This document shows, piece by piece, positions 1 through 64,000 of a DNA stretch of 64,000 bases. The stretch covers positions 45,012,001-45,076,000 of the forward strand of contig OX597827.1 in NCBI GenBank assembly GCA_951406725.2, written 5' to 3'. The notes beneath the pieces were generated by a model. It searched no databases. It worked only from the letters and a program-made list of their open reading frames with translations, and was not told the DNA's origin. Numbering within the stretch: the stretch's first letter is position 1; the number at the start of each line of letters is the position of its first letter. Origin of the DNA: Octopus vulgaris (Eukaryota). The position numbers and the translations under genes were made by a program.

Positions 1-163
1 TATTTGTTCCACGTCCTCGCGTTGTGTTTTTTTGTGCTTTCATGTTTGGATACGGGATACGAGTAAACATCCTTGTTTAAGACTGATATTAATGTTGAAG
101 AAGATAGTTTATTTTAGTATAATACACGACTTTTTATATTACTATGAAGTAGGTGATTGAACC

Positions 164-793
164 GGGTCTTTTCTGTTTGCTGCACTTTTTAAAATTTTTA
201 AATTAAATGAAAAATGTTCAAATTTGGTGTATTGATGTAAATTTTCACGCTGAATCTCAGGACCTAATTTCACTTGTTTCAGAAAAAGTTACAGAGGTTT
301 AAAATTCGATCATTTTTATTCAGTCAAAGAAACAGGATTTGGAAGCTGTCATTTTGTACGTAGCTGTAATCATAAGACGAGAAAACAATACCGTCAACAT
401 TGCGACAATAGCACGTGTTTTAATTGTTTAATAAGAAAAAAATTATCAAAAACGTGTAAATAACACATATTTTGTAATTTTAAGCATCCAAGAAGTGGGT
501 ATTGAAACGTAAAATATATATAAAAAAACACAGCAATAGATGGGTACAAGCAGGAAAACAGCATAAACTAGCAGTTTTGTAAACAAGATTTCCAACGCTT
601 GGCTTGTGACTATGGAAACAGGCACCTGTGTGTCTATGGCTTTCGATTGACTAAAATTACCCAAAGTTTGCAAACTTTAAAGGCTATTAACTGTTTATTT
701 ATCGATTAATGGCGAAAATGAATTTTCATGTCAATAATTATCATACAAAACTACATCAATACACCAAATTTGGCAGTCAGACAGAAAAGATCC
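164..793. mobile_element. Non-autonomous DNA transposon (MITE) with imperfect TIRs
   Basis: Left end GGGTCTTTTCTGTTTGCTGC matches the reverse complement of the right end, GGATCTTTTCTGTCTGACTGC. Subterminal inverted pair AAATTTGGTGTATTGATGTA / TACATCAATACACCAAATTT. Flanks ATTGAACC / ATTGAGCT resemble an 8-bp TSD (6/8). Confidence 0.7.
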
Positions 794-2199
794 ATTGAGC
801 TATTTAGTTGAAACAGTTTCAGAATCTAAATATTCTGGGAACTTTCTGTAAGACGGGGTATAATACAATGTCAAAGGCTTCGATAGCAACAAGATGTGGA
901 ATAGGTGACAGAAATTTCTTCGTCGTGTCATGGAAGTGGGGAGATGTCAAAATTATGTCAAAACATGTTCGAAGCTGTTTCCCATCTTGTTCGAGATTGA
1001 ATGAGGTGGGGGTTGGTGAAAATGATATATCTAATATAAGCACAAGTCCTCAAATATAGCGGGCGGAGGCAATAGGCTATTGAACTGACATCAAAATTTG
1101 GCTGCTTACCTTAGTTTATTAAACCCACCAGAGTTAACACCAACATTCCCATGTACAGTAGAGATGCCCCCACCCCTATATCTCATACCACAATGTGGTG
1201 ACACGACATTTGTTAAGAGAAATATCTTGTGCTTTAAAGAACAACACAGCATGGAATATAAACCCTAACAAACATCCACTCCACTTCCCACACCTCTATA
1301 AATTAGACCAATTTTTCTTCAATACTTCTAACATTTATTCTATTTAATATTCTCATTAAATAATTTCACCTGTTCAAGGAAATTTCAAAAACTTTTAATC
1401 AAAAACAGGTAATCTAAGAAAGCATAGTTGAAGAAAAACGTCGAAAAATAAAACGAAATACTATTCTAGTTGTTAAGGTAAAGGGCACAGAAAAAAAAAT
1501 CCAAGACCGTTGTTTAACTCCAGGTCAATCTTGGTCGAGCAGATCAATGGCCAAAGAACATACCGCTTTTGAATTTTCATCTATCTAGGATACATTATAC
1601 GTATCTATCTATCTATCTATATTACTACTGCCTAACAATTCTTTCCCTCTTCTCACCATGGTGTGCCACTTAACCATTCTTTCTGATAATGGATTTACCT
1701 AAAAAAAGACCCGATCTATTTGGATTTAATTGGACTCTCCCATTCTCTTGGACATAATGAACCACAACAAATATTGATGAGGAACATTCTTCCACTGTCT
1801 AACCTATATTTCTCCAATGACGGGATACCAAACTTACTGAATCTTCGCTCGATACGACGCTCCAATAGCTTCTTTTCACATAGCCACGCACTATCTTTAC
1901 CATTTGTAATGTAGCAAAATTTTAAAAATTCAATCAAATGAAATTATATCTCCTTGTCCTGTGTTGCCTAATTGTTTGCCTTTCCTCAGTACTTTAACTT
2001 ATCCCTACTGACTCAACATAATCACTCAACCACAAGTTCTATTGTTGTTCTAACTGGAATTTTGGTGGCACATCTGTTTGCGCATTCAGAACAGCATATC
2101 TATTAGTTTGAGTCATCCTGACGAAAACTTTTCATGTCCTCTTTATACATTACTACAAAATCCAATGTGTCTTTTTTTTTTTTGTTGAAGTCAATGGCA

Positions 2200-2411
2200 T
2201 TTATTTAGTTGGAGATTTCGTTGCTGTTCCCCTTGTGAAAAACGAGTATGTGCGAAGTCCTAAATAGAGAAAACGGTGGTAGTGATGGCGGAAGTCCTAA
2301 ATAGAGAAAACGGTGGTAGTGATGGCGGTAACACATAATCGGATTATTTATAGACGGGTTACATCACTAACAATTACACCGCCAGGACGCGTCTTTACAA
2401 AGTCATAACTG
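2200..2411 (+). promoter_or_regulatory. Putative promoter and first non-coding exon of the PUS1 locus
   Basis: Locally CpG-rich and free of interspersed repeats. Contains GATGGCGG (YY1-like) and GCGGAAGT (ETS-like) motifs. Strong donor CTG|GTGAGT at 2411/2412. The TSS cannot be determined from sequence. Confidence 0.5.
2254..2327 (+). repeat. Perfect 37-bp tandem duplication in the promoter region
   Basis: GAAGTCCTAAATAGAGAAAACGGTGGTAGTGATGGCG at 2254-2290 and again at 2291-2327. Confidence 0.95.
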
Positions 2412-3141
2412 GTGAGTTATCTCGAAAGTATTTCATTGGAAAAAAGTAATTAATTTACATCCGTTTGTTGAATTTGTCAGCATTTTATTTCGTCGTAATC
2501 AAAACTACAGAGAACTTTTGGTCCTATACTTCACGTTAACTCCAATTCGTGCTGCTCCAAAGAAAATTCTCATTTACCACGTGTTTAGGTACCTTCACGC
2601 TGTACAAACTTAAAAATTGAATACTTCACCTTCAAAATTATTTTATCTTGTATATTCCTTGTTTTTTTTTTGTTGAATTGGTACTAAACGACATTGTCTA
2701 TGTTTTGTTAGTTCAAGCATTCATGTAGTTTTAAGTTTGGGTAATTTAAAAATATATTTTGGTCATTAATTTACAGGTTTTTTTTTTTTTTTGTAAGAAA
2801 GAAAAAAAAGAAAAGAAAATGAAATTTCATTTTCAAAATTAGTTTTTTTTTTTGCTAATTTGATTAAGAAAACGTCTCCTAACGTTAAGTACGTGTACTT
2901 AATTCTCTGCGTTTATTCACGAAAAGCGTTTAAACTGCCGACATTTACCGATATTTGGCTGTGCTAAGTTCTCGGGGGGGAAAAACTAACATATACCAAA
3001 GGAAACAATTTATTCTACAACTTCAGTGTCAGTTTTGTTTTTATTATACTGTTCAACTTATGGAATTGTTTTCAATATCTGCTTATCCGTATGTTTCATT
3101 ATACGACTTGCATTAGACATGGAAAAACCGGTTATTAAAAC

Positions 3142-3191
<50 letters not shown>

Positions 3192-3283
3192 AATAAAAGG
3201 ATGGCAGTGTTCTTAAGTCTTATATATATATATATATATATATGTATTATTCAAATGATAAACTTTATTCGATTTATTTTCAG

Positions 3284-3324
3284 GTGTTTAAAATTCAGAA
3301 GAATATTGAAGTTACCTCCTACAG
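3284..3324 (+). other. Putative 41-nt 5' UTR exon
   Basis: Acceptor tttattttcAG|, donor CAG|GTACTG. Contains no ATG. Confidence 0.45.
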
Positions 3325-3705
3325 GTACTGTAAAAATACATCTATCATTTCCCCCACCTTCTAACTTTTAACGCTTGTGTGTGAATGCATTTCATAATTC
3401 CATAATTTAGGTAGAATATGTTGATAGTAAAATAGTAACAGACCAAATTGCTACACACTGCTTCGTTTTGTTTTTCATAAGTTGCCGAAACATTACTGGA
3501 TGGGTGCGTGGGTAAATTGTTTTTCTTCTCATTGTTCCTTAAATTGTGTAAAGAAAAACAAACAAAAAGTAAGGACTATGAAGCATGAATGTGGGTAATC
3601 TTCATAGTGATGCTACTCATGGTAGGGAGACCCATGGAGGCTGGAGTGAATTGCACGAAAATGAGAAAATATTGCATTAGAAGCAGAAGCTGATATATCC
3701 TGAAA

Positions 3706-4032
3706 GGCGCAGGAGTGGCTATGTGGTAAGTAGCTTCTTTACCAACCACATGGTTCTGGGTTCAGTCCCACTGCGTGGCACCTTGGGCAGGTGTCTTCTA
3801 CTGTAGCCTCAGGCCAACCAAAGCCTTGTGAGTGGATTTGGTAGATGGAAACTGAAAGAAGCCCGTCGTGTATATATATATATATATGTATGTTTGGTGT
3901 GTTTACGTCCCCGTAACTTAGCAGTTCGGCAAAAGATACTGATAGAATAAATACTAGGCTTACAAAGAATAAGTCCTGGGGTCGATTTTCTCGACTAAAG
4001 GTGGTGTTCCAGCATGACTGAAACAAGTAAAA
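3706..4032 (+). mobile_element. tRNA-derived SINE, family A (GGCGCAGGAGTGGCTGTGTGGTAAG head)
   Basis: A/B-box-like head (TGGCTATGTGG; GGTTCAGTCCC), internal (TA)n, tail ATGACTGAAACAAGTAAAA. Many further copies, for example ~7203-7500(+), 13122-13509(-), 13565-13912(-), 14195-14515(-), 30732-31132(-), 44813-45592(+), 51580-51850(+), 53088-53448(-), 56815-57225(-). Confidence 0.85.
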
Positions 4033-5695
4033 TAACTGTGTACTGGAGAGATAGGTAGTGATCCTTTGTGAAAGTCTGGCATCTATTATGCTGGTTGTAA
4101 AATACAATTTAGATAATGTTATGGGACCAGATATAAATCTTCTGTTGAATAGGTTTGTCACATCTAGCATTTTCTTTGGGTATATTTGAATCCTGCAACT
4201 ACAAGTTTAATGAATTTCTCTCAAATGAGACATTGCATTAATTATTACTGCCATTGCTTCAGTAACTAACCACACTATTAGCTATTTCCAACTAGGTGGA
4301 CCCTCTTATTACAATTGAGAGATCAACGTATTGGTTGAACTGGTGGTGTGATGCTGTCTCTTAATTTCTTGGTTGGATATGTAGTACCTCATTGATGTAC
4401 CTAGACTGAGCAATGAGTCTGAGTCCTTGCCATTAGGTTCTGTCATCCATTTACTTCACTAGGTATTGCTATTGTATCTAAATGCAGATTTCATGTGATG
4501 GCACCCCGAAATATATAAAGGGTTTTCAACTTCCATCTCTGCCTTGTTAGAAGCTTTCTTCATTTGAGTAATTTTTAAAATTTTGTACTATGATGCTTCA
4601 AGCGAACTACAATGCTCAACAATTTAAAAGTTGTTCTAAGCTAATGACTGTAACACCTGTGGTTCCATAAGCTGAGATACACCATATCTAAATTCAATAC
4701 CTATAATGTTTTTGCATCACCATCCTACTTCAGCCTATTAAATTAAGGTACTGTTAAGTGTGTATGTAAGATACAGTCAGGTGTGTACCCCTTCTTTCTT
4801 ATAGCTTTTAGTTATATGCTGTTCTTTTTACTGTCAATGTAATCCTTTTGTGACCTATACTAATGAGGCTGGTCACTTGAAATGCTACAAATAGTAGCTA
4901 AATGTCCCTTCCATCTTAAAGAAATATCTTTTAACCAGTGTAGTCTTCGATATACAGGAGAGGAGTTTCGTTACCATTGGAGTTTGTCATCAGAGTAGCT
5001 GTTCTGGAGTTAAACAGTAGTGGTAACTCATTTGTGACTATATTTCTATGAAGTTGAAAGAAATGTCTTAGTATTCGAGCAAGGATTTTAGAAGAGTTTA
5101 GTAATTTCATACATTGGTATGTATTGTGTTGGGGTTTACTAACCCAAAATGCATGCTGTTGTATATGTTATGAGATTTTGATCAATGTTTGATTTGAATA
5201 TAAATGCTGTATCCCTGATAGGTATGTATTGAAAAAGTTAAACTAATGAAATACATCCTTTTTATATAAAACAGCAACATATTCCACAGTGTTTCAGTGC
5301 GTATTAACCACCATCTCATAATTGCTTAGTTTCTTCCTTTTGCTTCTCCCTCTTAATGAAATAATGACCTCTCAGCTAGCTAATTGCATCATGCCTCCCA
5401 TCTGGCTTGCTTGTCTCTCCTCCTCCCATTATCTTTATTGTGCTTTGCATCCTAAGCGCTGTACCTAAACATTTCTTCCATTCAGTCCTTCTTAACCAAG
5501 AAATGGAATGTTCTGGAGTTTTGTTTCTGTCTCAAGGTGACATCAACCTATATGACTCCAAGATGAAAAATAAAGGCATTAATTTAGTTCTGAGAGGGAA
5601 CCTACTTATGTAATGAGTGAGCATTGCTTCTCTACTTATCTCTAACATACAACTACATCACACACACAAAACTCCAACAACAACAAACCTTAGAA

Positions 5696-6055
5696 CTGTG
5701 GTTCTTAACCATTTTTTTGCCTATGAACCCTTTTGATTCTGTTTTACCTTATTGGACTCCCATAGCCATTTGAAGTTTTAAAAAGATCCCGTTATATTTT
5801 TATAATGAAATGGTATTAGGAATTATATAGAAAAAATTTTTTAAATACTTTTTGTATTGTAAAAACATAACCAATTTGTGGAGATTCATTGGACACCATT
5901 TTTGCTGAGTGAGAGTCAAAGTTGGTTTCCAAGTCTAATGTTGAATATGGGGTGGTTGGTTTTGTGTTATTATTTATGGCTTAGTATGGAAATATTTTGT
6001 TCGTAAATAGATTTTAACAACAAACTCTCACATGGACCCCAGTTGTGAACCACTG
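5696..6055. mobile_element. hAT-like MITE (CAGTGGTTC-type TIR)
   Basis: CTGTGGTTCTTAACC ... GTTGTGAACCACTG. Same terminal type as the elements at 23114 and 24125. Confidence 0.6.
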
Positions 6056-8043
6056 CCCCAGGTTACATGTAATACACTGGGAGAGCTTGTGATTCAAAAT
6101 ATCTTAATTTGAGCACATTATTTTGTTTGTAAACTACAATATGCATGCCTTGTACCTGGGTATATATTGTGTGTTTTATGTACTTTAGGCCCAATTGTCC
6201 TGTTACTTCAGTTGGTGTTGTATCTGAATACACTTTCTGTTTACAGACTGTGTGATGGTAATCAACAGCACATCCTCTTTACAAATGCATCTCACCATCA
6301 CTGAGTTGAAATTTTATAGCCCATAAATTATGGATTTTCATATGAAATCCCTTCCATGTTTACTTTACTAATTGGTTATATTTTCACAGCCTGAGCATTA
6401 TTGAAAATATTAAAGATTTTTATTGTTATTTACAGTTTCACTCATTACTTGAGGTAATACTGAATGCATTTTGGTTGTTTCCCATTAACATCTAAAGCGC
6501 TCTGTTATAAGATATTGGCAGGTAACTGATAGGATCTTTGATTATGCATACATAACAACAGGTAACCTCATTACTGCTGGAGTGTTCAGATTGTTAAAAT
6601 GTATTGGATTATTGATCACACAGTTAAGCATTCAAACTTTTAATATTGTAGCCATTTTACTGCATCCTTGATAAACTCATCCAGTAGAAAATTTAGCTAT
6701 AAAACTGATTATTTTTCTGACAAAATATCTTTCAGCCATTCTAGCATGTGAGATTGGTTGTAAAATAGTGCTGAATAATTTAAAATATCTGGGGTTTTCC
6801 TTAACCCTTTAGCATTCAGATTTCTTTGTCAAATGTAATGTTTATTTATTCACATTGTTTTAAATTGACCATGCATTGTCTTGTAGCTTCAAGATTTTGA
6901 TGATTCGATAGTTTATTTTTAGAATGACATTGTAGGGTAGGTGTGAGAGGCTGGACTTGGCCAGTTTGAACATAAATCAATATTAGATGCGAAAGGGTTA
7001 TAAAAAAAAATGACAAATAGTCTTTATATATGGGTGAATGAGTTGTAAAGTGATGAGGATTCACTTGTTTGATCAACTTAATTACCTGCTCATTTAAATT
7101 AATGCGTAGTGAGTGAGTATTTCTGAGACAAGTGTATTCATAAAGATGTAATTCTTAGTCAAAATGAATATGGCACTTTGTAACATATATACATATATCT
7201 CGAGGTGCAGGCATGGCTGTGTGGTAAGAAGCTTGCTTCCTAACGACATGGTTCCGGGTTCAGTCCCACTGTGTGGTACCTTGGGCAAGTGTCTTCTACC
7301 ATAGCCTCAGGCTGACCAAAGCCTTGTGAGTGGGTTTGGTTGACGGAAACTGAAAAAAGCCCATTGTGTGTGTCTGTCTCCCCCACCATCGCTTGAGAAC
7401 TGATGGTGTGTTTACGTGCCTGAAACTTAGTGGTTCAGCGAAAGAGAACGATAGAATAAGTACTAGGCTTACAAAGAATAAATTCTGGGGTCTTCGCTAA
7501 AAGTATAAAAGAATCTGTATAGGTTTGAATTACAAGTTCTGTCTCATCAGATGGCGCTCTATAGTTTTAATCTACTCAGTTTCTCTCACAATGTATGGGT
7601 TGATCCAGAGCTAATCAAATGATGCTTATGATGCTGGCACTTTGTAAAAAAAAAAAAAAAAAAGACACAATACACACTGTAAAGTGGTTGGTGTCAGGAA
7701 GGACATCCAGCTATAGAAATCATGTCAAAATAGAGCTTGGTGCAATCCTCTGGTTTGCCAGCTCCTCTCAAACTATCCAACCTATACCAGAATGGAAAAT
7801 GGATGTTAAATGATGATTTCCTGCACTGGGATTGAACCTAGGCCCTCATGGTTGTGAAGTGAACTTAACCAATCTGCCGTATTGTACTTACATTTGGACA
7901 TATATCTTTATATAAGCATGTTATTTATATATTCTAGAAGAACTTTAGGTCCTTCTTCAAAACCGTTTGTTTTTTCTCTCTTCCTTTTCATTGGATTCAT
8001 GGAATAACTGGCTGTCTTGTTTCTTAGCAGAACATAGCAGCAA

Positions 8044-8256
8044 ATGGACACGCCTGACTTTGAGAATTTGTCCGAAGATGAAATCAGGGCTCTGGTCCTG
8101 AAAGCAACACAGTCAGTTGAGAAATGTCCCAGTGTTAAACGGAAGCGTGCAACTAGGAAATGTAAAATTAATTTTGTCGAAGTAATCACTGAAATATCTC
8201 GAAGAGTAGATGGAATTTGCCAGAAAGATATTCTTGTTGCTCCGAAAGCCTGTTAA
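8044..8256 (+). CDS. Candidate 70-aa uncharacterised microprotein (acidic N-terminal helix, basic KRKRATRK segment)
   Basis: Non-repetitive ORF with protein-like composition. Preceded by a pyrimidine tract and tandem acceptors (ttctTAG/CAG at 8025-8030). In-frame TAG at 8035 fixes the ATG start. Followed by about 4.5 kb of U-rich, repeat-poor sequence. No homolog recognised. Confidence 0.45.
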   Translation: MDTPDFENLSEDEIRALVLKATQSVEKCPSVKRKRATRKCKINFVEVITEISRRVDGICQKDILVAPKAC

Positions 8257-11200
8257 TATTTTATTTATTAATTTTTTTTTTTTTTTTACAATTTCTATTT
8301 TTCATTTCTTTTCGTTTCTGTGTTAATTACTGGTTGGCACACTGGCAGAACCGGTAGAGCAACAGGTTAAATGCCTGGCTGTATTTATTTAAATACATTC
8401 TTTTATGTTTGAGTTTTAATGCTGTTGAGGTTGACTTTGCCTTTCAGTCTTTCACCAGTTGATAAAATAAGTACCAGTCATGTACTGGAGACATGTATTG
8501 ATTATCACCAGCCTAAGTTACTGATGCTTTTTCGTTATTATTTAAAATGTTCTCAATACTGTTCTTGATTTTATGTAATATATAAATATAAACATTTGAG
8601 AGGAATTAACCAAAACTGGTTGAAAAAAATTCCTGGATTGAAATTTCTAAATTTCTGAGATTATTTATTGCTGTAAATAAGATTATTTTTTAAAATTAAT
8701 TAACCACCTCTTTAAAGTGTATATATTTTTTTGTATGTTTTTAAGAAAAAAATTTTCATGTTTAGCAATATTTAATTTATTTAAAACAAAACATTTCTTT
8801 TAATTTAAACACAAGATAAAAGCAAACTAGCATGGTTGGGATTGTTAGAATCCCAACTCATTTGTTGTGTTCTTCATATCTGCTGTTGGCATTTGGTAGA
8901 ACATCTAATTAATTCTATGTTGCCTTAGTTCAGCTACTTGTGATGGTATGGTGGTGGGAGATAGATACCAGATTTTTTTTTTTCTCTGGGAGTGTTTATC
9001 TGTGATAAATTTGTGACATGTCTACAAAGAGATATGTTCAGCCACCATTTGTTTGTTTTTTTTTTTTTAAACTTTTATATGTTATGATGATGCTTTCTTG
9101 TAAGGACAAAGAAAGTCCTACACACAAATGAAAGTGACTTTTACTGTGATTTGGCTGCAAGGTTTTCCTAGCAAAAGTATTGCCACTAAAAGCCAGCTAT
9201 AGGTACACTAGCTTTATTATGCTCATATTTAGTCAGCTTGAATGCCTCAGGGATCAGGGCTACAATTAGTTTAATGGAGTTTTGTAGCTTAATTTTATTC
9301 CAATGAGCCCTTCTTGATGTGGGAGTGAGGGACATATTCACGTTTGCGCTTCTCTAGGTTGCATGGCTCATTCGCAGTTATCTCCCTTCTTCACCAAACT
9401 CAAATATACTTCCGTAGAAACTACCCAGTTATGACGTGTTATCACAAAATAAACTTTTTATCGCCCATCCTTATTAAGCCTTACACGTTTGCTTGTTTTT
9501 GTTTTTCTCCTTACCTTTTCCTAATTTTTTCTGTCTCTACGTGTTTCTTTTATTTTTAAACTTCTTCAGCCTTGCTATAAACAGCTTTAAGTAGATATTT
9601 TAAAAATGATTTGAGGGTAAGATAAATTTAACAAATAGATTAATCTTAATATTCTTATTCACTTATAAATACAACTCTCGTCAGGTTTCTTGCTTTAGGA
9701 AAATTGGAATTTTGATCCAAAGTTTTTTTTACAGCTTTTCCTGCTTGGTTTATTATATCAAAGTTCTTAAATATGGAACTAACAGTGGAAGAAAAGTAAA
9801 ACTGAAACTCATTAAAAAGAATTATTTTTGTTCTTTTGTTGGCAAAAGATTTACTTTAAGGCTTTGATATGTTAAAATACAGAATTAAAGAATTAATGGT
9901 AATTTTGAACAAGTAAAACACACACACATACATACTGTACTTTAAGTCCTTTGTAGTATTGTATATTATGTTTTTGTTCATTTACAATGTAGTCCTGGAC
10001 ATACCATTCTAGTATGGAGTGCCAACGACCAGCTCCATAGGTTTATAACAAACAATTTTGGTACATAACTCTAAGCAGTTTTAATTTATATATTTAAATT
10101 TTAGCTGAAGATAGTTTTTATTTCAATTTTACAAACCTTTGTTGGTTTACAAAAATGTTTTCGTATTTTTAGTTGGAAATTTTGCACCATACCAAAATTA
10201 GTAGGAAAACATCAAAGTGAATCAGAATTCTGGTTTTTTGTCAAATAGTGATTCATTTTGTTCTTAAAGTTGGATTCAGGAGATGTGTTGGTTATGTATT
10301 ATAACTACCTTAAGAAAGGACCTAATTTACTCTTCTGATACTCCCTTCTGTCCTGATATGAGTTACTTTGAACCACTGAACTTTCTGTTTACTTCTGGGA
10401 GCCAGACTCTCTTAGTTGTCATAGTCCCTCCATTTGTAAAGACAAAGATCTAATTTGTTCTTTGTCAGCAGGAGTCAGGTAAATGGCATTGATGACAGAT
10501 GTTTTTGTTAGCTTGTAGTGCTGAGTTCAAATCCTCTCATTGGTTCTGGAGGAAAGCAACAAAGTGGAAGCTTGGGGGTCTCCAAACTTGGAATCCTACA
10601 TTCCTCTTTGAGGCCAGGCATTTAAAAGGACCAAAAAGAAACCTGATAATTCTGAGAAAATATTTGACTAATACGAGTAATATAAGATCTTTTGAAATAA
10701 ATATCTTTATATTGAATTAGTTAATACTAGTCAAGGAAGGAATGTGTTTGATGTGCTTTGATATTTGGTTAGAGAATAGTGAGTTTTATTTGTTAGTCAC
10801 CTAGCTCCTCTTCTTGAAATGTCTTGCATTTCTCTGCTTTGTGTGGCTAAAACCAGCTTCAATTTTGTACAAACTATGGAATGGAAGTAAAAACGGCTCA
10901 ACTGCTGCTGATGTAAACTTGTGCTTTTTGATAGCATTTTCTTTAAATTTCTTTAAAATGTTTCAGCTTCAAAGCTGTGGTGATGCTGGGACATGTTTAC
11001 ATTTATTCTAAAGCAGTGTCTTAGCAGCCTCGTTAGAGTGTTGGACAAAATACCATACTGTAATTTTTCCAGCTCTTTACATTCCCATTTCAAATCTCAC
11101 CAAAGTCATCTTTGCTTTTTGTCTCCTTGGGTTTTTTTTAACAAAATAAAGTACCATTTGAGAACAGGATTGGTGGTATTGACTAATCTCTTTCCCCACC

Positions 11201-12700
11201 AAAATTGTTGTCCTTGTGCCTAAATCAGAGACAGTTATTTTGTTTCTGCAGGCTTTGTTTTCTAATCAAATGGTAACAATCCTATTAAGGACATCCAGTT
11301 TTTCTCTAGATCCCCAGAACACATTTTAAAAGTCTTTCTTCAACTTTTCAGGGTATTGTAAATACATTTCCATGTCACAATGTTTTTAGCTTCTTCCAAT
11401 TACCTTAAGTTTGAAAAATATTTCATTCCTGTGCTAACCCTTTAGTATTCATATCATTCTGTCAAATGTGGTGCTTATTTATTTACTCTTGTAGCTTTGA
11501 AGGTTTTGGAAGGACATAGTAGGGTAGGTGAGAGAGGCTGGATCTGGCTAGTTTGAACATGGAACAATATTTGGGCTGGATATAGTCAGTTAGACTATTA
11601 AAGGGTCAAATAAGCTGATTTTGACTTGATCCTCTTTTAGGCTGACTCTGGTTTCAATTTCTGTAACACTTTGCAGATGCTTTTGTATTTCATTAAATTT
11701 TGAAAATAGACCTGCCTCTTGCATTGTTTCAATTGTTCACACAGCGATGCTTACATCAGCAACATACTTCACACTCAATTATAGAAGTCAACTAGTTTTT
11801 ACAGGTGGCATCCTTGACAACCACTTTATATCCATGTGCTGGAGTAACTGGTTAAGTTTTATAATTTTGTTTACATTAGTCTTGAATGTAGACGTGTTTT
11901 AATTTAGTGATTTATCAGATATTTTAAATGCCTCCTGCAATTCACCACTGAATTCTTTGGTACCAAAGAACAGTATACACATTGAAATCCTTTTTCTTGA
12001 GTATGGTGGTAAATCCCTAGTTATGTCCAGCCATTGTGGCTGTCCCATTATTAACCACTGCTCTAATATTCCTGACAGAATAATCCTTGACTTATTTTTC
12101 ATAACACATCAACTTTGAGCTATTAGGTAAGCAGATAATCACCATTAATATACTTTAGGCTTGGTCTATCACACTTCCCAGAAGCTGTAAGACTATTTAA
12201 ATTCCAAAAGTTGGATTCATTGAGTTGACTGCTTTGTCAGCTTTCAGTTACAAAATTTCAGTTGAGCTCTAGGAATTTGTTTTAAACCCCTTTGGGGGCC
12301 TTGGTGGACATAATCATCCCAGTTTTGATGAGTTGTCTGTGGTGCTACAATGAATCTGTGGCAGGAGTTATGGATCACATCTCTTGCTGTTACTCGTATT
12401 TTTTAATGTTAAGGAAAAAGATCTTTTTTTTTTTTTTTAAGGTAAGCATTTACTTCCAGGATTGGATGTAAAACAGACCCCTTTATCTAAACTGTTCAAA
12501 TTAAACTCTTTTTTTTAATAAAGACAGATTGCTTCTTGACATTTTTTTTTAAAACAAAGTTTAGTTAAACAGTTCAACTAAATAATTTTATAAATAAAAT
12601 CCAGCACTGTCATCTCATGAAGTATATTTTGTGATAAAACAAGAACAAGCAAAAAGATATTTTTATTTATGCATGATATATAACTATTTGGGTGGCAGAC

Positions 12701-12731
<31 letters not shown>

Positions 12732-15700
12732 AAGGCCTTTGTTAAATATTTTTTTAATGTTATATATTTCTTCCTTCATATTTGTTAATTATATTTTTGA
12801 TAAAAAAACAAAACAAAGTGAAATAAATAATTCCATCACAACATTGGAGTTGTCTATAATTTTCGTTGTTTTTGCATTCTCTTAATTTCTGAGGTAAAAT
12901 CCTGCCAAATGCTGACTTGGCTGTTTGTCTTTGCAATAAAATTCCGGGGTGTGATAAAATGAGTACCAGTAATATACTGGTTTGGGTTAATAGGCTATCA
13001 TTACCTATACTTCAAATTTATGGTTTGGTGCTGTGGTGGATTGGATAAATCACAAGAGCAGTGGAGAAAATGATTTGCAGCATTTTTTTTTCCTGGCTCA
13101 TTTTATATATATATTTTTTTTCTTTTACTTGTTTCAGTCATTTGACTGCGGCCATGCTGGAGCACCGCCTTTAGTCGAGCAACTCGACCCCGGGACTTAT
13201 TCTTTTGTAAGCCCAGTACTTATTCTATCGGCCTCTTTTGCCGAACCACTAAGTTACAGGGGTGTAAACACACCAGCATCGGTTGTCAAGCAATGCTAAA
13301 GGGACAAACACAGACACACAAACATGTACATACATATATATACATATATACGACAGGCTTCTTTCAGTTTCCATCTACCAAATCCACTCACAAGGCATTG
13401 GTCGGCCCGGGGCTATAGCAGAAGACACTTGCCCAAGATGCCATGCAGTGGGACTGAACTCGGAACCATGTGGTTGGTAAGCAAGCTACTTACCACACAG
13501 CCTATACCTGAAAATGAAGTGAAAATGATTTCTTGCAGACATGAGACTGCTGTTTATATATATTTTGTTTCAGTCATTTGACTGCGGCCATGCTGGACCA
13601 CCACCTTTAGTCGAACATTCAACCCCAGGACTTATTCTTTGTAAGCCTAGTACTTATTCTATCAGTCTCTTTTGCCGAACTACTAAGTTACGAGGATGTA
13701 AACACCCCAACAGTTGTGGAGCGATGGTGGGGGGGAGGACAAACATATATATATGCGATGGGCTTCTTTAAGTTTTCGTTTACCAAATTCACTCACAAAT
13801 TCACTCGGCCCGAGGCTATAATAGAAGACACTTGCCCAAGGTACCATACAGTGGGACTGAACCTGGAACAATGTGGTTTGTAAGCAAGTAACTTAGCACA
13901 GCCACTCCTGCACAAATACACACATTGTTACTATTATGTTAAACAGTTGTAATGTCCAAATTTGGCCAAATGCGGTTTTTTTTTTTTTTTTTCTTCAATA
14001 TTTATTTTCTGCTTGCAATAGCTGGTTCTTTTGGTCAAACCATTGTATCTCCAGCTGCTTCAGATGCCAAGATATCAAAAATTGTCAAAGTGTAGTACAA
14101 TGGTTTTGTTATGGAATGGTGAAACTATTTTTTACATTTTCTGAAAAAGCAACGTCTTGGACTTACACTTTTGCTTTATAGCAACAATATACTCTTTTAC
14201 TTGTTTCAGTCATTTGACTATGGCCATACTGGAGCACCGCCTTCAAGGATTTTAGTAAAACAAATTAATCCCGGAACTTGCCTCTTTTGCGAAACTGCTA
14301 AATCATGGTGTTATAAATACACCAACACTAGTTGTCAAGTAGTGATAGGGACGGACACACACACACTGAGCTTTCAGCATTCATGTTTACGAAATCCACT
14401 CACAAAGCTTTGGTTGGCCCAAGGGTATTATAGAAGACACTTGCTCAAGGTGCCACACGGTGAAACTGAACCTGGAACCCTGTGATTGGGAAGTGAGCTT
14501 CTTACCACATAACCATTTTATATATATATATCTATATATCACGTGTGCACACACAGTTTACTGTTCCGTAAAGGTAAGATCAATAAAAGAAAAAGTAGTC
14601 CATCCAATGACATACAGGATTTAATGTATACAGTATAAAGATGTAAGCTTCTAATAGTTACTTGCACTGGTGATGAAGGTCTAGACAGATTTTTATAGCA
14701 TTCCTTGTGTTTCAGCAATCTACAGGCTCTGAGCACATGATCTATTCGATTAACAAAACTGGATGCTGCTGGTGCAAGAGAAATCACAAGAAATAAACGA
14801 GAAGGTAGATGCAATAAGTGGTATGGTGAATAAAAACAGTGAAAGAAAGTTAGTGTTATGTTCCCTTTGACTGTAAAACAGTAATTAAGCTAGTTGAAGA
14901 ATAATTCTATGGAGTGGGGTCTAAAATCTTCAAGACAGCTGCTCAATCTGGTGTGGGTTGTGTCCTCCAGTTCACCAAAATAAATTTGTCCATGTGTTTG
15001 CATTTGCTGAAAATTTCAGATCTGGAATTTTTAGATCTAAAAAGAATATGTGACCTTTCAGCTATGCTTAATTTGCATTTCTTAGAGCCATTAACATATA
15101 ACCTGAGTGGCCAGTGTAATTGATTAGTCACCCCTCCCTCAAAATTTCAGGCCTTGTGAAAGGATTACTATAGTGGTGAGCTGGCAGAATGGTTAGCACA
15201 TCGGACAAAATGCTCTGTTGCATTTCTTTGGGCTTTTTGTGTTTAACCCTTTAGCATTTAATCTGGCCATATCTGGTTCAAATATTCTACCTGTTTTATG
15301 TTAAAACAGACCATATCCAACTTCTCACACCTACCCTACAATGTCATTTTAAAAATAGACAAAACACACCATTGAAATATTGAAGTTGCTAGGTAATCAT
15401 CATCATATAATGTCCATTTGTCCATGCTGGCATGGGTTGGATGGTTTGACCAGGTCTGGCTAGGTGGAAGGCTGCACCAGACACCAGTCTGATTTGGCAT
15501 GGTTATCTATGGCTGGATGCTCTTCCTAATGCCAATCACTCTGAGAGTGTAATGGGTACTTTTACTTGCCATTTGCACAACACCAATATCTGCCATAATA
15601 ACAGTTTTGCTCAGCTTGATGTTGCCTTCTCAATTACGGCATAATACCAAAGGTCTTGGTCATTGCCTCTGTGAGGCCCAACACTCAAAAGCTGCTTTTC

Positions 15701-16096
15701 ATGTGCCACCTTGCCTCAGTGAGGCCCAACGCTTGGAAGTTGCTTTTTATGTAACACCAGCATTGACTACGACCATGATTTCACTTGGTTTGATGGGTCT
15801 TCTCCAGCACAGCATATCACCAAAGGTCTTGGTCCTTAGTTACTGCCTCTGTGAGACCCAATGTTCGAAGTTCATGCTTCACTTCCTTGTCCTATGTCTT
15901 CTTGGGTCTATCTCTACCACAGGTCCCTCTCCTGTTAGAGATCAACACTTCTTTCCACAGCTGTTCTTGTCCATATGCATCACATGACCTTACCAGCACA
16001 GTCATTTCTTTTGCACACCACACCTGATGCCTAATAATACATAATTAATTCAAATCAAAGTGAATAAATAAACATTATTATTATTATTATTATAAA

Positions 16097-16850
16097 GGTG
16101 GTGAGCTGGCAGAATGGTTAGCATGCTGGACAAAATACTTAGAGGTCTTTTGCCTGTTGCAATGTTCTGAGTTCAAATTCCGCCGAGGCTGACTTTGCCT
16201 TTCATCCTTTATAGGGGTTAATAAAATAAGTACCAGTTGAACACTTGGGTTGATGTAATGGACTCATCCCCATCTCCTGCAAGCTGCCCTTGTGGCAAAA
16301 ATTTGAAATTATTATTATGAAGGTGGCAAGCTGGCCGAATTTTCAAATTCTGCTGAGGTTGACTTAGCCTTTCATACTTTTGGGTTTGATAAATTAAGTA
16401 CCAGTGAAACACTGAGGTCAATGTAACCAACACTTCCCCTCCCCCAAAATGGATGCCCATGTGGCAAAATTTGAAACTATTATCATTAAGGCACTGAGCT
16501 GGCAGAATCATTAGCATACTGTATGAAATGCTTAATGGTAATGTGCCTGTTGCTACATTCCGAGTTTAAGTTCCACCAAGATCCACTTTGCCTTTTATCC
16601 TTTTGGCGTTGATAAATTAAGTACCAGTGAAACTCTGGGGTAGATGTAATTGATTAGTCCCCTACCCCCAAATTTCTGGCCTTGTGCATTTAGAAGAAAG
16701 GATTATTATTATTATTATTTGGTTAGAATTAGTCCAGTGGTAGAACATGTGAGTTTGCATCCCATGAACAGTCTTATACTTTTTAAGATGGTGAGCTGGC
16801 AGAATCATTAGCATGCTACACAAAATGGCTACGCAAAATCTCCTCTTCAG
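16097..16850 (+). mobile_element. Cluster of tRNA-derived SINE family B copies (GGCGGTGAGCTGGCAGAATCGTTAGC head)
   Basis: Repeated heads, GAGTTCAAATTCC B-box and a shared core GACTTTGCCTTTCATCCTTTCGGGGTCGATAAATTAAGTACCAG. Further clusters at ~18670-19160(-), 20501-21325, 25206-25615(-), 34127-34312(-), 40896-41110(+), 50368-51114(-). Confidence 0.8.
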
Positions 16851-17633
16851 CACCAGACACTGGAAGTGGGAGGTGTAATGGACTGATATGAGAAATCTTT
16901 CTTATTATGCTACTGCCAGCATGCTGTGATTTGTTGTACTAATTGACAGATTAGCTGTTACTCCAAAATGCATGAATTCATCAGTCTGGCTAGGGGCACT
17001 TCAAACTGATTTGGTGTTTACACCTTGTTTTGTCTACAGCGAGAAATTTTCTCCATGACAAAATACAGTGAATGGCTTTCTCACAGGTTTAAATATATTC
17101 CTTGAGCAAATTTGAACCATTAACAAGTTTATATTTATTTTATCAAGCTCAAAAGAATGAGAGGTAAAGTTAATTTTGGTAGGATTTGAACTCGGAGTGT
17201 AAAGAACTGGAAGAAATGTGGCAACATATTGTTTTTCTGACACGCTAATGATTCTGCCAGCTTACTACCCTAAATAGTTGTTTCAAATTTAGAAGGTGGT
17301 GGGGGTTAGTTGATTACACTAAGCCTGGTACTTGACAAGTACTGGGGCTGGTTTAATTCATTAATCATTTCATTATAATCAAATTACATCGTAGAAACTC
17401 TCAATACTTTGTAGATATTGAATGAATTACTTTACTCATGGAATACAGATGGACCACTTCGATATGATGGATGTAATGTTAAATATTTATATATACTGAA
17501 TGTCTGAGTTGATGGTGGTATTTGAACTCAGGAGAAATGTTGTTAAGTAGATATGAGATCACCATGTTGTGCACATGTTTAATATTTTGTCCGACACACT
17601 CTTGATTCTACTTACTGCTATAATAATAATAAC

Positions 17634-17983
17634 AAGAGCACAAACCTCTACCAAGGCAACACCAACATCCTCTCAATGATTAGACTGAGATGATTTCTAA
17701 AATGAGAATATTTGAATTAAACTCGACTGCTCTCACAAATGAGAATACTAGAAATGAACCCGACCACTCTCAAAAATTAAGTAAAAAAAAACAGGAAAAA
17801 TAATCCAGAATCCTTGTCTGGTACTGGATCAATCCCAAAATCTAATCAGTTTGTGCCAGTCATGAGGCCAAACATCCCTGTAAGTTTCATTGGAATCCAT
17901 CCAGCGGTTCTTGAGATATCTTGTCCACGAACAAACAAACACGACTGAAAACAATACCCCCACCTTCATTAAGGCGGAGGTAA
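17634..17983. mobile_element. Helentron/DINE-1-like non-autonomous element, decayed copy
   Basis: Same family as 51138-51498, with a degenerate terminal hairpin (ACCCCCACCTT...AAGGCGGAGGT). Confidence 0.6.
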
Positions 17984-17993
17984 TAATGATAAT

Positions 17994-18548
17994 AAATGCC
18001 CTGATGCAGTACTCGGCAGTGGCTCTCATGGCTTCTCATCTTAACTGATTGGATATGTTATCATGTACATTGTTTTGTCTTGGTATAAAAGATGGGCTAC
18101 AGCAAATATTCTGCTCAATACCACAGATTTGCTTGTCAGTTGTTTGACCATAACCAGTAGAGCATGTCCTTTGGTGGCTGACGATATGTGCATCTCTGAT
18201 CACGAGCAGAAGTAGTGGGGAAGCATCATAGTCATGTGTTGAGAGGGATTCTTTGGGGTTTGAATAGTTCACCTCTGGAAACATGGGTGTTTCAGTTAAC
18301 ATCCTTAAATAACCCTTATTCGAGGACCTTTTGAGTGGGATGGGCTACTCAACTTGAAGAAATTTCTAACTGGGCCCCACCTGCAAGGTCATGCGCTGTA
18401 TATCTTGATATGAAATCATGTTGTGCACATAAGGCTATGATGCATGTGCCTGGTGTACACTTATCAGACGGGTAGTCATGATGGGTATACTGGGCTTTGG
18501 ATATTTTGCTCCAATGTCACTTTGATGGCATGCACTGCTCTTTTACTC
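17994..18548. repeat. Probable interspersed repeat inserted in a (TAA)n tract, family unassigned
   Basis: Block bounded by TAA repeats on both sides. A short piece (GATATGAGATCACCATGTTGTGCACAT) recurs near 17550. Confidence 0.45.
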
Positions 18549-19391
18549 AATAATAATAATGTTGGTTTCAAATTTTTGCACAAGGCCAGCAATTTTGTGG
18601 GAGGTTTTGTTGATTACACTTTATCCGGTGTGCTAATGATGCTGGTAGCATGCTGCTTTTATGAGTAAGAAATAATCCTTTCTGCTATAGGTGCAAGGCC
18701 TGAAATTTTAGGGAGCAAGGACTGGTCTATTACATTGACCCCTGTGCTCAACTGGTACTATTTTATTGACCCTGAAAGGATGAAAGACAAAGTCGCCCTT
18801 GGTAGCGTTTGAACTCAGAACATAAAGAGGGACAAAATATTGCTAAGCATTTTGTAATAATAATAATGGTTTCAAATTTTGGCACAAGGCCAGCAAGTTC
18901 AGGATAAGAGTATATTGATTACATTGACCCCAGTACTCAACTGGTACTTATTTTATCAACCATGAAATGATGAAAAGTAAAGTTGAACTCAACAGAATTT
19001 GAACTCAGAACATAGCAGGAGACATAATGCTGCTAAGCATTTTGTCCAGTGTACCCACAATCCTGCCAGCTCACCACCTTAATAATAATAATAATTCTTT
19101 CTACCGTAGGCACAAAGGCTAGTTGATTACATTAACCTCAGAGCTTGACTGGTACTAGGTGGGTAACAAATTGGCTGAGTTGAGATCATCAGATAGACTA
19201 CTTTTGCAGTATGTGTTGGCGTTTGCTGTAGTCTGAGTTCAGATATTGCCGAGATGATCAACGTTGCTTACCAGTTTGGGAAGGTCTGCAAATGTTACAA
19301 ACACTGCTTTGTCTCGATACTAACAATGTCATTCAAATGCTAAATTTTGTTTTATTTTTTTTCAGGGACTCTCGTGGGAAGCATTTGATGT

Positions 19392-19469
19392 ATGCTGAAA
19401 AGAATTGTGTCCAGATTAGTGCTGACTTTGAAGCCAAGAAAAATGCTGGAAGTGTTAACAACCAGCGAG
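19392..19469 (+). CDS. PUS1: PUS1 coding exon 1 (exon begins at 19366): [26 protein letters not shown]
   Basis: Acceptor tttttttcAG| at 19365. In-frame TGA at 19386 precedes the ATG. Donor GAG|GTAAAC, phase 0. Confidence 0.8.
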
Positions 19470-22116
19470 GTAAACAGAAATATAATTTATTATGTCATAG
19501 TATGTCGGCCCATCTTGACTGAACAACATTACTTGTTTTAGTTTCATATCTAACTAGTCACTATGTACGTGATTGGTTGAGCTGCTAGCTAGAAATAACA
19601 GCCAAATCTACCTCAAATTACATAACTCAGGTTCCACCATCTAATAAGAAAATAAAGTTAGGATATTTTAGATACTATGTCTGAATGTAAGATGGGAGGG
19701 TCACAAAGGGGCTATCCTTGATTATAAATCTGCTGGTATAGGATTGGTCTTGAGTTAAGCAACAACAAGAAAGAAGGACACAAGATAATGAAGTTTTATA
19801 TACACTGTATCTGAATAAATGAATGAAGGTACTTAGTTCAAATCTTTCCTTGAGTGTTTATAAGAGAAGAATATATGAGGGGTTGCTGAAAAGTTCCTAG
19901 CTTTGGGTAAAAGAAAATACAGGAGGATCAGTTAATTATGATTTTATTCAACACTTATATTCCCCTCTCAGATTCACATACTTATTGTAGTTTTTTTAAG
20001 CCTTGTAGAAGAACTCGGAAGGTTGGGCCTTAAACTGGGCCTTTTGCGAAACCCTTAAAACCAGGAACTTTTCAGATGCACCTCCTCATATGTATAAATT
20101 ATCTCCTATTCCCTTTGATTTACTGGCGTAAATCAAAGTTAGCTCCAGAAACAAGGCTCTTATGCATATTGGAAAAATATTCATAGTAACTTTTTTGTTA
20201 TGTTTTATTTTTCATTGCAAATGTCTGAAATGTGTTTGTTGTAACTGTAGGCTGCTGCCGTGAAACAAGAAACTGATGACAAAACAGCAATGAAGAGACA
20301 GCATGATGACGACGATAATGATGACAGCAAAACTCCTTCGAAGCTTCTTAAAGTGAGTTTATTTCAAGATTATAATTTTTCAAACTATTAATTTTGTCTT
20401 TGAGAGAAGAAACCTTTCTTCTTCCTCTCTCTCTCTTTTTCACAATATTACAAGCATACTTATCTGTGTTGTGTGTGTGTGTGTGCATACACACATATGG
20501 TGGCGAGGTGGCAGAATTGTTAGCACACCAGGCGAAATGCTTAGCAGTATTTCCTCTGCCGCTACATTCTGAGTTCAAATTCCACCGAGGTCGACTTTGC
20601 CTTTCATCCTTTCGGGGTCGATAAATTAAGTACCTATTTCTTTATTACCCACAAGGGGCTAAACATAGAGGGGACAAACAAGGACAGACATAGGTATTAA
20701 GTCGATTACATCGACCCCAGTGCGTAACTGGTACTTAATTTATCGACCCCGAAAGGATGAGCCGCCCCCATAGTTACCACCACCACCACCATAACCACCT
20801 AAAAGAAATTACAATTAAATGGTTGGACAAACAAGGACAGACATAGGTATTAAGTCGATTACATAGGTATTAAGTGCGTAACTGGTACTTAATTTATCGA
20901 CCCCGAAAGGATGAAAGGCAAAGTCAACCTCGGCGGAATTTGAACTCACAACGTAACGGCAGCCGAAATACAGCTAAGCATTTTGCCCGATGTGCTAACG
21001 ATTCTGCCAGCTCACCACGATAAATTAAGTACCAGTTACTCACTGGGGTCGATCTAATCGATTTAATCCCTTTGTCTGTCCTTGTTTGTCTCCTCTATGT
21101 TTAGCCCCTTGTGGGCAATAAAGAAATAAGATACGTTAGCACACTGGGCGAAATGCTTAGCAGTATTTCGTCTGTCTTTATGTTCTGTGTTCAAATTCCA
21201 CTGAGGTTGACTTTGCCTTTCATCCTTTCTGGGTCGATAAATTAAGTACCAGTTGCATACTGGGGTCAATCCAATCGACTGGTCCCTTCCCCAAAATTTT
21301 GGGCCTTGTGCCTAGTGTAGAAAAATATTACAAGCTTGGCTGTGGGGTTAAGGAGCTTGCTTCCCAATAATGTGGTTTCAAGTTCAGTCCCACTGCAAGG
21401 CACCTTGGACAAGTGCCCTCTATTATAACCCCATGTTGACCAAAGTCTTGTGTGTGGATTTGGTTGACAGAAAATGAAAGAGGACCATCATGTCTGTCTG
21501 TGTGTGTGTGTGTGTGTGTTGTCTTGACATTGCACTACATTTGTGAAACAAGCACAACCTTCTTACAATATTGTTCATTTCTTATGTTCCATGAAAACAT
21601 GTTTGGCCATGGTGATATAATAAATATTATGCTTGGAAACAGGAGGGTTGATGACAGGAAGGGCATATGCTGCAATGAATTCTGCTGATCCATGCAAGAG
21701 GGAAAATGAATGTTAAAAGTATGAAGATGATAACTAAGACAATAACATTGTTTTTTTTCATGTCTGTTCTGCCATTCTAGCATGGGTTAGATGAATATTT
21801 TATTGAGGCATATATATATATATATAAATATAATAAATATTAGGGAATAAATCCAAACTTACAGGGAAAAATCAGATTTAGGATTGAATCCAATTTATAG
21901 TAAAATATTATATTATATTAAATTAGAGACAAAACCACTATTATGCAAATCAAACAAAGAAAGACTTAATCCAATACATAAATTAATTTATATTATTTAA
22001 AAATTTAACAATTATTAATATCCACTACGATCGTTTCATGTCTTCTTTTCATCACATCTTTGAGTAGTAGACATTCTTCAGGTGGTTTCAAATATTCTTG
22101 GCGAGTTTAAACTATA

Positions 22117-22149
<33 letters not shown>

Positions 22150-25100
22150 ATTGAGTTGAAGCATTGGTGTAACCATGATGTTCTGGTGATCTGATGAGCT
22201 AGATTTCTGTATTTGCATGTGTAAAAGATTCGAGCGAGGTCATTGCCAGTGCCACCTGACTGGCCCCGTGCCGGTGGCATGTAAAAGCATCCACTACACT
22301 CTCGGAGTGGTTGGCGTTAGGAAGGGCATCAAGCTGTAGAAACTCTGCTAGATCAAGATTGAAGCCTGGTGCAGCCGTCTGGTTCGCCAGCCCTCAGTCA
22401 TTCGTCCAACCCATGCTAGCATGGAAAGCGGATGTTAAACGATGATGATGATGATGATGATGATGAAATTATTATTACATGTAAAAGGCTGTGAAATGGT
22501 TGTAATCCTAAGGATGACATGTGGTTAAATAAACATATTCATCTCTCATACCTCCTGACTTTATATATATACACACATATACACACTCATACCTATTCAC
22601 ACATACTTTTGAATGTCTTATTCATGCGTTCATGTCCACATGTAAGAATAATGTGTTGTTATTTCTCTTTATAACCAGAAATCTGAAGCAAACATTCCTA
22701 TCCGAACTGATCGGAAACGTAAAGTAGCATTGTTGATGGCATACTCCGGAGAGGGTTACTATGGCATCCAAGTGTGAGTAGACGAAACGTTTCATCTATG
22801 TCTGTAATGTTGTTGTTCTTGTTGTTTTAGCCCCAGGTCTCTCCTTAGTTGACAGACCGTGTTTGAAGTGTGATAATAGTAATTTTTTTTTCAGAGCTCA
22901 CTATTTCTAGGAATACAGTATAAAAATCCTTCATTTTATAAGACATTAGTATGTGAATCAAAGGAGATTTAGCTGCTATTTCTATTGAGTAACCACAGAG
23001 GCATCTTCATTGGTGTGTTGAATTCAATCAGATTTGGCCTATAGTGAGTTACACTAACTTCAGATATGTACTTCTGAAATCCTGTATGGTTAATTGCCGA
23101 CATTTGTATAGATCAGTGGTTTTTTACCAGGGTCCAAATGATCCTTAGGGGGCCATATGGTATTTTGTTGTTGAAATTCATGTTCAATAAACAGGTTATA
23201 CCTCTTACAATACTCATAATATTTTAGCAATTTTTTTAATACAATTCTAAATAGTATTTAACTATAAAAAACATAATAGGATTTTTTAAGCATTGAATGA
23301 CTCTGAGGATTCAGTTGAGTAAAAGAGGAACCAAAGGGGCCCACAAGCAGAAGATAGTTGAGAACCACTTGTATAAATTATTTGCAGTTTGACCAGAGAA
23401 TGTGTAGTCTTCACTTGCATTGAGATTGAATGGGACATGACTTCCTTGAATTTTGGGGGGTATTTTTTTGTAATCAGGTCCACAAAGTCAGCATTGTGAG
23501 TTTTAACCATCTTACAGCAACGCTCTCTGCCCTCTTCTCTCTCAATCTTTCTCATGTTTTTCACTATCTTACTCTCTACCTTGTTCTTCCCTCTCTATCT
23601 ATCTTACCTTCTTCCTCACTTTCTTCTCTCTGCCTCACTTACACTCTTCGTCACTCTCCCCTTATTGCATATATCACTCTCTTCCTCACACTTTCCTATC
23701 TGCCTCTCTATCTCCCTACTTCACTTCCTCTCTCTCTCTCTTTCTCTCTTTCTGTCTTACTGACTGCCTCTCTATCCACTTTTATTTCTCTCTGTCTCTG
23801 CTTTCCTTTCTCTCTACCAACCTCATTCTCTGTTCCTCTGTCTCATTTCTCCTCCTCTACCAACTTTCTCTATTTCCATGCAGGTCACTCCTCCACATCA
23901 CATGGACACTCAAAAAAAGCATTCTAAAACTTTACTATATTTTCATTTCACATTTGATTTTACTTCCATTTTTATTTTTCTCTCTTTCATGAACAATTTC
24001 TAGTAATTCCGCTTTCCCAACAATTGAGAGTGAACTGTTCAAGGCACTGGTTGCTGTTGGACTTGTGCCACAAGACCATGTGGACAACCCATATAAGGTA
24101 AGTGTGTGTGTTGTTAATCTACACCAGTGGTTCCCAGCCGGGGTTCATATAGCCCCTGTCGGTCCATATAAGATTTTTGGGAGTCCACACAAGAAAATAG
24201 TGAATTGGGGACCCACAATAGAATTTGAAGGGACCCTGAAAAAATTTTGCTGGTGCCATGTAAAAAGCATCCAGCCCACACTGCGAAGTGCTTAGCATTC
24301 GGAAAGGGCATCCAACTGTAAAAACCTTGCCAAAACTGACTTTGCTTGTGCTGGTGCCATGTAAAAAGCACTCGGTCCTCTTTGCTGGGTGGTTGGTGTT
24401 ATGAAGGGCATTCAGCCATAAAAACCATGCCAAAACAGACACAGAAGCCTGGTGTAGTCTTCTACCTGGCCAGCTCTTGTCAAACTGTCTGATGCATGCC
24501 AGCATGGAAGGTAGATGTTACACGATGATGATGATGATGATGATGATGATGATATGTATTGCAAGAAGCACCTAGGTTTCTTTCTCTAACATTTTAAGTA
24601 TTTCATCCTACACATGTTATCATCATCATTTAACATCTGTTGTCCATGCTGGCATGGGTTGGATGGTTTGACAGGAGCTGGTAAACTGGAAGGCTGCACC
24701 AGACTCCAGTCTGATTTGGCATGATTTTCTATGGCTGGATGCCTTTCCTAACGCCAACCACTCCGAGAATAGAATGGGTGCTTTTACGTGCCATTTACGT
24801 GACACTAGTATCTGCCACAGCTGCGGTTTTGCTCAGCTTGATGTGTCTCCTTCCCAAGCATGACATAATGCCAAAGGTCTCAGTCATTGCCTCCGTGAGA
24901 CCCAATGCTTGAAAGGTGCTCTTTATGTGCCAGTTATGTGACACCAGCAAATATGTGAAAAACAAAATAGGAAATTTTGAAAGATGTTTCTATAAAACTA
25001 TTTTTTAAACATTGAATGACTATGGGGGTCCAACAGAATAAAATAGTAATCAAAGGGGTCCAGAGATAAAAAAATAGTTGAGAACCCCTGATCTATGCTA

Positions 25101-28100
25101 ATATTCCTCGTGTGGATGTGTTTTTTTTATGCATATTAATGTCCTCTATGTTAAGCAGAGGCATAGTTGTGCGGCAAGAAGTTTGCTTCCCAACCACATG
25201 GCTCTGTAATATTGGTATCAAATTTTGGGATGAGGCCAGCAAGCTCAAGGGAGGGGGTAAGTTGATTATATTGATCCCAATGCTCAACTGGTTCTTATTT
25301 TATCAACACTGATAAAATGAAAGACAAAGTTGATGTCAGTGGAGTTTGAACTCAGAACTTAAAGACATACGAAAATGTCACGGAGTATTTTGCCTGGTGT
25401 GCTAACGATTCTGCCAGTTCACTGCCTTCTGAGCTGAAAGAAATATTGCAAGGCATTTCGACCCCAGTATGCAACTGGTACTTAATTTATCGATCCCAAA
25501 AGGATGAAAGGCAAAGTTGACCTTGGCAGAATTTGAACTCAGAATGTAGCAGTAGGCGAAATACCGTTAAGCATTTCACCCCTCGTGCTAACATTTCTGC
25601 CAGCTCACCGCCTTCTACCTGTTACTGCTAACCAACTGACCTTGTCCTAGTAAACATTGAAGTCATGCATTTTTTTTCTTGTTTTTTTTTCAGATGTCTT
25701 TCCAAAGAGCTGCTCGTACAGATAAAGGTGTATCTGCTATTGGACAAGTTGTTTCACTGAAGATAAGTATCTGAACTGTTTTATTGTGTTATTTAAATTT
25801 TATACCTCATAACACCTCTAATTAGTCAAGCCAGCTCCATGTGAAGGATACCAGTGTTAGCAGCACATAAAAAGCACCTGTGTTGCTGCCATGTGAAGAG
25901 CATCTGTGCTTGTACCACAGAAAAAGCATTCATGCTGGCACCACATTAAAAACACCCATGTCAGCACCTTGTAAAAAGTACCCTTGCTGACATCATGTAA
26001 TCAGTACCCATGTTGCTGTCACATATAAAGTACCTGTGCTGGCACCGTGTAAAAGCAACCAGTACACTCTGTAAAGTGGTTGGCATTAGAAAGGGTATCC
26101 AGCCATAGAAACCATTCCAAAACAGACAATTGGGGCCAAATGCAGCTCTCCAGCTTGTCAGCTCCTGTTGAACCATCCAACCCATGCCATCATGATACAG
26201 ACATAACACAGGCTACGCTTTCAGGTTTTTTGGGTAAAGTTTTCAGAAATAACCCAATAACTTTACCATTAATTCTGTGAAATATTCTCGGGTCCTGTTA
26301 GTACCTATTAATTTCAGTCACAAGGCATTTGACAGCCCATGGCTATCATAGACGTTTTCAGATATTTGTGTCTGCAATAGAATTGCTGAATGCATTCAAA
26401 TGGTGAGAGATATTTCCTTTTAGCTCACATTTGCTGCCTTTGTTTAAGTCAAATATTCCAGTTAAGAAAATGGCAGTTTGTATGTTGGAAGATATTAAGC
26501 GAGCGACTAGAATCCTTCGATCACCTCTGTCTACGCTGCATCCTTCGTGTCCAATGGCATCACTTTGTCTCCAACAATTTGGTGCGACACCAGTACAAAA
26601 TCACCTCCCTCCGACAAGTCATCCTAACGAGATGTCTACGTTGGCTAGGTCATGCCCTCCGTTGTCAACTAGGAGAATTCGTATATGAAGCAGTTGCCCC
26701 AGCTCCCCTTCGGGGCTGGCGAAAGCGATGTGGTGGACAATGAAAAACATAGCTAATGACAGTCAAAGCTGATCTGGAACCCAACCTAGGCCCCCATATC
26801 TACAGCATTCGCCGCTGGAATAAGGAGTGGTTGGAGATCACGTGGTCGCTAGCCTCAAATCGCCAGGTCTAGTTGGCATTTGTGAGAGATGCAGCACTGA
26901 GGACGAATGAAGCCAGCTCAACCCACCCCTGGTGAATGCTGTCTCAAGACAAGACAAGACAGTTTGTATGTTGGGGTACAAGAAAATGGCAGTTGGGGTA
27001 CACATCATACTTAGAGGCTTTGCTTTATTGCTTAATGTTTTTTATATATTTTTTTTTTACATGTTGATACATTTTGATAATTTGATTGATCGACTCAATG
27101 AGACACTTCCAAAACAGATCAGAATCTTAGGTAAGTCAGTCTTTTAAATGATTTTAAATCTCTTGTTTTGTGGGTTTTCTCTTTCTCTTGTTTGTTTTAT
27201 GGTTTTATTATTTATTGTTTGGTATGGGGGGGAAAAAAAGAGCCTTCTGATGAGAAATGAATGAAATTTATTTATTTATTTATTCATCGTCATCATCATT
27301 TTTTAAACATTCACTTTTCCATGCTTGCATGGGCCAGACAGTGGTGCATTGAGCATAGTTTCTATGACCAGGTACCCTTCTTGTTGCAAGTCCCTGCTTA
27401 TTTCCAAGCATGGTAATAATCTCTTAGTCTATGGAACAACAAACAGCCTGGACATGCTTGTATGGTAGACTGTCAGTAAACAACACCAGAAGACCATCCA
27501 GAAGCCATTGCTTACAAACCAGCAAACACACAAAAGGGATATACGAACTTACTCACACAACTTAGACACACACACACACACACACACGCGTGCGACAGGC
27601 TTCTTTCAATTTCCGTCTTGCAAACCCACAGACAAAACTTTGGTAGGCTGGGAACTATAGTAGAAGATACTTGCCCAAAATGCCATGCATTGGGATTGAA
27701 ACTGTGTGGCTGGGAAGCAAACTTCCTTACTACACTGCCTTGCTTGCACCTATCTTGCTTTCTACAATTTGCTTTCTACACAAAATTTCTAAATCGAAAT
27801 GAAAAGAGATAACATTTGAGCTGGTAGTGAGTCAACTGGTTTATTGTGTATCAATTCTAATTTTCTCTCGTGCTTTTCATTTTTGTAGGCATGCTGCGTA
27901 CTACAAATTCTTTCAACAGTAAGAACCATTGTTCACATCGTACATACATTTATGTTATGCCAACGTTTGCACTGACTCCTGTAGAAGAGGTATGTATGTT
28001 GAAAATTGCATCTACAATGACAATTTTTTTTTTTTTTTTTTGCAATATTTGTTATTTAACTCTTTCGATACCAACCAGCCTAAAACCGCCTCTGGCTCTG

Positions 28101-29433
28101 TAGTACAAATGTCTTGTTTTCATTAGTTTTGAATTAAAATCTTTCACCAAACCTAGTCACAATTTATGTTCCTAACACTAGCTTAATGACTGGACATTAA
28201 ACTCTGCTTGCGAAGACCTGTTGAGGCAAGTGAAATCGAAATTGAAATCAAATTCATGACTGGCATCCATGCTAGTGGAGCACTAAGAGCACCATCCGAG
28301 CGTGATCATTGCCAGAGCAGCCGGTGGCACATAAAAAGCACCATTTGAGCGTGATCGTTACCAGCGTTGCCTTACTGGCACTTGTGCCGGTGGCATGTGA
28401 AAAAACATTTGAGTGAGGTCGTTGTCAGTGCTGCTTGGATTGGCTCTTGTGCAGGTGGCACGTAAAAAAACACCATTTGAGCGTGGCCATTGCCAGTACC
28501 ACCTGACTGGCCTTTATGCCAGTGGCACGTAAAAGCACCCACTACACTCTGAGTGGTTGGCATTAGGAAGGGTATCCAGCTGTAGAAACTCTGCCAGATC
28601 AAGATTGGAGCCTGGTGCAGCCATCTGGTTTGCCAGTCCTCAGTCAAATCGTCCAACCCATGCTAGCATGGAAAGCAGACGTTAAATGATGACAACGACG
28701 ATGATGATGAAACACAGAGCATCTCAAAATAAGTACAGTAACGAAAGGGTTAAAACCTTTAGCACAACATGTGTTTATATATTTGGGGTGAACTTATTAT
28801 TTTGTAAGGATGAATAACAAACAATGATTTGCTTGTAAAAGAAAATCTATGGTAGGATTCAGTTATGTTCCTTTATATTCAGAGTTTAAAGGGATAAGCC
28901 ATGCTTATCCCTTATTTGTCAATAGATAAAAGGTTCTAGTAATACACTGCAAGTTGATTCAAGTGCTTAAACGCACACACACTCATACACATGCGTGTGC
29001 ATGCAGCATCTATATTCTTTTGTTCTTGTTTCACTCATTAGACTGTGGGACTGCTTTGAAGGGCTTACTTGAGTAAATCGATCCCACTACTTCTGTTACC
29101 TCTTCCATTGGTCCCTTTTGCTGAACTGCTGAGTTTAGGAGTCATAAGCAAAGCAACACTGGTTGTCAATTGGTTTTGGGACAAACACAGTGATATGCCC
29201 ACACATTCATATATGCATGCATACATGATCATATGGTGCATGCACACACACAAATGTGTGCACATGATGGTCTTCCAAATAGTTTCCTTAAACCAAATTC
29301 TGTCAAGGCATAGGTTGGTCTGGTCCTATAATAGAAGACATTTGCCCAAGGTTCTGCACAGTGGAACTGAACCAGAGACCATGTGGTTGCAAAGAGAATG
29401 CCTTAGCTGCCCAGCCATACCTGTGCCCATATG

Positions 29434-29485
<52 letters not shown>

Positions 29486-29795
29486 ACAAAAATATGATAG
29501 AGAAAATCAGATCTTTAATTGTTGAATTCATTATAGAATTATAGAAAGCCGACAGTTGTTTCTGTTGTAGCAACAGATTTAGATACAGAAAATATTGAAA
29601 TTAATATATTCGAAAATGCATGTTAACACAATGTCTTCAAGGTGATCCAAAGTTGGTTAAATTGAAAATGAACTAAGGAAATATTTCCAGTACACAAGCA
29701 CATACAAAAAGAACATTAAGATGAAGAATAATCTAAGAAGACTTAATTTTGTATTCAACTCTTGATGATGTCAGTGGATAACGAAAGAATAAAAA

Positions 29796-29850
<55 letters not shown>

Positions 29851-30138
29851 AAACTTACTTAGAAATGGATGCGTGCGTTCTGTCGTTTAATAACAAATTA
29901 ATAAATAAAACATATGCATATATACATACATATATGTACGTACCTACATCTACATGTATATATACATGCATATATGGTACAGGACACCAAAAAAACGTCG
30001 AACACAATGAGAAACGAAAACATAAACACAAAACCAAGGAACTGGACATTTTTCTTAAACAACGAAAAAATAGAGTACAGGACAAATAACACAAGGAAAA
30101 TTCCCCTTCTTCAGTCGCCATGGTTTCATCTACTCTGC

Positions 30139-30189
<51 letters not shown>

Positions 30190-30937
30190 TTACGTTTTCT
30201 TTTTTATGTTTTATTTGGTGTTTAAATTCTAAATGTTTTTTTTCTTTCTTTCATTCCAGAATGTTGTTTTAGATTACAGAATAGAAGGTAAGCTTCCTGA
30301 AAAATATTTCCTTTCTGTCATTGAACTTTGAATTACGAAGGAGGTTAGATGACCTGCTGCTGTTAGGATTATGTCCTAACACAACATAACACGACCCTAA
30401 TTGATAGTATATCTCATAATAAGATAAAGAATTGACAGTTCATATTCTGTAACTTGACTTCCTTCTCTCTCAGTGGCCATTCCACCTTATTGTATGGGGT
30501 TGGCAGCACTATTAAGAAAAGTTTCACAAGTGTTTTGTTGAACTGCAGTTTTTGAATTTAATGCCTTAAGTGAAGTTATCTTAGAGTAGACTAGTTCGAT
30601 GGCAGATTAAATCTTTTGATATCAGCCTGTTTGAGACCATTCTTGGTCTTATAATACAAGCTTCCTGTTTAAACCTTTCAGCATTCAAATTACTCAGTCA
30701 GATGTAAAGCTTATTCACATTCTCTTTACCCTCTTTTACTTGTTTCAGTCATTTGTCTGTGGCCATGCTGGAGCACCGCCTTTAGTCGAGCAAATCGACC
30801 CCGGGACTTATTCTTAGTAAGCCTAGTACTTATTCTATCGGTCTCTTTTGCCGAACCGCTAAGTTACGGAGACGTAAACACACCAGCATCGGTTGTCAAG
30901 CGATGTTGGGGGGACAAACTCAGACACACAAACATAT

Positions 30938-30972
<35 letters not shown>

Positions 30973-32484
30973 CATACATATATACGATGGGCTTCTTTCA
31001 GTTTCCGTCTACCAAATCCACTCACAAGGCTTTGGTCGGCCCGAGGCTATAGTAGAAGACACTTGCCCAAGGTGCCACGCAGTGGGACTGAACCCTGAAC
31101 CATGTGGTTGGTAAGCAAGCTACTTACCACACGTCTTGAATTAATTATGCATCATCTCATAATTTTGAGATTTCAATGATGTGATTGTTTATTTGTAGAA
31201 CGACTTTGTAGGGAAGGTGTGAGAGGCCAGATCTGGTCAGTTTGAACATAAAACAGGTAGAATATTTGGGCTGAATATGGCTAAGTTTAAATGCTAAGGG
31301 ATAAGTCATCATCATCATCGTTATTGTCATCATCATCTAATGTCTGTTTTCTGTGCTAGTATGGTTTGGATGGTTTGACAGGAGCTGGTAAGCCAGAAGG
31401 CTGTACCAGGCTCCAGTCTGTTTTGGTATGCGTTTCTACAACAGGATGCCTTTCCTAATGCTAACAACTTCACAGAGTGTACTGGGTGCATTTTATGTGG
31501 TGCCAAAACCTCCCATTAAAACTTTATGCTAATTTATGTTCCAAAACACCAGTGCAATAACGACAACATTATTTTTCTAAATTCTTCATTATTTTCATAA
31601 TAACTGATTTAAAACATCATCATCATCATCACCGTTTAACGTCTGCTTTCCATGCTAGCATGGGTTGGACGGTTCAACTGGGGTCTGGGAAGCCAGGAGG
31701 CTGCACCAGGCCCAGTCTGATTTGGCAGTGTTTCTACAGCTGGATGCCCTTCCTGATGTCAACCACTCCGTGAGTGTAGTGGGTGCTTTTTACGTGCCAC
31801 CAACACAGGTGCCAGACGAGGCTGGCAACAGCCATGATCGGTTGGTGCTTTTTATGTGCCACCGGCACGGAGGCCAGTCGGGGCGGCGCTGGCAACGGCC
31901 ACGTTCAGATGGTTCTTTTACGTGCCACTGGCACAGGTATCACAACTACAATTTCCATTGATTTTGATTGATTTCAATTTCACTTGCCTCAACAGGTTTT
32001 CGCAAGTCCTCAACAGGTTTTCGCAAGTCCTCAACAGGTCTTCGCAAGTCCTCAACAGGTCTTGTGCATTTCAATAGAAATTTAGTGACAAAAGAGTTAA
32101 AGAGGCTCTGAACTCTCACATCTGCTTACTGCTAGAGAAACTGGAGAGATTATGAGTAGTCCCAGTTAACCCCTTTTTACCCTATTTTCCTCTCCATTGT
32201 AAACTGTGAAAGGATTAATTAAAACTTTTGGTCTTCTGAATATTAGCAACAAGCAAATTGTGCAGTGATTGTGCTGATGTCACAAATCTGCTGTGCTGCA
32301 CCGACCACTCATGCATACTCGTGTACACAACTAGGAACCTTTCTGTTACTGTTTGACTTGCTAGAAATAGCAGACAAATCTTTCTCAGATTAAATCCAAC
32401 TGACTTTACCCCTTAACATACACATTTTTTTTTCAATTTCCATAGTGGTGGTGATGGTGTAGTAGTAGTAACAATAGTGGTTGT

Positions 32485-32519
<35 letters not shown>

Positions 32520-35500
32520 TGCAGTGATAATTGAAATGATGATGGTTATGTTAAGCCTAAAAATCCTATTTCTCTATATTTCAGAAAGCAAACTGGAAGA
32601 GCTGAACAGCGTTTTAAGTTTGTTTAAGGGCACACATAATTTTCATAATTTCACCTCTGGACGGTAAGACATCTTCTCTTTCTTTCTTTCCTTTTGCTTA
32701 TTCTCCTCTCATCCTCTCACTTTTTCCTCTTGTCTCTCTCTTTCTCTTTCTCACATTTCTTGTGATTTGTAGACAGTGGCATAGCTAGGGTAAACTGTGC
32801 CCGGGACAAACTGCAAAAATGTGCCCCTTCCCTTACAAAATCCATGATATTATATAATACTTATTTGTTACAAGTAATTAATGTTTTAAAGCAATATTTT
32901 TGGAATAATTATTTTACCAGGGTTCATTTACCTACCAGTTCAGTACAGCCTGTAATTCAAAATATATTTTTTGAAGGTTTACTTTTATGAAACCTCCTTA
33001 TTTTAACCATTTAAGGCACCAGTTTCCATGATTAAAACATAAAAAAAACCTAATGTGTGAAATGAAATGTAATAAAAAAAAAATACAGTTGTTTAAAGTC
33101 TCATCTTTCTTGCTTTTGATGTGGTGCTCCCCACTTCAATTGGCACCTGGGGCACGTGTTTGTAGAACAGTTCATTCTTAGTGTGGGACCTTGTCCTTGA
33201 TCTTGCTGTCGTGGGTGACTCTGCCAGAAGTTAATGCTTCTGAGACTGCTGCTCTCAGAATCATGGGTGAGGCATCATGCAAGCTTCTTGATCACAACAA
33301 GATTGATGACCCTTAGAAGGAAATCGATACTAGTATGACCAGTAGCAGCCATTCAAGAATTTGGACCTGAAGATCTCCATTTCCAGCGACTTCGAGGGCC
33401 ACCTCCCAGTGGTGTCGGGCGTCAACGAAGAGCCCTCGACTACAACAAGATGACCAAAGTTTTTTTTCTTTCCAAGGTCTGGGGTCTCCTGCCCCTAAGC
33501 CCTAGACCATCACCTAATCACCCTTACCCATCTTGTTGCTTAACAACAACAACAACAGCAGCAGCAACACCACCACCATTACCACCACCACCATCACCAC
33601 CACCACTGCTGAGGTGCTGCCACTGCCTGCACCACCACCACCACCTCCTCCTCCTGTTCCTATTTTTGTTATTGTTGTATAGCTGTACAATGTTTATAAT
33701 ATTGCTCATTGATATTTATCTTTTCTCCCTCTCTCTCATCTTATTTAGGAAATTCTCTGACCCAAGTGCCAACCGTTACATTATGGATTTTGAGGTAAGT
33801 TTTTCCCTTGTTTTTCAACATCTGTTGTTTCTTCTACTTCATTATTCATTCCATTTACACCCAATCCCTCCACAGTCATCCCCTACTCATCCCTACCTTC
33901 CCTCCAACGTATACCTATCATCACTCATCTCTTGTTCTTCATTCATTATATTCATTTCTTATCGCTAACTTTCTCCCACTCTCTCATATACTCTTGCAGC
34001 CTCTACTCAGCCACACATCCTGTTCTCCACTCCCCTTGTACCTTGAAGGTCCACACTGTCCCCCTCCTTACTACTATTTTTAACCCCTTCCAGTTCCACC
34101 TCAACCACTCTCATCCTCTCTCCTATAATCCTTTCTACTAGAGGCACAAGGCCTGAAATTGAAGGGGAAGGAGATAGTCGATTACATTGACCCCAGTACT
34201 CAACTGGTATTTAATTTATCAACTCTGAAAGGATGAAAGGCAAACTCGACCTCAGTGGAATTTGAACTCAGAATGTAGCAGCAGATGAAATACCGCTAAG
34301 CATTTCGCCCGGTAATATACAAGGGTTGATTGAATTGGTTCTACATTCTCCCACTGCATTCCATGTAGGCGACTGTGTTTTAGTGCTCAAAAAGAAATCA
34401 ATAATTTTATCGATTTGATGCTTTATTTCTCCTTCTTCTGCTTCTACTTTACATTACATCCATATTTTCAGGCAGGAAAACCAGTGGTCATCGATGGTCT
34501 AGAGCTGGTCACTATCAGGATTCAAGGCCAAAGTTTTATGCTACATCACATTCGTAAAATGATCGGTACGCTATTTACATATTTCCATTGTTGATGTTGT
34601 CTTGTTGTTGTGTTGCTGTTTTTGTTGTTATGTTGGTGGTACTGTCTGATCTAGCAGACCTATGGTCAAAAATACATCATCCTTGACCCCACATGTCTTA
34701 TTTTTCTTGTATAAATATATCAAGGACAAAAGAACGGTGAATCAGCAGTCATTGGAGTGTCAGATAGAATGCTGTACCATATTTATTTTGACTAAGGCTA
34801 AGAGCTGGCAGAATTGTTAGCACAAGACAAAATGCCTAGTGGCATTCTATCTGTCTTTACAGATATATATATAAATTTTAATTTAAAATGAGGGTGAGAA
34901 ATTGGATATTAATTTAATTAACATCAATTTAACACCAGTGGTCTAGCATACTAAAATCCGAAGGTTCAGTAAATTGTATTATATACATATGAGAGGGATG
35001 ACAACTATGTGGACAACCCTTATGCTAGAAGTAGATCTGCTATGGTCTTACCACTCAAGAAAAAATGGTAAGACCATAATAGATCTACTTCTAGCATAAG
35101 CCTTCTTAACCACACACCTATACCCACAACTATATATTGATTTTGTTTTGTCTTTTCCAGGTTTATCAATAGCCATTGTTCGAGGATTTTGTGGGAAGGA
35201 TGTCATTGATCTTGCATGGAAGGCTGAGAAAGTAAGTTGAGCTTCTTTTACTTGCTGTTATTGTTGTTGTTGTTGTTTTTGCCGTTGTTGCTGTTAAGAC
35301 TGCAGGTCATCTCAAGTGATAGTGGGGGATATCTTTTTGAGAGAATTTTGACAGCTATTTCTAGCAAGTCAGACAACCATGTTATAATGTAATAACGATG
35401 AAACGGAACTTAGATGTGGCTGTGTGGAAGGCTGCACCAGACTCCACTCTGTTTTGGCATGGTTTCTGTGGCTGGATGCCCTTCCTAATGCCAACCATTC

Positions 35501-38500
35501 TGGGAGTGCAATGGGTGCTTTTACGTGTCACTGGCACGGGTGCCATACGTGTGATACTGGTATCTGCCATGACTGCTGTTTTACTTGGCTTGATGGGTCC
35601 TATCAAGCACAGCATAATGCCAAATGGACTTGGTCATTGCCTTGGTGAGGCCCAACACTTGAAGCACAGCATAACGCCAAATGGTCTTGGCCCTTACCCC
35701 CATGAGGCCCAACACTCAAAAGGTGCTTTTACATGCCACTGACACAAGTGCCATTTGCGTGACAGCAGTGTCTGCTATAACTGCGATTTTACCTGGCTTG
35801 ATGGGTCTTCTTCTCAAGCACAACATAATGCCAAGTATGTATGTATTTATATCATTGGTTTATCTTTGGTGTTGTGTTTTGTCTTTGACTAAGTAATGGA
35901 GTATGGAACCATTGAATGATGACAAAATTTTTTGATAATGAAATTATGTGCTTAAACTGTTAAAACAATATATTAATTATTTTCAAATTTTTTTCTTTAC
36001 AGGTGGATGTTCCCAAAGCACCAGGATTGGGCCTTGTTCTAGAAAGGGTAAAGATTTTCTTTTTCTACTTATATTTTCTTGCTATGGCCTGTATATGTAG
36101 CACTTTAACCTTTTGTGATACATGGTGCTTTGGTATATGTAACCAAAGAGACCCAAATTTTTTTCTGTTGAGGTTGAAATTGATGGGTGCATATAGAAAA
36201 CAATGGATAAAGTGCTTAAAACTATCAGGTCCTTAAAAATGTAATGTCCGATTTTCTTGTGCACCAAGTTTGACAGTTGTTAACTCTAATGTTTGATCCT
36301 GACAATTCTTTGTTTTACAACATTGAAGAGTTACATCATCACTTTTCGAAATGCAATTCATGGTGTCTGATTATATTGTGAGTTTTCTTGTATACAAGTC
36401 AAATTTTTCAGACTAAAATTTACAGCCAAAAATGGTCGATTGATTTATATGCTAAGATGATTTTGGAACACCAAAAATCCTATGTAAAATGCAGCAGGAT
36501 TTGGAAAGATAGAGATGGTGTTTGAATGTTTACACTATAAACATAAACTATGTTGACTTGTATGTTTGAGGAGAATATAGTAATATTTATATTATTCAAA
36601 GCACCATCCGATCGTGGCTGTTACCAGCCTCGCCTGGCCCCCGTGCTGGTGGCACGTAAAAAGCACCATCTGATCGTGGCCGTTTGCCAGCCTCGTCTGG
36701 CACCTGTGCCGGTGGCACGTAAAAAGCACCCACTACACTCACGGAGTGGTTGGCGTTAGGAAGAGCATCCAGCTGTAGAAACATTGCCAGATCAGACTGG
36801 GCCTGGTGCAGCCTTCTGGCTTCCCAGACCCCAGTTGAACCGTCCAACCCATGCTAGCATGGAAAGCAGACGCTAAATGATGATGATTGAAAATGCCTCA
36901 ACCCCTTAGGATTCAGATTATATTCTCAAGCGGGATGGTGGTAGTCTCTTGAGTCCAAGAACAATGATTCTGCAATTTCTTACTGAACAACCTTCACAGA
37001 TAATTTGCTTATAGTGATCAAACGTTTGTACTTACTCATTAGCTCACTCCCTCCATCATGATCGGCATTACCTGTACAGGTGCATGGTACGTCACAAGTT
37101 AGATGTCAAAGCAATCACAAAAGCAATGTGGGATGCAGTGTTTTGCTGAAGAACACAAGGCACCACCTTGTTCAGGAATTGACCCAAGATCTCACAGTTA
37201 TGAATGCAACACTCCTAAGCACTAGGCTATACACCCCCACTCTGTCAAATTAAATGTTTATTTAGTTACATTGTTTCAAATTAATCATGCATTATCTCAG
37301 AGCTTTGAGATTTCAATGTTTAGTTAGAGTATGATATTGTAGGGTAGGTGCAAGAGGCCAAATCTGCTAGGCTTGATCACAAAACAGGTTTCATATTTGA
37401 ACTGGACATGGCTGATTTAAGTGTTAAAAGGTTGAAATGTAAAAGATATATTATTGATATCATGTTTTTAGAATCCCTAACTCAGAAGGAAGCAATGGTA
37501 CTTCATTTATTGGGGCTGTGGGTTCAACTCTAGCTTAGGTATTTTTGGTGATATGAAAATAAGGGTGTATAGCTTATCAATATTTGTAAAAGCTTTATCA
37601 ACACAGCCATACAGTAGGAGATTATTGTTAGAGATAGATTATGCCTCTGATTTCATTCCATAGTTAGTTTAGATTATTTAAGCAGTGGTTCCCAAAGTGG
37701 GTGGTATTGCCCCCCGGGAGCGTTGGAAAGTTCCAAGAGGGCATTGAAGAAAAATGGGGTGATAATGGGTGTAATAATTCATGTAAAAAGTGGGGCCATA
37801 ATAAGGTAGTGGTTCATGTAAAAACAAGAAAATAATGGGTTCATTAAGTTAAGTTTTATTTGTGAAATACAGTTGCTTTGGATTTGCTTCAGGAAGAAAT
37901 CTATGTTTGTGATGGTTAGTTGGGGTGGGGGCATTAGGGATATGGTTTGGATGTCAAGCGGGTGGCAACCCGAAAAAGTTTGAGAACCACTGGTTTAAAG
38001 CATTATCTATGTACATTGTTCTTTCTATACATTTTCAATAATTTTAATAACATTATCACAATGGAAAGATCAAAATAGACTGCAAATCATGATGATGATG
38101 ATGATTATGATGATTTAATGTCATCTTCCACGCTGGCATAGGTTAAATGGTTTGATAGGATCTGACAAATAGTGGGGTCCTTTTAGTCCTGTCTCTTTGA
38201 GGTTTTACCAGATTCTCTAGGGCTGGTGTCAGAAAAATAATTACCCAGGTGACTAAATTCTTCATTGCTTTCACATTTAATTGAAATGAAGTTATTGTAT
38301 TCATTGCATTTTTCAACAGAAATTTGGTAACAAAAAAGGGGTTAATTAGTGTTTGAGTGGAATTGACTTCAAATTTGAGTGAAGTGTGAGTTGAGAAAGC
38401 CACTTGATAACAAAGCATTAATTCATGTATGTCGTATTAAAGTCTTATAACTGATTTTCATTGGTGTAAAATTCGTGTGATTTAATATTTGTTTTTTCTG

Positions 38501-38645
38501 GTTCTTCTGTCTAGTTGCATTATAATGGTTACAATAAACGGTTCGGCAATGATGGCATCCATGAACCTTTAGTGTGGGATAAATATGATGTAAGTACGAC
38601 TTCATGTTTTCACTATTATTATGACATGATCTCTCTCTCTCTTTC

Positions 38646-38678
<33 letters not shown>

Positions 38679-40639
38679 GTATGTGTGTGTGTGTGTGGAC
38701 TGGGTGCTTTAAGTGGTATCTGCACTGACAGGGTCACCAATTACTTGCAAGACAACACACACACACACACACACGCATGCACGCACGCGATGGTTTTTCT
38801 GCATTCTTGGTCTACCAAATTCTGCCACAAAGCCTCGGGCTACAGTAGAAGGCATTTAATCAAAGTGCTACACTGTGAGATTGAACTTGAAACCATGTAC
38901 TTAAGAAGCAAAATACTTAACAACATAACCACACCTCTGCCAGTTAACTTAGATATTATAAAATTTTTTCTTAAACATGAAGAAAATCTGAAAAATTATG
39001 ATCATATTAGGAATCCTTCTTTCTAGAACCTTTATTCATGTTATTCTTCTTATTTTCTTTCTAGGAGCAAATGGAGAATTTTAAAGAAGAATTTATCATG
39101 AAAAACATTGTCGAGAAAGAGAAAGAAGAGAAATCGTATCCTTAAATTCTTTACTAACTTTGGTCTCTATGACAACCAATACATATGTGTTCTTGTAATT
39201 TCATGACGTTGTTGTTGATGATAATGTTGGTGTTGTAAAGAGGGAGTTGATGAAAAAAAAAAAAAGGACCCTGCCTATTGTTGTTATTGTTGAACTCAAG
39301 TGGGTCCCTGTCAGAGCAGACTTATGATTTCAAGACATTTCAGCCATCACCTTCTTGCCTTCTTTTCAAATAGGGTATTTCTAGGGATTCATTATAGCGT
39401 TATTCTTTTTTCTTCAAGATGTTAGGGTGTAATTTGAGAGAATTTTGGCTGCTATTTCTAACAGGTTGAATGATTGTACAGAGGACCTCTCATTGGCTCA
39501 TTATGTCCAGCAACAGCTGTTGTTGTTGTTTGGACCATGGTCAGCCCTGAATGGGCTGATCTGATGTCATATGCATTAGGGTCATGCCGATCCTACTTTT
39601 CTTGTTAAGGCAGCCTAGGGTGGTTTTACTACCTGGCCGGCTCCTGTCAACCGACCTACCCATGCATGCATGGAAGATGGACATTAAACGATGATGATGA
39701 TAGAAATAACTAAGCATCAGTTTGGATTATATAAAGCTTTATTTTATATTTTAAAAAATTCTACAGTGCACTTGGATACCCTTTACAATACACCAGTGCT
39801 TTGCAGTGCATTGTTGGAAAACCGATGATTCTCTGTCTCGAAAAAACTTGAAGGACGTCTATTGGTTGGTCATAATTGTGAATCTTCAAGTAAGGGACAT
39901 AACTCTACACTTTTCAAGTTGGGTGAATCGTATAAAACCTTTCTCATTGGTTCATGTGTGTGTGTGTGTGTTGCACGTGTGGTGATGCAGTGTTTAGTTA
40001 GTCTTCGTTTCCTGTTAGTGTAAAATCTTCCTTGACTCTTTAATCTCTCAGTCTCTTCAACTGGCTGCCTTGCCTCCACCATCACTGCTACAAGGCTCAC
40101 GTTGGCCCCATTGCTGGGAAGTCGTCACTCCACCATGCGATGCGGAAACTCTATAAGTTAGAGAAGGCAAAGTTAGACGTTGCGCAACCAGCATGAAAAG
40201 GAAACAGAGGTGGGGACGGAGGTGGGGAGCGGGGGTAAGAGAGAAGAAGAGGAAGAGGAAGAGAACAAGAATAGGATAAAATAACAAGAAATAACAAACA
40301 AACAAATAGAAAAACACGTTTATGTTTTAAATAATTGAGAGGCAATACCAGCATGAAAGAAAAAAAAAATTCAATAATTAGTGTTGATATACTGGGTTGG
40401 CCATAAGTCACCCAACAGCAAATCAAAATTCCATAAATACTTTCTGTTATTCCGTATTGACTCGAATGGAAAAATGTGTCGCTCAAAAAGGACTTCAGCT
40501 TGAACAATTTTCATGTTGTTCTATATTTAGATGCTTTTATTTAAATTAATTCAGTTGTTAAACATAAATAAATCTTGGAATTAAAAGGTTTTGATTTACT
40601 GTCAAGTGACTTTTGGTCAACCCTGTGTGTATGTGTGTT

Positions 40640-40672
<33 letters not shown>

Positions 40673-43600
40673 TTGGCCAAAAGTCCCCTGACAGTAAATT
40701 AAAATTCCATAAATACAATCTGTGATTCTGTATATTTGAATGGGAAAATGTGTCACTCAAGAAGGACTTCAGTTTGAACAATTTCCATAATTGAACATAA
40801 ATTTTCATAATTAAACATAAATAAATCTTGGAATGAAATGGTTTTGATTTACTGTCGGGTGACCTTTGGCCAGCTCTGCATTTAATGAATGCAAAGGCGG
40901 TGTGCTTGGCAGAACTGTTACCTCATTGGACAATAAAGCCTAGCAGTATTCCTTCCAACTTTATGTTCTGAGTTCAAATGCTGCCAAGGTCAACTTTGTC
41001 TTTCATCCCTTCAGGGTCAATAAAATAAATACCAGTTGAACGTTGAGGTCGATGTAATTGACTTAGCCCCACCCCTCAAAACTGCTGGCCTTGTGTTTAA
41101 AATTTGAAACCAATGTATTAAATGAGCAGAATATTAATATACGGTAACAAATACTGTTTTTGATGGCATAAAAGACACATAGGAGTATTAGATACACCCC
41201 CACAATTTCATCATCATCATCATCATCATCATCATCGTTTAACGTCTGCTTTCTATGCTGGCATTTATTCATTCATTCATCTAATTTTCTCCCAGGTTGG
41301 CTGACCGAAAACTATTGGTTATAGCTCTAGTTAAGAATGCAAATACCCAATTCTATCTCATAATTATTATTACTATTCTTTCACACTGGCAGCCTGAGTT
41401 TTTGCTGTTTGACGGTGCCCAGTTCTATCTCATTATTATCACTACATCCGTGTATCATCAACATCATCGTTTAGCGTCCGCTTTCCATGCTGGCATGGGT
41501 TGGATGGTGCAACTGAGGTCTGGGAAGCCAGAAGGTTGCACCAGGCCCAGTCTGATCTGGCAATGTTTCTACGACTGGATGCCCTTCCTAACACCAACCA
41601 CTCCATGAGTATATATTCAAGAAAAGTAGTTTTTAGTGTATTAAAGCTTATGGGAGGCCCAAATTCACATATAGAACCCAGGGTGGTTATTTTGAAACGT
41701 CTTTTTGGAGGAAAAGTGCATTTTATATTCCTTCATATATGAGGAGGTGCTAGAAAGTTCTTGGCTTTGGGTAAAAGAAAATGCAGGAGGATTAGTTAAT
41801 TATGATTTTATCTAATATATTCCCCTCTCAGATTCACACACTTATTGCAGTGATCCTACAGTTTTTCTAAGCCTTGTAAAGAACTTGGAAGGTTGGGCCT
41901 TCAACCATGCCTTCCACGATACCCTTAAAGCCAGGAACTTTGCAGTATTTCCTCATATGATAATTGTAAGGTGAAGACTACAAATTATTTTGGTAAATAA
42001 ATTGTTAATGCTATTTTATGTGTCTAACAAATTTGTTTTTGTTGTTGCTAGATGAGGGAGTGAGGGGAAGAGCCTGTGGCTTTTGCAAGTTCTCCTACAC
42101 TGGGAGATTGGTGTTACTATTCCCCTTGAGCTTCTGTCAATCAATACCTGTGGGAAAGTCATGGACAGAGAGGGAATTCCAGTGATTGAAGGGAGGAAGG
42201 GCTGTGTTTAATTGTTAGTGCAGCATCTGGTGGTGGTAAGGCACAACAAAGGTGCTGAGAGGAGGGAGACCTGTAGGAAAGGAATGCCTGAGTGAGAGTG
42301 ACATGAGCCCAGTTAGCTTCAAGGAGCAGAGGCCATTATAGTAGTGGTAGGAAAGACAGAAGGAGAGGAAACAGTATGCCTCTGGGCCAGAGGCTGGATC
42401 AGCTGTGAATGACTTGATACCACATTGGATGCTTTTTCTGGATGCCTTGCTATATTTAGTTGCAACTCTTTACGTTCTGTGTTCAAATCCTGTTGAAGTT
42501 GATTTTTGCTTTTCTTCCTTCTGGAGTTTGATAGAATACAGTATCAGTTAAATACTGTAGTTGTTATGATTGAAGAATATCCAAGTTTGAAGCATCATTG
42601 TGTCTAGTTTAGGAGTCTAATATTTTGATTATTTTTGGTAAGCATGGGTGACAACTGTGGGTATGTTTTGATCTGTGAGCATCATCATCATCAGCAGCAT
42701 CCTCACCATCATCATCATCACTTAACATCCCATTTTTCATGTTTACATGGGTCAGACAAAATTCGTTGAGGCAAATTTTTATGGTCAGATGCCTTTGCTG
42801 TTGTCAACCGTCACCTGATTCCAAGTAAGGTAATATTTCACGATGGCTAGACATGTTTTTTATGGAAGATTAGATATGAACAAAAGTAATGATAATTTAC
42901 AAAGGTACACACACACACACACATGTATGTAGAGGCATATTGGTTAGTGGGATGTTGCACTCCTGATCTTAACATTGTAGTTTCGATTCCTGGACTTGGA
43001 GGTACATTGTATCCTTGAGCAAAACTCTTCATTTCACATTACTCCAGTTCATTCAGCTGGCAGATATAAGTAATCCTGTGACAGACTGGTTCCCTGTTTT
43101 AGAGGGGAATATATATGCCACAGAATTTGGGAAACCAGCCTCAGAAAAGTCCTTTGGTCATTTGACAGACATGCACAGACATGGCTGTATAGTTAAGAAA
43201 CTTAGGTCCCAACCACTTAGTTCTGATTTCAGACCCATTGTGTCACACCTTGAGTAAGTTTCTTCTGCTATAGCCTTGTGACTGGATTTGGGAGATTGAA
43301 ACCGAAAGAAGCCCATTCATCATCATTGTATAACGTCCGTTTTCCATGCTAGCATGGGTTGGACGGTTCGACCGGGGTCTGGGAAGCCAGGAGGCTGCAC
43401 CAGGCTCCTGTCTGATCTGGCAGTGTTTCTACAGCTTGGATGCCCTTCCTAACACCAACCACTCTGTGAGTGTAGTGGGTGCTTTTTATGTGCCACTGGC
43501 ACAGGGGCCAGAGGAGGCTGGCAAACAGCCACGATCAGTCGGTGCTTTTTACGTGTCACCAACATGGGCGCCAGTCAGGTGGCCACGTTCGGATGGTGCT

Positions 43601-46356
43601 TTTTACATGTCACTGGCATGGGTATCACAACTGCAATTTCCATTTGATTTTTACTTTGATGTTGATGTACTTGACTCAGTAAGTCTCCTCAAGCACAGCG
43701 GGTCACCCTATGATCCAAGGTTAGCACAGCAGGCCATCCTGCAAGCCATGAATTCATTTCATTTGTCGGGTCTTCGCAGTCACAGCATATCTCCAGAGTT
43801 CTTGGTCTTTCGTCATAGCCTCTGTGAGGCCCAGTGTTCGAAGGTCATGCTTGACCACCTCATCCCATGTCTTTCCTGGGTCTACATGGGAAGCCCATTG
43901 TGAAATATATATATTTATAAAATGTGTGAGCTTTTACTCTTCTAGCAAGGTTGGTTTTCTTGGTTGGTGTGTATGATGTGATGAGTAATGCCTTGTCCAC
44001 CCTTACCAGCATAGAAAATCATGTAAAATGGTGCTATATAGCTTGTATGTGTGTATGTATATATTTTTCTCTATGCATGTATATGTGTGTGTATATGTAT
44101 GAATATATTTTTATCTGTATGCATATGTGTGTGTAAATAAGCTGTATTACATATCTGTAGTCAGAGGTTTTAAAAATGTTTTGTGTAATTGAATGTGTGT
44201 ATGTGTGTGTTTGTGTGCATGTGTGTGTGTGTATTTCAGATATATTACACATGTTTATTATCATTGGCCAGTATCTTTTTGAGCTTCTGTTTCTTTTTAA
44301 AATGTTGATTTCTAAGCTACCATTCCTTAACGAGCTTCCAGGATGCTTAATTGGCTTGTCAGTTTACACAACCACACCTTTGGTTACGTGGACGACGAAG
44401 GTAAACGGTTACCTACAGCTATGTATGGGGCACAGAAGAACCTGAAGACAGCAGAAGCTAATTCTCTAAGCAGTGTAAGTTTGTCAGATATTTCAACTAG
44501 ATTGCGGCTTGCTGTTTAACCCTTTAGCATTCAGACTGGCCATGTCCAGCCCAAATATTTAACTTGTTTTATCTTCAAACCGTCCAGATCTGTCCTCTCA
44601 CACTTACCCTACAATGTCATTTTAAAAATTAAACAATCACATCATTGAAATCTCAAAGCTGAGAGCTAAAGCATGATTAATTCAAAATAATATGAATAAA
44701 TAAGCGTTACATTCGACAGAATAATCCGAATGTTAAAGGATTAAAACAAGAAGCCTGTATCATAGAACCAAGAGTGGTCTCAGATGGGTTGCTATCAAAA
44801 GGGGTTAAATATAGGCGTAGGAGTGGCTGTGTGGTAAATAGCTTGCTTACGAACCACATGGTTCCGGGTTCAGTCCCACTGCGTGGCACCTTGGGCAAGT
44901 GTCTTCTACTATAGCCTCAGGCTGACCTTGTGAGTGGATTTGGTAGACGGAAACTGAAAGAAACCTGTCATGTATATATATATACTAGCAGTATCGCCCG
45001 GCGTTGCTCGGGTTTGTAAGGGAAATAACTATAAAGCATTTTTAGAGAGTTATAGCCAAAAAATAGCAAAAAAATGGAAAAAAAATGATGGTAAATTTTT
45101 TTTTGAGAGTTAAAAGGGTCGAGTTGCGTCCCCTAGACAGTCTGTGGTTTGTGTTTCTGATTCTCGACCCCATGTTGAATTTATTGATTTTTTTTCAGAA
45201 CTGGGGGAACTTTTCAAAATTTTTGCTGCGTTAGTTTTGAATTATGACATTGGGCTATGAGTGTGTCAAGTTTCATCAGAATCGGTTGAAAGCCGTGGTC
45301 AGGGTGAGGGTACAACCTGACAGACACACAGACACACACACAGACAAACTGCCGTTTATATATAGAGAGATATATATATGTATGTGTATATGTTTGTGTG
45401 TCTGTGTTTGTCCCCCCACCATCGCTTGACAACTGTTGGTGTGTTTACATCCTCGTAACTTAGTAGTTCGGCAAAAGAGTCTGAGAGAATAAGTACTAGG
45501 CTTACAAAGAATAAGTCCTGGGTTCGATTTGCTCAACTAAAAAGGTGGTGCTCCAGCATGGCCACAGTCAAATGACTGAAACAAGTAAAAGAGTAACGAG
45601 AATATATTCAAATGAACTTAACCTACCAGCTGAAAGAGCTAATCATTTAGCATTTAAACCTACCATATCCATCCCAAATATTCTCCTTGTTTTATGTTCA
45701 GACTGGTCAAATCTTGCCTTTCACACCTAACCTACAATGTCGTTTTAAAAATTAAACAATCACATTATTGAAATCTTAAAGCTGAGAGATAATGCATGAT
45801 TAATTAAAAATAATGTGAATAAATAAGCATTTCATTTGACAGGAGAATCTGAATGCTAAACGGTTAACCTCAAGTTGTCCTTAATTCTGTTTTTGACCAA
45901 AAACCATTCCAACATTGGCCATTTCATCTTTTTGTTTTCTTTTAGGAGTATCTAGGACTTCATAAATTCCTTGTCTAACTCTTTTGTTTCCATATTTCTG
46001 TGGAAATACATGGCTCTTGTTGCATTAATTCACCCCATTCTATGAACCAAACTACATCTCATCATACACTTTGCTTGTCTTCCACCTCCACCTGATCCTG
46101 CAGCCCAACGCCACTTTGTCATCTCTCTCTCTCCTGACTGTCCCCTGGAAAACTGTATCACTGGTATCTGACCACTCCCCTATATATCTGTATCCACCAC
46201 CCACTGAATTTTTCCCTTCTCCTCCCCTCTCTTCCACTTCCCATTTTCATTCTCATGAACTCCCTACACACTCACTCTGTCCAATCTTCAGTACCATTCC
46301 TCCACTTACATTCACCTCCCTTTCACCTGAGGGTAACCCCTGGCTCATCCTCACCA

Positions 46357-46399
<43 letters not shown>

Positions 46400-47110
46400 A
46401 CTGGGGTATCCAGTGTCTTTCCTCTATAGCAAAGCCATCTCCTTCAATACCACACTCTCTCCCAGTTGAGGCAGTCTTTTACTTGGTGTCCTTGCTGTTA
46501 TTGGTGCCAAGTAAAAACCACCCAGTACACTTTGTAAAGTGGTTGGCATTAGGAAGGGCAGCATCCAGCCATAGAAACCATGCCAAAACTGACAGTAGAG
46601 CTTGGTGCAGTCCTCCGGCTTAACCAACCCTTTCAAACCATCAATGCCAACGTGGAAAAATGGATGCTAAATGATGATGATAATGATATATATGACAGGC
46701 TTCCACACAGTTTCCATCAACCAAATTTACTCACAATGCATTGGTCAGCCCAGGGCTATTGCAGAAGACACTTGGCCAAGGTACTGTGCAGTGGGACTGA
46801 ACCTGAAGCTACATGGTTGTAAAGCAAGTTTTTTTAACCACTCAGCCATGTCTGCTGCACATGGAATAAAAAAGAGAAAATTTCTTCCTTCATTGCACCT
46901 GGGAAATTTTGGGTTTGTCATTGTTGTCGTCATCACAATCATCATCATCATTGTCGTCACCCCCACTACTGCCCTTCACCCCCCCTCCAGCAGCATGTCT
47001 TAAGTTATAGCTTTGAACATTTTGACCATCTTTTTCTTTCTGTTTCTTCTTCAGGGACCAGCAGATGCTAATGAAAATACTGGGACTAACACCACAAATG
47101 ACAGAACAGA

Positions 47111-47144
<34 letters not shown>

Positions 47145-47285
47145 GCAGACACAACTACTGATGTGGCCTCTACTACTACAACTGCCACTGCCACCATAGA
47201 TACTACTACAGATACTACTACTGCTACATTTAGTGACGATGAAGTTGAGCAGAAAGTTCCTGAGTCAATGAGAAAGCTTTCATAA
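19392..47285 (+). CDS. PUS1: PUS1, tRNA pseudouridine synthase A/1 (TruA family); 17 coding exons, 1482 nt, 493 aa
   Basis: The spliced translation has the PUS1 hallmarks in order: [19 protein letters not shown], catalytic motif [104 protein letters not shown]. All exon phases are compatible. Confidence 0.96.
19876..20088. mobile_element. Tc1/mariner-type MITE
   Basis: TA|TGAGGGGTTGCTGAAAAGTTCCT ... AGGAACTTTTCAG..CCTCCTCA|TA. Second copy at 41740-41955. Confidence 0.75.
20251..20352 (+). CDS. PUS1: PUS1 coding exon 2: [34 protein letters not shown]
   Basis: gtAG| acceptor, AAA|GTGAGT donor, open phase 0-0. Confidence 0.85.
22022..22085 (-). ncRNA. Type I hammerhead ribozyme motif
   Basis: Minus strand reads CCAC CTGAAGA ATGTCT..AGACAT GAAA CGATCG TA GTGG. 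Stem I CCAC/GTGG, stem II 6 bp, palindromic stem III, GUA triplet. Confidence 0.75.
22217..22465 (+). mobile_element. Retroposon family C: internal ~60-bp GGTGGCACGTAAAAAGCACC repeats and a (GAT)n tail
   Basis: Conserved 3' end GGTTGGCGTTAGGAAGGGCATC...CCAACCCATGCTAGCATGGAAAGCGGA.GTTAAACGATGATG. Copies at ~24250-24553, 28196-28710, 31616-31990(-), 36598-36888, 43317-43885(-), 48675-49092. Confidence 0.8.
22679..22773 (+). CDS. PUS1: PUS1 coding exon 3: [31 protein letters not shown](V)
   Basis: ccAG| acceptor, GT|GTGAGT donor (phase 2). Motif I region. Confidence 0.95.
23114..23370. mobile_element. hAT-like MITE with 8-bp TSD
   Basis: CAGTGGTTTTTTACC ... GTTGAGAACCACTT. Flanks GTATAGAT / GTATAAAT. 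Confidence 0.75.
24004..24097 (+). CDS. PUS1: PUS1 coding exon 4: [31 protein letters not shown]
   Basis: ttctAG| acceptor, AAG|GTAAGT donor. TIE motif. Confidence 0.95.
24125..25090. mobile_element. hAT-like MITE carrying nested family C retroposons
   Basis: CAGTGGTTCCCAGCC ... GTTGAGAACCCCTG, flanks ATCTACAC / ATCTATGC. Two oppositely oriented family C copies lie inside. Confidence 0.65.
25694..25762 (+). CDS. PUS1: PUS1 coding exon 5: [23 protein letters not shown] (catalytic Asp)
   Basis: tttttcAG| acceptor, RTDKGV catalytic motif. The 3' boundary is non-canonical (see findings). Confidence 0.93.
25763..27060 (+). other. Non-canonical AT-AC intron with a U2-like donor
   Basis: AAG|ATAAGT ... 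TTTTTTTTTTAC|ATG joins SLK to [13 protein letters not shown] in frame. There is no AG in the 44 nt upstream of the conserved exon. Confidence 0.7.
26390..26962 (+). mobile_element. 5'-truncated RTE-like LINE 3' fragment
   Basis: Translation [24 protein letters not shown]...[10 protein letters not shown]...[10 protein letters not shown] is typical of RTE/L2-group C-termini. (CAAGA)n tail. Confidence 0.7.
27061..27130 (+). CDS. PUS1: PUS1 coding exon 6: [23 protein letters not shown](G)
   Basis: Conserved LN..LP..IR motif. TTAG|GTAAGT donor, phase 1. The 5' boundary follows AC. Confidence 0.88.
27889..27989 (+). CDS. PUS1: PUS1 coding exon 7: [33 protein letters not shown]
   Basis: ttttgtAG| acceptor, GAG|GTATGT donor. 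RTYxY motif IIa. Confidence 0.96.
30260..30287 (+). CDS. PUS1: PUS1 coding exon 8, a 28-nt micro-exon: NVVLDYRIE(E)
   Basis: Long pyrimidine tract with ccAG|, AAG|GTAAGC donor. Supplies the conserved YR and the required phase 0 to 1 shift. Confidence 0.88.
31987..32063 (+). repeat. 21-bp tandem repeat, about 3.7 copies
   Basis: (CCTCAACAGGTYTTCGCAAGT)n at the edge of a family C element. Confidence 0.9.
32585..32663 (+). CDS. PUS1: PUS1 coding exon 9: [25 protein letters not shown](R)
   Basis: ttcAG| acceptor, CG|GTAAGA donor. GTHNFHNFT motif. Confidence 0.96.
33749..33794 (+). CDS. PUS1: PUS1 coding exon 10: [15 protein letters not shown]
   Basis: tttAG| acceptor, GAG|GTAAGT donor. DPSA.RYI motif. 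Confidence 0.95.
34472..34565 (+). CDS. PUS1: PUS1 coding exon 11: [31 protein letters not shown](G)
   Basis: ttttcAG| acceptor, G|GTACGC donor. Motif III. Confidence 0.95.
35019..35100. repeat. Near-perfect inverted repeat with 35-bp arms and a 12-nt loop
   Basis: CTTATGCTAGAAGTAGATCTGCTATGGTCTTACCA / TGGTAAGACCATAATAGATCTACTTCTAGCATAAG. Confidence 0.95.
35161..35231 (+). CDS. PUS1: PUS1 coding exon 12: [23 protein letters not shown]
   Basis: ttttccAG| acceptor, AAA|GTAAGT donor. Confidence 0.95.
36003..36047 (+). CDS. PUS1: PUS1 coding exon 13: [15 protein letters not shown]
   Basis: tttacAG| acceptor, AGG|GTAAAG donor. AP.GL motif. Confidence 0.96.
37683..37992. mobile_element. hAT-like MITE
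   Basis: CAGTGGTTCCCAAAGT ... AGTTTGAGAACCACTG terminal inverted repeats. Confidence 0.7.
38515..38589 (+). CDS. PUS1: PUS1 coding exon 14: [25 protein letters not shown]
   Basis: gtctAG| acceptor, GAT|GTAAGT donor. Confidence 0.96.
39065..39135 (+). CDS. PUS1: PUS1 coding exon 15: [23 protein letters not shown](S)
   Basis: tttctAG| acceptor. Ends at a U12 donor, TC|GTATCCTT. Confidence 0.94.
39136..44341 (+). other. U12-type (minor spliceosome) GT-AG intron
   Basis: Donor GTATCCTTAA. Branch site TTCCTTAAC at 44323-44331, ending 10 nt before the end of the intron (CAG|). Phase 2 join TC|G ATG restores S-M-L-N-W-L. Confidence 0.93.
40390..40880. mobile_element. Two adjacent Tc1-like MITE copies (~40390-40627 and ~40667-40880)
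   Basis: TIR pairs GGGTTGGCCATAAGTCAC / GTGACTTTTGGTCAACCC and GAGTTGGCCAAAAGTC / GACCTTTGGCCAGCTC. The internal sequences are similar to each other. Confidence 0.7.
44342..44474 (+). CDS. PUS1: PUS1 coding exon 16: [44 protein letters not shown]
   Basis: Conserved M..WL..L..H.F motif. AGT|GTAAGT donor, phase 0. A possible alternative donor lies at 44400/44401. Confidence 0.85.
44985..45370 (-). mobile_element. Non-autonomous Helitron inserted in the (TA)n of a family A SINE
   Basis: On the minus strand it starts with TC and ends with CTAG, between A and T. Subterminal hairpin CCCGGCGTTGCTCGGG just inside the CTAG end. The host SINE resumes after 45370. Confidence 0.75.
47055..47285 (+). 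CDS. PUS1: PUS1 last coding exon: Thr-rich acidic tail [10 protein letters not shown]...PESMRKLS*
   Basis: Strong acceptor tttcttcttcAG|, phase 0 compatible, open to TAA at 47283-47285. Low complexity, so homology does not support it. Confidence 0.7.
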
Positions 47286-47939
47286 TAATAATAATAATAA
47301 TAGTAATAATAACAATCATAAGGATAATCATATAATAATAATGATGATGATGATGATGATTTGTATAAAGACTTACAGGAAGAAGAAAAAAAATCCTGAA
47401 TCATTAAAAATCGTTTTTAAAAAAAATATTTTCTTTATGAATTTTGTGTTAGGATTCATTTTAGTTTTTAAAAATCTTTACCGTTTTAGTTCAGTGGTTC
47501 TTAACCTGGGTTCTTATGACCCTTGAGGGTTCATATAAGATTTTGTTGTTAAAATTTATAAATTTTAGGTGCGGGTGTGTTTATAGGCACAGGCCTGGCT
47601 GTGTTGTATGAAGTTTGCTTCCCAACCACATGGTTCTGGGTTCAGACCCACTGTGTAGCATCTTGGACGAGTGTCTTCTATTATAACCTTGGGCTGACCA
47701 AAGCTTTGAATGGATTTCACATGAAAAATGAAAGAAATCCGTTGTATATTGAAGTGTGTGTCTGTGTTTGTCCCCTTCCACCCATTGACAATTGGTGTTG
47801 GTATGTTTATGCCCCTATAAAGAAACCAGGCATGTGCCACCAGTAATTACTCAGGGCAGGCAGTTGCTGACCTTTATGTAGTAAAACACACAAAAAATAT
47901 AGCACATAAAGAAAACGTAGGAATGTACACAGCAGTACT

Positions 47940-48235
47940 GGAAGCACTCCGTCGGTTACGACGACGAGGGTTCCGGAACAGCCTGCTCGTGAAATTAACG
48001 TGTAAGTGGCTGAGCACGTGTACCCTTCAGCATGACACAGAGAGTGACAAGGCCGGCCCTTTGAAATACAGGTACAACAGAAACAGGAAGTAAGAGAAAG
48101 TTGTGGTGAAAGAGCTCGTGGAACTTTTAGGTGTTTTCGCTCAGAAAACACTCACAACGCCCGGTCTGGGAATCGAAACCGCGATCCTACGACCACGAGT
48201 CCGCTGCCCTAACCACTGGGCCATTGCGCTTCCAC
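47940..48235 (-). mobile_element. tRNA-derived SINE (a further family) with a 14-bp TSD
   Basis: Minus-strand head GGAAGCGCAATGGCCCAGTGGTTAGGGCAGCGGAC...GGTTTCGATTCCCAGACC (A and B boxes). TACACAGCAGTACT at both 47926-47939 and 48236-48249. Confidence 0.85.
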
Positions 48236-49208
48236 TACACAGCAGTACTATGTGTAGCTTAAATACTGAGATTGAAAGGCAGGGGCGAATTATGCTTACT
48301 TAATCTACAAAAAAATAAAATATTATATATCAGGTACGTACTGACAGTAATTACTCAGGGTAGGCAGTTGGTGCCATTTATGTAGTAAAGCACAAAATAA
48401 GTGAGCTGGAGGTATATTCACTTATGCCTTTATAGTACATAAAGAAAACGTTGTAGGAATGTACACAGCAAGTGTACTACAGTAGTACTGTGCGTAGCTT
48501 AAATAATGAGATTGCAAGGTAGGAGTGAATTATGCCTACCTAATCTACAAAAAAATAAAATATTTTGCATTTTATGCATAGTAATCAGAGTAACCTTCAT
48601 AATTTTTATTGAATTTGGTGCATATTTTGCCATGAGAGGAAAATGTTGCTATCGATCTATTTTATTCAAGGTCAACGTGCGTGATCATTGCCAGAGCAGC
48701 TGACTGGCTTCCGTACCGGTGGCACGTAAAAAGCACCATTTGAGCGTGATCGTTACCAGCGCCGTCCTACTGGCACTTGTGCAGGTGGCACGAAAAATAT
48801 TCGAGCGAGGTCGTTGCCAGTGCCGCTGGACTGGCTCATGTGCAGGTTGCACGTAAAAAACATCATTTGAGCGAGGCCGTTGCCAGTACCACTTGACTGG
48901 CCCTTGTGCCGGTGGCACGTAAAAGCATCCACTACACTCTCGGAGTGGTTGGCGTTAGGAAGGGCATCAAGCTGTTGAAACTGCCAGGTCAGATTGGAGC
49001 CTGGTGCAGCCATCTGGTTCGCCAGTCCTCAGTCAAATCGTCCAACCCATGCCAGCATGAAAAGCGGACGTTAAACGACGATGATGATGATGAGGAGGCA
49101 CTGCCTACTTTGCCTACTCAGGATGCACGTGCCTGAAAGAAACCAATAGAGTGGGTACAAGGCTTTAAAGAAGATAACTACGGGGGCCAGTTCACTTAAG
49201 TAAATGCT

Positions 49209-49277
<69 letters not shown>

Positions 49278-50877
49278 ATCTTTCTATCTATGGATAGATA
49301 GATAAATGACGCATGTGTTTACTGTATTTGGAGATGAGGAAAATATAAATGTCGCATGGGAACCACTAATCTAGCGATTAATTGAATGTTTTTAGGCTTG
49401 TTTGGTATTCCATAACACCCACAGTATCCAACAATGAATTGAGTCTTAAACTTGGTGTAAACATGTAATAAAACAGACGAGTGGGTTATCTGGGTGCTTC
49501 TACAATTGTTTCATTAGGAGTCTTTCCTGTGACGTAAACATCGTACAGTCAGGTATGCAATATGCACAACATCCATATGATTACGTAATATTTTACGCAG
49601 CTCCAACTCACCAGACTTACCAAATAAGCGAGTAGTGACATGTTGATTAATCTACAGATCATCTACAAGCGAAGTTTCTAGTCAGAACCTCCAACATTTA
49701 AGAACTGTAAAATTGGTGGGACTGTCAATCACTAGGGTGAATAGCAGAATGATAACGTAAATTAAAGAATAGTTAATCACTTGTCACGCGGTAGAATTGA
49801 ACCCGAAACAATGTGGTTGAGAAACGAACTTCTTAACCATGCATTCAAACTTGATCTGCAAATTAGGAAAATTATGGGAGATGACATATACGCCTGCACA
49901 GATGATGTGATGGCAGTCGAGGTACGGAAATGATGAATCCAATACGATAACGACTGAAGTTAGACACAGGTAAATCGCATAAGTAAACCGACTAGATTGG
50001 TAAAAATAAACAGGAGCAATGAAGTATTCAGCGAAAACATTTGATAATTCAGAGAAACTGGATACCATAACCGAAAAAACAATAACGTTTTAACGATATT
50101 AGAAAGGATGCGTCACATAGTGTAACGTTGAACAGACCAATAATTCAGTGTGAAACCGGGTATAATAATGAAATCAAACAACACAGACAAAACAACTTGT
50201 TGAATTGGCAACTGAAATGCAACATGACAATGATATAAAATACACCACCGTCGAAGAATTAACCAACGACAATCTAAAGAAAACGGGTATAATAACGATA
50301 TTGATTAACAGAGGGAAAAACAGTCGACACAATTAGCCAATGACAACACAATAACGATAACGATAATAATCCTTTCTATCGACTCCGAAAGGTTGAAAGG
50401 CAAAGTCGATCCCGGCGGAATTTAAACTCAGAACGTAGCGGCAGACGAAATACCTATTTCTTTACTATCCACAAGGAGCTAAACACAGAGAGGACAAACA
50501 AGGAAAGACAAACGGATTAAGTCGATTATATCGACCCCACTGCGTAACTGGTACTTAATTTATCGACCTCGAAAGGATGAAAGGCAAAGTCGACCTCGGC
50601 GGAATTTGAATTTAGAACGTAGCGGCAGACGAAATACCGGCGAATCTTTCGCCCGGCATGCTAACGATTCTGCCAGCTCGCCGCCTTAATAATTTTTTTC
50701 TACTATAGGTACAAGGCCTGAAATTAATACTCAACTGGTACTTAATTTAACGACCCCGAAAGGATGAAAGGCAAAGTCGACCTCAGCAGCATTTGAATTC
50801 AGAACGTAGCGACGGGCGACATACTGCTAAGCATTTCGTTCAGCGTGCTAACGAATCTGCCGGCTCGCCGTCACCGC

Positions 50878-50910
<33 letters not shown>

Positions 50911-51137
50911 CCTTTCTACGCTTGGCACAAGACCTTGAAAATTTTTGGGGAAGGGGACCCCAGTACGTAACTGGTACTTATTTCATTGACCCCGAAAGGA
51001 TGAAAGGCGAAGTCGACCTCGGCGGAATTTGAACTCAGAACGGATCAACGAGCGAAATGCTGCTAAGCATATCGTCCAGCAGGCTAACGATTCTGCCAGT
51101 TCGTCGCCGGCGCCATAATAATAATAATAATAATAAT

Positions 51138-51498
51138 AAGAATATTCAGAGAGCGCAAACCTCCGCCAAGGCAACACTAACGTTCTCTCAGCGATTAGCC
51201 AGAGATGATTTTTAAAATGAGAATATCTGAAATGAACTCGACTGCTCCCACAAACGAGAATATTAAAAATGAACCCCACCGCTCTCAAAAATTAAGTAAA
51301 AACCGGATAAATAATCCAGAATCTTTGTCCGGTACCGGATCGATCCCCAAATCTAATCAGTTCGTGCCAGTCACGAGGCCAAACATCCCTGAAAGTTTCA
51401 TCCAAATCAATCCTTTGGTTCTTGAGATATCTTGTCCACGGACAAACAAACAAACACAACTGAAAACAATACCTCCGCCTTCGCTAGGGCGGAGGTAA
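51138..51498 (-). mobile_element. Helentron/DINE-1-like (HINE) non-autonomous element
   Basis: Terminal palindrome TACCTCCGCC-TTCGCTAG-GGCGGAGGTA at 51470-51497. Matching subterminal ACCTCCGCC near 51159-51167. (CAAA)n microsatellite, insertion within A/T-rich triplet repeats. Partial copy at 58186-58390. Confidence 0.65.
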
Positions 51499-52029
51499 CA
51501 ACAACAATAACAACAATAATAATAATAATGATAATAATAATAAAGTAGAGCACTCGAATAAAATAATATTTAGCAATCAGGCGCAGGAGTTGCTGTGTGG
51601 TAAGTAGCTTGTTTACCAACCACATGGTTCCGGGTTCAGTCCCACTGCGTGGTACCTTGGGCAAGTGTCTTCTACTATAGCCTCGGCCCGACCAAAGCCT
51701 TGTGAGTGGATTTGGTAGACGGAAACTGAAAAGAAGCCCGTCGTATATATGTATATATATATATGCGTGTGTGTGTTTGTGTGCCTGTGTTTGCCCCCCT
51801 AGCATTGCTTGACAACCGATGCTGGTGCGTTTATGTCCCCGTTACTTAGCGCGCGCACACACACATTCCAGAAACTGACAATCCAATGAGGGTCTCTCGG
51901 TGGTCACTGTAGAGAAATAGCAGCTAAATCTCGAATCTCATCTCAAAAGTGAAATGATTATACAGTGTAATAAAAAAGTAATAAGTATGAGCAAACACCC
52001 CCCACCACCCCATCATCACTCTTCAATTC

Positions 52030-52600
52030 CCAATACCACCACCACCACCACCACCACCACCACCACTACTACAAACAACATCACCATCATCACTACCGCA
52101 GCCACAACTACCACCACTACCATCACCACCATCACTACCATCACTCCAACTACACCACCAACACTCCATGACTGAACCATCACCACCACCACCACTACCA
52201 TCACCACCATCACTCCAACTACACCACCAACACTCCATGACTGAACCACCACCACCACCACTACAAACAACGTCACCATCATCACTACCGCAGCCACAAC
52301 CACCACCACTACCATCACCACCATCACTCCAACTACACCACCATCACTCCAACTACACCACCATCACTCCAACTACACCACCATCACTCCAACTACACCA
52401 TCAACACTCCATGACTGAACCATCACCACCACCAACACCAGCACCAGCACCAGCACCAGCATCACCACCACCACCAGCACCAGCATCACCACCACCACCA
52501 CCACACTACGCTGTTATTAGATCCACCACCATTACAATCTCATAACACTGTCAACACATCTACCACCACTACTGCCGCCACCACTACCGCCACTACAATA
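52030..52600. repeat. (CAC/CAT)-rich compound micro/minisatellite
   Basis: Units such as CCATCACTCCAACTACACCA and ACTCCATGACTGAACCA recur. Confidence 0.9.
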
Positions 52601-52911
52601 TGTGTGTGTGTTTGTTTGTGTGTGTGTGCGCGTAATTCTGTGTGACTACAGCCTCTACCACCACCGCTCCCCCATTCCATCATGCTACCCTGTCATCGCC
52701 ACCCACACAACAGCAGCCCTGTCACCAATTCCTACACATGCTCACACTTCGCCATTTTCTGACTTCAAAGAAGAAATCTCTGGTATGTTAAACTGCAGCA
52801 ATTGTATACATTTCTCCAACTATTTCTCTCACCCAGGAACAAGACTTGAATATTTCGACCATGTTCTGAGAGTGCATGCGCGTGTGCGTATGTGTGTGTG
52901 TGTGTGTGTGC

Positions 52912-52967
<56 letters not shown>

Positions 52968-53619
52968 ATGTGTGTGTGTGTGTGTACGTACATGCGCATA
53001 TACATTTGTATGTGTGTTTGTGTGTACATAGGTACATGAATATATATACATGTATGTGTATGTGTGTGCATACTCTTTTTTTTCTCTCTTTTACTTGTTT
53101 CAGTCATTTGACTGCGGCCATGCTGGAGCACCGCCTTTAGTCGAGCAAATCGATCCCAGGACTTATTCTTTGTAAGCCTAGTACATATCGTATCGGTGTC
53201 TTTTGCTGAACCGCTAAGTTACGGGGTCGTAAACACACCAGCATCGGTTGTCAAGCGATGTTAGGGGGACAAACTCACACACACACACACATATATATAC
53301 GTATACATATATACGACGGGCTTCTTTCAGTTTCCGTCTACCACATCCACTCACAAGGCTTTGGTCGGCCCGAGGTGCCATGCAGTGGGATTGAACCCGG
53401 AACCATGTGGTTGGTAAGCAAGCTATTTATCACACAGCCACTCCTGCGTCTGCTTGGAAATATACATATATGCATATATACTCATGTATGTGTGTGTACG
53501 TGTGTATATACATCTATATATACAGAATGTATACACATGTTTGTGTGTGTGTGTGTGTGTGTGAGAGAAAGAGAGAGAGAGGGGGGAGATGTGTATGTGT
53601 GTGCTTTCCCAACCACATG

Positions 53620-54480
53620 GTCCCGGAACCGTGGGTATTGGACTATGGCAGGGACGTGTATTGTCACTTCACCTTTTCATTATTTTTATATGAACTGGAT
53701 AGACATGCGCGGTCGTTGTGGAAGTGTAATCAAAATCGGCGGATGTAGGATCGATCGGCTAATATTTTCTGACGACAGTGTGCTCATTAGAAAATGATCT
53801 GCATCAAACATTGAATAGGTTCGTTGCAAGACAGGGATGAAAATTAGGGTCGCGAAGACTGAGACATTGGTCCTCTTCAGAAACTCTGAGTGGAACATCA
53901 CCGAGGTAAGTGGAGCAGTATCTCAGGAGTGTATCCACGAGTGATAGGAAGCAGGAGGCTCTATTGGATGCTAGAATTGCAAGCATTGGCATAATAATAC
54001 ACCAGGTCCAGCATTCGGTCTTCGTAAAGGAGTGGTTTGTGAAAAAAGCCAAACTCGCTGTCTTCAATTTGGTTTTTGCGCGTTATCCTCACCTATGGTC
54101 ATGAATGTTGGGTAATGATCGAAAGAGAACGACCGCGAATGCAAGCGACCAAAATGGGATTCCTTCAAAGGATCTCTGTAGTAACGTTTACTCGACAGGG
54201 CGCATAGCTTGGAAATCAAGGAGTCTCTCCAGGTCGAGCTGTTACTTCTCCGCATTGAGAGGTCACAGTTCCAGTACTACGGACAAGGGATTAGAATGTC
54301 ACGGAAAAGAATCGCATGACAGTTAATCGAAGCCAAGCCAACCGGTAGATCAAGACTGAGATGGTTTCTAGCCAGAAAATCTAGCGACGGTTGCTTCTGA
54401 CAGGACCATATGGAGGAGATGCTTGAGGACACTACCTTCTCCGACCCTCCCAGGGATACTGGGCGAAGAAAATATATGGC
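53620..54480 (+). mobile_element. Decayed RTE-like LINE fragment (RT motif to 3' end)
   Basis: LIFSDDSVL resembles the FADD catalytic motif. Frameshifted downstream segments include IERSQFQYYGQ and IRMSRKRIA. Confidence 0.6.
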
Positions 54481-57400
54481 TTGATGTATCTGCGTGTGTG
54501 TATTTCTGTGTGAGTATGATGTTATTTGTAGATAAGCGATTAATGACTCACGCAGCCATTATTAAAACCCACAAATCAGGAAGGCGCACGTCTAATCGAT
54601 TAGATATCTACGATGTGTCTGAACGTAAAGAAATGCACGCCAGTGTGAATACATGCACATACATATATACATTTGAGGAAAATGAAAATGAATGCAAATA
54701 ATATTGCAGAAAAATTATCCTCCTTTGAACTACTACCTGAGAACAGTATTCACAGCTTTCTCACTCCTTCATTTTTGCTTGGTAATCACAATGGTATACA
54801 ACTATTAAGCATTGGTCATTTTAATATACTATCAGCTGGCCTTATCATATTTTCCATTTGAACTAATCACATTATCACCTTCCTTTATTAATACAACATA
54901 CTCATATATCTGAAGCGCTTCCCAGCCCTTTGCCCACATTTTTAAAAATCTTTCCGAACCCCTCCACAACAAAGCAACGGTGCGTACCACACTTGCCTAC
55001 ACATGATACCCCAGTCATGCTAAACATAGGAAAATAACGCTCCCGTCTGCGTCCGGTCAAAACTGGGAACCATATTAAAATATTCAAATACTCTTCCAAC
55101 ATTGTTCCGAAAAATTTCACCGGTGTGCGTGTGTGTGTGTGTGTTTTAATTCTTTAATTTTATTCATATTTTGGTTTTCATTTTTCATGTATTTTCTCGA
55201 CAGTTCTTTTCTGTGTGTGTTCTTTCTCTCGACTAAAAAACTTTGTCTACTTTTCTACCCTTCACTCCCGTTTTTACTGGCGTTCGAAGATCGGGAACGT
55301 GAAACTCGGGTTAAACGTCAGTGGAATTTTCAGTAATATCATACATTACACAGCGTACACATATAATGTCTGTACCTGATCGATTTCTTTAGCAACCACT
55401 GATATCAACTAGTATGGTCAAATGATCGTCTTTAGTTCGACCGTGAATGAGAAGGTGAATAGTCATCGAAACATCCAGATAATTACAGTGTATATCCTTA
55501 GGAACATTTCGGTTCATTCTTCTCATTTATTTAATTCACTTAGACTTGAAGTCATGGTACTGAGTATCTGTTGCGACATTGTGCAATTATATGAAATATC
55601 TCACTTAGATGAATTAATATTGTACTGTGTATCAGGTGTGTTTGCGAAACTCACACACACATACGCGCGCGTCACATAATATATACACATATTTGTATGC
55701 ATATATGTGTGCTATTTATTGTTGATTGAATTTTTTGTTGACATGTGTAATTACTGATTATGTAATTCAAATGAATTTTGTGTTACAATGTGATCAGATT
55801 ATAGGTGGTTAAGTTTATAATTATGAACCGGTTATAAACTATTGGTTTGTATATTCCCAAGTAGCGTTATAATATATGTTTCTAAGGCTGTATGAAACCG
55901 ACAGAAATAGTGGTCCTGTCCATATGTGTCGAAACGACTTTGACATCTGCTAGGCAGCTGAGGAGGAATTTTCCGATTTTCGTAGATTTTATTATTCATT
56001 GGGTATGTATCTGATTGATTGAATACCATATATTTGTAGACATGGTTATTTATATGTAGATTCAGATATTTGTTTGCTATGTTTATCTGTGGGCTTATTT
56101 TAGCTTTTTTAAACAAGTTCTCTTGTTAGATATTTTAATGTGGAATTGTTAAGGGAATTCCGGTTGGTTTATTTCATGCATTTTGGATTGTAGTGATCCA
56201 AGTTATTTAATTTAGTGAAGGTAGCTTTTAAATGGGCGGTATGATCTACCTTGTAAAATTTAACAATACGTTGTAAATATGTTGCATTTGTATGTATGTG
56301 TATGCGTGTGTGTGTGTGCATCTACACACACACACACAATTCACTTGTCACTAAATGTGATTGAGGATGCTGGGTAGCACCTATATTGCTAGAAATAGGA
56401 GTTAAACATCCTTAGAGCTGCAAGAAAGCAAGTTTTCATATATTGACAAGGGGATATAACTGCCCCATAAGCGAATTCAGATCACTAGACTGTACTAGTT
56501 TCGCCTGAAAAATTACAAGCTCGCCGGTAGTGACTACTCCATTGCCGTGGTCACTACTGACTACATAGGTGCTTGGGACAAAAGCGAAGGCATTATGTAT
56601 GCTCGTATCAAGTCATTTTCGATTGCGAATGGCGACAGTAACATACATACATACATACATTATGGCTGCCCCCTCGTTATCGAGTATGGCCATTGCACGA
56701 AGTATATTTATGGTCGCAGTTCAATGACTGAAACAAGTAAAAGAAAATGATAAAAAGATATATAAATGTATGCATATGTGTATGCGTATATTTATATATC
56801 TTTTTATCATTTATCTTTTACTTGCTTCAGTCATTGAACTGCGGCCATGCTGGGGCACCAGCTTCGAAGTTTTGGCCGGACAAATTGACCCAGTGTTTTT
56901 ACCTTAAAGCTTGGTACTTATTCTATCGGTCTCTTTTTGCCGAACCGCTGTCAAGCGGTTGTCAAGCAAACAAACAGAGCCAAAAAGAGACGCACACACA
57001 CGCATACACAAACACACACTTATAAATAAACATGCACACACTTATAAACACACACACACACGATGGGCTACTTTCAGTTTCCGCCTACCAAATCCATTCA
57101 CAAGGCTTTGGTCGGCCTGAGACTACAGTAGAAGACACTTGCCGGCGGTGCCATGCAGTGGGACTGAACCCGGAACCATGTGGTTGGGAAGCAAACGTCT
57201 TACCACCCAGCCACGCCTGTACCTATATATAAGTATATATTTATATACGTTTCTATATACACACGCACCGCATATATATAATTATGATTATCAGACTGTT
57301 GATAGATGAGTAACAGCGAGGAAGTTATGGTGTTAGTCAATGTAAAATGTTACCAAACATACCAGGAGAGAGGCGACGATTGACATGTTTATGTCTGTGG

Positions 57401-57518
57401 GTCTTGCTTCTCGTTTTTTTTGCTGTATTACTTTTAATATTTGTTTTACTACACGCGCACGCGCACACACACATATACGCACACTCACACAATGCAGACA
57501 TACATATGTATGCGTATG

Positions 57519-57570
<52 letters not shown>

Positions 57571-57583
57571 CATACATACATAC

Positions 57584-57668
<85 letters not shown>

Positions 57669-57792
57669 CATATTTGAGTAATTGAATGAATTATGTTATT
57701 AAGGATAATTCGAAAGATAACCGATACCTGGGTAGCAAATTCACATCAGAAAGAACGCGGTTGAAGCTACGTCGTCGACATAAGTTTCCTTG

Positions 57793-57877
57793 ATTTTCCT
57801 GAAGAGAAATCTGCATAATGTACTCCTTATTCCTTCGGAATTAGGAATATGCAACCTTCGAAACATATGTCGAGAAT
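57793..57877 (+). ncRNA. Type I hammerhead ribozyme motif
   Basis: ATTTTC CTGAAGA GAA..TGCATA..TATTCCT/AGGAATA..TATGCA..TTC GAAA CATATG TC GAGAAT. Intact core, GUC triplet, 6-bp stem I. Confidence 0.78.
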
Positions 57878-57927
57878 AAAGGATATTTGTTAACTAGTCG
57901 TTCAACTCCATTCTTTCATATACTTAT

Positions 57928-57958
<31 letters not shown>

Positions 57959-57972
57959 CATACATACATACA

Positions 57973-58006
<34 letters not shown>

Positions 58007-58391
58007 ATACATATATATACAAACATTATTTATATATAAACATATGTATAATATATATTTGTAAATATACTTGTGTATGTATGGTATATAGTGAAGGTTG
58101 ACAGGCGTATGGTATATCATGAAGGTTATAGGCGCAGGCGTGGCTGTGTGATAAGTAGCTTGCTTCCCGGCCACATGGTTCCGGTTAAGTAAAAACTGGA
58201 TAAATAATCCAGAATCCTTGCCTGGTACCGGATCGATCCCAATATTTAATCAGTTTGTGCCAGTCACGAGGTCAAATATCCCTGAAAGTTTCATCCGAAT
58301 CCATCCAGCCAGCCAGCGGTTCTTGAGATATCTTGTCCGCGGACAAAAAAGAAGCAAACACGACTGAAAGCAAACGCTAAGGCGGAGGCAA

Positions 58392-58470
<79 letters not shown>

Positions 58471-58479
58471 AATAATTAT

Positions 58480-59131
58480 ATGAGAATGATCCCTGGCTTA
58501 CCATCCCTGCAAGAAATGCAAAATACTGTCTTAACTGGTACATCACACGTATTGAGAAGAGCATTGTCGATGTGAGAACTATTACTACCCATGTATTTTA
58601 ATTTAACTTTATTTCTATAAAAAAAAATTAACGAACTAGTGAGTTTAGTTTAATGGCCTACCAATGTATACAATGAGTTTCTTTGCCCTAGGAGTCGGGA
58701 AGACACTCGGCAAGAAATGGAAGCAAATTTGAAAGAAGAAGAAAAACCCATAAATGATAATAATAATAATAAAGATATATAGTTGATGTTGCATGCCCCT
58801 TTGGCCCACGAATAGTCAAGAAGGAAGGCGTAAAAAAGTAGATAAATACAAACTTCCTAAGTACGAAATAGCCTGCCTATGGAAAATGAAGAAGGTGAAG
58901 ATAGCGCCAATTATTGTTATGTCCTTGGGAACTGTATCAGAAGGCATCAAGAGGAATATAAAGGAAATTGGAATAGAGTGTCCAGTAGAACTGTTACAAA
59001 AGGTTTGCCTCCTTAGCATAGCCAGAATAATCAGGTAAGTATTAGATAGCTGAAAGGAATGGCTAGCATGGTAGACTATGCATGCAAGACTCGAAGAGCT
59101 CGAACAAAACCTGTGATAAAGAGAAAATATA
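58480..59131 (+). mobile_element. Two 5'-truncated R4/Dong-like (REL endonuclease) non-LTR fragments in (TAA)n arrays
   Basis: IPGLPSLQEMQNTVLTGTSHVLRRALSM*, then IVDVACPF...DKY..KYEIACLWKMKKVKIAPIIVMSLGTV...LLQKVCLLSIARIIR. Each is followed by a 3' UTR and a TAA tail. Confidence 0.7.
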
Positions 59132-59195
<64 letters not shown>

Positions 59196-59900
59196 GTAAT
59201 AATAATAATAATGATAATAATAATAATAATAACAACAACAGCAACAACACCACCACCACAACCACCACTACCAACAACAACAACAACAACAGCAACAACA
59301 AAAACAACACCACTACTGAGAAGCAACAACAATACAACCGCCGCTGCTGCCACCACCGCTGCTGCCACCACCACTGTTGCCACCGCCGCTGCTGCCACCA
59401 CCACTGCTGCCACCGCCACTGCTGCCACCACCACTGCTGCCACCACCGCTGCTGCCACCACCGCTGCTGCCACCACCGCTGCTGCCACCACCACTGCTGC
59501 CACCGCCGCTGCTGCCACCACCACTGCTGCCACCACCGCTGCTGCCACCACCGCTGCTGCCACCACCGCTGCTGTCACCACCACTGCTGCCACCGTCGCT
59601 GCTGCCACCACCACTGCTGCCACCGCCGCTGCTGCAACAACCGCTGCTGCCACCACCACTGCTGCTACCACCACTGCTGCCACCACCACTGCTACTGCTA
59701 CCATCGCTACCATCATCAACAATAACAATAGCAACAATAAAAACAGCGATATCAACACTACAAGCATGAGCAACAGCAATATCAACAGCAGTAACAATAC
59801 CACTACCATCACGACGACGACGACGACGACTACCACTACTACGACTACCACCACCAACACCACCAACATCCACCACGACCATTACTAACAATAATAACAG
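59132..59900. repeat. (TAA)n followed by a (GCCACCACCGCTGCT)-type minisatellite
   Basis: 15/18-nt units of GCT/GCC/ACC triplets. Source of several spurious ORFs. Confidence 0.92.
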
Positions 59901-60174
59901 CCACAACAAAAACATAATATACATAATCACCAGAAAACATCAGTAGCAAAAAGGAATTAAGGAAGCTTTCACGTTGTCGTGCGACTTGCTAGAAATGGCA
60001 GTCAAATTACACCTCAAATTAAACCTCACCGTTTTTGGAAACAGACACTAGTTAATAAATGTGTTACTGGGTTCTTGGTCTATCGGCGGGGGAGGGGGAA
60101 TGTCGGGATGGTCACGGCTGGTATGCTATTGGTCGTAAGTCTATCGACCAGGGCTGTCCTGGAGTTAAACAAGT

Positions 60175-60445
60175 AGCAGCAGCATCAGCATCAGCAGCAT
60201 CAGCATCAGCAACATCAGCAGCAGCATCATCATCAGCATCAGCAGCATCAGCATCAGCAGCATCAGCAGCATCAGCGGCATCAGCATCAGCATCAGCAGC
60301 ATCAGCAGCATCAGCAGCATCAGCATCTGCATCAGCATCAGCATCAGCAGCATCAGCAGCATCAGCATCAGCAGCATCAGCATCAGCAGCATCAGCAGCA
60401 TCAGCAGCATCAGCATCAGCAGCATCAGCAGCATCAGCAGCAGCA
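60175..60445. repeat. (GCA/TCA)n compound trinucleotide repeat
   Basis: GCATCAGCA units. Confidence 0.92.
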
Positions 60446-60742
60446 ACAAAACGACGAGAACGATAGCGACGACAGCGATAACAAGACCACAAATCCTACC
60501 CGTATCTCAGCCCTACCCGTATCTCTATCAACCCCCCCACCACACCTCAACCGCCACTGCCGCAGCCGCCGCCGCCGCCGCCACAACCACCACCATCGCC
60601 CAGTCCTCATACCCGGAGAGAAGAGTTTGGTAAATAAATCTTTATACTTCCCTTCCAGGTTGAAGAATTTACAAGAGTTTGAATAATTAGCGTAGGAGCA
60701 GAAATGGAATGCGAAAAAGGGCGAATTCCAGGACAAACTGTT

Positions 60743-60773
<31 letters not shown>

Positions 60774-60792
60774 TTCATTTACGAGTGTGTGC

Positions 60793-60843
<51 letters not shown>

Positions 60844-60907
60844 AAGACTGTTAGGTGGTTGGTGGTTGGAAGATAAACGAAAATAGCGCGACACATTACA
60901 TACATTC

Positions 60908-61240
60908 GTATGTATGTATGTATGTATGTGTGTGTGTATGTGTATGTGTATGTATGTATGTATGTATGTATTTATGTATGTATGTATGTACGTACGTACG
61001 TATTTATGTCTGTATGTACGTACGTACGTACGTACGTATTTGTCTGTATGTACGTACGTACGTACGTACGTATTTATGTCTGTATGTACGTACGTACGTA
61101 TTTATGTATGTATGTATGTATGTAACGTACGTATGTATGTATGTAACGTATGTATGTACGTACGTATGTATGTACGTACGTATGTATGTATATATTTATG
61201 CATGTATGTGTGTATGTATATATGTATGTATATAGTTATA
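60908..61240. repeat. (TATG/TACG)n tetranucleotide repeat
   Basis: Direct inspection. Confidence 0.92.
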
Positions 61241-61282
61241 CGTATGTATAATATACACTGGCATTTATATATATATATATAT

Positions 61283-63875
61283 GAGGACTGCTTCACTGAC
61301 CTGGGCCGCCGACCATCCCTGTGGACGCCTGCCCCCGGCCAGTTCCTAGCAGTGGATCTTTTCGCGGGCGCCTGTCAGCGTGCGTTGGAGCGGTTCGACT
61401 TCTCCAGGCGCCACCGCCGCCTCAACATCTCCCCGGCCGAGCTCTCGGCTCTTCGTTCCCTCCAACGGCGCGCTGATATTATCATCAAACCGGCTGACAA
61501 GGGTGGAGCTGTGGTGGTGTGGTGCGCGAACCTCTACAGGGCCGAGGCGCTCCGCCAACTCAATCGCATCCAACCTCATTGTGCGAACCCCACGCACCCC
61601 CACCATTTACTTCCTCCCCAAAATCCACAAACCCAACAACCCTGGCCGCCCCATCGTCTCCGCCTGTAACTGCCCCACGGAGCTCATCTCAAAATATCTC
61701 GACCGTGTCCTTGCCCCCCTAGTGGCGTCTCTTCCCTCCAACATCCACAACACCAACCATGCTCTCCGGCTTTTCAACTCTTTCTCCTTTCCTCCCGGCT
61801 CCTCCAAAATACTTTTTACAATGGACATCCAGATCCCCTATACTGTCATCCCTCACCACGAAGGACTGCGGGCACTTTCTCGACCTCCGCCCCAACCCCG
61901 AACCCGACACCTCCACACTCATTCGTCTGGCCGAACTTGTCCTTTCTCTTAACTGCTTCTCGTTCGCGGGCGAGTTCTACCAACAGTTCTCGGGAGTGGC
62001 CATGGGAACGCGAATGGGCCCCAACTATGCGAACCTGTTCGTTGGCTATGTTGAGGCCCAAATATTCTCTAGTTTCACTGGTCCCACTCCCAAACTATAC
62101 GGTCGTTACATTGACGACATTATCGGTGCCACCTCACTCTCACGTGAACATCTAGATTCCTTCTTCTCTTTCGTTCAATCCTTCCATCCTGCCCTCCACT
62201 TCACCCCCACTATCTCCAACACCTCTGTCTCCTTCCTCGGCATTTCGGTCAGCATTCATCACTCCACTCTTACCACCTCCATTCACTACAAACACACAGA
62301 CTCACACTCATACCTAAACTTCTCTTCCTCCCACCCCAAACACACCAAGCTTTCCATCCCCTATTCCCAGTTCCTCCGTCTACGTAGGCTCTGTAGTGAC
62401 GACCATGACTTTGAGACTCAGTCTCAACGTATGGCTCACCACTTCATCCTACGTGGATACCCCCTCACCACTATCCACACCGCCCTTGCCAGAGCACGTT
62501 CCGTGGACCGTGTATCTGCTCTCTCTCCCCGAACCCGCCCTGTAGTCTCCCGCCTCCCTTTTCCCCTCACTTACCACCCCACGACCCTACCTCTCCAACG
62601 CACCATTCTTCGAGCTTTCCGGCATCTCCAGTCCGACCCGTCCACTTCACACCTCTTCCCTAACCGACCCTCCCCTCCTTCAAACGAGCCCATAACCTAC
62701 GAGACCTCTTGGTCCACAGCTCCTTCCCTGACCCTACCTCTCAACTTGGCTCGTTCCCCTGCTCCCGCCCACGTTGCCACACTTGCCCTTACCTCTCCAA
62801 CACCACCCTCCTCACTGGCACCCATCATCGACCCTATCGCATCATCAACTCCTTCACCTCCGTGACATCCGCCTTGCCAACGACACACCGGTCTCACGCC
62901 ATTTCCGCTCCACCGGTCACTCCTTGCAACACCTGTCTGTGTTCGGAGTGTTCTTGCACCGAGGCCATCCGGATTCCCGTTTGCGCCGTGAACAGGAATT
63001 AATCTTCTCTCTTCGCTCTTTTACGCCATTCGATCTCAACTCTCCCCCCTTCTCATCTAACCTCCCCCCGTCTCCTACTTCTCTTCAGTCCTTCATCTTT
63101 TCACCCCTACTCTCTTTCCCTCCTCTTCTTTCCCTCCTCTTCTTTCCTCTTTCTTCTTCCCTCTTCCCCTTCTCTCTTTCTCTCTGGTCTCTCACTCCAC
63201 TTCTCTCCCCTCCCCCTCTCCCCTCCTTTCCCCCTCCTCTTCTCCTCTCCTTCCCCCCTCTCAACCCCCTTCCCTCTCCTCTCCTTCTTTCTCCCCATCC
63301 CCCCTCATCTCCTCTCCTCTCTCCCCTCCCTCCACTCCTCCCTCTCTCTTCTCTCCCCCTTTTACTCTCCCCACAACCCCCACTCTACCCCAACCCCCAG
63401 CCGAACCCACACCCCACATGGGCTTTCCCCCACCTCCCACCACACTATACTACACTACACTATAAGACACTACACTACACCATACGACACTACACGTCAC
63501 ATCATACATACATACACACGTCCAGACCTTTCATACGCACATACATACTCTCTCATACACACACGCACCCTTATGTTGGGGCGAGGTCATTTGACCTTGT
63601 TATCTCCCCTACTATCCCTCTTGCGTCTAACGTCTGATCTCTGACTTCTGGCCGAAATCAGACCGCCATGTTAATTCGTTAGCTCCTGCACGCAATTTTT
63701 TTCTCTCCTTGTTTCTCTCCGTGTTTCTTTTCTGTGTATCTTTCTGTTGAAGAGCGTAGGCTCGAAACGTAAAAGACTTGTTTTATTTCTATTCCTGAGC
63801 GCTATACTAATACAATTGTTTGTTTGTACTCCACCTGCCTTCGTCTTTTGTTTATTTTCGTAAGCTTCCCGTTAT
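61283..63875 (+). mobile_element. Penelope-like retroelement, 5'-truncated and frameshifted (RT plus partial GIY-YIG)
   Basis: IIIKPADKGGAVVVW, IYFLPKIHKPNNPGRPIVS, GVAMGTRMGPNYANLF, RYIDDI, HSYLNFSSSHPKHTKLSIPYSQFLRLRRLCS, Cys linker CSRPRCHTC, endonuclease C-terminus PVSRHF...RLRREQELIFSL. Flanked by (TA)n. Confidence 0.92.
63739..63776 (+). ncRNA. Minimal hammerhead-like motif (core variant) in the Penelope-like terminal region
   Basis: TCTTT CTGTTGA A GAGC-GTAG-GCTC GAAA CG TA AAAGA. Stems I and II pair. The core reads CUGUUGA rather than CUGANGA. Confidence 0.6.
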
Positions 63876-64000
63876 ATACATGTATATATGTACACACACA
63901 CACGTATATATGTACACACACGCGCACACATACACGCACTATATGTGTTTACACATACATATATGTGTGTGAGTACATACGTACATACTTACATATTACA

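Follow-up and report, generated by a model that had tools for sequence, protein, structure and literature searches.

In this work, we analyzed a window of 64,000 nucleotides of Octopus vulgaris DNA that contains the gene PUS1, and specifically an open reading frame (ORF) of 70 codons at 8044..8256, which lies on the PUS1 strand, 5' of the PUS1 start codon (ATG 19392) and downstream of a promoter-like region at 2001-3400. Our results make it rather probable that this ORF is the protein-coding last exon of a gene that shares the promoter and the non-coding exons of PUS1, with the choice of last exon acting as a switch between two products whose coding sequences are unrelated and unfused.

Coding appearance of the ORF

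The peptide encoded by the ORF (P0001) would consist of an acidic N-terminal helix, a basic KRKR linker and a second helix, and its translation reproduced exactly the one given in an earlier, sequence-only reading of this DNA. The start codon, whose C at position -3 counts against the model, is the first ATG downstream of a tandem splice acceptor; frames of at least 70 codons are opened by 9 of 340 intronic ATGs (2.6%, about 1 in 40). The amino-acid log-odds score of the ORF, 0.142 per residue, is higher than those of all 50 other ORFs of at least 60 aa in the surrounding non-coding DNA (maximum 0.005, mean -0.111, SD 0.066), the distance from their mean being 3.8 SD, and the frame also outscores the five other frames. 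With GC contents of 0.50/0.39/0.34 at the three codon positions, a coding-like gradient, the ORF looks like coding sequence, its translation being a prediction. The proposal that it is not derived from a repeat was upheld by self-BLAST, which placed no repeat across 8028-8341 and detected no second copy in the window, and Pfam recognized no transposon domain in the peptide. The contigs listed over the ORF, from three runs, showed 0 differences to the window.

Probable splicing into the ORF exon

The good acceptor claimed before the ATG proved to be a tandem one (TTCTTAG/CAG/AAC, slashes marking splice sites), with possible exon starts at 8028 and 8031, 16 and 13 nt upstream of the ATG; contig ends point to 8031, and thus to a 13-nt leader within the feature 8028..8043 (forward strand). 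In run X6, record 27 matches 8028-8255 and is preceded by 27 non-genomic letters, a number that would be accounted for by 30 letters of an exon ending in CAG minus the shared CAG. Records 21 and 22 of run X15 have exactly 30 letters in common, the former spanning the intron (7697-8057) and the latter beginning at 8028, and this is the merge point expected for a splice entry at 8031, the word length of the contigs presumably being 31. This contig geometry agrees with a splice that joins 8031 to an exon with a CAG end, for instance 3284-3324. X6 record 27 was not counted as bridging, as it has fewer than 31 letters on the upstream side. The 15 joints listed, of 1,651, all link repeat copies, and those from 3324 to 8031 and from 3324 to 19366 are not among them. 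Against the splice, record 3 of X1, the contig over the ORF (7914-8255), enters unspliced from the intron. Runs X1, X6 and X11 are, at a guess, likely RNA, a label that does not extend to X15.

Three ORF pieces stop at 8255; a splice at this position was considered and rejected, given that no donor fits and a T-rich repeat follows, and contig pieces likewise stop at 12687, before a TA repeat. The depths of the ORF contig and of PUS1 exon positions 19414-19432 were 8.7 and 82.7 in X1, 17 and 217.7 in X6, and 315.5 and 34.1 in X15, values that do not rank the two genes.

A long tail behind the ORF

The ORF is followed by a likely 3' UTR of about 4.6 kb (8257..12850, forward strand). It is poor in repeats, as had been noted: repeats make up 6.8% of 8021-12850, the lowest value in the gene, and 0 of 296 other 4.83-kb windows in 3325-47300, which overlap and of which only a handful are independent, were equally low (minimum 21%, median 39%). 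The stretch 9081-12687 is covered by contigs, up to 2,513 letters in length, from X1, X6 and X11, which come from three studies, and an X15 contig lies on 12509-12687. The AATAAA motifs reported near 12595 and 12820 were located at 12593 and 12822, with further copies at 9448, 10696, 11145, 12517 and 12935. The motif at 12822..12827 (forward strand) is the likeliest distal poly(A) signal, as contigs continue beyond the point where a cut directed by 12593 would fall; the listed contigs reach 12687, and contigs cannot show transcript ends. The tail is U-rich as described (T 39%), but the excess over the introns (34-36%) is slight.

The sequence-only reading had also seen no obvious donor downstream of the ORF. 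This holds up to 9615, but five consensus donors lie beyond, with exon ends at 9616, 10478, 11527, 12126 and 12441, all of which are crossed unspliced by contigs in X1 or X11. The first of them may open an optional 3' UTR intron at 9617..9734 (forward strand, AGG/GTAAGA ... TTTTTTTTACAG/C), for which 10114 is another 3' end candidate. X6 record 28 stops exactly at donor 9616, a coincidence with a chance of about 0.9% that was noticed post hoc, and X1 record 4 crosses 9617-9734 unspliced. The contig end at 9616 suggests that the ORF exon is not always a single block; rare transcript forms are dropped by contigs. In X15, no long listed contig was seen at about 8.5-12.5 kb, which might reflect a library biased towards ends, or else an isoform that is short. 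A spliced and separately ending ORF exon, as originally proposed, is indirectly supported by the contig geometry, the cover, the composition and the homologue P0002 described below; in view of the contig end at 9616, it may not be an unbroken terminal exon.

Putative promoter region and PUS1 exons

The CpG-rich region at 2001..3400 (forward strand) is a putative promoter by its CpG observed/expected ratio. In a scan of non-repeat 400-nt windows over positions 1-20000, this ratio was above 0.8 at 1-600 and 2001-3400 and never above 0.74 downstream of 3400; with no second CpG-rich non-repeat window in 3400-20000, the earlier statement that the promoter-like region lies only at about 2.3 kb stands. 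A 37-nt tandem duplication at 2254-2328 carries ATGGCG twice (2285, 2322) and CGGAAG once (2288), which we take to be YY1- and ETS-like motifs, respectively. Non-coding exon 1 (nominally 2254..2411, forward strand) is predicted from the sequence only, with a donor at 2411 (CTG/GTGAGT); provided that transcription begins before them, it would contain two upstream ATGs (2285, 2322), which would count against the model. Exon 2, a predicted non-coding exon of 41 nt at 3284..3324 (forward strand, TTTTCAG/ ... CTACAG/GTACTG), is devoid of ATG and is likely the exon shared by both products; the [ACT]CAG/GT end demanded by the contig geometry occurs 6 times in 2150-8027, 3324 included. Rfam gave 0 matches on 2000-20500.

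The PUS1 coding exons extend over 19392..47285 (forward strand; 487-aa isoform), with an alternative last exon at 40056-40193. The first of them (19366..19469, forward strand) opens behind a strong acceptor at 19366, in agreement with the sequence-only reading, and from ATG 19392 encodes a basic presequence-like peptide; a second in-frame ATG follows 17 codons later, and an out-of-frame ATG is found at 19388. Since it begins at a strong acceptor, this exon requires an upstream exon, and an in-frame TGA just upstream of ATG 19392, where RefSeq PUS1 begins, closes the PUS1 frame on that side. RefSeq lists a single identical O. sinensis PUS1 protein under four or more accessions, which suggests variable untranslated PUS1 exons. 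Pfam recognized nothing in ten single PUS1 exons, the identity of PUS1 being confirmed otherwise. The single promoter-like region and the in-frame stop of PUS1 fit the proposed sharing of exons.

A single homologue and its bearing on selection

P0002, found in three Logan contigs, is identical to P0001 at 64 of 70 residues (91%), has the same start, stop and length, and is its sole relative among 1.84 billion representatives. P0001 itself and any named relative were absent from the NCBI/UniRef-containing collection, although the stretch is present, whole or in part, in 19 of 24 listed runs; 0 of 3 members of the octopus PUS1 cluster come from Logan. Because P0001 itself is absent, the missing squid and other mollusc homologues do not amount to evidence of octopod restriction. 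No longer or fused form or parent was found among 140 candidates, a result that is weak by the tool's own note.

In simulations of neutral drift, six or more changes arose in 0.3% of trials at 1% distance, and exactly six in 11-16% at a neutral distance of 3-6%, where such a count is ordinary. At the distance that separates O. bimaculoides from O. sinensis, for which the available portion of PMC10925132 gives a dS of 0.091-0.123, six or fewer changes were left in 0.2-3.8% of intact frames. A dN/dS of about 0.35-0.45, and with it purifying selection, would hold only for a P0002 no closer than O. bimaculoides, at a neutral distance of about 9% or above. The six changes are only mildly conservative (p 0.07-0.13). 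In X15, whose PUS1 allele is of the O. sinensis type, 3 of 1,558 intron letters differ from the window; as these introns are near-identical and drift of 1% rarely yields six changes, P0002 likely comes from beyond the O. sinensis distance. It could be a paralogue rather than an orthologue of P0001. That the ORF is identical in X15 (0 of 228 differences) was rejected as a sign of selection, given that the X15 introns are equally close.

Family, fold and possible partners of the peptide

With the peptide as query, Pfam yielded 0 families at E<=1 and no PP1-binding family, PHROGs nothing usable (one match at E 0.21), solved-structure sequences 0 matches at E<=10, and Foldseek, with a low-confidence structure model (mean pLDDT 58), 0 matches at E<=0.001. 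Viral contigs contained 38 pattern matches, 0 of them confirmed, and the ESM Atlas gave no usable match for P0001 or P0002, which informs on neither novelty nor absence. A ribosomal uL29-like hairpin (best Z 6.1) was rejected as a family, the arrangement being common and the model of low confidence, and a suspected likeness between the PP1 N-terminal helix and residues 9-21 was unsupported in Pfam and in solved-structure sequences.

Docking to PP1 through KINF, next to an NLS-like KRKR, had been put forward. KINF (residues 41-44) is kept in P0002 and fits the loose RVxF pattern [RK]x0-1[VI]{P}[FW] (pattern definitions from the available portion of PMC4794898). The extended pattern [KR][KR][ACHKMNQRSTV]V[CHKNQRST][FW], compared by eye, is not matched by the peptide. 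Neither are two stricter patterns, and the loosest is also met by 12.5% of 5,000 shuffles, so that the docking claim fares no better than chance. The KRKR motif is indeed present, but motifs of this type occur in 22.6% of 5,000 shuffles. A complex prediction of the peptide with a PP1 stand-in (L006, from a metagenome contig and a close match to solved PP1) scored 0.02 against a mark of 0.34, run without alignments, a value that favors neither binding nor its absence. Small RVxF regulators of PP1, such as the viral DP71L of 71 aa, share with P0001 a basic stretch followed by K-I-x-F; P0001, however, fails their extended [KR][KR]xVx[FW], having C at -2 and I for V, and unlike in these regulators its KINF is placed in a helix by the low-confidence model. 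If translated, the peptide is, tentatively and on the basis of this structure model and the KRKR motif, a small two-helix and probably nuclear adaptor that may bind a larger protein; PP1 docking through KINF ranks below this reading and appears doubtful from the sequence.

Discussion

In the model that we favor, transcription would begin at the CpG-rich promoter near 2.3 kb and exon 1 would be spliced to exon 2 (3284-3324). Donor 3324 would then join the near acceptor 8031, as the contig geometry points to, and the ORF would be read from a transcript ending near 12.84 kb or possibly earlier; alternatively, the same donor would skip 16 kb to 19366 and give rise to PUS1. As these are two alternative splices from 3324, the ORF protein and PUS1 would be mutually exclusive per transcript, and splicing to the near exon would at the same time limit PUS1 output.

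The exon could be spliced and yet encode nothing: it would belong to an isoform that terminates early, within the intron, and so throttles PUS1, the ORF on it having arisen by chance. Such frames are opened by about 1 in 40 intronic ATGs, neutral drift at 3-6% is compatible with P0002, the peptide has no family or named homologue that we could find, and donor 9616, located 1.36 kb past the stop, would make the message a decay target if junction-based decay operates in octopus; we nevertheless hold this to be rather unlikely in view of an amino-acid score 3.8 SD over 50 neighbouring ORFs, the coding-like GC gradient, and the start, stop and length kept in P0002. There is a smaller chance that the microprotein gene is real and shares no exon with PUS1, the 2.3-kb promoter serving one of them only and the other being transcribed from elsewhere. 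The joint from 3324 to 19366 is not among the 15 listed of 1,651, five other upstream CAG/GT ends fit the contig geometry, and the fork implied in X6 after 3324 is ambiguous because the intron after 3324 and exon 19366 both start with G, so that it could oppose the intron to 8031; on the other hand, the strong acceptor of exon 19366 demands an upstream exon, and 3400-20000 offers no other CpG-rich non-repeat window.

Five consensus tail donors, at one of which X6 record 28 ends exactly, would also allow the exon to exit through the tail, the ORF then being an upstream ORF on some bicistronic PUS1 messages. This we regard as very improbable: contigs in X1 or X11 run unspliced through all five donors, and a fork exactly at 9616 presupposes that the letter after it is not G, a condition compatible with a local acceptor at 9735 or 10115 but not with exons 19366 and 20251. 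Hardly any more credible is that the ORF is a transposon fragment or a retrocopy and P0002 another copy rather than an orthologue. The ORF is intronless, lies within a 5' intron, and belongs to a genome of which about 66% is repeats according to the available portion of PMC13282606, but it has no second copy in the window, no Pfam match, 0 differences in the contigs listed from three runs, only P0002 among 1.84 billion representatives and no longer parent among 140 candidates.

The promoter-sharing nested gene that we prefer has parallels elsewhere. At the cholinergic locus, VAChT lies inside the 5' intron of ChAT behind a common non-coding first exon, in invertebrates too, and both products are known and belong to one pathway; the ORF and PUS1 resemble this pair in having a nested gene in the 5' intron, and differ from it in that no link between the peptide and PUS1 is known. 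SNURF/SNRPN, ASDURF/ASNSD1 and the MIEF1 upstream ORF are conserved upstream-ORF microproteins whose reading frames share one mRNA with the main gene. The octopus ORF is similar in encoding a protein of about 70 aa, 5' of a housekeeping gene and presumably under the same promoter, whereas the octopus contigs continue into a long separate tail and not into PUS1. Closest in layout are the nested pairs RBM12/CPNE1, ADAT3/SCAMP4, FASTKD5/UBOX5, PELO/ITGA1 and ANG/RNASE4 (Yang et al. 2008, PMC2568002); the available portion of this article counts more than 20 human pairs of such promoter-sharing architecture and proposes that splicing together with the poly(A) site chooses between paired genes. As in RBM12/CPNE1, the octopus pair lies on one strand, has unrelated coding sequences and would share 5' non-coding exons. 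These exons are documented for RBM12/CPNE1, in the same portion, by cDNAs of human, mouse and zebrafish, whereas in octopus they are deduced from contig geometry, and the octopus nested product differs in being a 70-aa protein without known family, in a mollusc.

Literature searches on octopus PUS1 returned nothing on the octopus locus and yeast work only, a 10-residue piece of the peptide was not found in the literature, and the matches listed for a bicistronic, uORF-bearing or nested PUS1 and for cephalopod small ORFs held nothing on the locus; the available text and supplement portions of PMC9712504 and PMC9699675 contain no PUS1 term. The layout is known; the orphan protein is new. It is tempting to speculate, as a long shot, that an octopod-born microprotein gene captured the PUS1 promoter, with a tissue-regulated switch between 8031 and 19366 that would set pseudouridylation against a nuclear regulator, perhaps PP1-targeting, and an optional 9617 intron that would tune its message by decay.

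Any surprise would come from the orphan protein and from how it may be regulated rather than from the layout. If our model is true, octopus annotations lack one protein gene, and work on octopus PUS1 that relies on counts per gene, knocks the gene out or studies its promoter mixes two products. The use of a housekeeping promoter by an orphan microprotein could then be put to the test at this locus, which would also provide a built-in either/or control of an RNA-modifying enzyme, in an animal that attracts study for its RNA-level regulation.

Results

Re-checking the sequence bore out the 70-codon ORF at 8044-8256 (peptide P0001), its tandem acceptor, the AATAAA sites and the promoter-like region. 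The length of the ORF alone is a roughly 1-in-40 event, because 9 of 340 intronic ATGs open at least 70 codons. In an amino-acid log-odds test whose small training set contrasted two proteins of PUS1 and three of PP1 with introns translated in all six frames, the ORF scored 0.142 per residue; the other ORFs of at least 60 aa in 3325-8020 and 8257-19365 (50/50) and the five other frames of the ORF region scored at most 0.005. Searches of 5.8 billion proteins and of 1.84 billion representatives returned a sole homologue, the unnamed P0002 from three Logan contigs, which shares start, stop and 64/70 residues with P0001. Our family searches found no family for P0001. Literature searches turned up no publication that deals with the locus; supplementary annotation files may hold the ORF exon. 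The P0002/P0001 substitutions are mildly conservative (p 0.07-0.13). In a neutral simulation of ORF drift with assumed transition bias (3) and indel rate, 0.3% of the frames left intact at a distance of 1% carried six or more changes, and neutrality was compatible with the P0002 data at 3-6%. At the dS that separates O. bimaculoides from O. sinensis (0.091-0.123, PMC10925132), 0.2-3.8% of intact frames had six changes or fewer, for a dN/dS of about 0.35-0.45; for scale, 8/294 residues of the PUS1 core differ when these two species are compared. Purifying selection on the ORF is likely from these comparisons, contingent on the source species of P0002. The coding evidence observed is the ORF, its composition and one homologue; translation is inferred.

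All or part of 7900-12900 was present in 19 of the 24 listed runs (7 studies), whose RNA nature is a guess. Contigs of 4 of the 24 runs were aligned to 2150-20420, where the 15 joints listed of 1,651 are dominated by repeats. Contig ends are informative on our premise that contigs were built from 31-letter words. In X6, a likely RNA run, record 27 matches 8028-8255 and is preceded by 27 unaligned letters; since CAG also stands at 8028-8030, this lead fits a CAG-ending exon joined to 8031, with the fork 30 letters upstream. In X15, a run of unstated kind, record 21 (7697-8057) spans the intron-exon border, and record 22, which starts at 8028, shares exactly 30 letters with it; such a merge point indicates entry at 8031, not 8028. 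The ORF contig of X1, also likely RNA, enters unspliced from 7914. There is a non-genomic join at the ORF acceptor, and the candidate exon upstream of it is 3284-3324, which ends in CTACAG and fits the contig geometry, as do five other upstream places.

The 4.8-kb stretch containing the ORF had been described as repeat-poor, U-rich and lacking an obvious downstream donor. Repeats make up 6.8% of it, the least of any part of the gene, where none of 296 overlapping windows went below 21%. It is T-rich, but only slightly, and the third claim holds as far as 9615, with five consensus donors from 9616 on. Among the contigs listed, those of X1 covered most of 9081-12687, those of X6 and X11 (likely RNA) parts of it, and those of X15 12509-12687. 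AATAAA 12822 is the likeliest distal signal because contigs extend beyond the cut expected from AATAAA 12593, and the transcript would end near it, with a tail of 4.6 kb, some twelve times as long as the 350-380 nt that PMC9699675 gives as the octopus median. X6 record 28 terminates exactly at the donor AGG/GTAAGA at 9616, a post hoc observation; the probability that any of the 8 right-hand contig ends meets one of the 5 donors by chance is about 0.9%. A fork there excludes the PUS1 exons at 19366 and 20251, because the next letter must differ from G, and is compatible with acceptors 9735 or 10115; X6 record 30 begins at 10114, and an X1 contig passes the donor unspliced. An optional 3' UTR intron (9617-9734 or 9617-10114) is possible and, lying 1.36 kb beyond the ORF stop, could tag the message for decay.

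PUS1 was identified by two exons that match structures solved for this protein (E 3e-6 and 3e-7). Each exon between 19392 and 47282 has its counterpart in the O. sinensis RefSeq protein XP_029645097.1, and three differences fall in the first of them, so the window probably represents a close sister of O. sinensis. The strong acceptor at the start of exon 19366-19469 requires an upstream untranslated exon, and the in-frame stop ahead of the start at 19392 precludes fusion of upstream sequence to PUS1 through this exon. Exon 3284-3324 would be common to the ORF transcript and PUS1 (join 3324->19366). An identical 487-aa protein under at least four RefSeq accessions suggests untranslated-exon variants, whose positions the accessions leave unmapped.

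An out-of-frame ATG (19388) immediately precedes the first PUS1 start. Of two in-frame ATGs in 19388-19469, spaced 17 codons apart, the first opens a basic presequence-like peptide and the second would yield a form lacking it; both also occur in a distant PUS1 cluster (proteins P0009 and P0004 compared), and they likely provide leaky-scanning control of mitochondrial and nuclear forms. At 19414-19432 the window and X15 differ by five letters in 19 nt, which yields precisely the residues of O. sinensis (R8K, T12R, K14R), against 3/1,558 letters in nearby introns; the presequence is a sharp cluster of change between sister forms, with its basic character kept. Alternative last exons (40056-40193 and 44343-47285) give 420-aa and 487-aa forms, both in O. 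sinensis RefSeq, the longer ending in a Thr-rich repeat. Further along, 61350-62865 is a retroelement remnant, presumably Penelope-like (380-aa frame, weak reverse-transcriptase match, RVT_1, E 0.014), and long triplet-repeat tracts at 59060-60690, with low-complexity frames of 150-270 codons on both strands, are ordinary microsatellite expansion.

Discussion

Promoter sharing between the ORF exon and PUS1, with competition between acceptors, is the working explanation that we favor, at somewhat better than even odds. The near acceptor (8031), with its own poly(A) site, would compete against the far one (19366); a comparable competition was proposed for RBM12/CPNE1 (PMC2568002). A non-coding attenuator isoform, which neutral drift at the larger distances would allow and the protein-like composition disfavors, is unlikely but is the strongest of the rivals. 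Separate promoters for the two genes seem less probable still: the high-CpG, non-repeat windows of the first 20 kb are 1-600 and 2001-3400 only. We give very little credence to an upstream ORF on PUS1 messages, and equally little to a transposon or retrocopy fragment.

The CpG-rich stretch 1-600 lies at the window edge, about 2 kb further upstream than the promoter-like region, and may belong to a promoter that is divergent or serves a neighbour. The promoter-like region itself holds a perfect 37-nt tandem duplication (2254-2328; ATGGCG twice, and CGGAAG, YY1- and ETS-like motifs) that contributes upstream ATGs at 2285 and 2322 and could be an allele or assembly duplication.

The AlphaFold model of P0001, built on a two-row alignment, has helices at 11-26 and 35-54 (mean pLDDT 58), and the peptide carries 11 acidic and 14 basic residues. 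The NLS-like motif of the sequence-only reading is there, as KRKR at 32, but such a motif arises in 23% of shuffles. The KINF of P0001 matches the loose RVxF pattern of PP1 docking but fails the extended one; 12.5% of P0001 shuffles match the loose pattern, and PMC4794898 states that about 25% of proteins contain it by chance. Docking to PP1 is unlikely, and our best guess is that P0001 is a putative small nuclear adaptor.

Systems for comparison are the ChAT/VAChT locus, the microproteins SNURF, ASDURF and the MIEF1 upstream ORF, and viral DP71L. In X15 the contig depths of the ORF (8028-8255) and of the first PUS1 exon (at 19414-19432) stand in the opposite order to those in X1 and X6. Since contig depth cannot rank genes and the libraries differ, we take this as no more than a lead towards a switch between tissues. 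The layout of the ORF and PUS1 matches that of promoter-sharing pairs, 24 of which PMC2568002 lists for human, and with an exon presumably common to both transcripts the octopus pair likely belongs among them.

Follow-up and report, generated by a model that had tools for sequence, protein, structure and literature searches.

The window analysed here, a stretch of 64,000 nucleotides of Octopus vulgaris DNA (assembly GCA_951406725.2, contig OX597827.1, positions 45,012,001 to 45,076,000 of the forward strand), carries the whole coding span of PUS1. Using the O. sinensis PUS1 protein XP_029645097 as a guide, we mapped 17 coding exons on the plus strand between 19392 and 47285. The introns that separate them comprise 15 with GT-AG ends and one that begins with AT and ends with AC. 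When the latter is joined at these ends, the 17-exon chain forms an open frame that agrees with O. sinensis PUS1 at 417 of its first 420 residues. The protein belongs to the TruA family of pseudouridine synthases, as seen from its PF01416 domain, its RTD catalytic motif and its orthology to named PUS1 proteins. The RTD motif is encoded by a short exon of 23 residues (25694 to 25762, plus strand) that ends with AAG in phase 0 and matches human PUS1 structures (E 7e-7 over 23 aa). Upstream of this catalytic exon, a GT-AG join (24097/25694) is present in contigs from four of four runs. Downstream lies the AT-AC intron (25763 to 27060, plus strand, 1298 nt), followed by an exon whose first codon is ATG (27061 to 27130, plus strand).

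At the 5' end of this intron, the exon (...CTGAAG) stops at 25762 and the intron opens with ATAAGTATCTG at 25763. At its 3' end, a T-rich tract with a TAC acceptor (27037 to 27060) runs through ten T at 27049-27058 to AC at 27059-27060, directly before the ATG at 27061, and the intron thus reads AAG/ATAAGT...T10-AC/ATG. The sequence AAGATAAGT occurs a single time in the window, both strands counted. Two independent unspliced contigs, one over 25737-26078 and one over 26931-27090, show no letter that differs from the window; they carry 26 and 30 exon-side letters, the bridging minimum of the tool being 31. With no G at 25763 or 27060 in these contigs and AT in 51 of 51 orthologous loci (see below), the AT-AC ends are not a sequencing error. 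The initial annotation of this stretch had argued as much, and all the coordinates it gave hold on re-reading of the letters. The window further contains GTATCT at 25767, a second AC at 27069-27070 and a candidate branch site TTGCTTAAT (27028 to 27036, its A at -26), which is not conserved as a U12 motif. If retained, the intron would bring a stop four codons into its own sequence, directly past the catalytic motif.

We aligned contigs from four runs over positions 23900-28050; none of the runs is recorded as RNA, but all four join exons and they are guessed to be RNA. In three contigs (X2, X9 and X10, from three studies), exactly 138 letters lie between the flanking exons. An AT-AC join predicts 138 letters, a GT-AC join (25766 to 27071) 132, a join at the second AC 128, and the GT-AG pair 25767/27016, which the initial annotation had named as the outcome that would speak against it, 186. 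Thus, the AT-AC join alone fits among the four tested. This count presumes that the next exon junction is as annotated, and the contig listed for the fourth run ended too early to be counted. We infer the join from these letter counts together with annotated proteins, the T-rich stretch at 27033-27064 having been skipped in the contig alignment. SLK-MLI stands at the junction in the RefSeq proteins of O. sinensis and O. bimaculoides, and SLK-ML is likewise found in nine related unnamed proteins. Contigs from three runs and the RefSeq proteins therefore indicate, if indirectly, that the intron is spliced in vivo at its AT-AC ends. The in-frame AT-AC join was proposed in the initial annotation over the GT-AC and GT-AG pairs, and it is the one used; as a main form, the GT-AC alternative is incompatible with the counts. 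Contig depth, considered as a gauge of retention, was 24-213 for spliced contigs, 6.5-20 for intronic pieces and 6.4 (one run) for the next canonical intron; as depth does not measure level and the runs had been preselected for intron words, it carries no weight on retention.

We then turned to metagenome contigs, among which there is DNA of animal hosts, and looked for the catalytic exon with an RTRWSY tail behind it. This tail fixes R, W, S and Y at +3 to +6 and admits GTAAGT, GTGAGT, GTATCC and ATATCC; a GT donor that departs from it at any of these four positions, an intronless gene or a gene in which an intron interrupts the pattern itself falls outside the scan. The scan found 51 orthologous loci, equal to 30 distinct introns. 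Their donors are ATAAGT (35 loci), ATAAGC (7), ATGAGT (6), ATATGT (2) and ATGAGC (1), and none of the 51 loci has a GT or ATATCC donor, though the pattern admitted both. Where the next exon is present (41 of 51 loci), the introns measure 59 to 1661 nt and end with AC in 37 cases and with AA in four, all Acropora-like. Thirty-five of the AC ends were read directly, and two (L007 and L043) were placed by hand 3 nt from the top-scoring position. Counted as distinct introns, 21 of the 23 with an acceptor have YAC and two have TAA. By our own grouping, a single annelid group supplies some 17 of the 30 distinct introns, which leaves about six independent lineages.

We placed 20 of the loci together with 39 proteins in a quick tree, built from partial stitched sequences with SH-aLRT support. 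Two loci (L011 and L025) group with the bivalves Mercenaria and Mya (100), and five others join the clitellate annelid Helobdella (97). Among corals, the AT-AA loci L009 and L021 cluster with Acropora (97), while L043 belongs with the octocorals (100). A further seven sit next to Geodia, outside a group made up of cnidarians and bilaterians (98); they are probably sponge, a label drawn from this position in a tree with no supported sponge clade. The initial annotation had proposed comparing the orthologous intron across groups; in the annelid and bivalve loci, the major-type AT donor is common to all those found. Vertebrates and arthropods are not represented among the scanned loci. Their PUS1 proteins mostly carry V, L or I instead of M after the junction, and our guess is that both groups have lost the intron.

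The acceptor side shows variations of its own. The Acropora-like AT-AA introns (L009, L021, L023 and L050) have the major-type donor ATAAGC or ATGAGC, and their ends are fixed by an in-frame TAA before the ATG and by coral proteins reading K-M. L030, L040 and L043 carry a YAG three bases before the YAC acceptor, and either could serve. In L043 this is a CAG just upstream of AC, which could make it an AT-AG intron; the proteins of named octocorals show K-M without an added residue, and one Paramuricea model begins the exon one residue early, as the upstream AG would yield. After each of the 23 distinct introns with an acceptor, the next exon begins with ATG, which echoes the donor's AT, and V, L, I or A stands at the post-junction position in 129 of 201 PUS1 proteins. 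The invariant ATG may possibly be a splicing constraint.

Gene models in named genomes bear the mark of this junction. In Geodia barretti, one model reads K-M, others read K-I-R and others start within a pyrimidine-rich run ending Y-M. In Nematostella, an older model reads K-I-S and the newer RefSeq model K-M. The K-M models standing beside K-I models in these two genomes indirectly point to the same junction. Elsewhere, the Oculina model starts at the Met, the catalytic exon is skipped in one Stylophora and one Paramuricea model, and the Sinanodonta and Plakobranchus models miss residues across the junction. Such breaks would be the errors expected of predictors at a non-GT-AG intron. Several public PUS1 models in these genera fail precisely at the AT-AC junction, some to the point of losing the catalytic exon.

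PUS1 itself provides a reference for what U12 signals look like. The gene holds a true U12-type GT-AG intron (39136 to 44341, plus strand) with donor GTATCCTT and branch site TTCCTTAAC at 44323-44331, and a second U12-type branch site (40028-40036, plus strand) precedes an acceptor at 40051 and an alternative last exon at 40052-40196. These branch sites lie 12 and 17 nt from the two alternative ends, and the orthologous U12 intron retains its U12 signals in five sponge-like loci. U12 signals are therefore recognisable in these DNAs, and the AT-AC intron is without them. In fact, its donor AAG/ATAAGTAT (25760 to 25770, plus strand) pairs with the 5' end of the genome's own U1 at 9 of 11 positions, with mismatches at -3 and +1, which equals the gene's best donors, when the U12 donor GTATCCTT pairs with U1 at 4 positions. 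Judged by this pairing, it is a U2 donor consensus except at +1. The codon of the junction lysine is AAG at every one of the 31 distinct introns, that of the window among them, so that G-1 is invariant, and the other lysine of the catalytic exon is AAA in 27 of the 31. G+5 is found in all 31 and A+4 in 30, even though the scan pattern allowed C and T there. The U12 donor RTATCCTT is present neither at the window intron nor in any of the 51 loci, and the U12 donor core is matched at no more than 3 of 6 positions. Thus, the major-type donor with a changed +1 described in the initial annotation is well borne out, and we consider it likely that the PUS1 AT-AC intron is removed by the major (U2) spliceosome. 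No U1 variant able to pair with A+1 was seen among the 20 examined of 42 U1 copies, all of which have the standard 5' end. Exclusion of AG or AC before the acceptor was not significant (AG 8 versus 12.7 expected, p 0.07).

Among the competing explanations, the strongest is that the minor spliceosome removes the intron, or that a hybrid route does so with U1 at the donor and U12 at the branch site. U12 introns typically have AT-AC ends, the same gene holds a U12 intron, and both U11 and U6atac genes are present in the genome, so that the major-type assignment is made from the sequence of the intron and not from absent minor machinery. The window also offers TTGCTTAAT, which matches the U12 branch motif at 8 of 9 positions (p about 0.04 taken alone, expected once per 24 tests). 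However, its A lies 26 nt from the intron end, as against 12 and 17 nt at the true U12 ends of the gene. No conserved TCCTTAAC-type branch site was found near the 3' end in 24 introns, where the best match to the U12 branch motif is no better than chance (mean 5.54 of 9, versus 5.64 of 9 in shuffles). These results, the lack of any U12 donor in 51 loci and the invariance of G-1 and G+5 make the minor or hybrid route improbable, all the more as human major AT-AC introns are described as unresponsive to CENATAC loss (de Wolf et al., PMC8280824). Matches resembling U6atac are scattered over the genome in 43 places, versus 5 for U11, and are probably dispersed pseudogenes.

The same sequences could be read as remnants of a recent, cephalopod-specific U12-to-U2 conversion with a live GT-AC alternative, given that GTATCT at +5, TTGCTTAAT and the second in-frame AC are all there. 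This is a narrow form of the reading in the initial annotation, which had favoured a U12-to-U2 conversion that kept its AT-AC ends. The U12 relics on which it draws find no support. The GT of GTATCT is simply the consensus G+5/T+6, and the letters that follow are not conserved: GTATCCTT is matched at 6 of 8 positions in only one of the 31 distinct introns, the window having 5. Likewise, TTGCTTAAT loses its standing as a relic with orthologues at chance and its A at -26. Moreover, the major-type AT donor is common to annelid, bivalve, coral and sponge-like loci, a ATATCCTT donor occurs in none of the 51, and the 138 letters exclude GT-AC as the main form. A recent conversion is thus very unlikely, and the intron would be an old, stable exception rather than the product of a recent switch.

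Cephalopods edit their RNA heavily, and A-to-I editing could make the first A of the intron G-like, so that an ordinary donor is read; AT-AA introns of corals could even be edited at both ends to GT-AG. Edited AT-AG and GT-AA sites have been described in human (PMC4176328). But no such editing would make a G of the last C, and AC stands at 37 of 41 ends; nor does the contig that covers 25763 contain a different letter there, weak evidence given that contigs drop rare variants; editing is as poor a candidate as recent conversion. Poorer still is the view that the mRNA uses the GT donor 25767 with AG 27016 or AC 27070 and that AT-AC is an alignment artefact, because both joins, although they preserve the frame and would give the K-I of some other-species models, predict 186 or 132 letters against the 138 of three contigs, and against the SLK-ML of octopus RefSeq and nine related proteins and the passage of Nematostella from K-I in the older model to K-M in the newer.

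We therefore favour, with considerable confidence, an AT-AC intron in PUS1 that is probably U2-spliced, whose AT start is found at one and the same position in annelid, bivalve, coral and probably sponge genes, and which is likely of early-animal age. We envision that U1 would bind the donor despite the mismatch at +1, with strong pairing at -2, -1 and +2 to +8 making up for it, and that U2 would select a branch site of the ordinary kind ahead of the T-rich tract. At the second step, an A-C pair between the first and last bases of the intron would stand in for the G-G pair that normally forms. According to Wilkinson et al. (10.1101/212811), the major spliceosome could accept AU/AC ends, the A-C pair being modelled and not observed. 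The intron would persist because a return to GT-AG would require a change at both ends, while the last base may drift to A, as in Acropora-like corals. Such a trap was proposed by Lin et al. (2010, PMC2831892), in whose model a U12 AT-AC intron on rare occasions gives rise to such an intron, which is then held in place because both ends must change together. With no GT in 30 distinct introns, our data fit this model, and the coral AT-AA form indicates that the last base can drift. As in the model, the PUS1 intron combines G+5, A+4 and T+6 with long persistence; unlike its sodium-channel basis, some coral PUS1 introns have drifted to a last-base A and the U12 ancestor state was not found. In fact, with no U12-type orthologue in 51 loci, any conversion predates the divergence of these animal groups. 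The phase 0 position and the U12 neighbour make an ancient U12 origin plausible, phase 0 introns being argued to convert more readily (Moyer et al., PMC7367187), although the U12 state is seen in 0 of 51 loci. On balance, we would put an ancient U12-to-U2 conversion at about even chances.

U2-type AT-AC introns are rare, as the initial annotation had noted: Sheth et al. (2006, PMC1557818) count 15 in human, 6 in mouse and 3 in fly, mostly in sodium-channel genes that also carry U12 introns. Examples of this AT-AC II class include human SCN4A and SCN5A, and TAF2, common to human and Drosophila (PMC1557818). De Wolf et al. (PMC8280824) describe TAF2 intron 1 and SYCP2 intron 5 as major AT-AC introns, and mention 85 human major AT-AC or related introns. 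The PUS1 intron is a new, deeply conserved member of this class. Like the others, it has AT-AC ends, a U2 consensus except at +1, the /ATAAGT donor that is the class consensus (PMC5029451) and conservation in orthologues, and like the sodium-channel genes PUS1 also hosts a U12 intron. Unlike them, it belongs to another gene family, reaches non-bilaterian animals and has an AT-AA variant, its U2 class being assigned from sequence alone. With U12-type AT-AC introns, it shares the terminal dinucleotides and also the AT-AA form, the commonest non-canonical U12 form (PMC10639083); it differs from them in having no ATATCCTT donor or conserved U12 branch, but an invariant exonic G-1 and a T-rich tract. 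We found no published report of an AT-AC intron in PUS1, our search standing apart from intron databases (IAOD, MIDB, intronIC tables) and the supplements of Sheth et al., which may list it. PUS1 is not named in the main text of PMC10639083 or PMC4176328, nor in supplements of PMC6717393 and PMC10639083.

Few major-spliceosome AT-AC introns are known, and what is at stake is why they persist. PUS1 offers a natural allelic series, with AT-AC, AT-AA and AG three bases upstream of AC, and a U12 control within the gene. This series allows a direct test of whether the intron is caught because two changes would be needed at once or is maintained for regulation, and it also probes the pairing of first and last bases in the major spliceosome. 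A regulatory role is thinkable, since a retained intron would meet a stop four codons in and Pus1 acts on U2 snRNA, which it modifies in the branch-pairing region (PMC7960923). The intron could have been kept since the first animals as a slow valve that ties PUS1 output to the major spliceosome, with last-exon choice tied to the minor one through the U12 intron. This scenario seems unlikely; were it true, PUS1 output would be coupled to the state of the major spliceosome through U2 snRNA modification.

The U12 intron brings further observations. In a sponge-like animal, two PUS1 copies lie in tandem on single contigs, some 5.5 kb from each other (L013/L014 and L041/L042), and the AT-AC and U12 introns are kept in both copies. 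In the octopus window, the U12 donor at 39136 is followed by two U12-type 3' ends, leading to exons at 40052-40196 and 44342 (span 39136-44474). These exons begin with similar peptides and may be duplicates. Both last-exon forms are found in O. sinensis RefSeq, 44342 as isoform X1 and 40052 as X2, and the 40052 form is also found in O. bimaculoides. Choosing an alternative last exon via the minor spliceosome is unusual.
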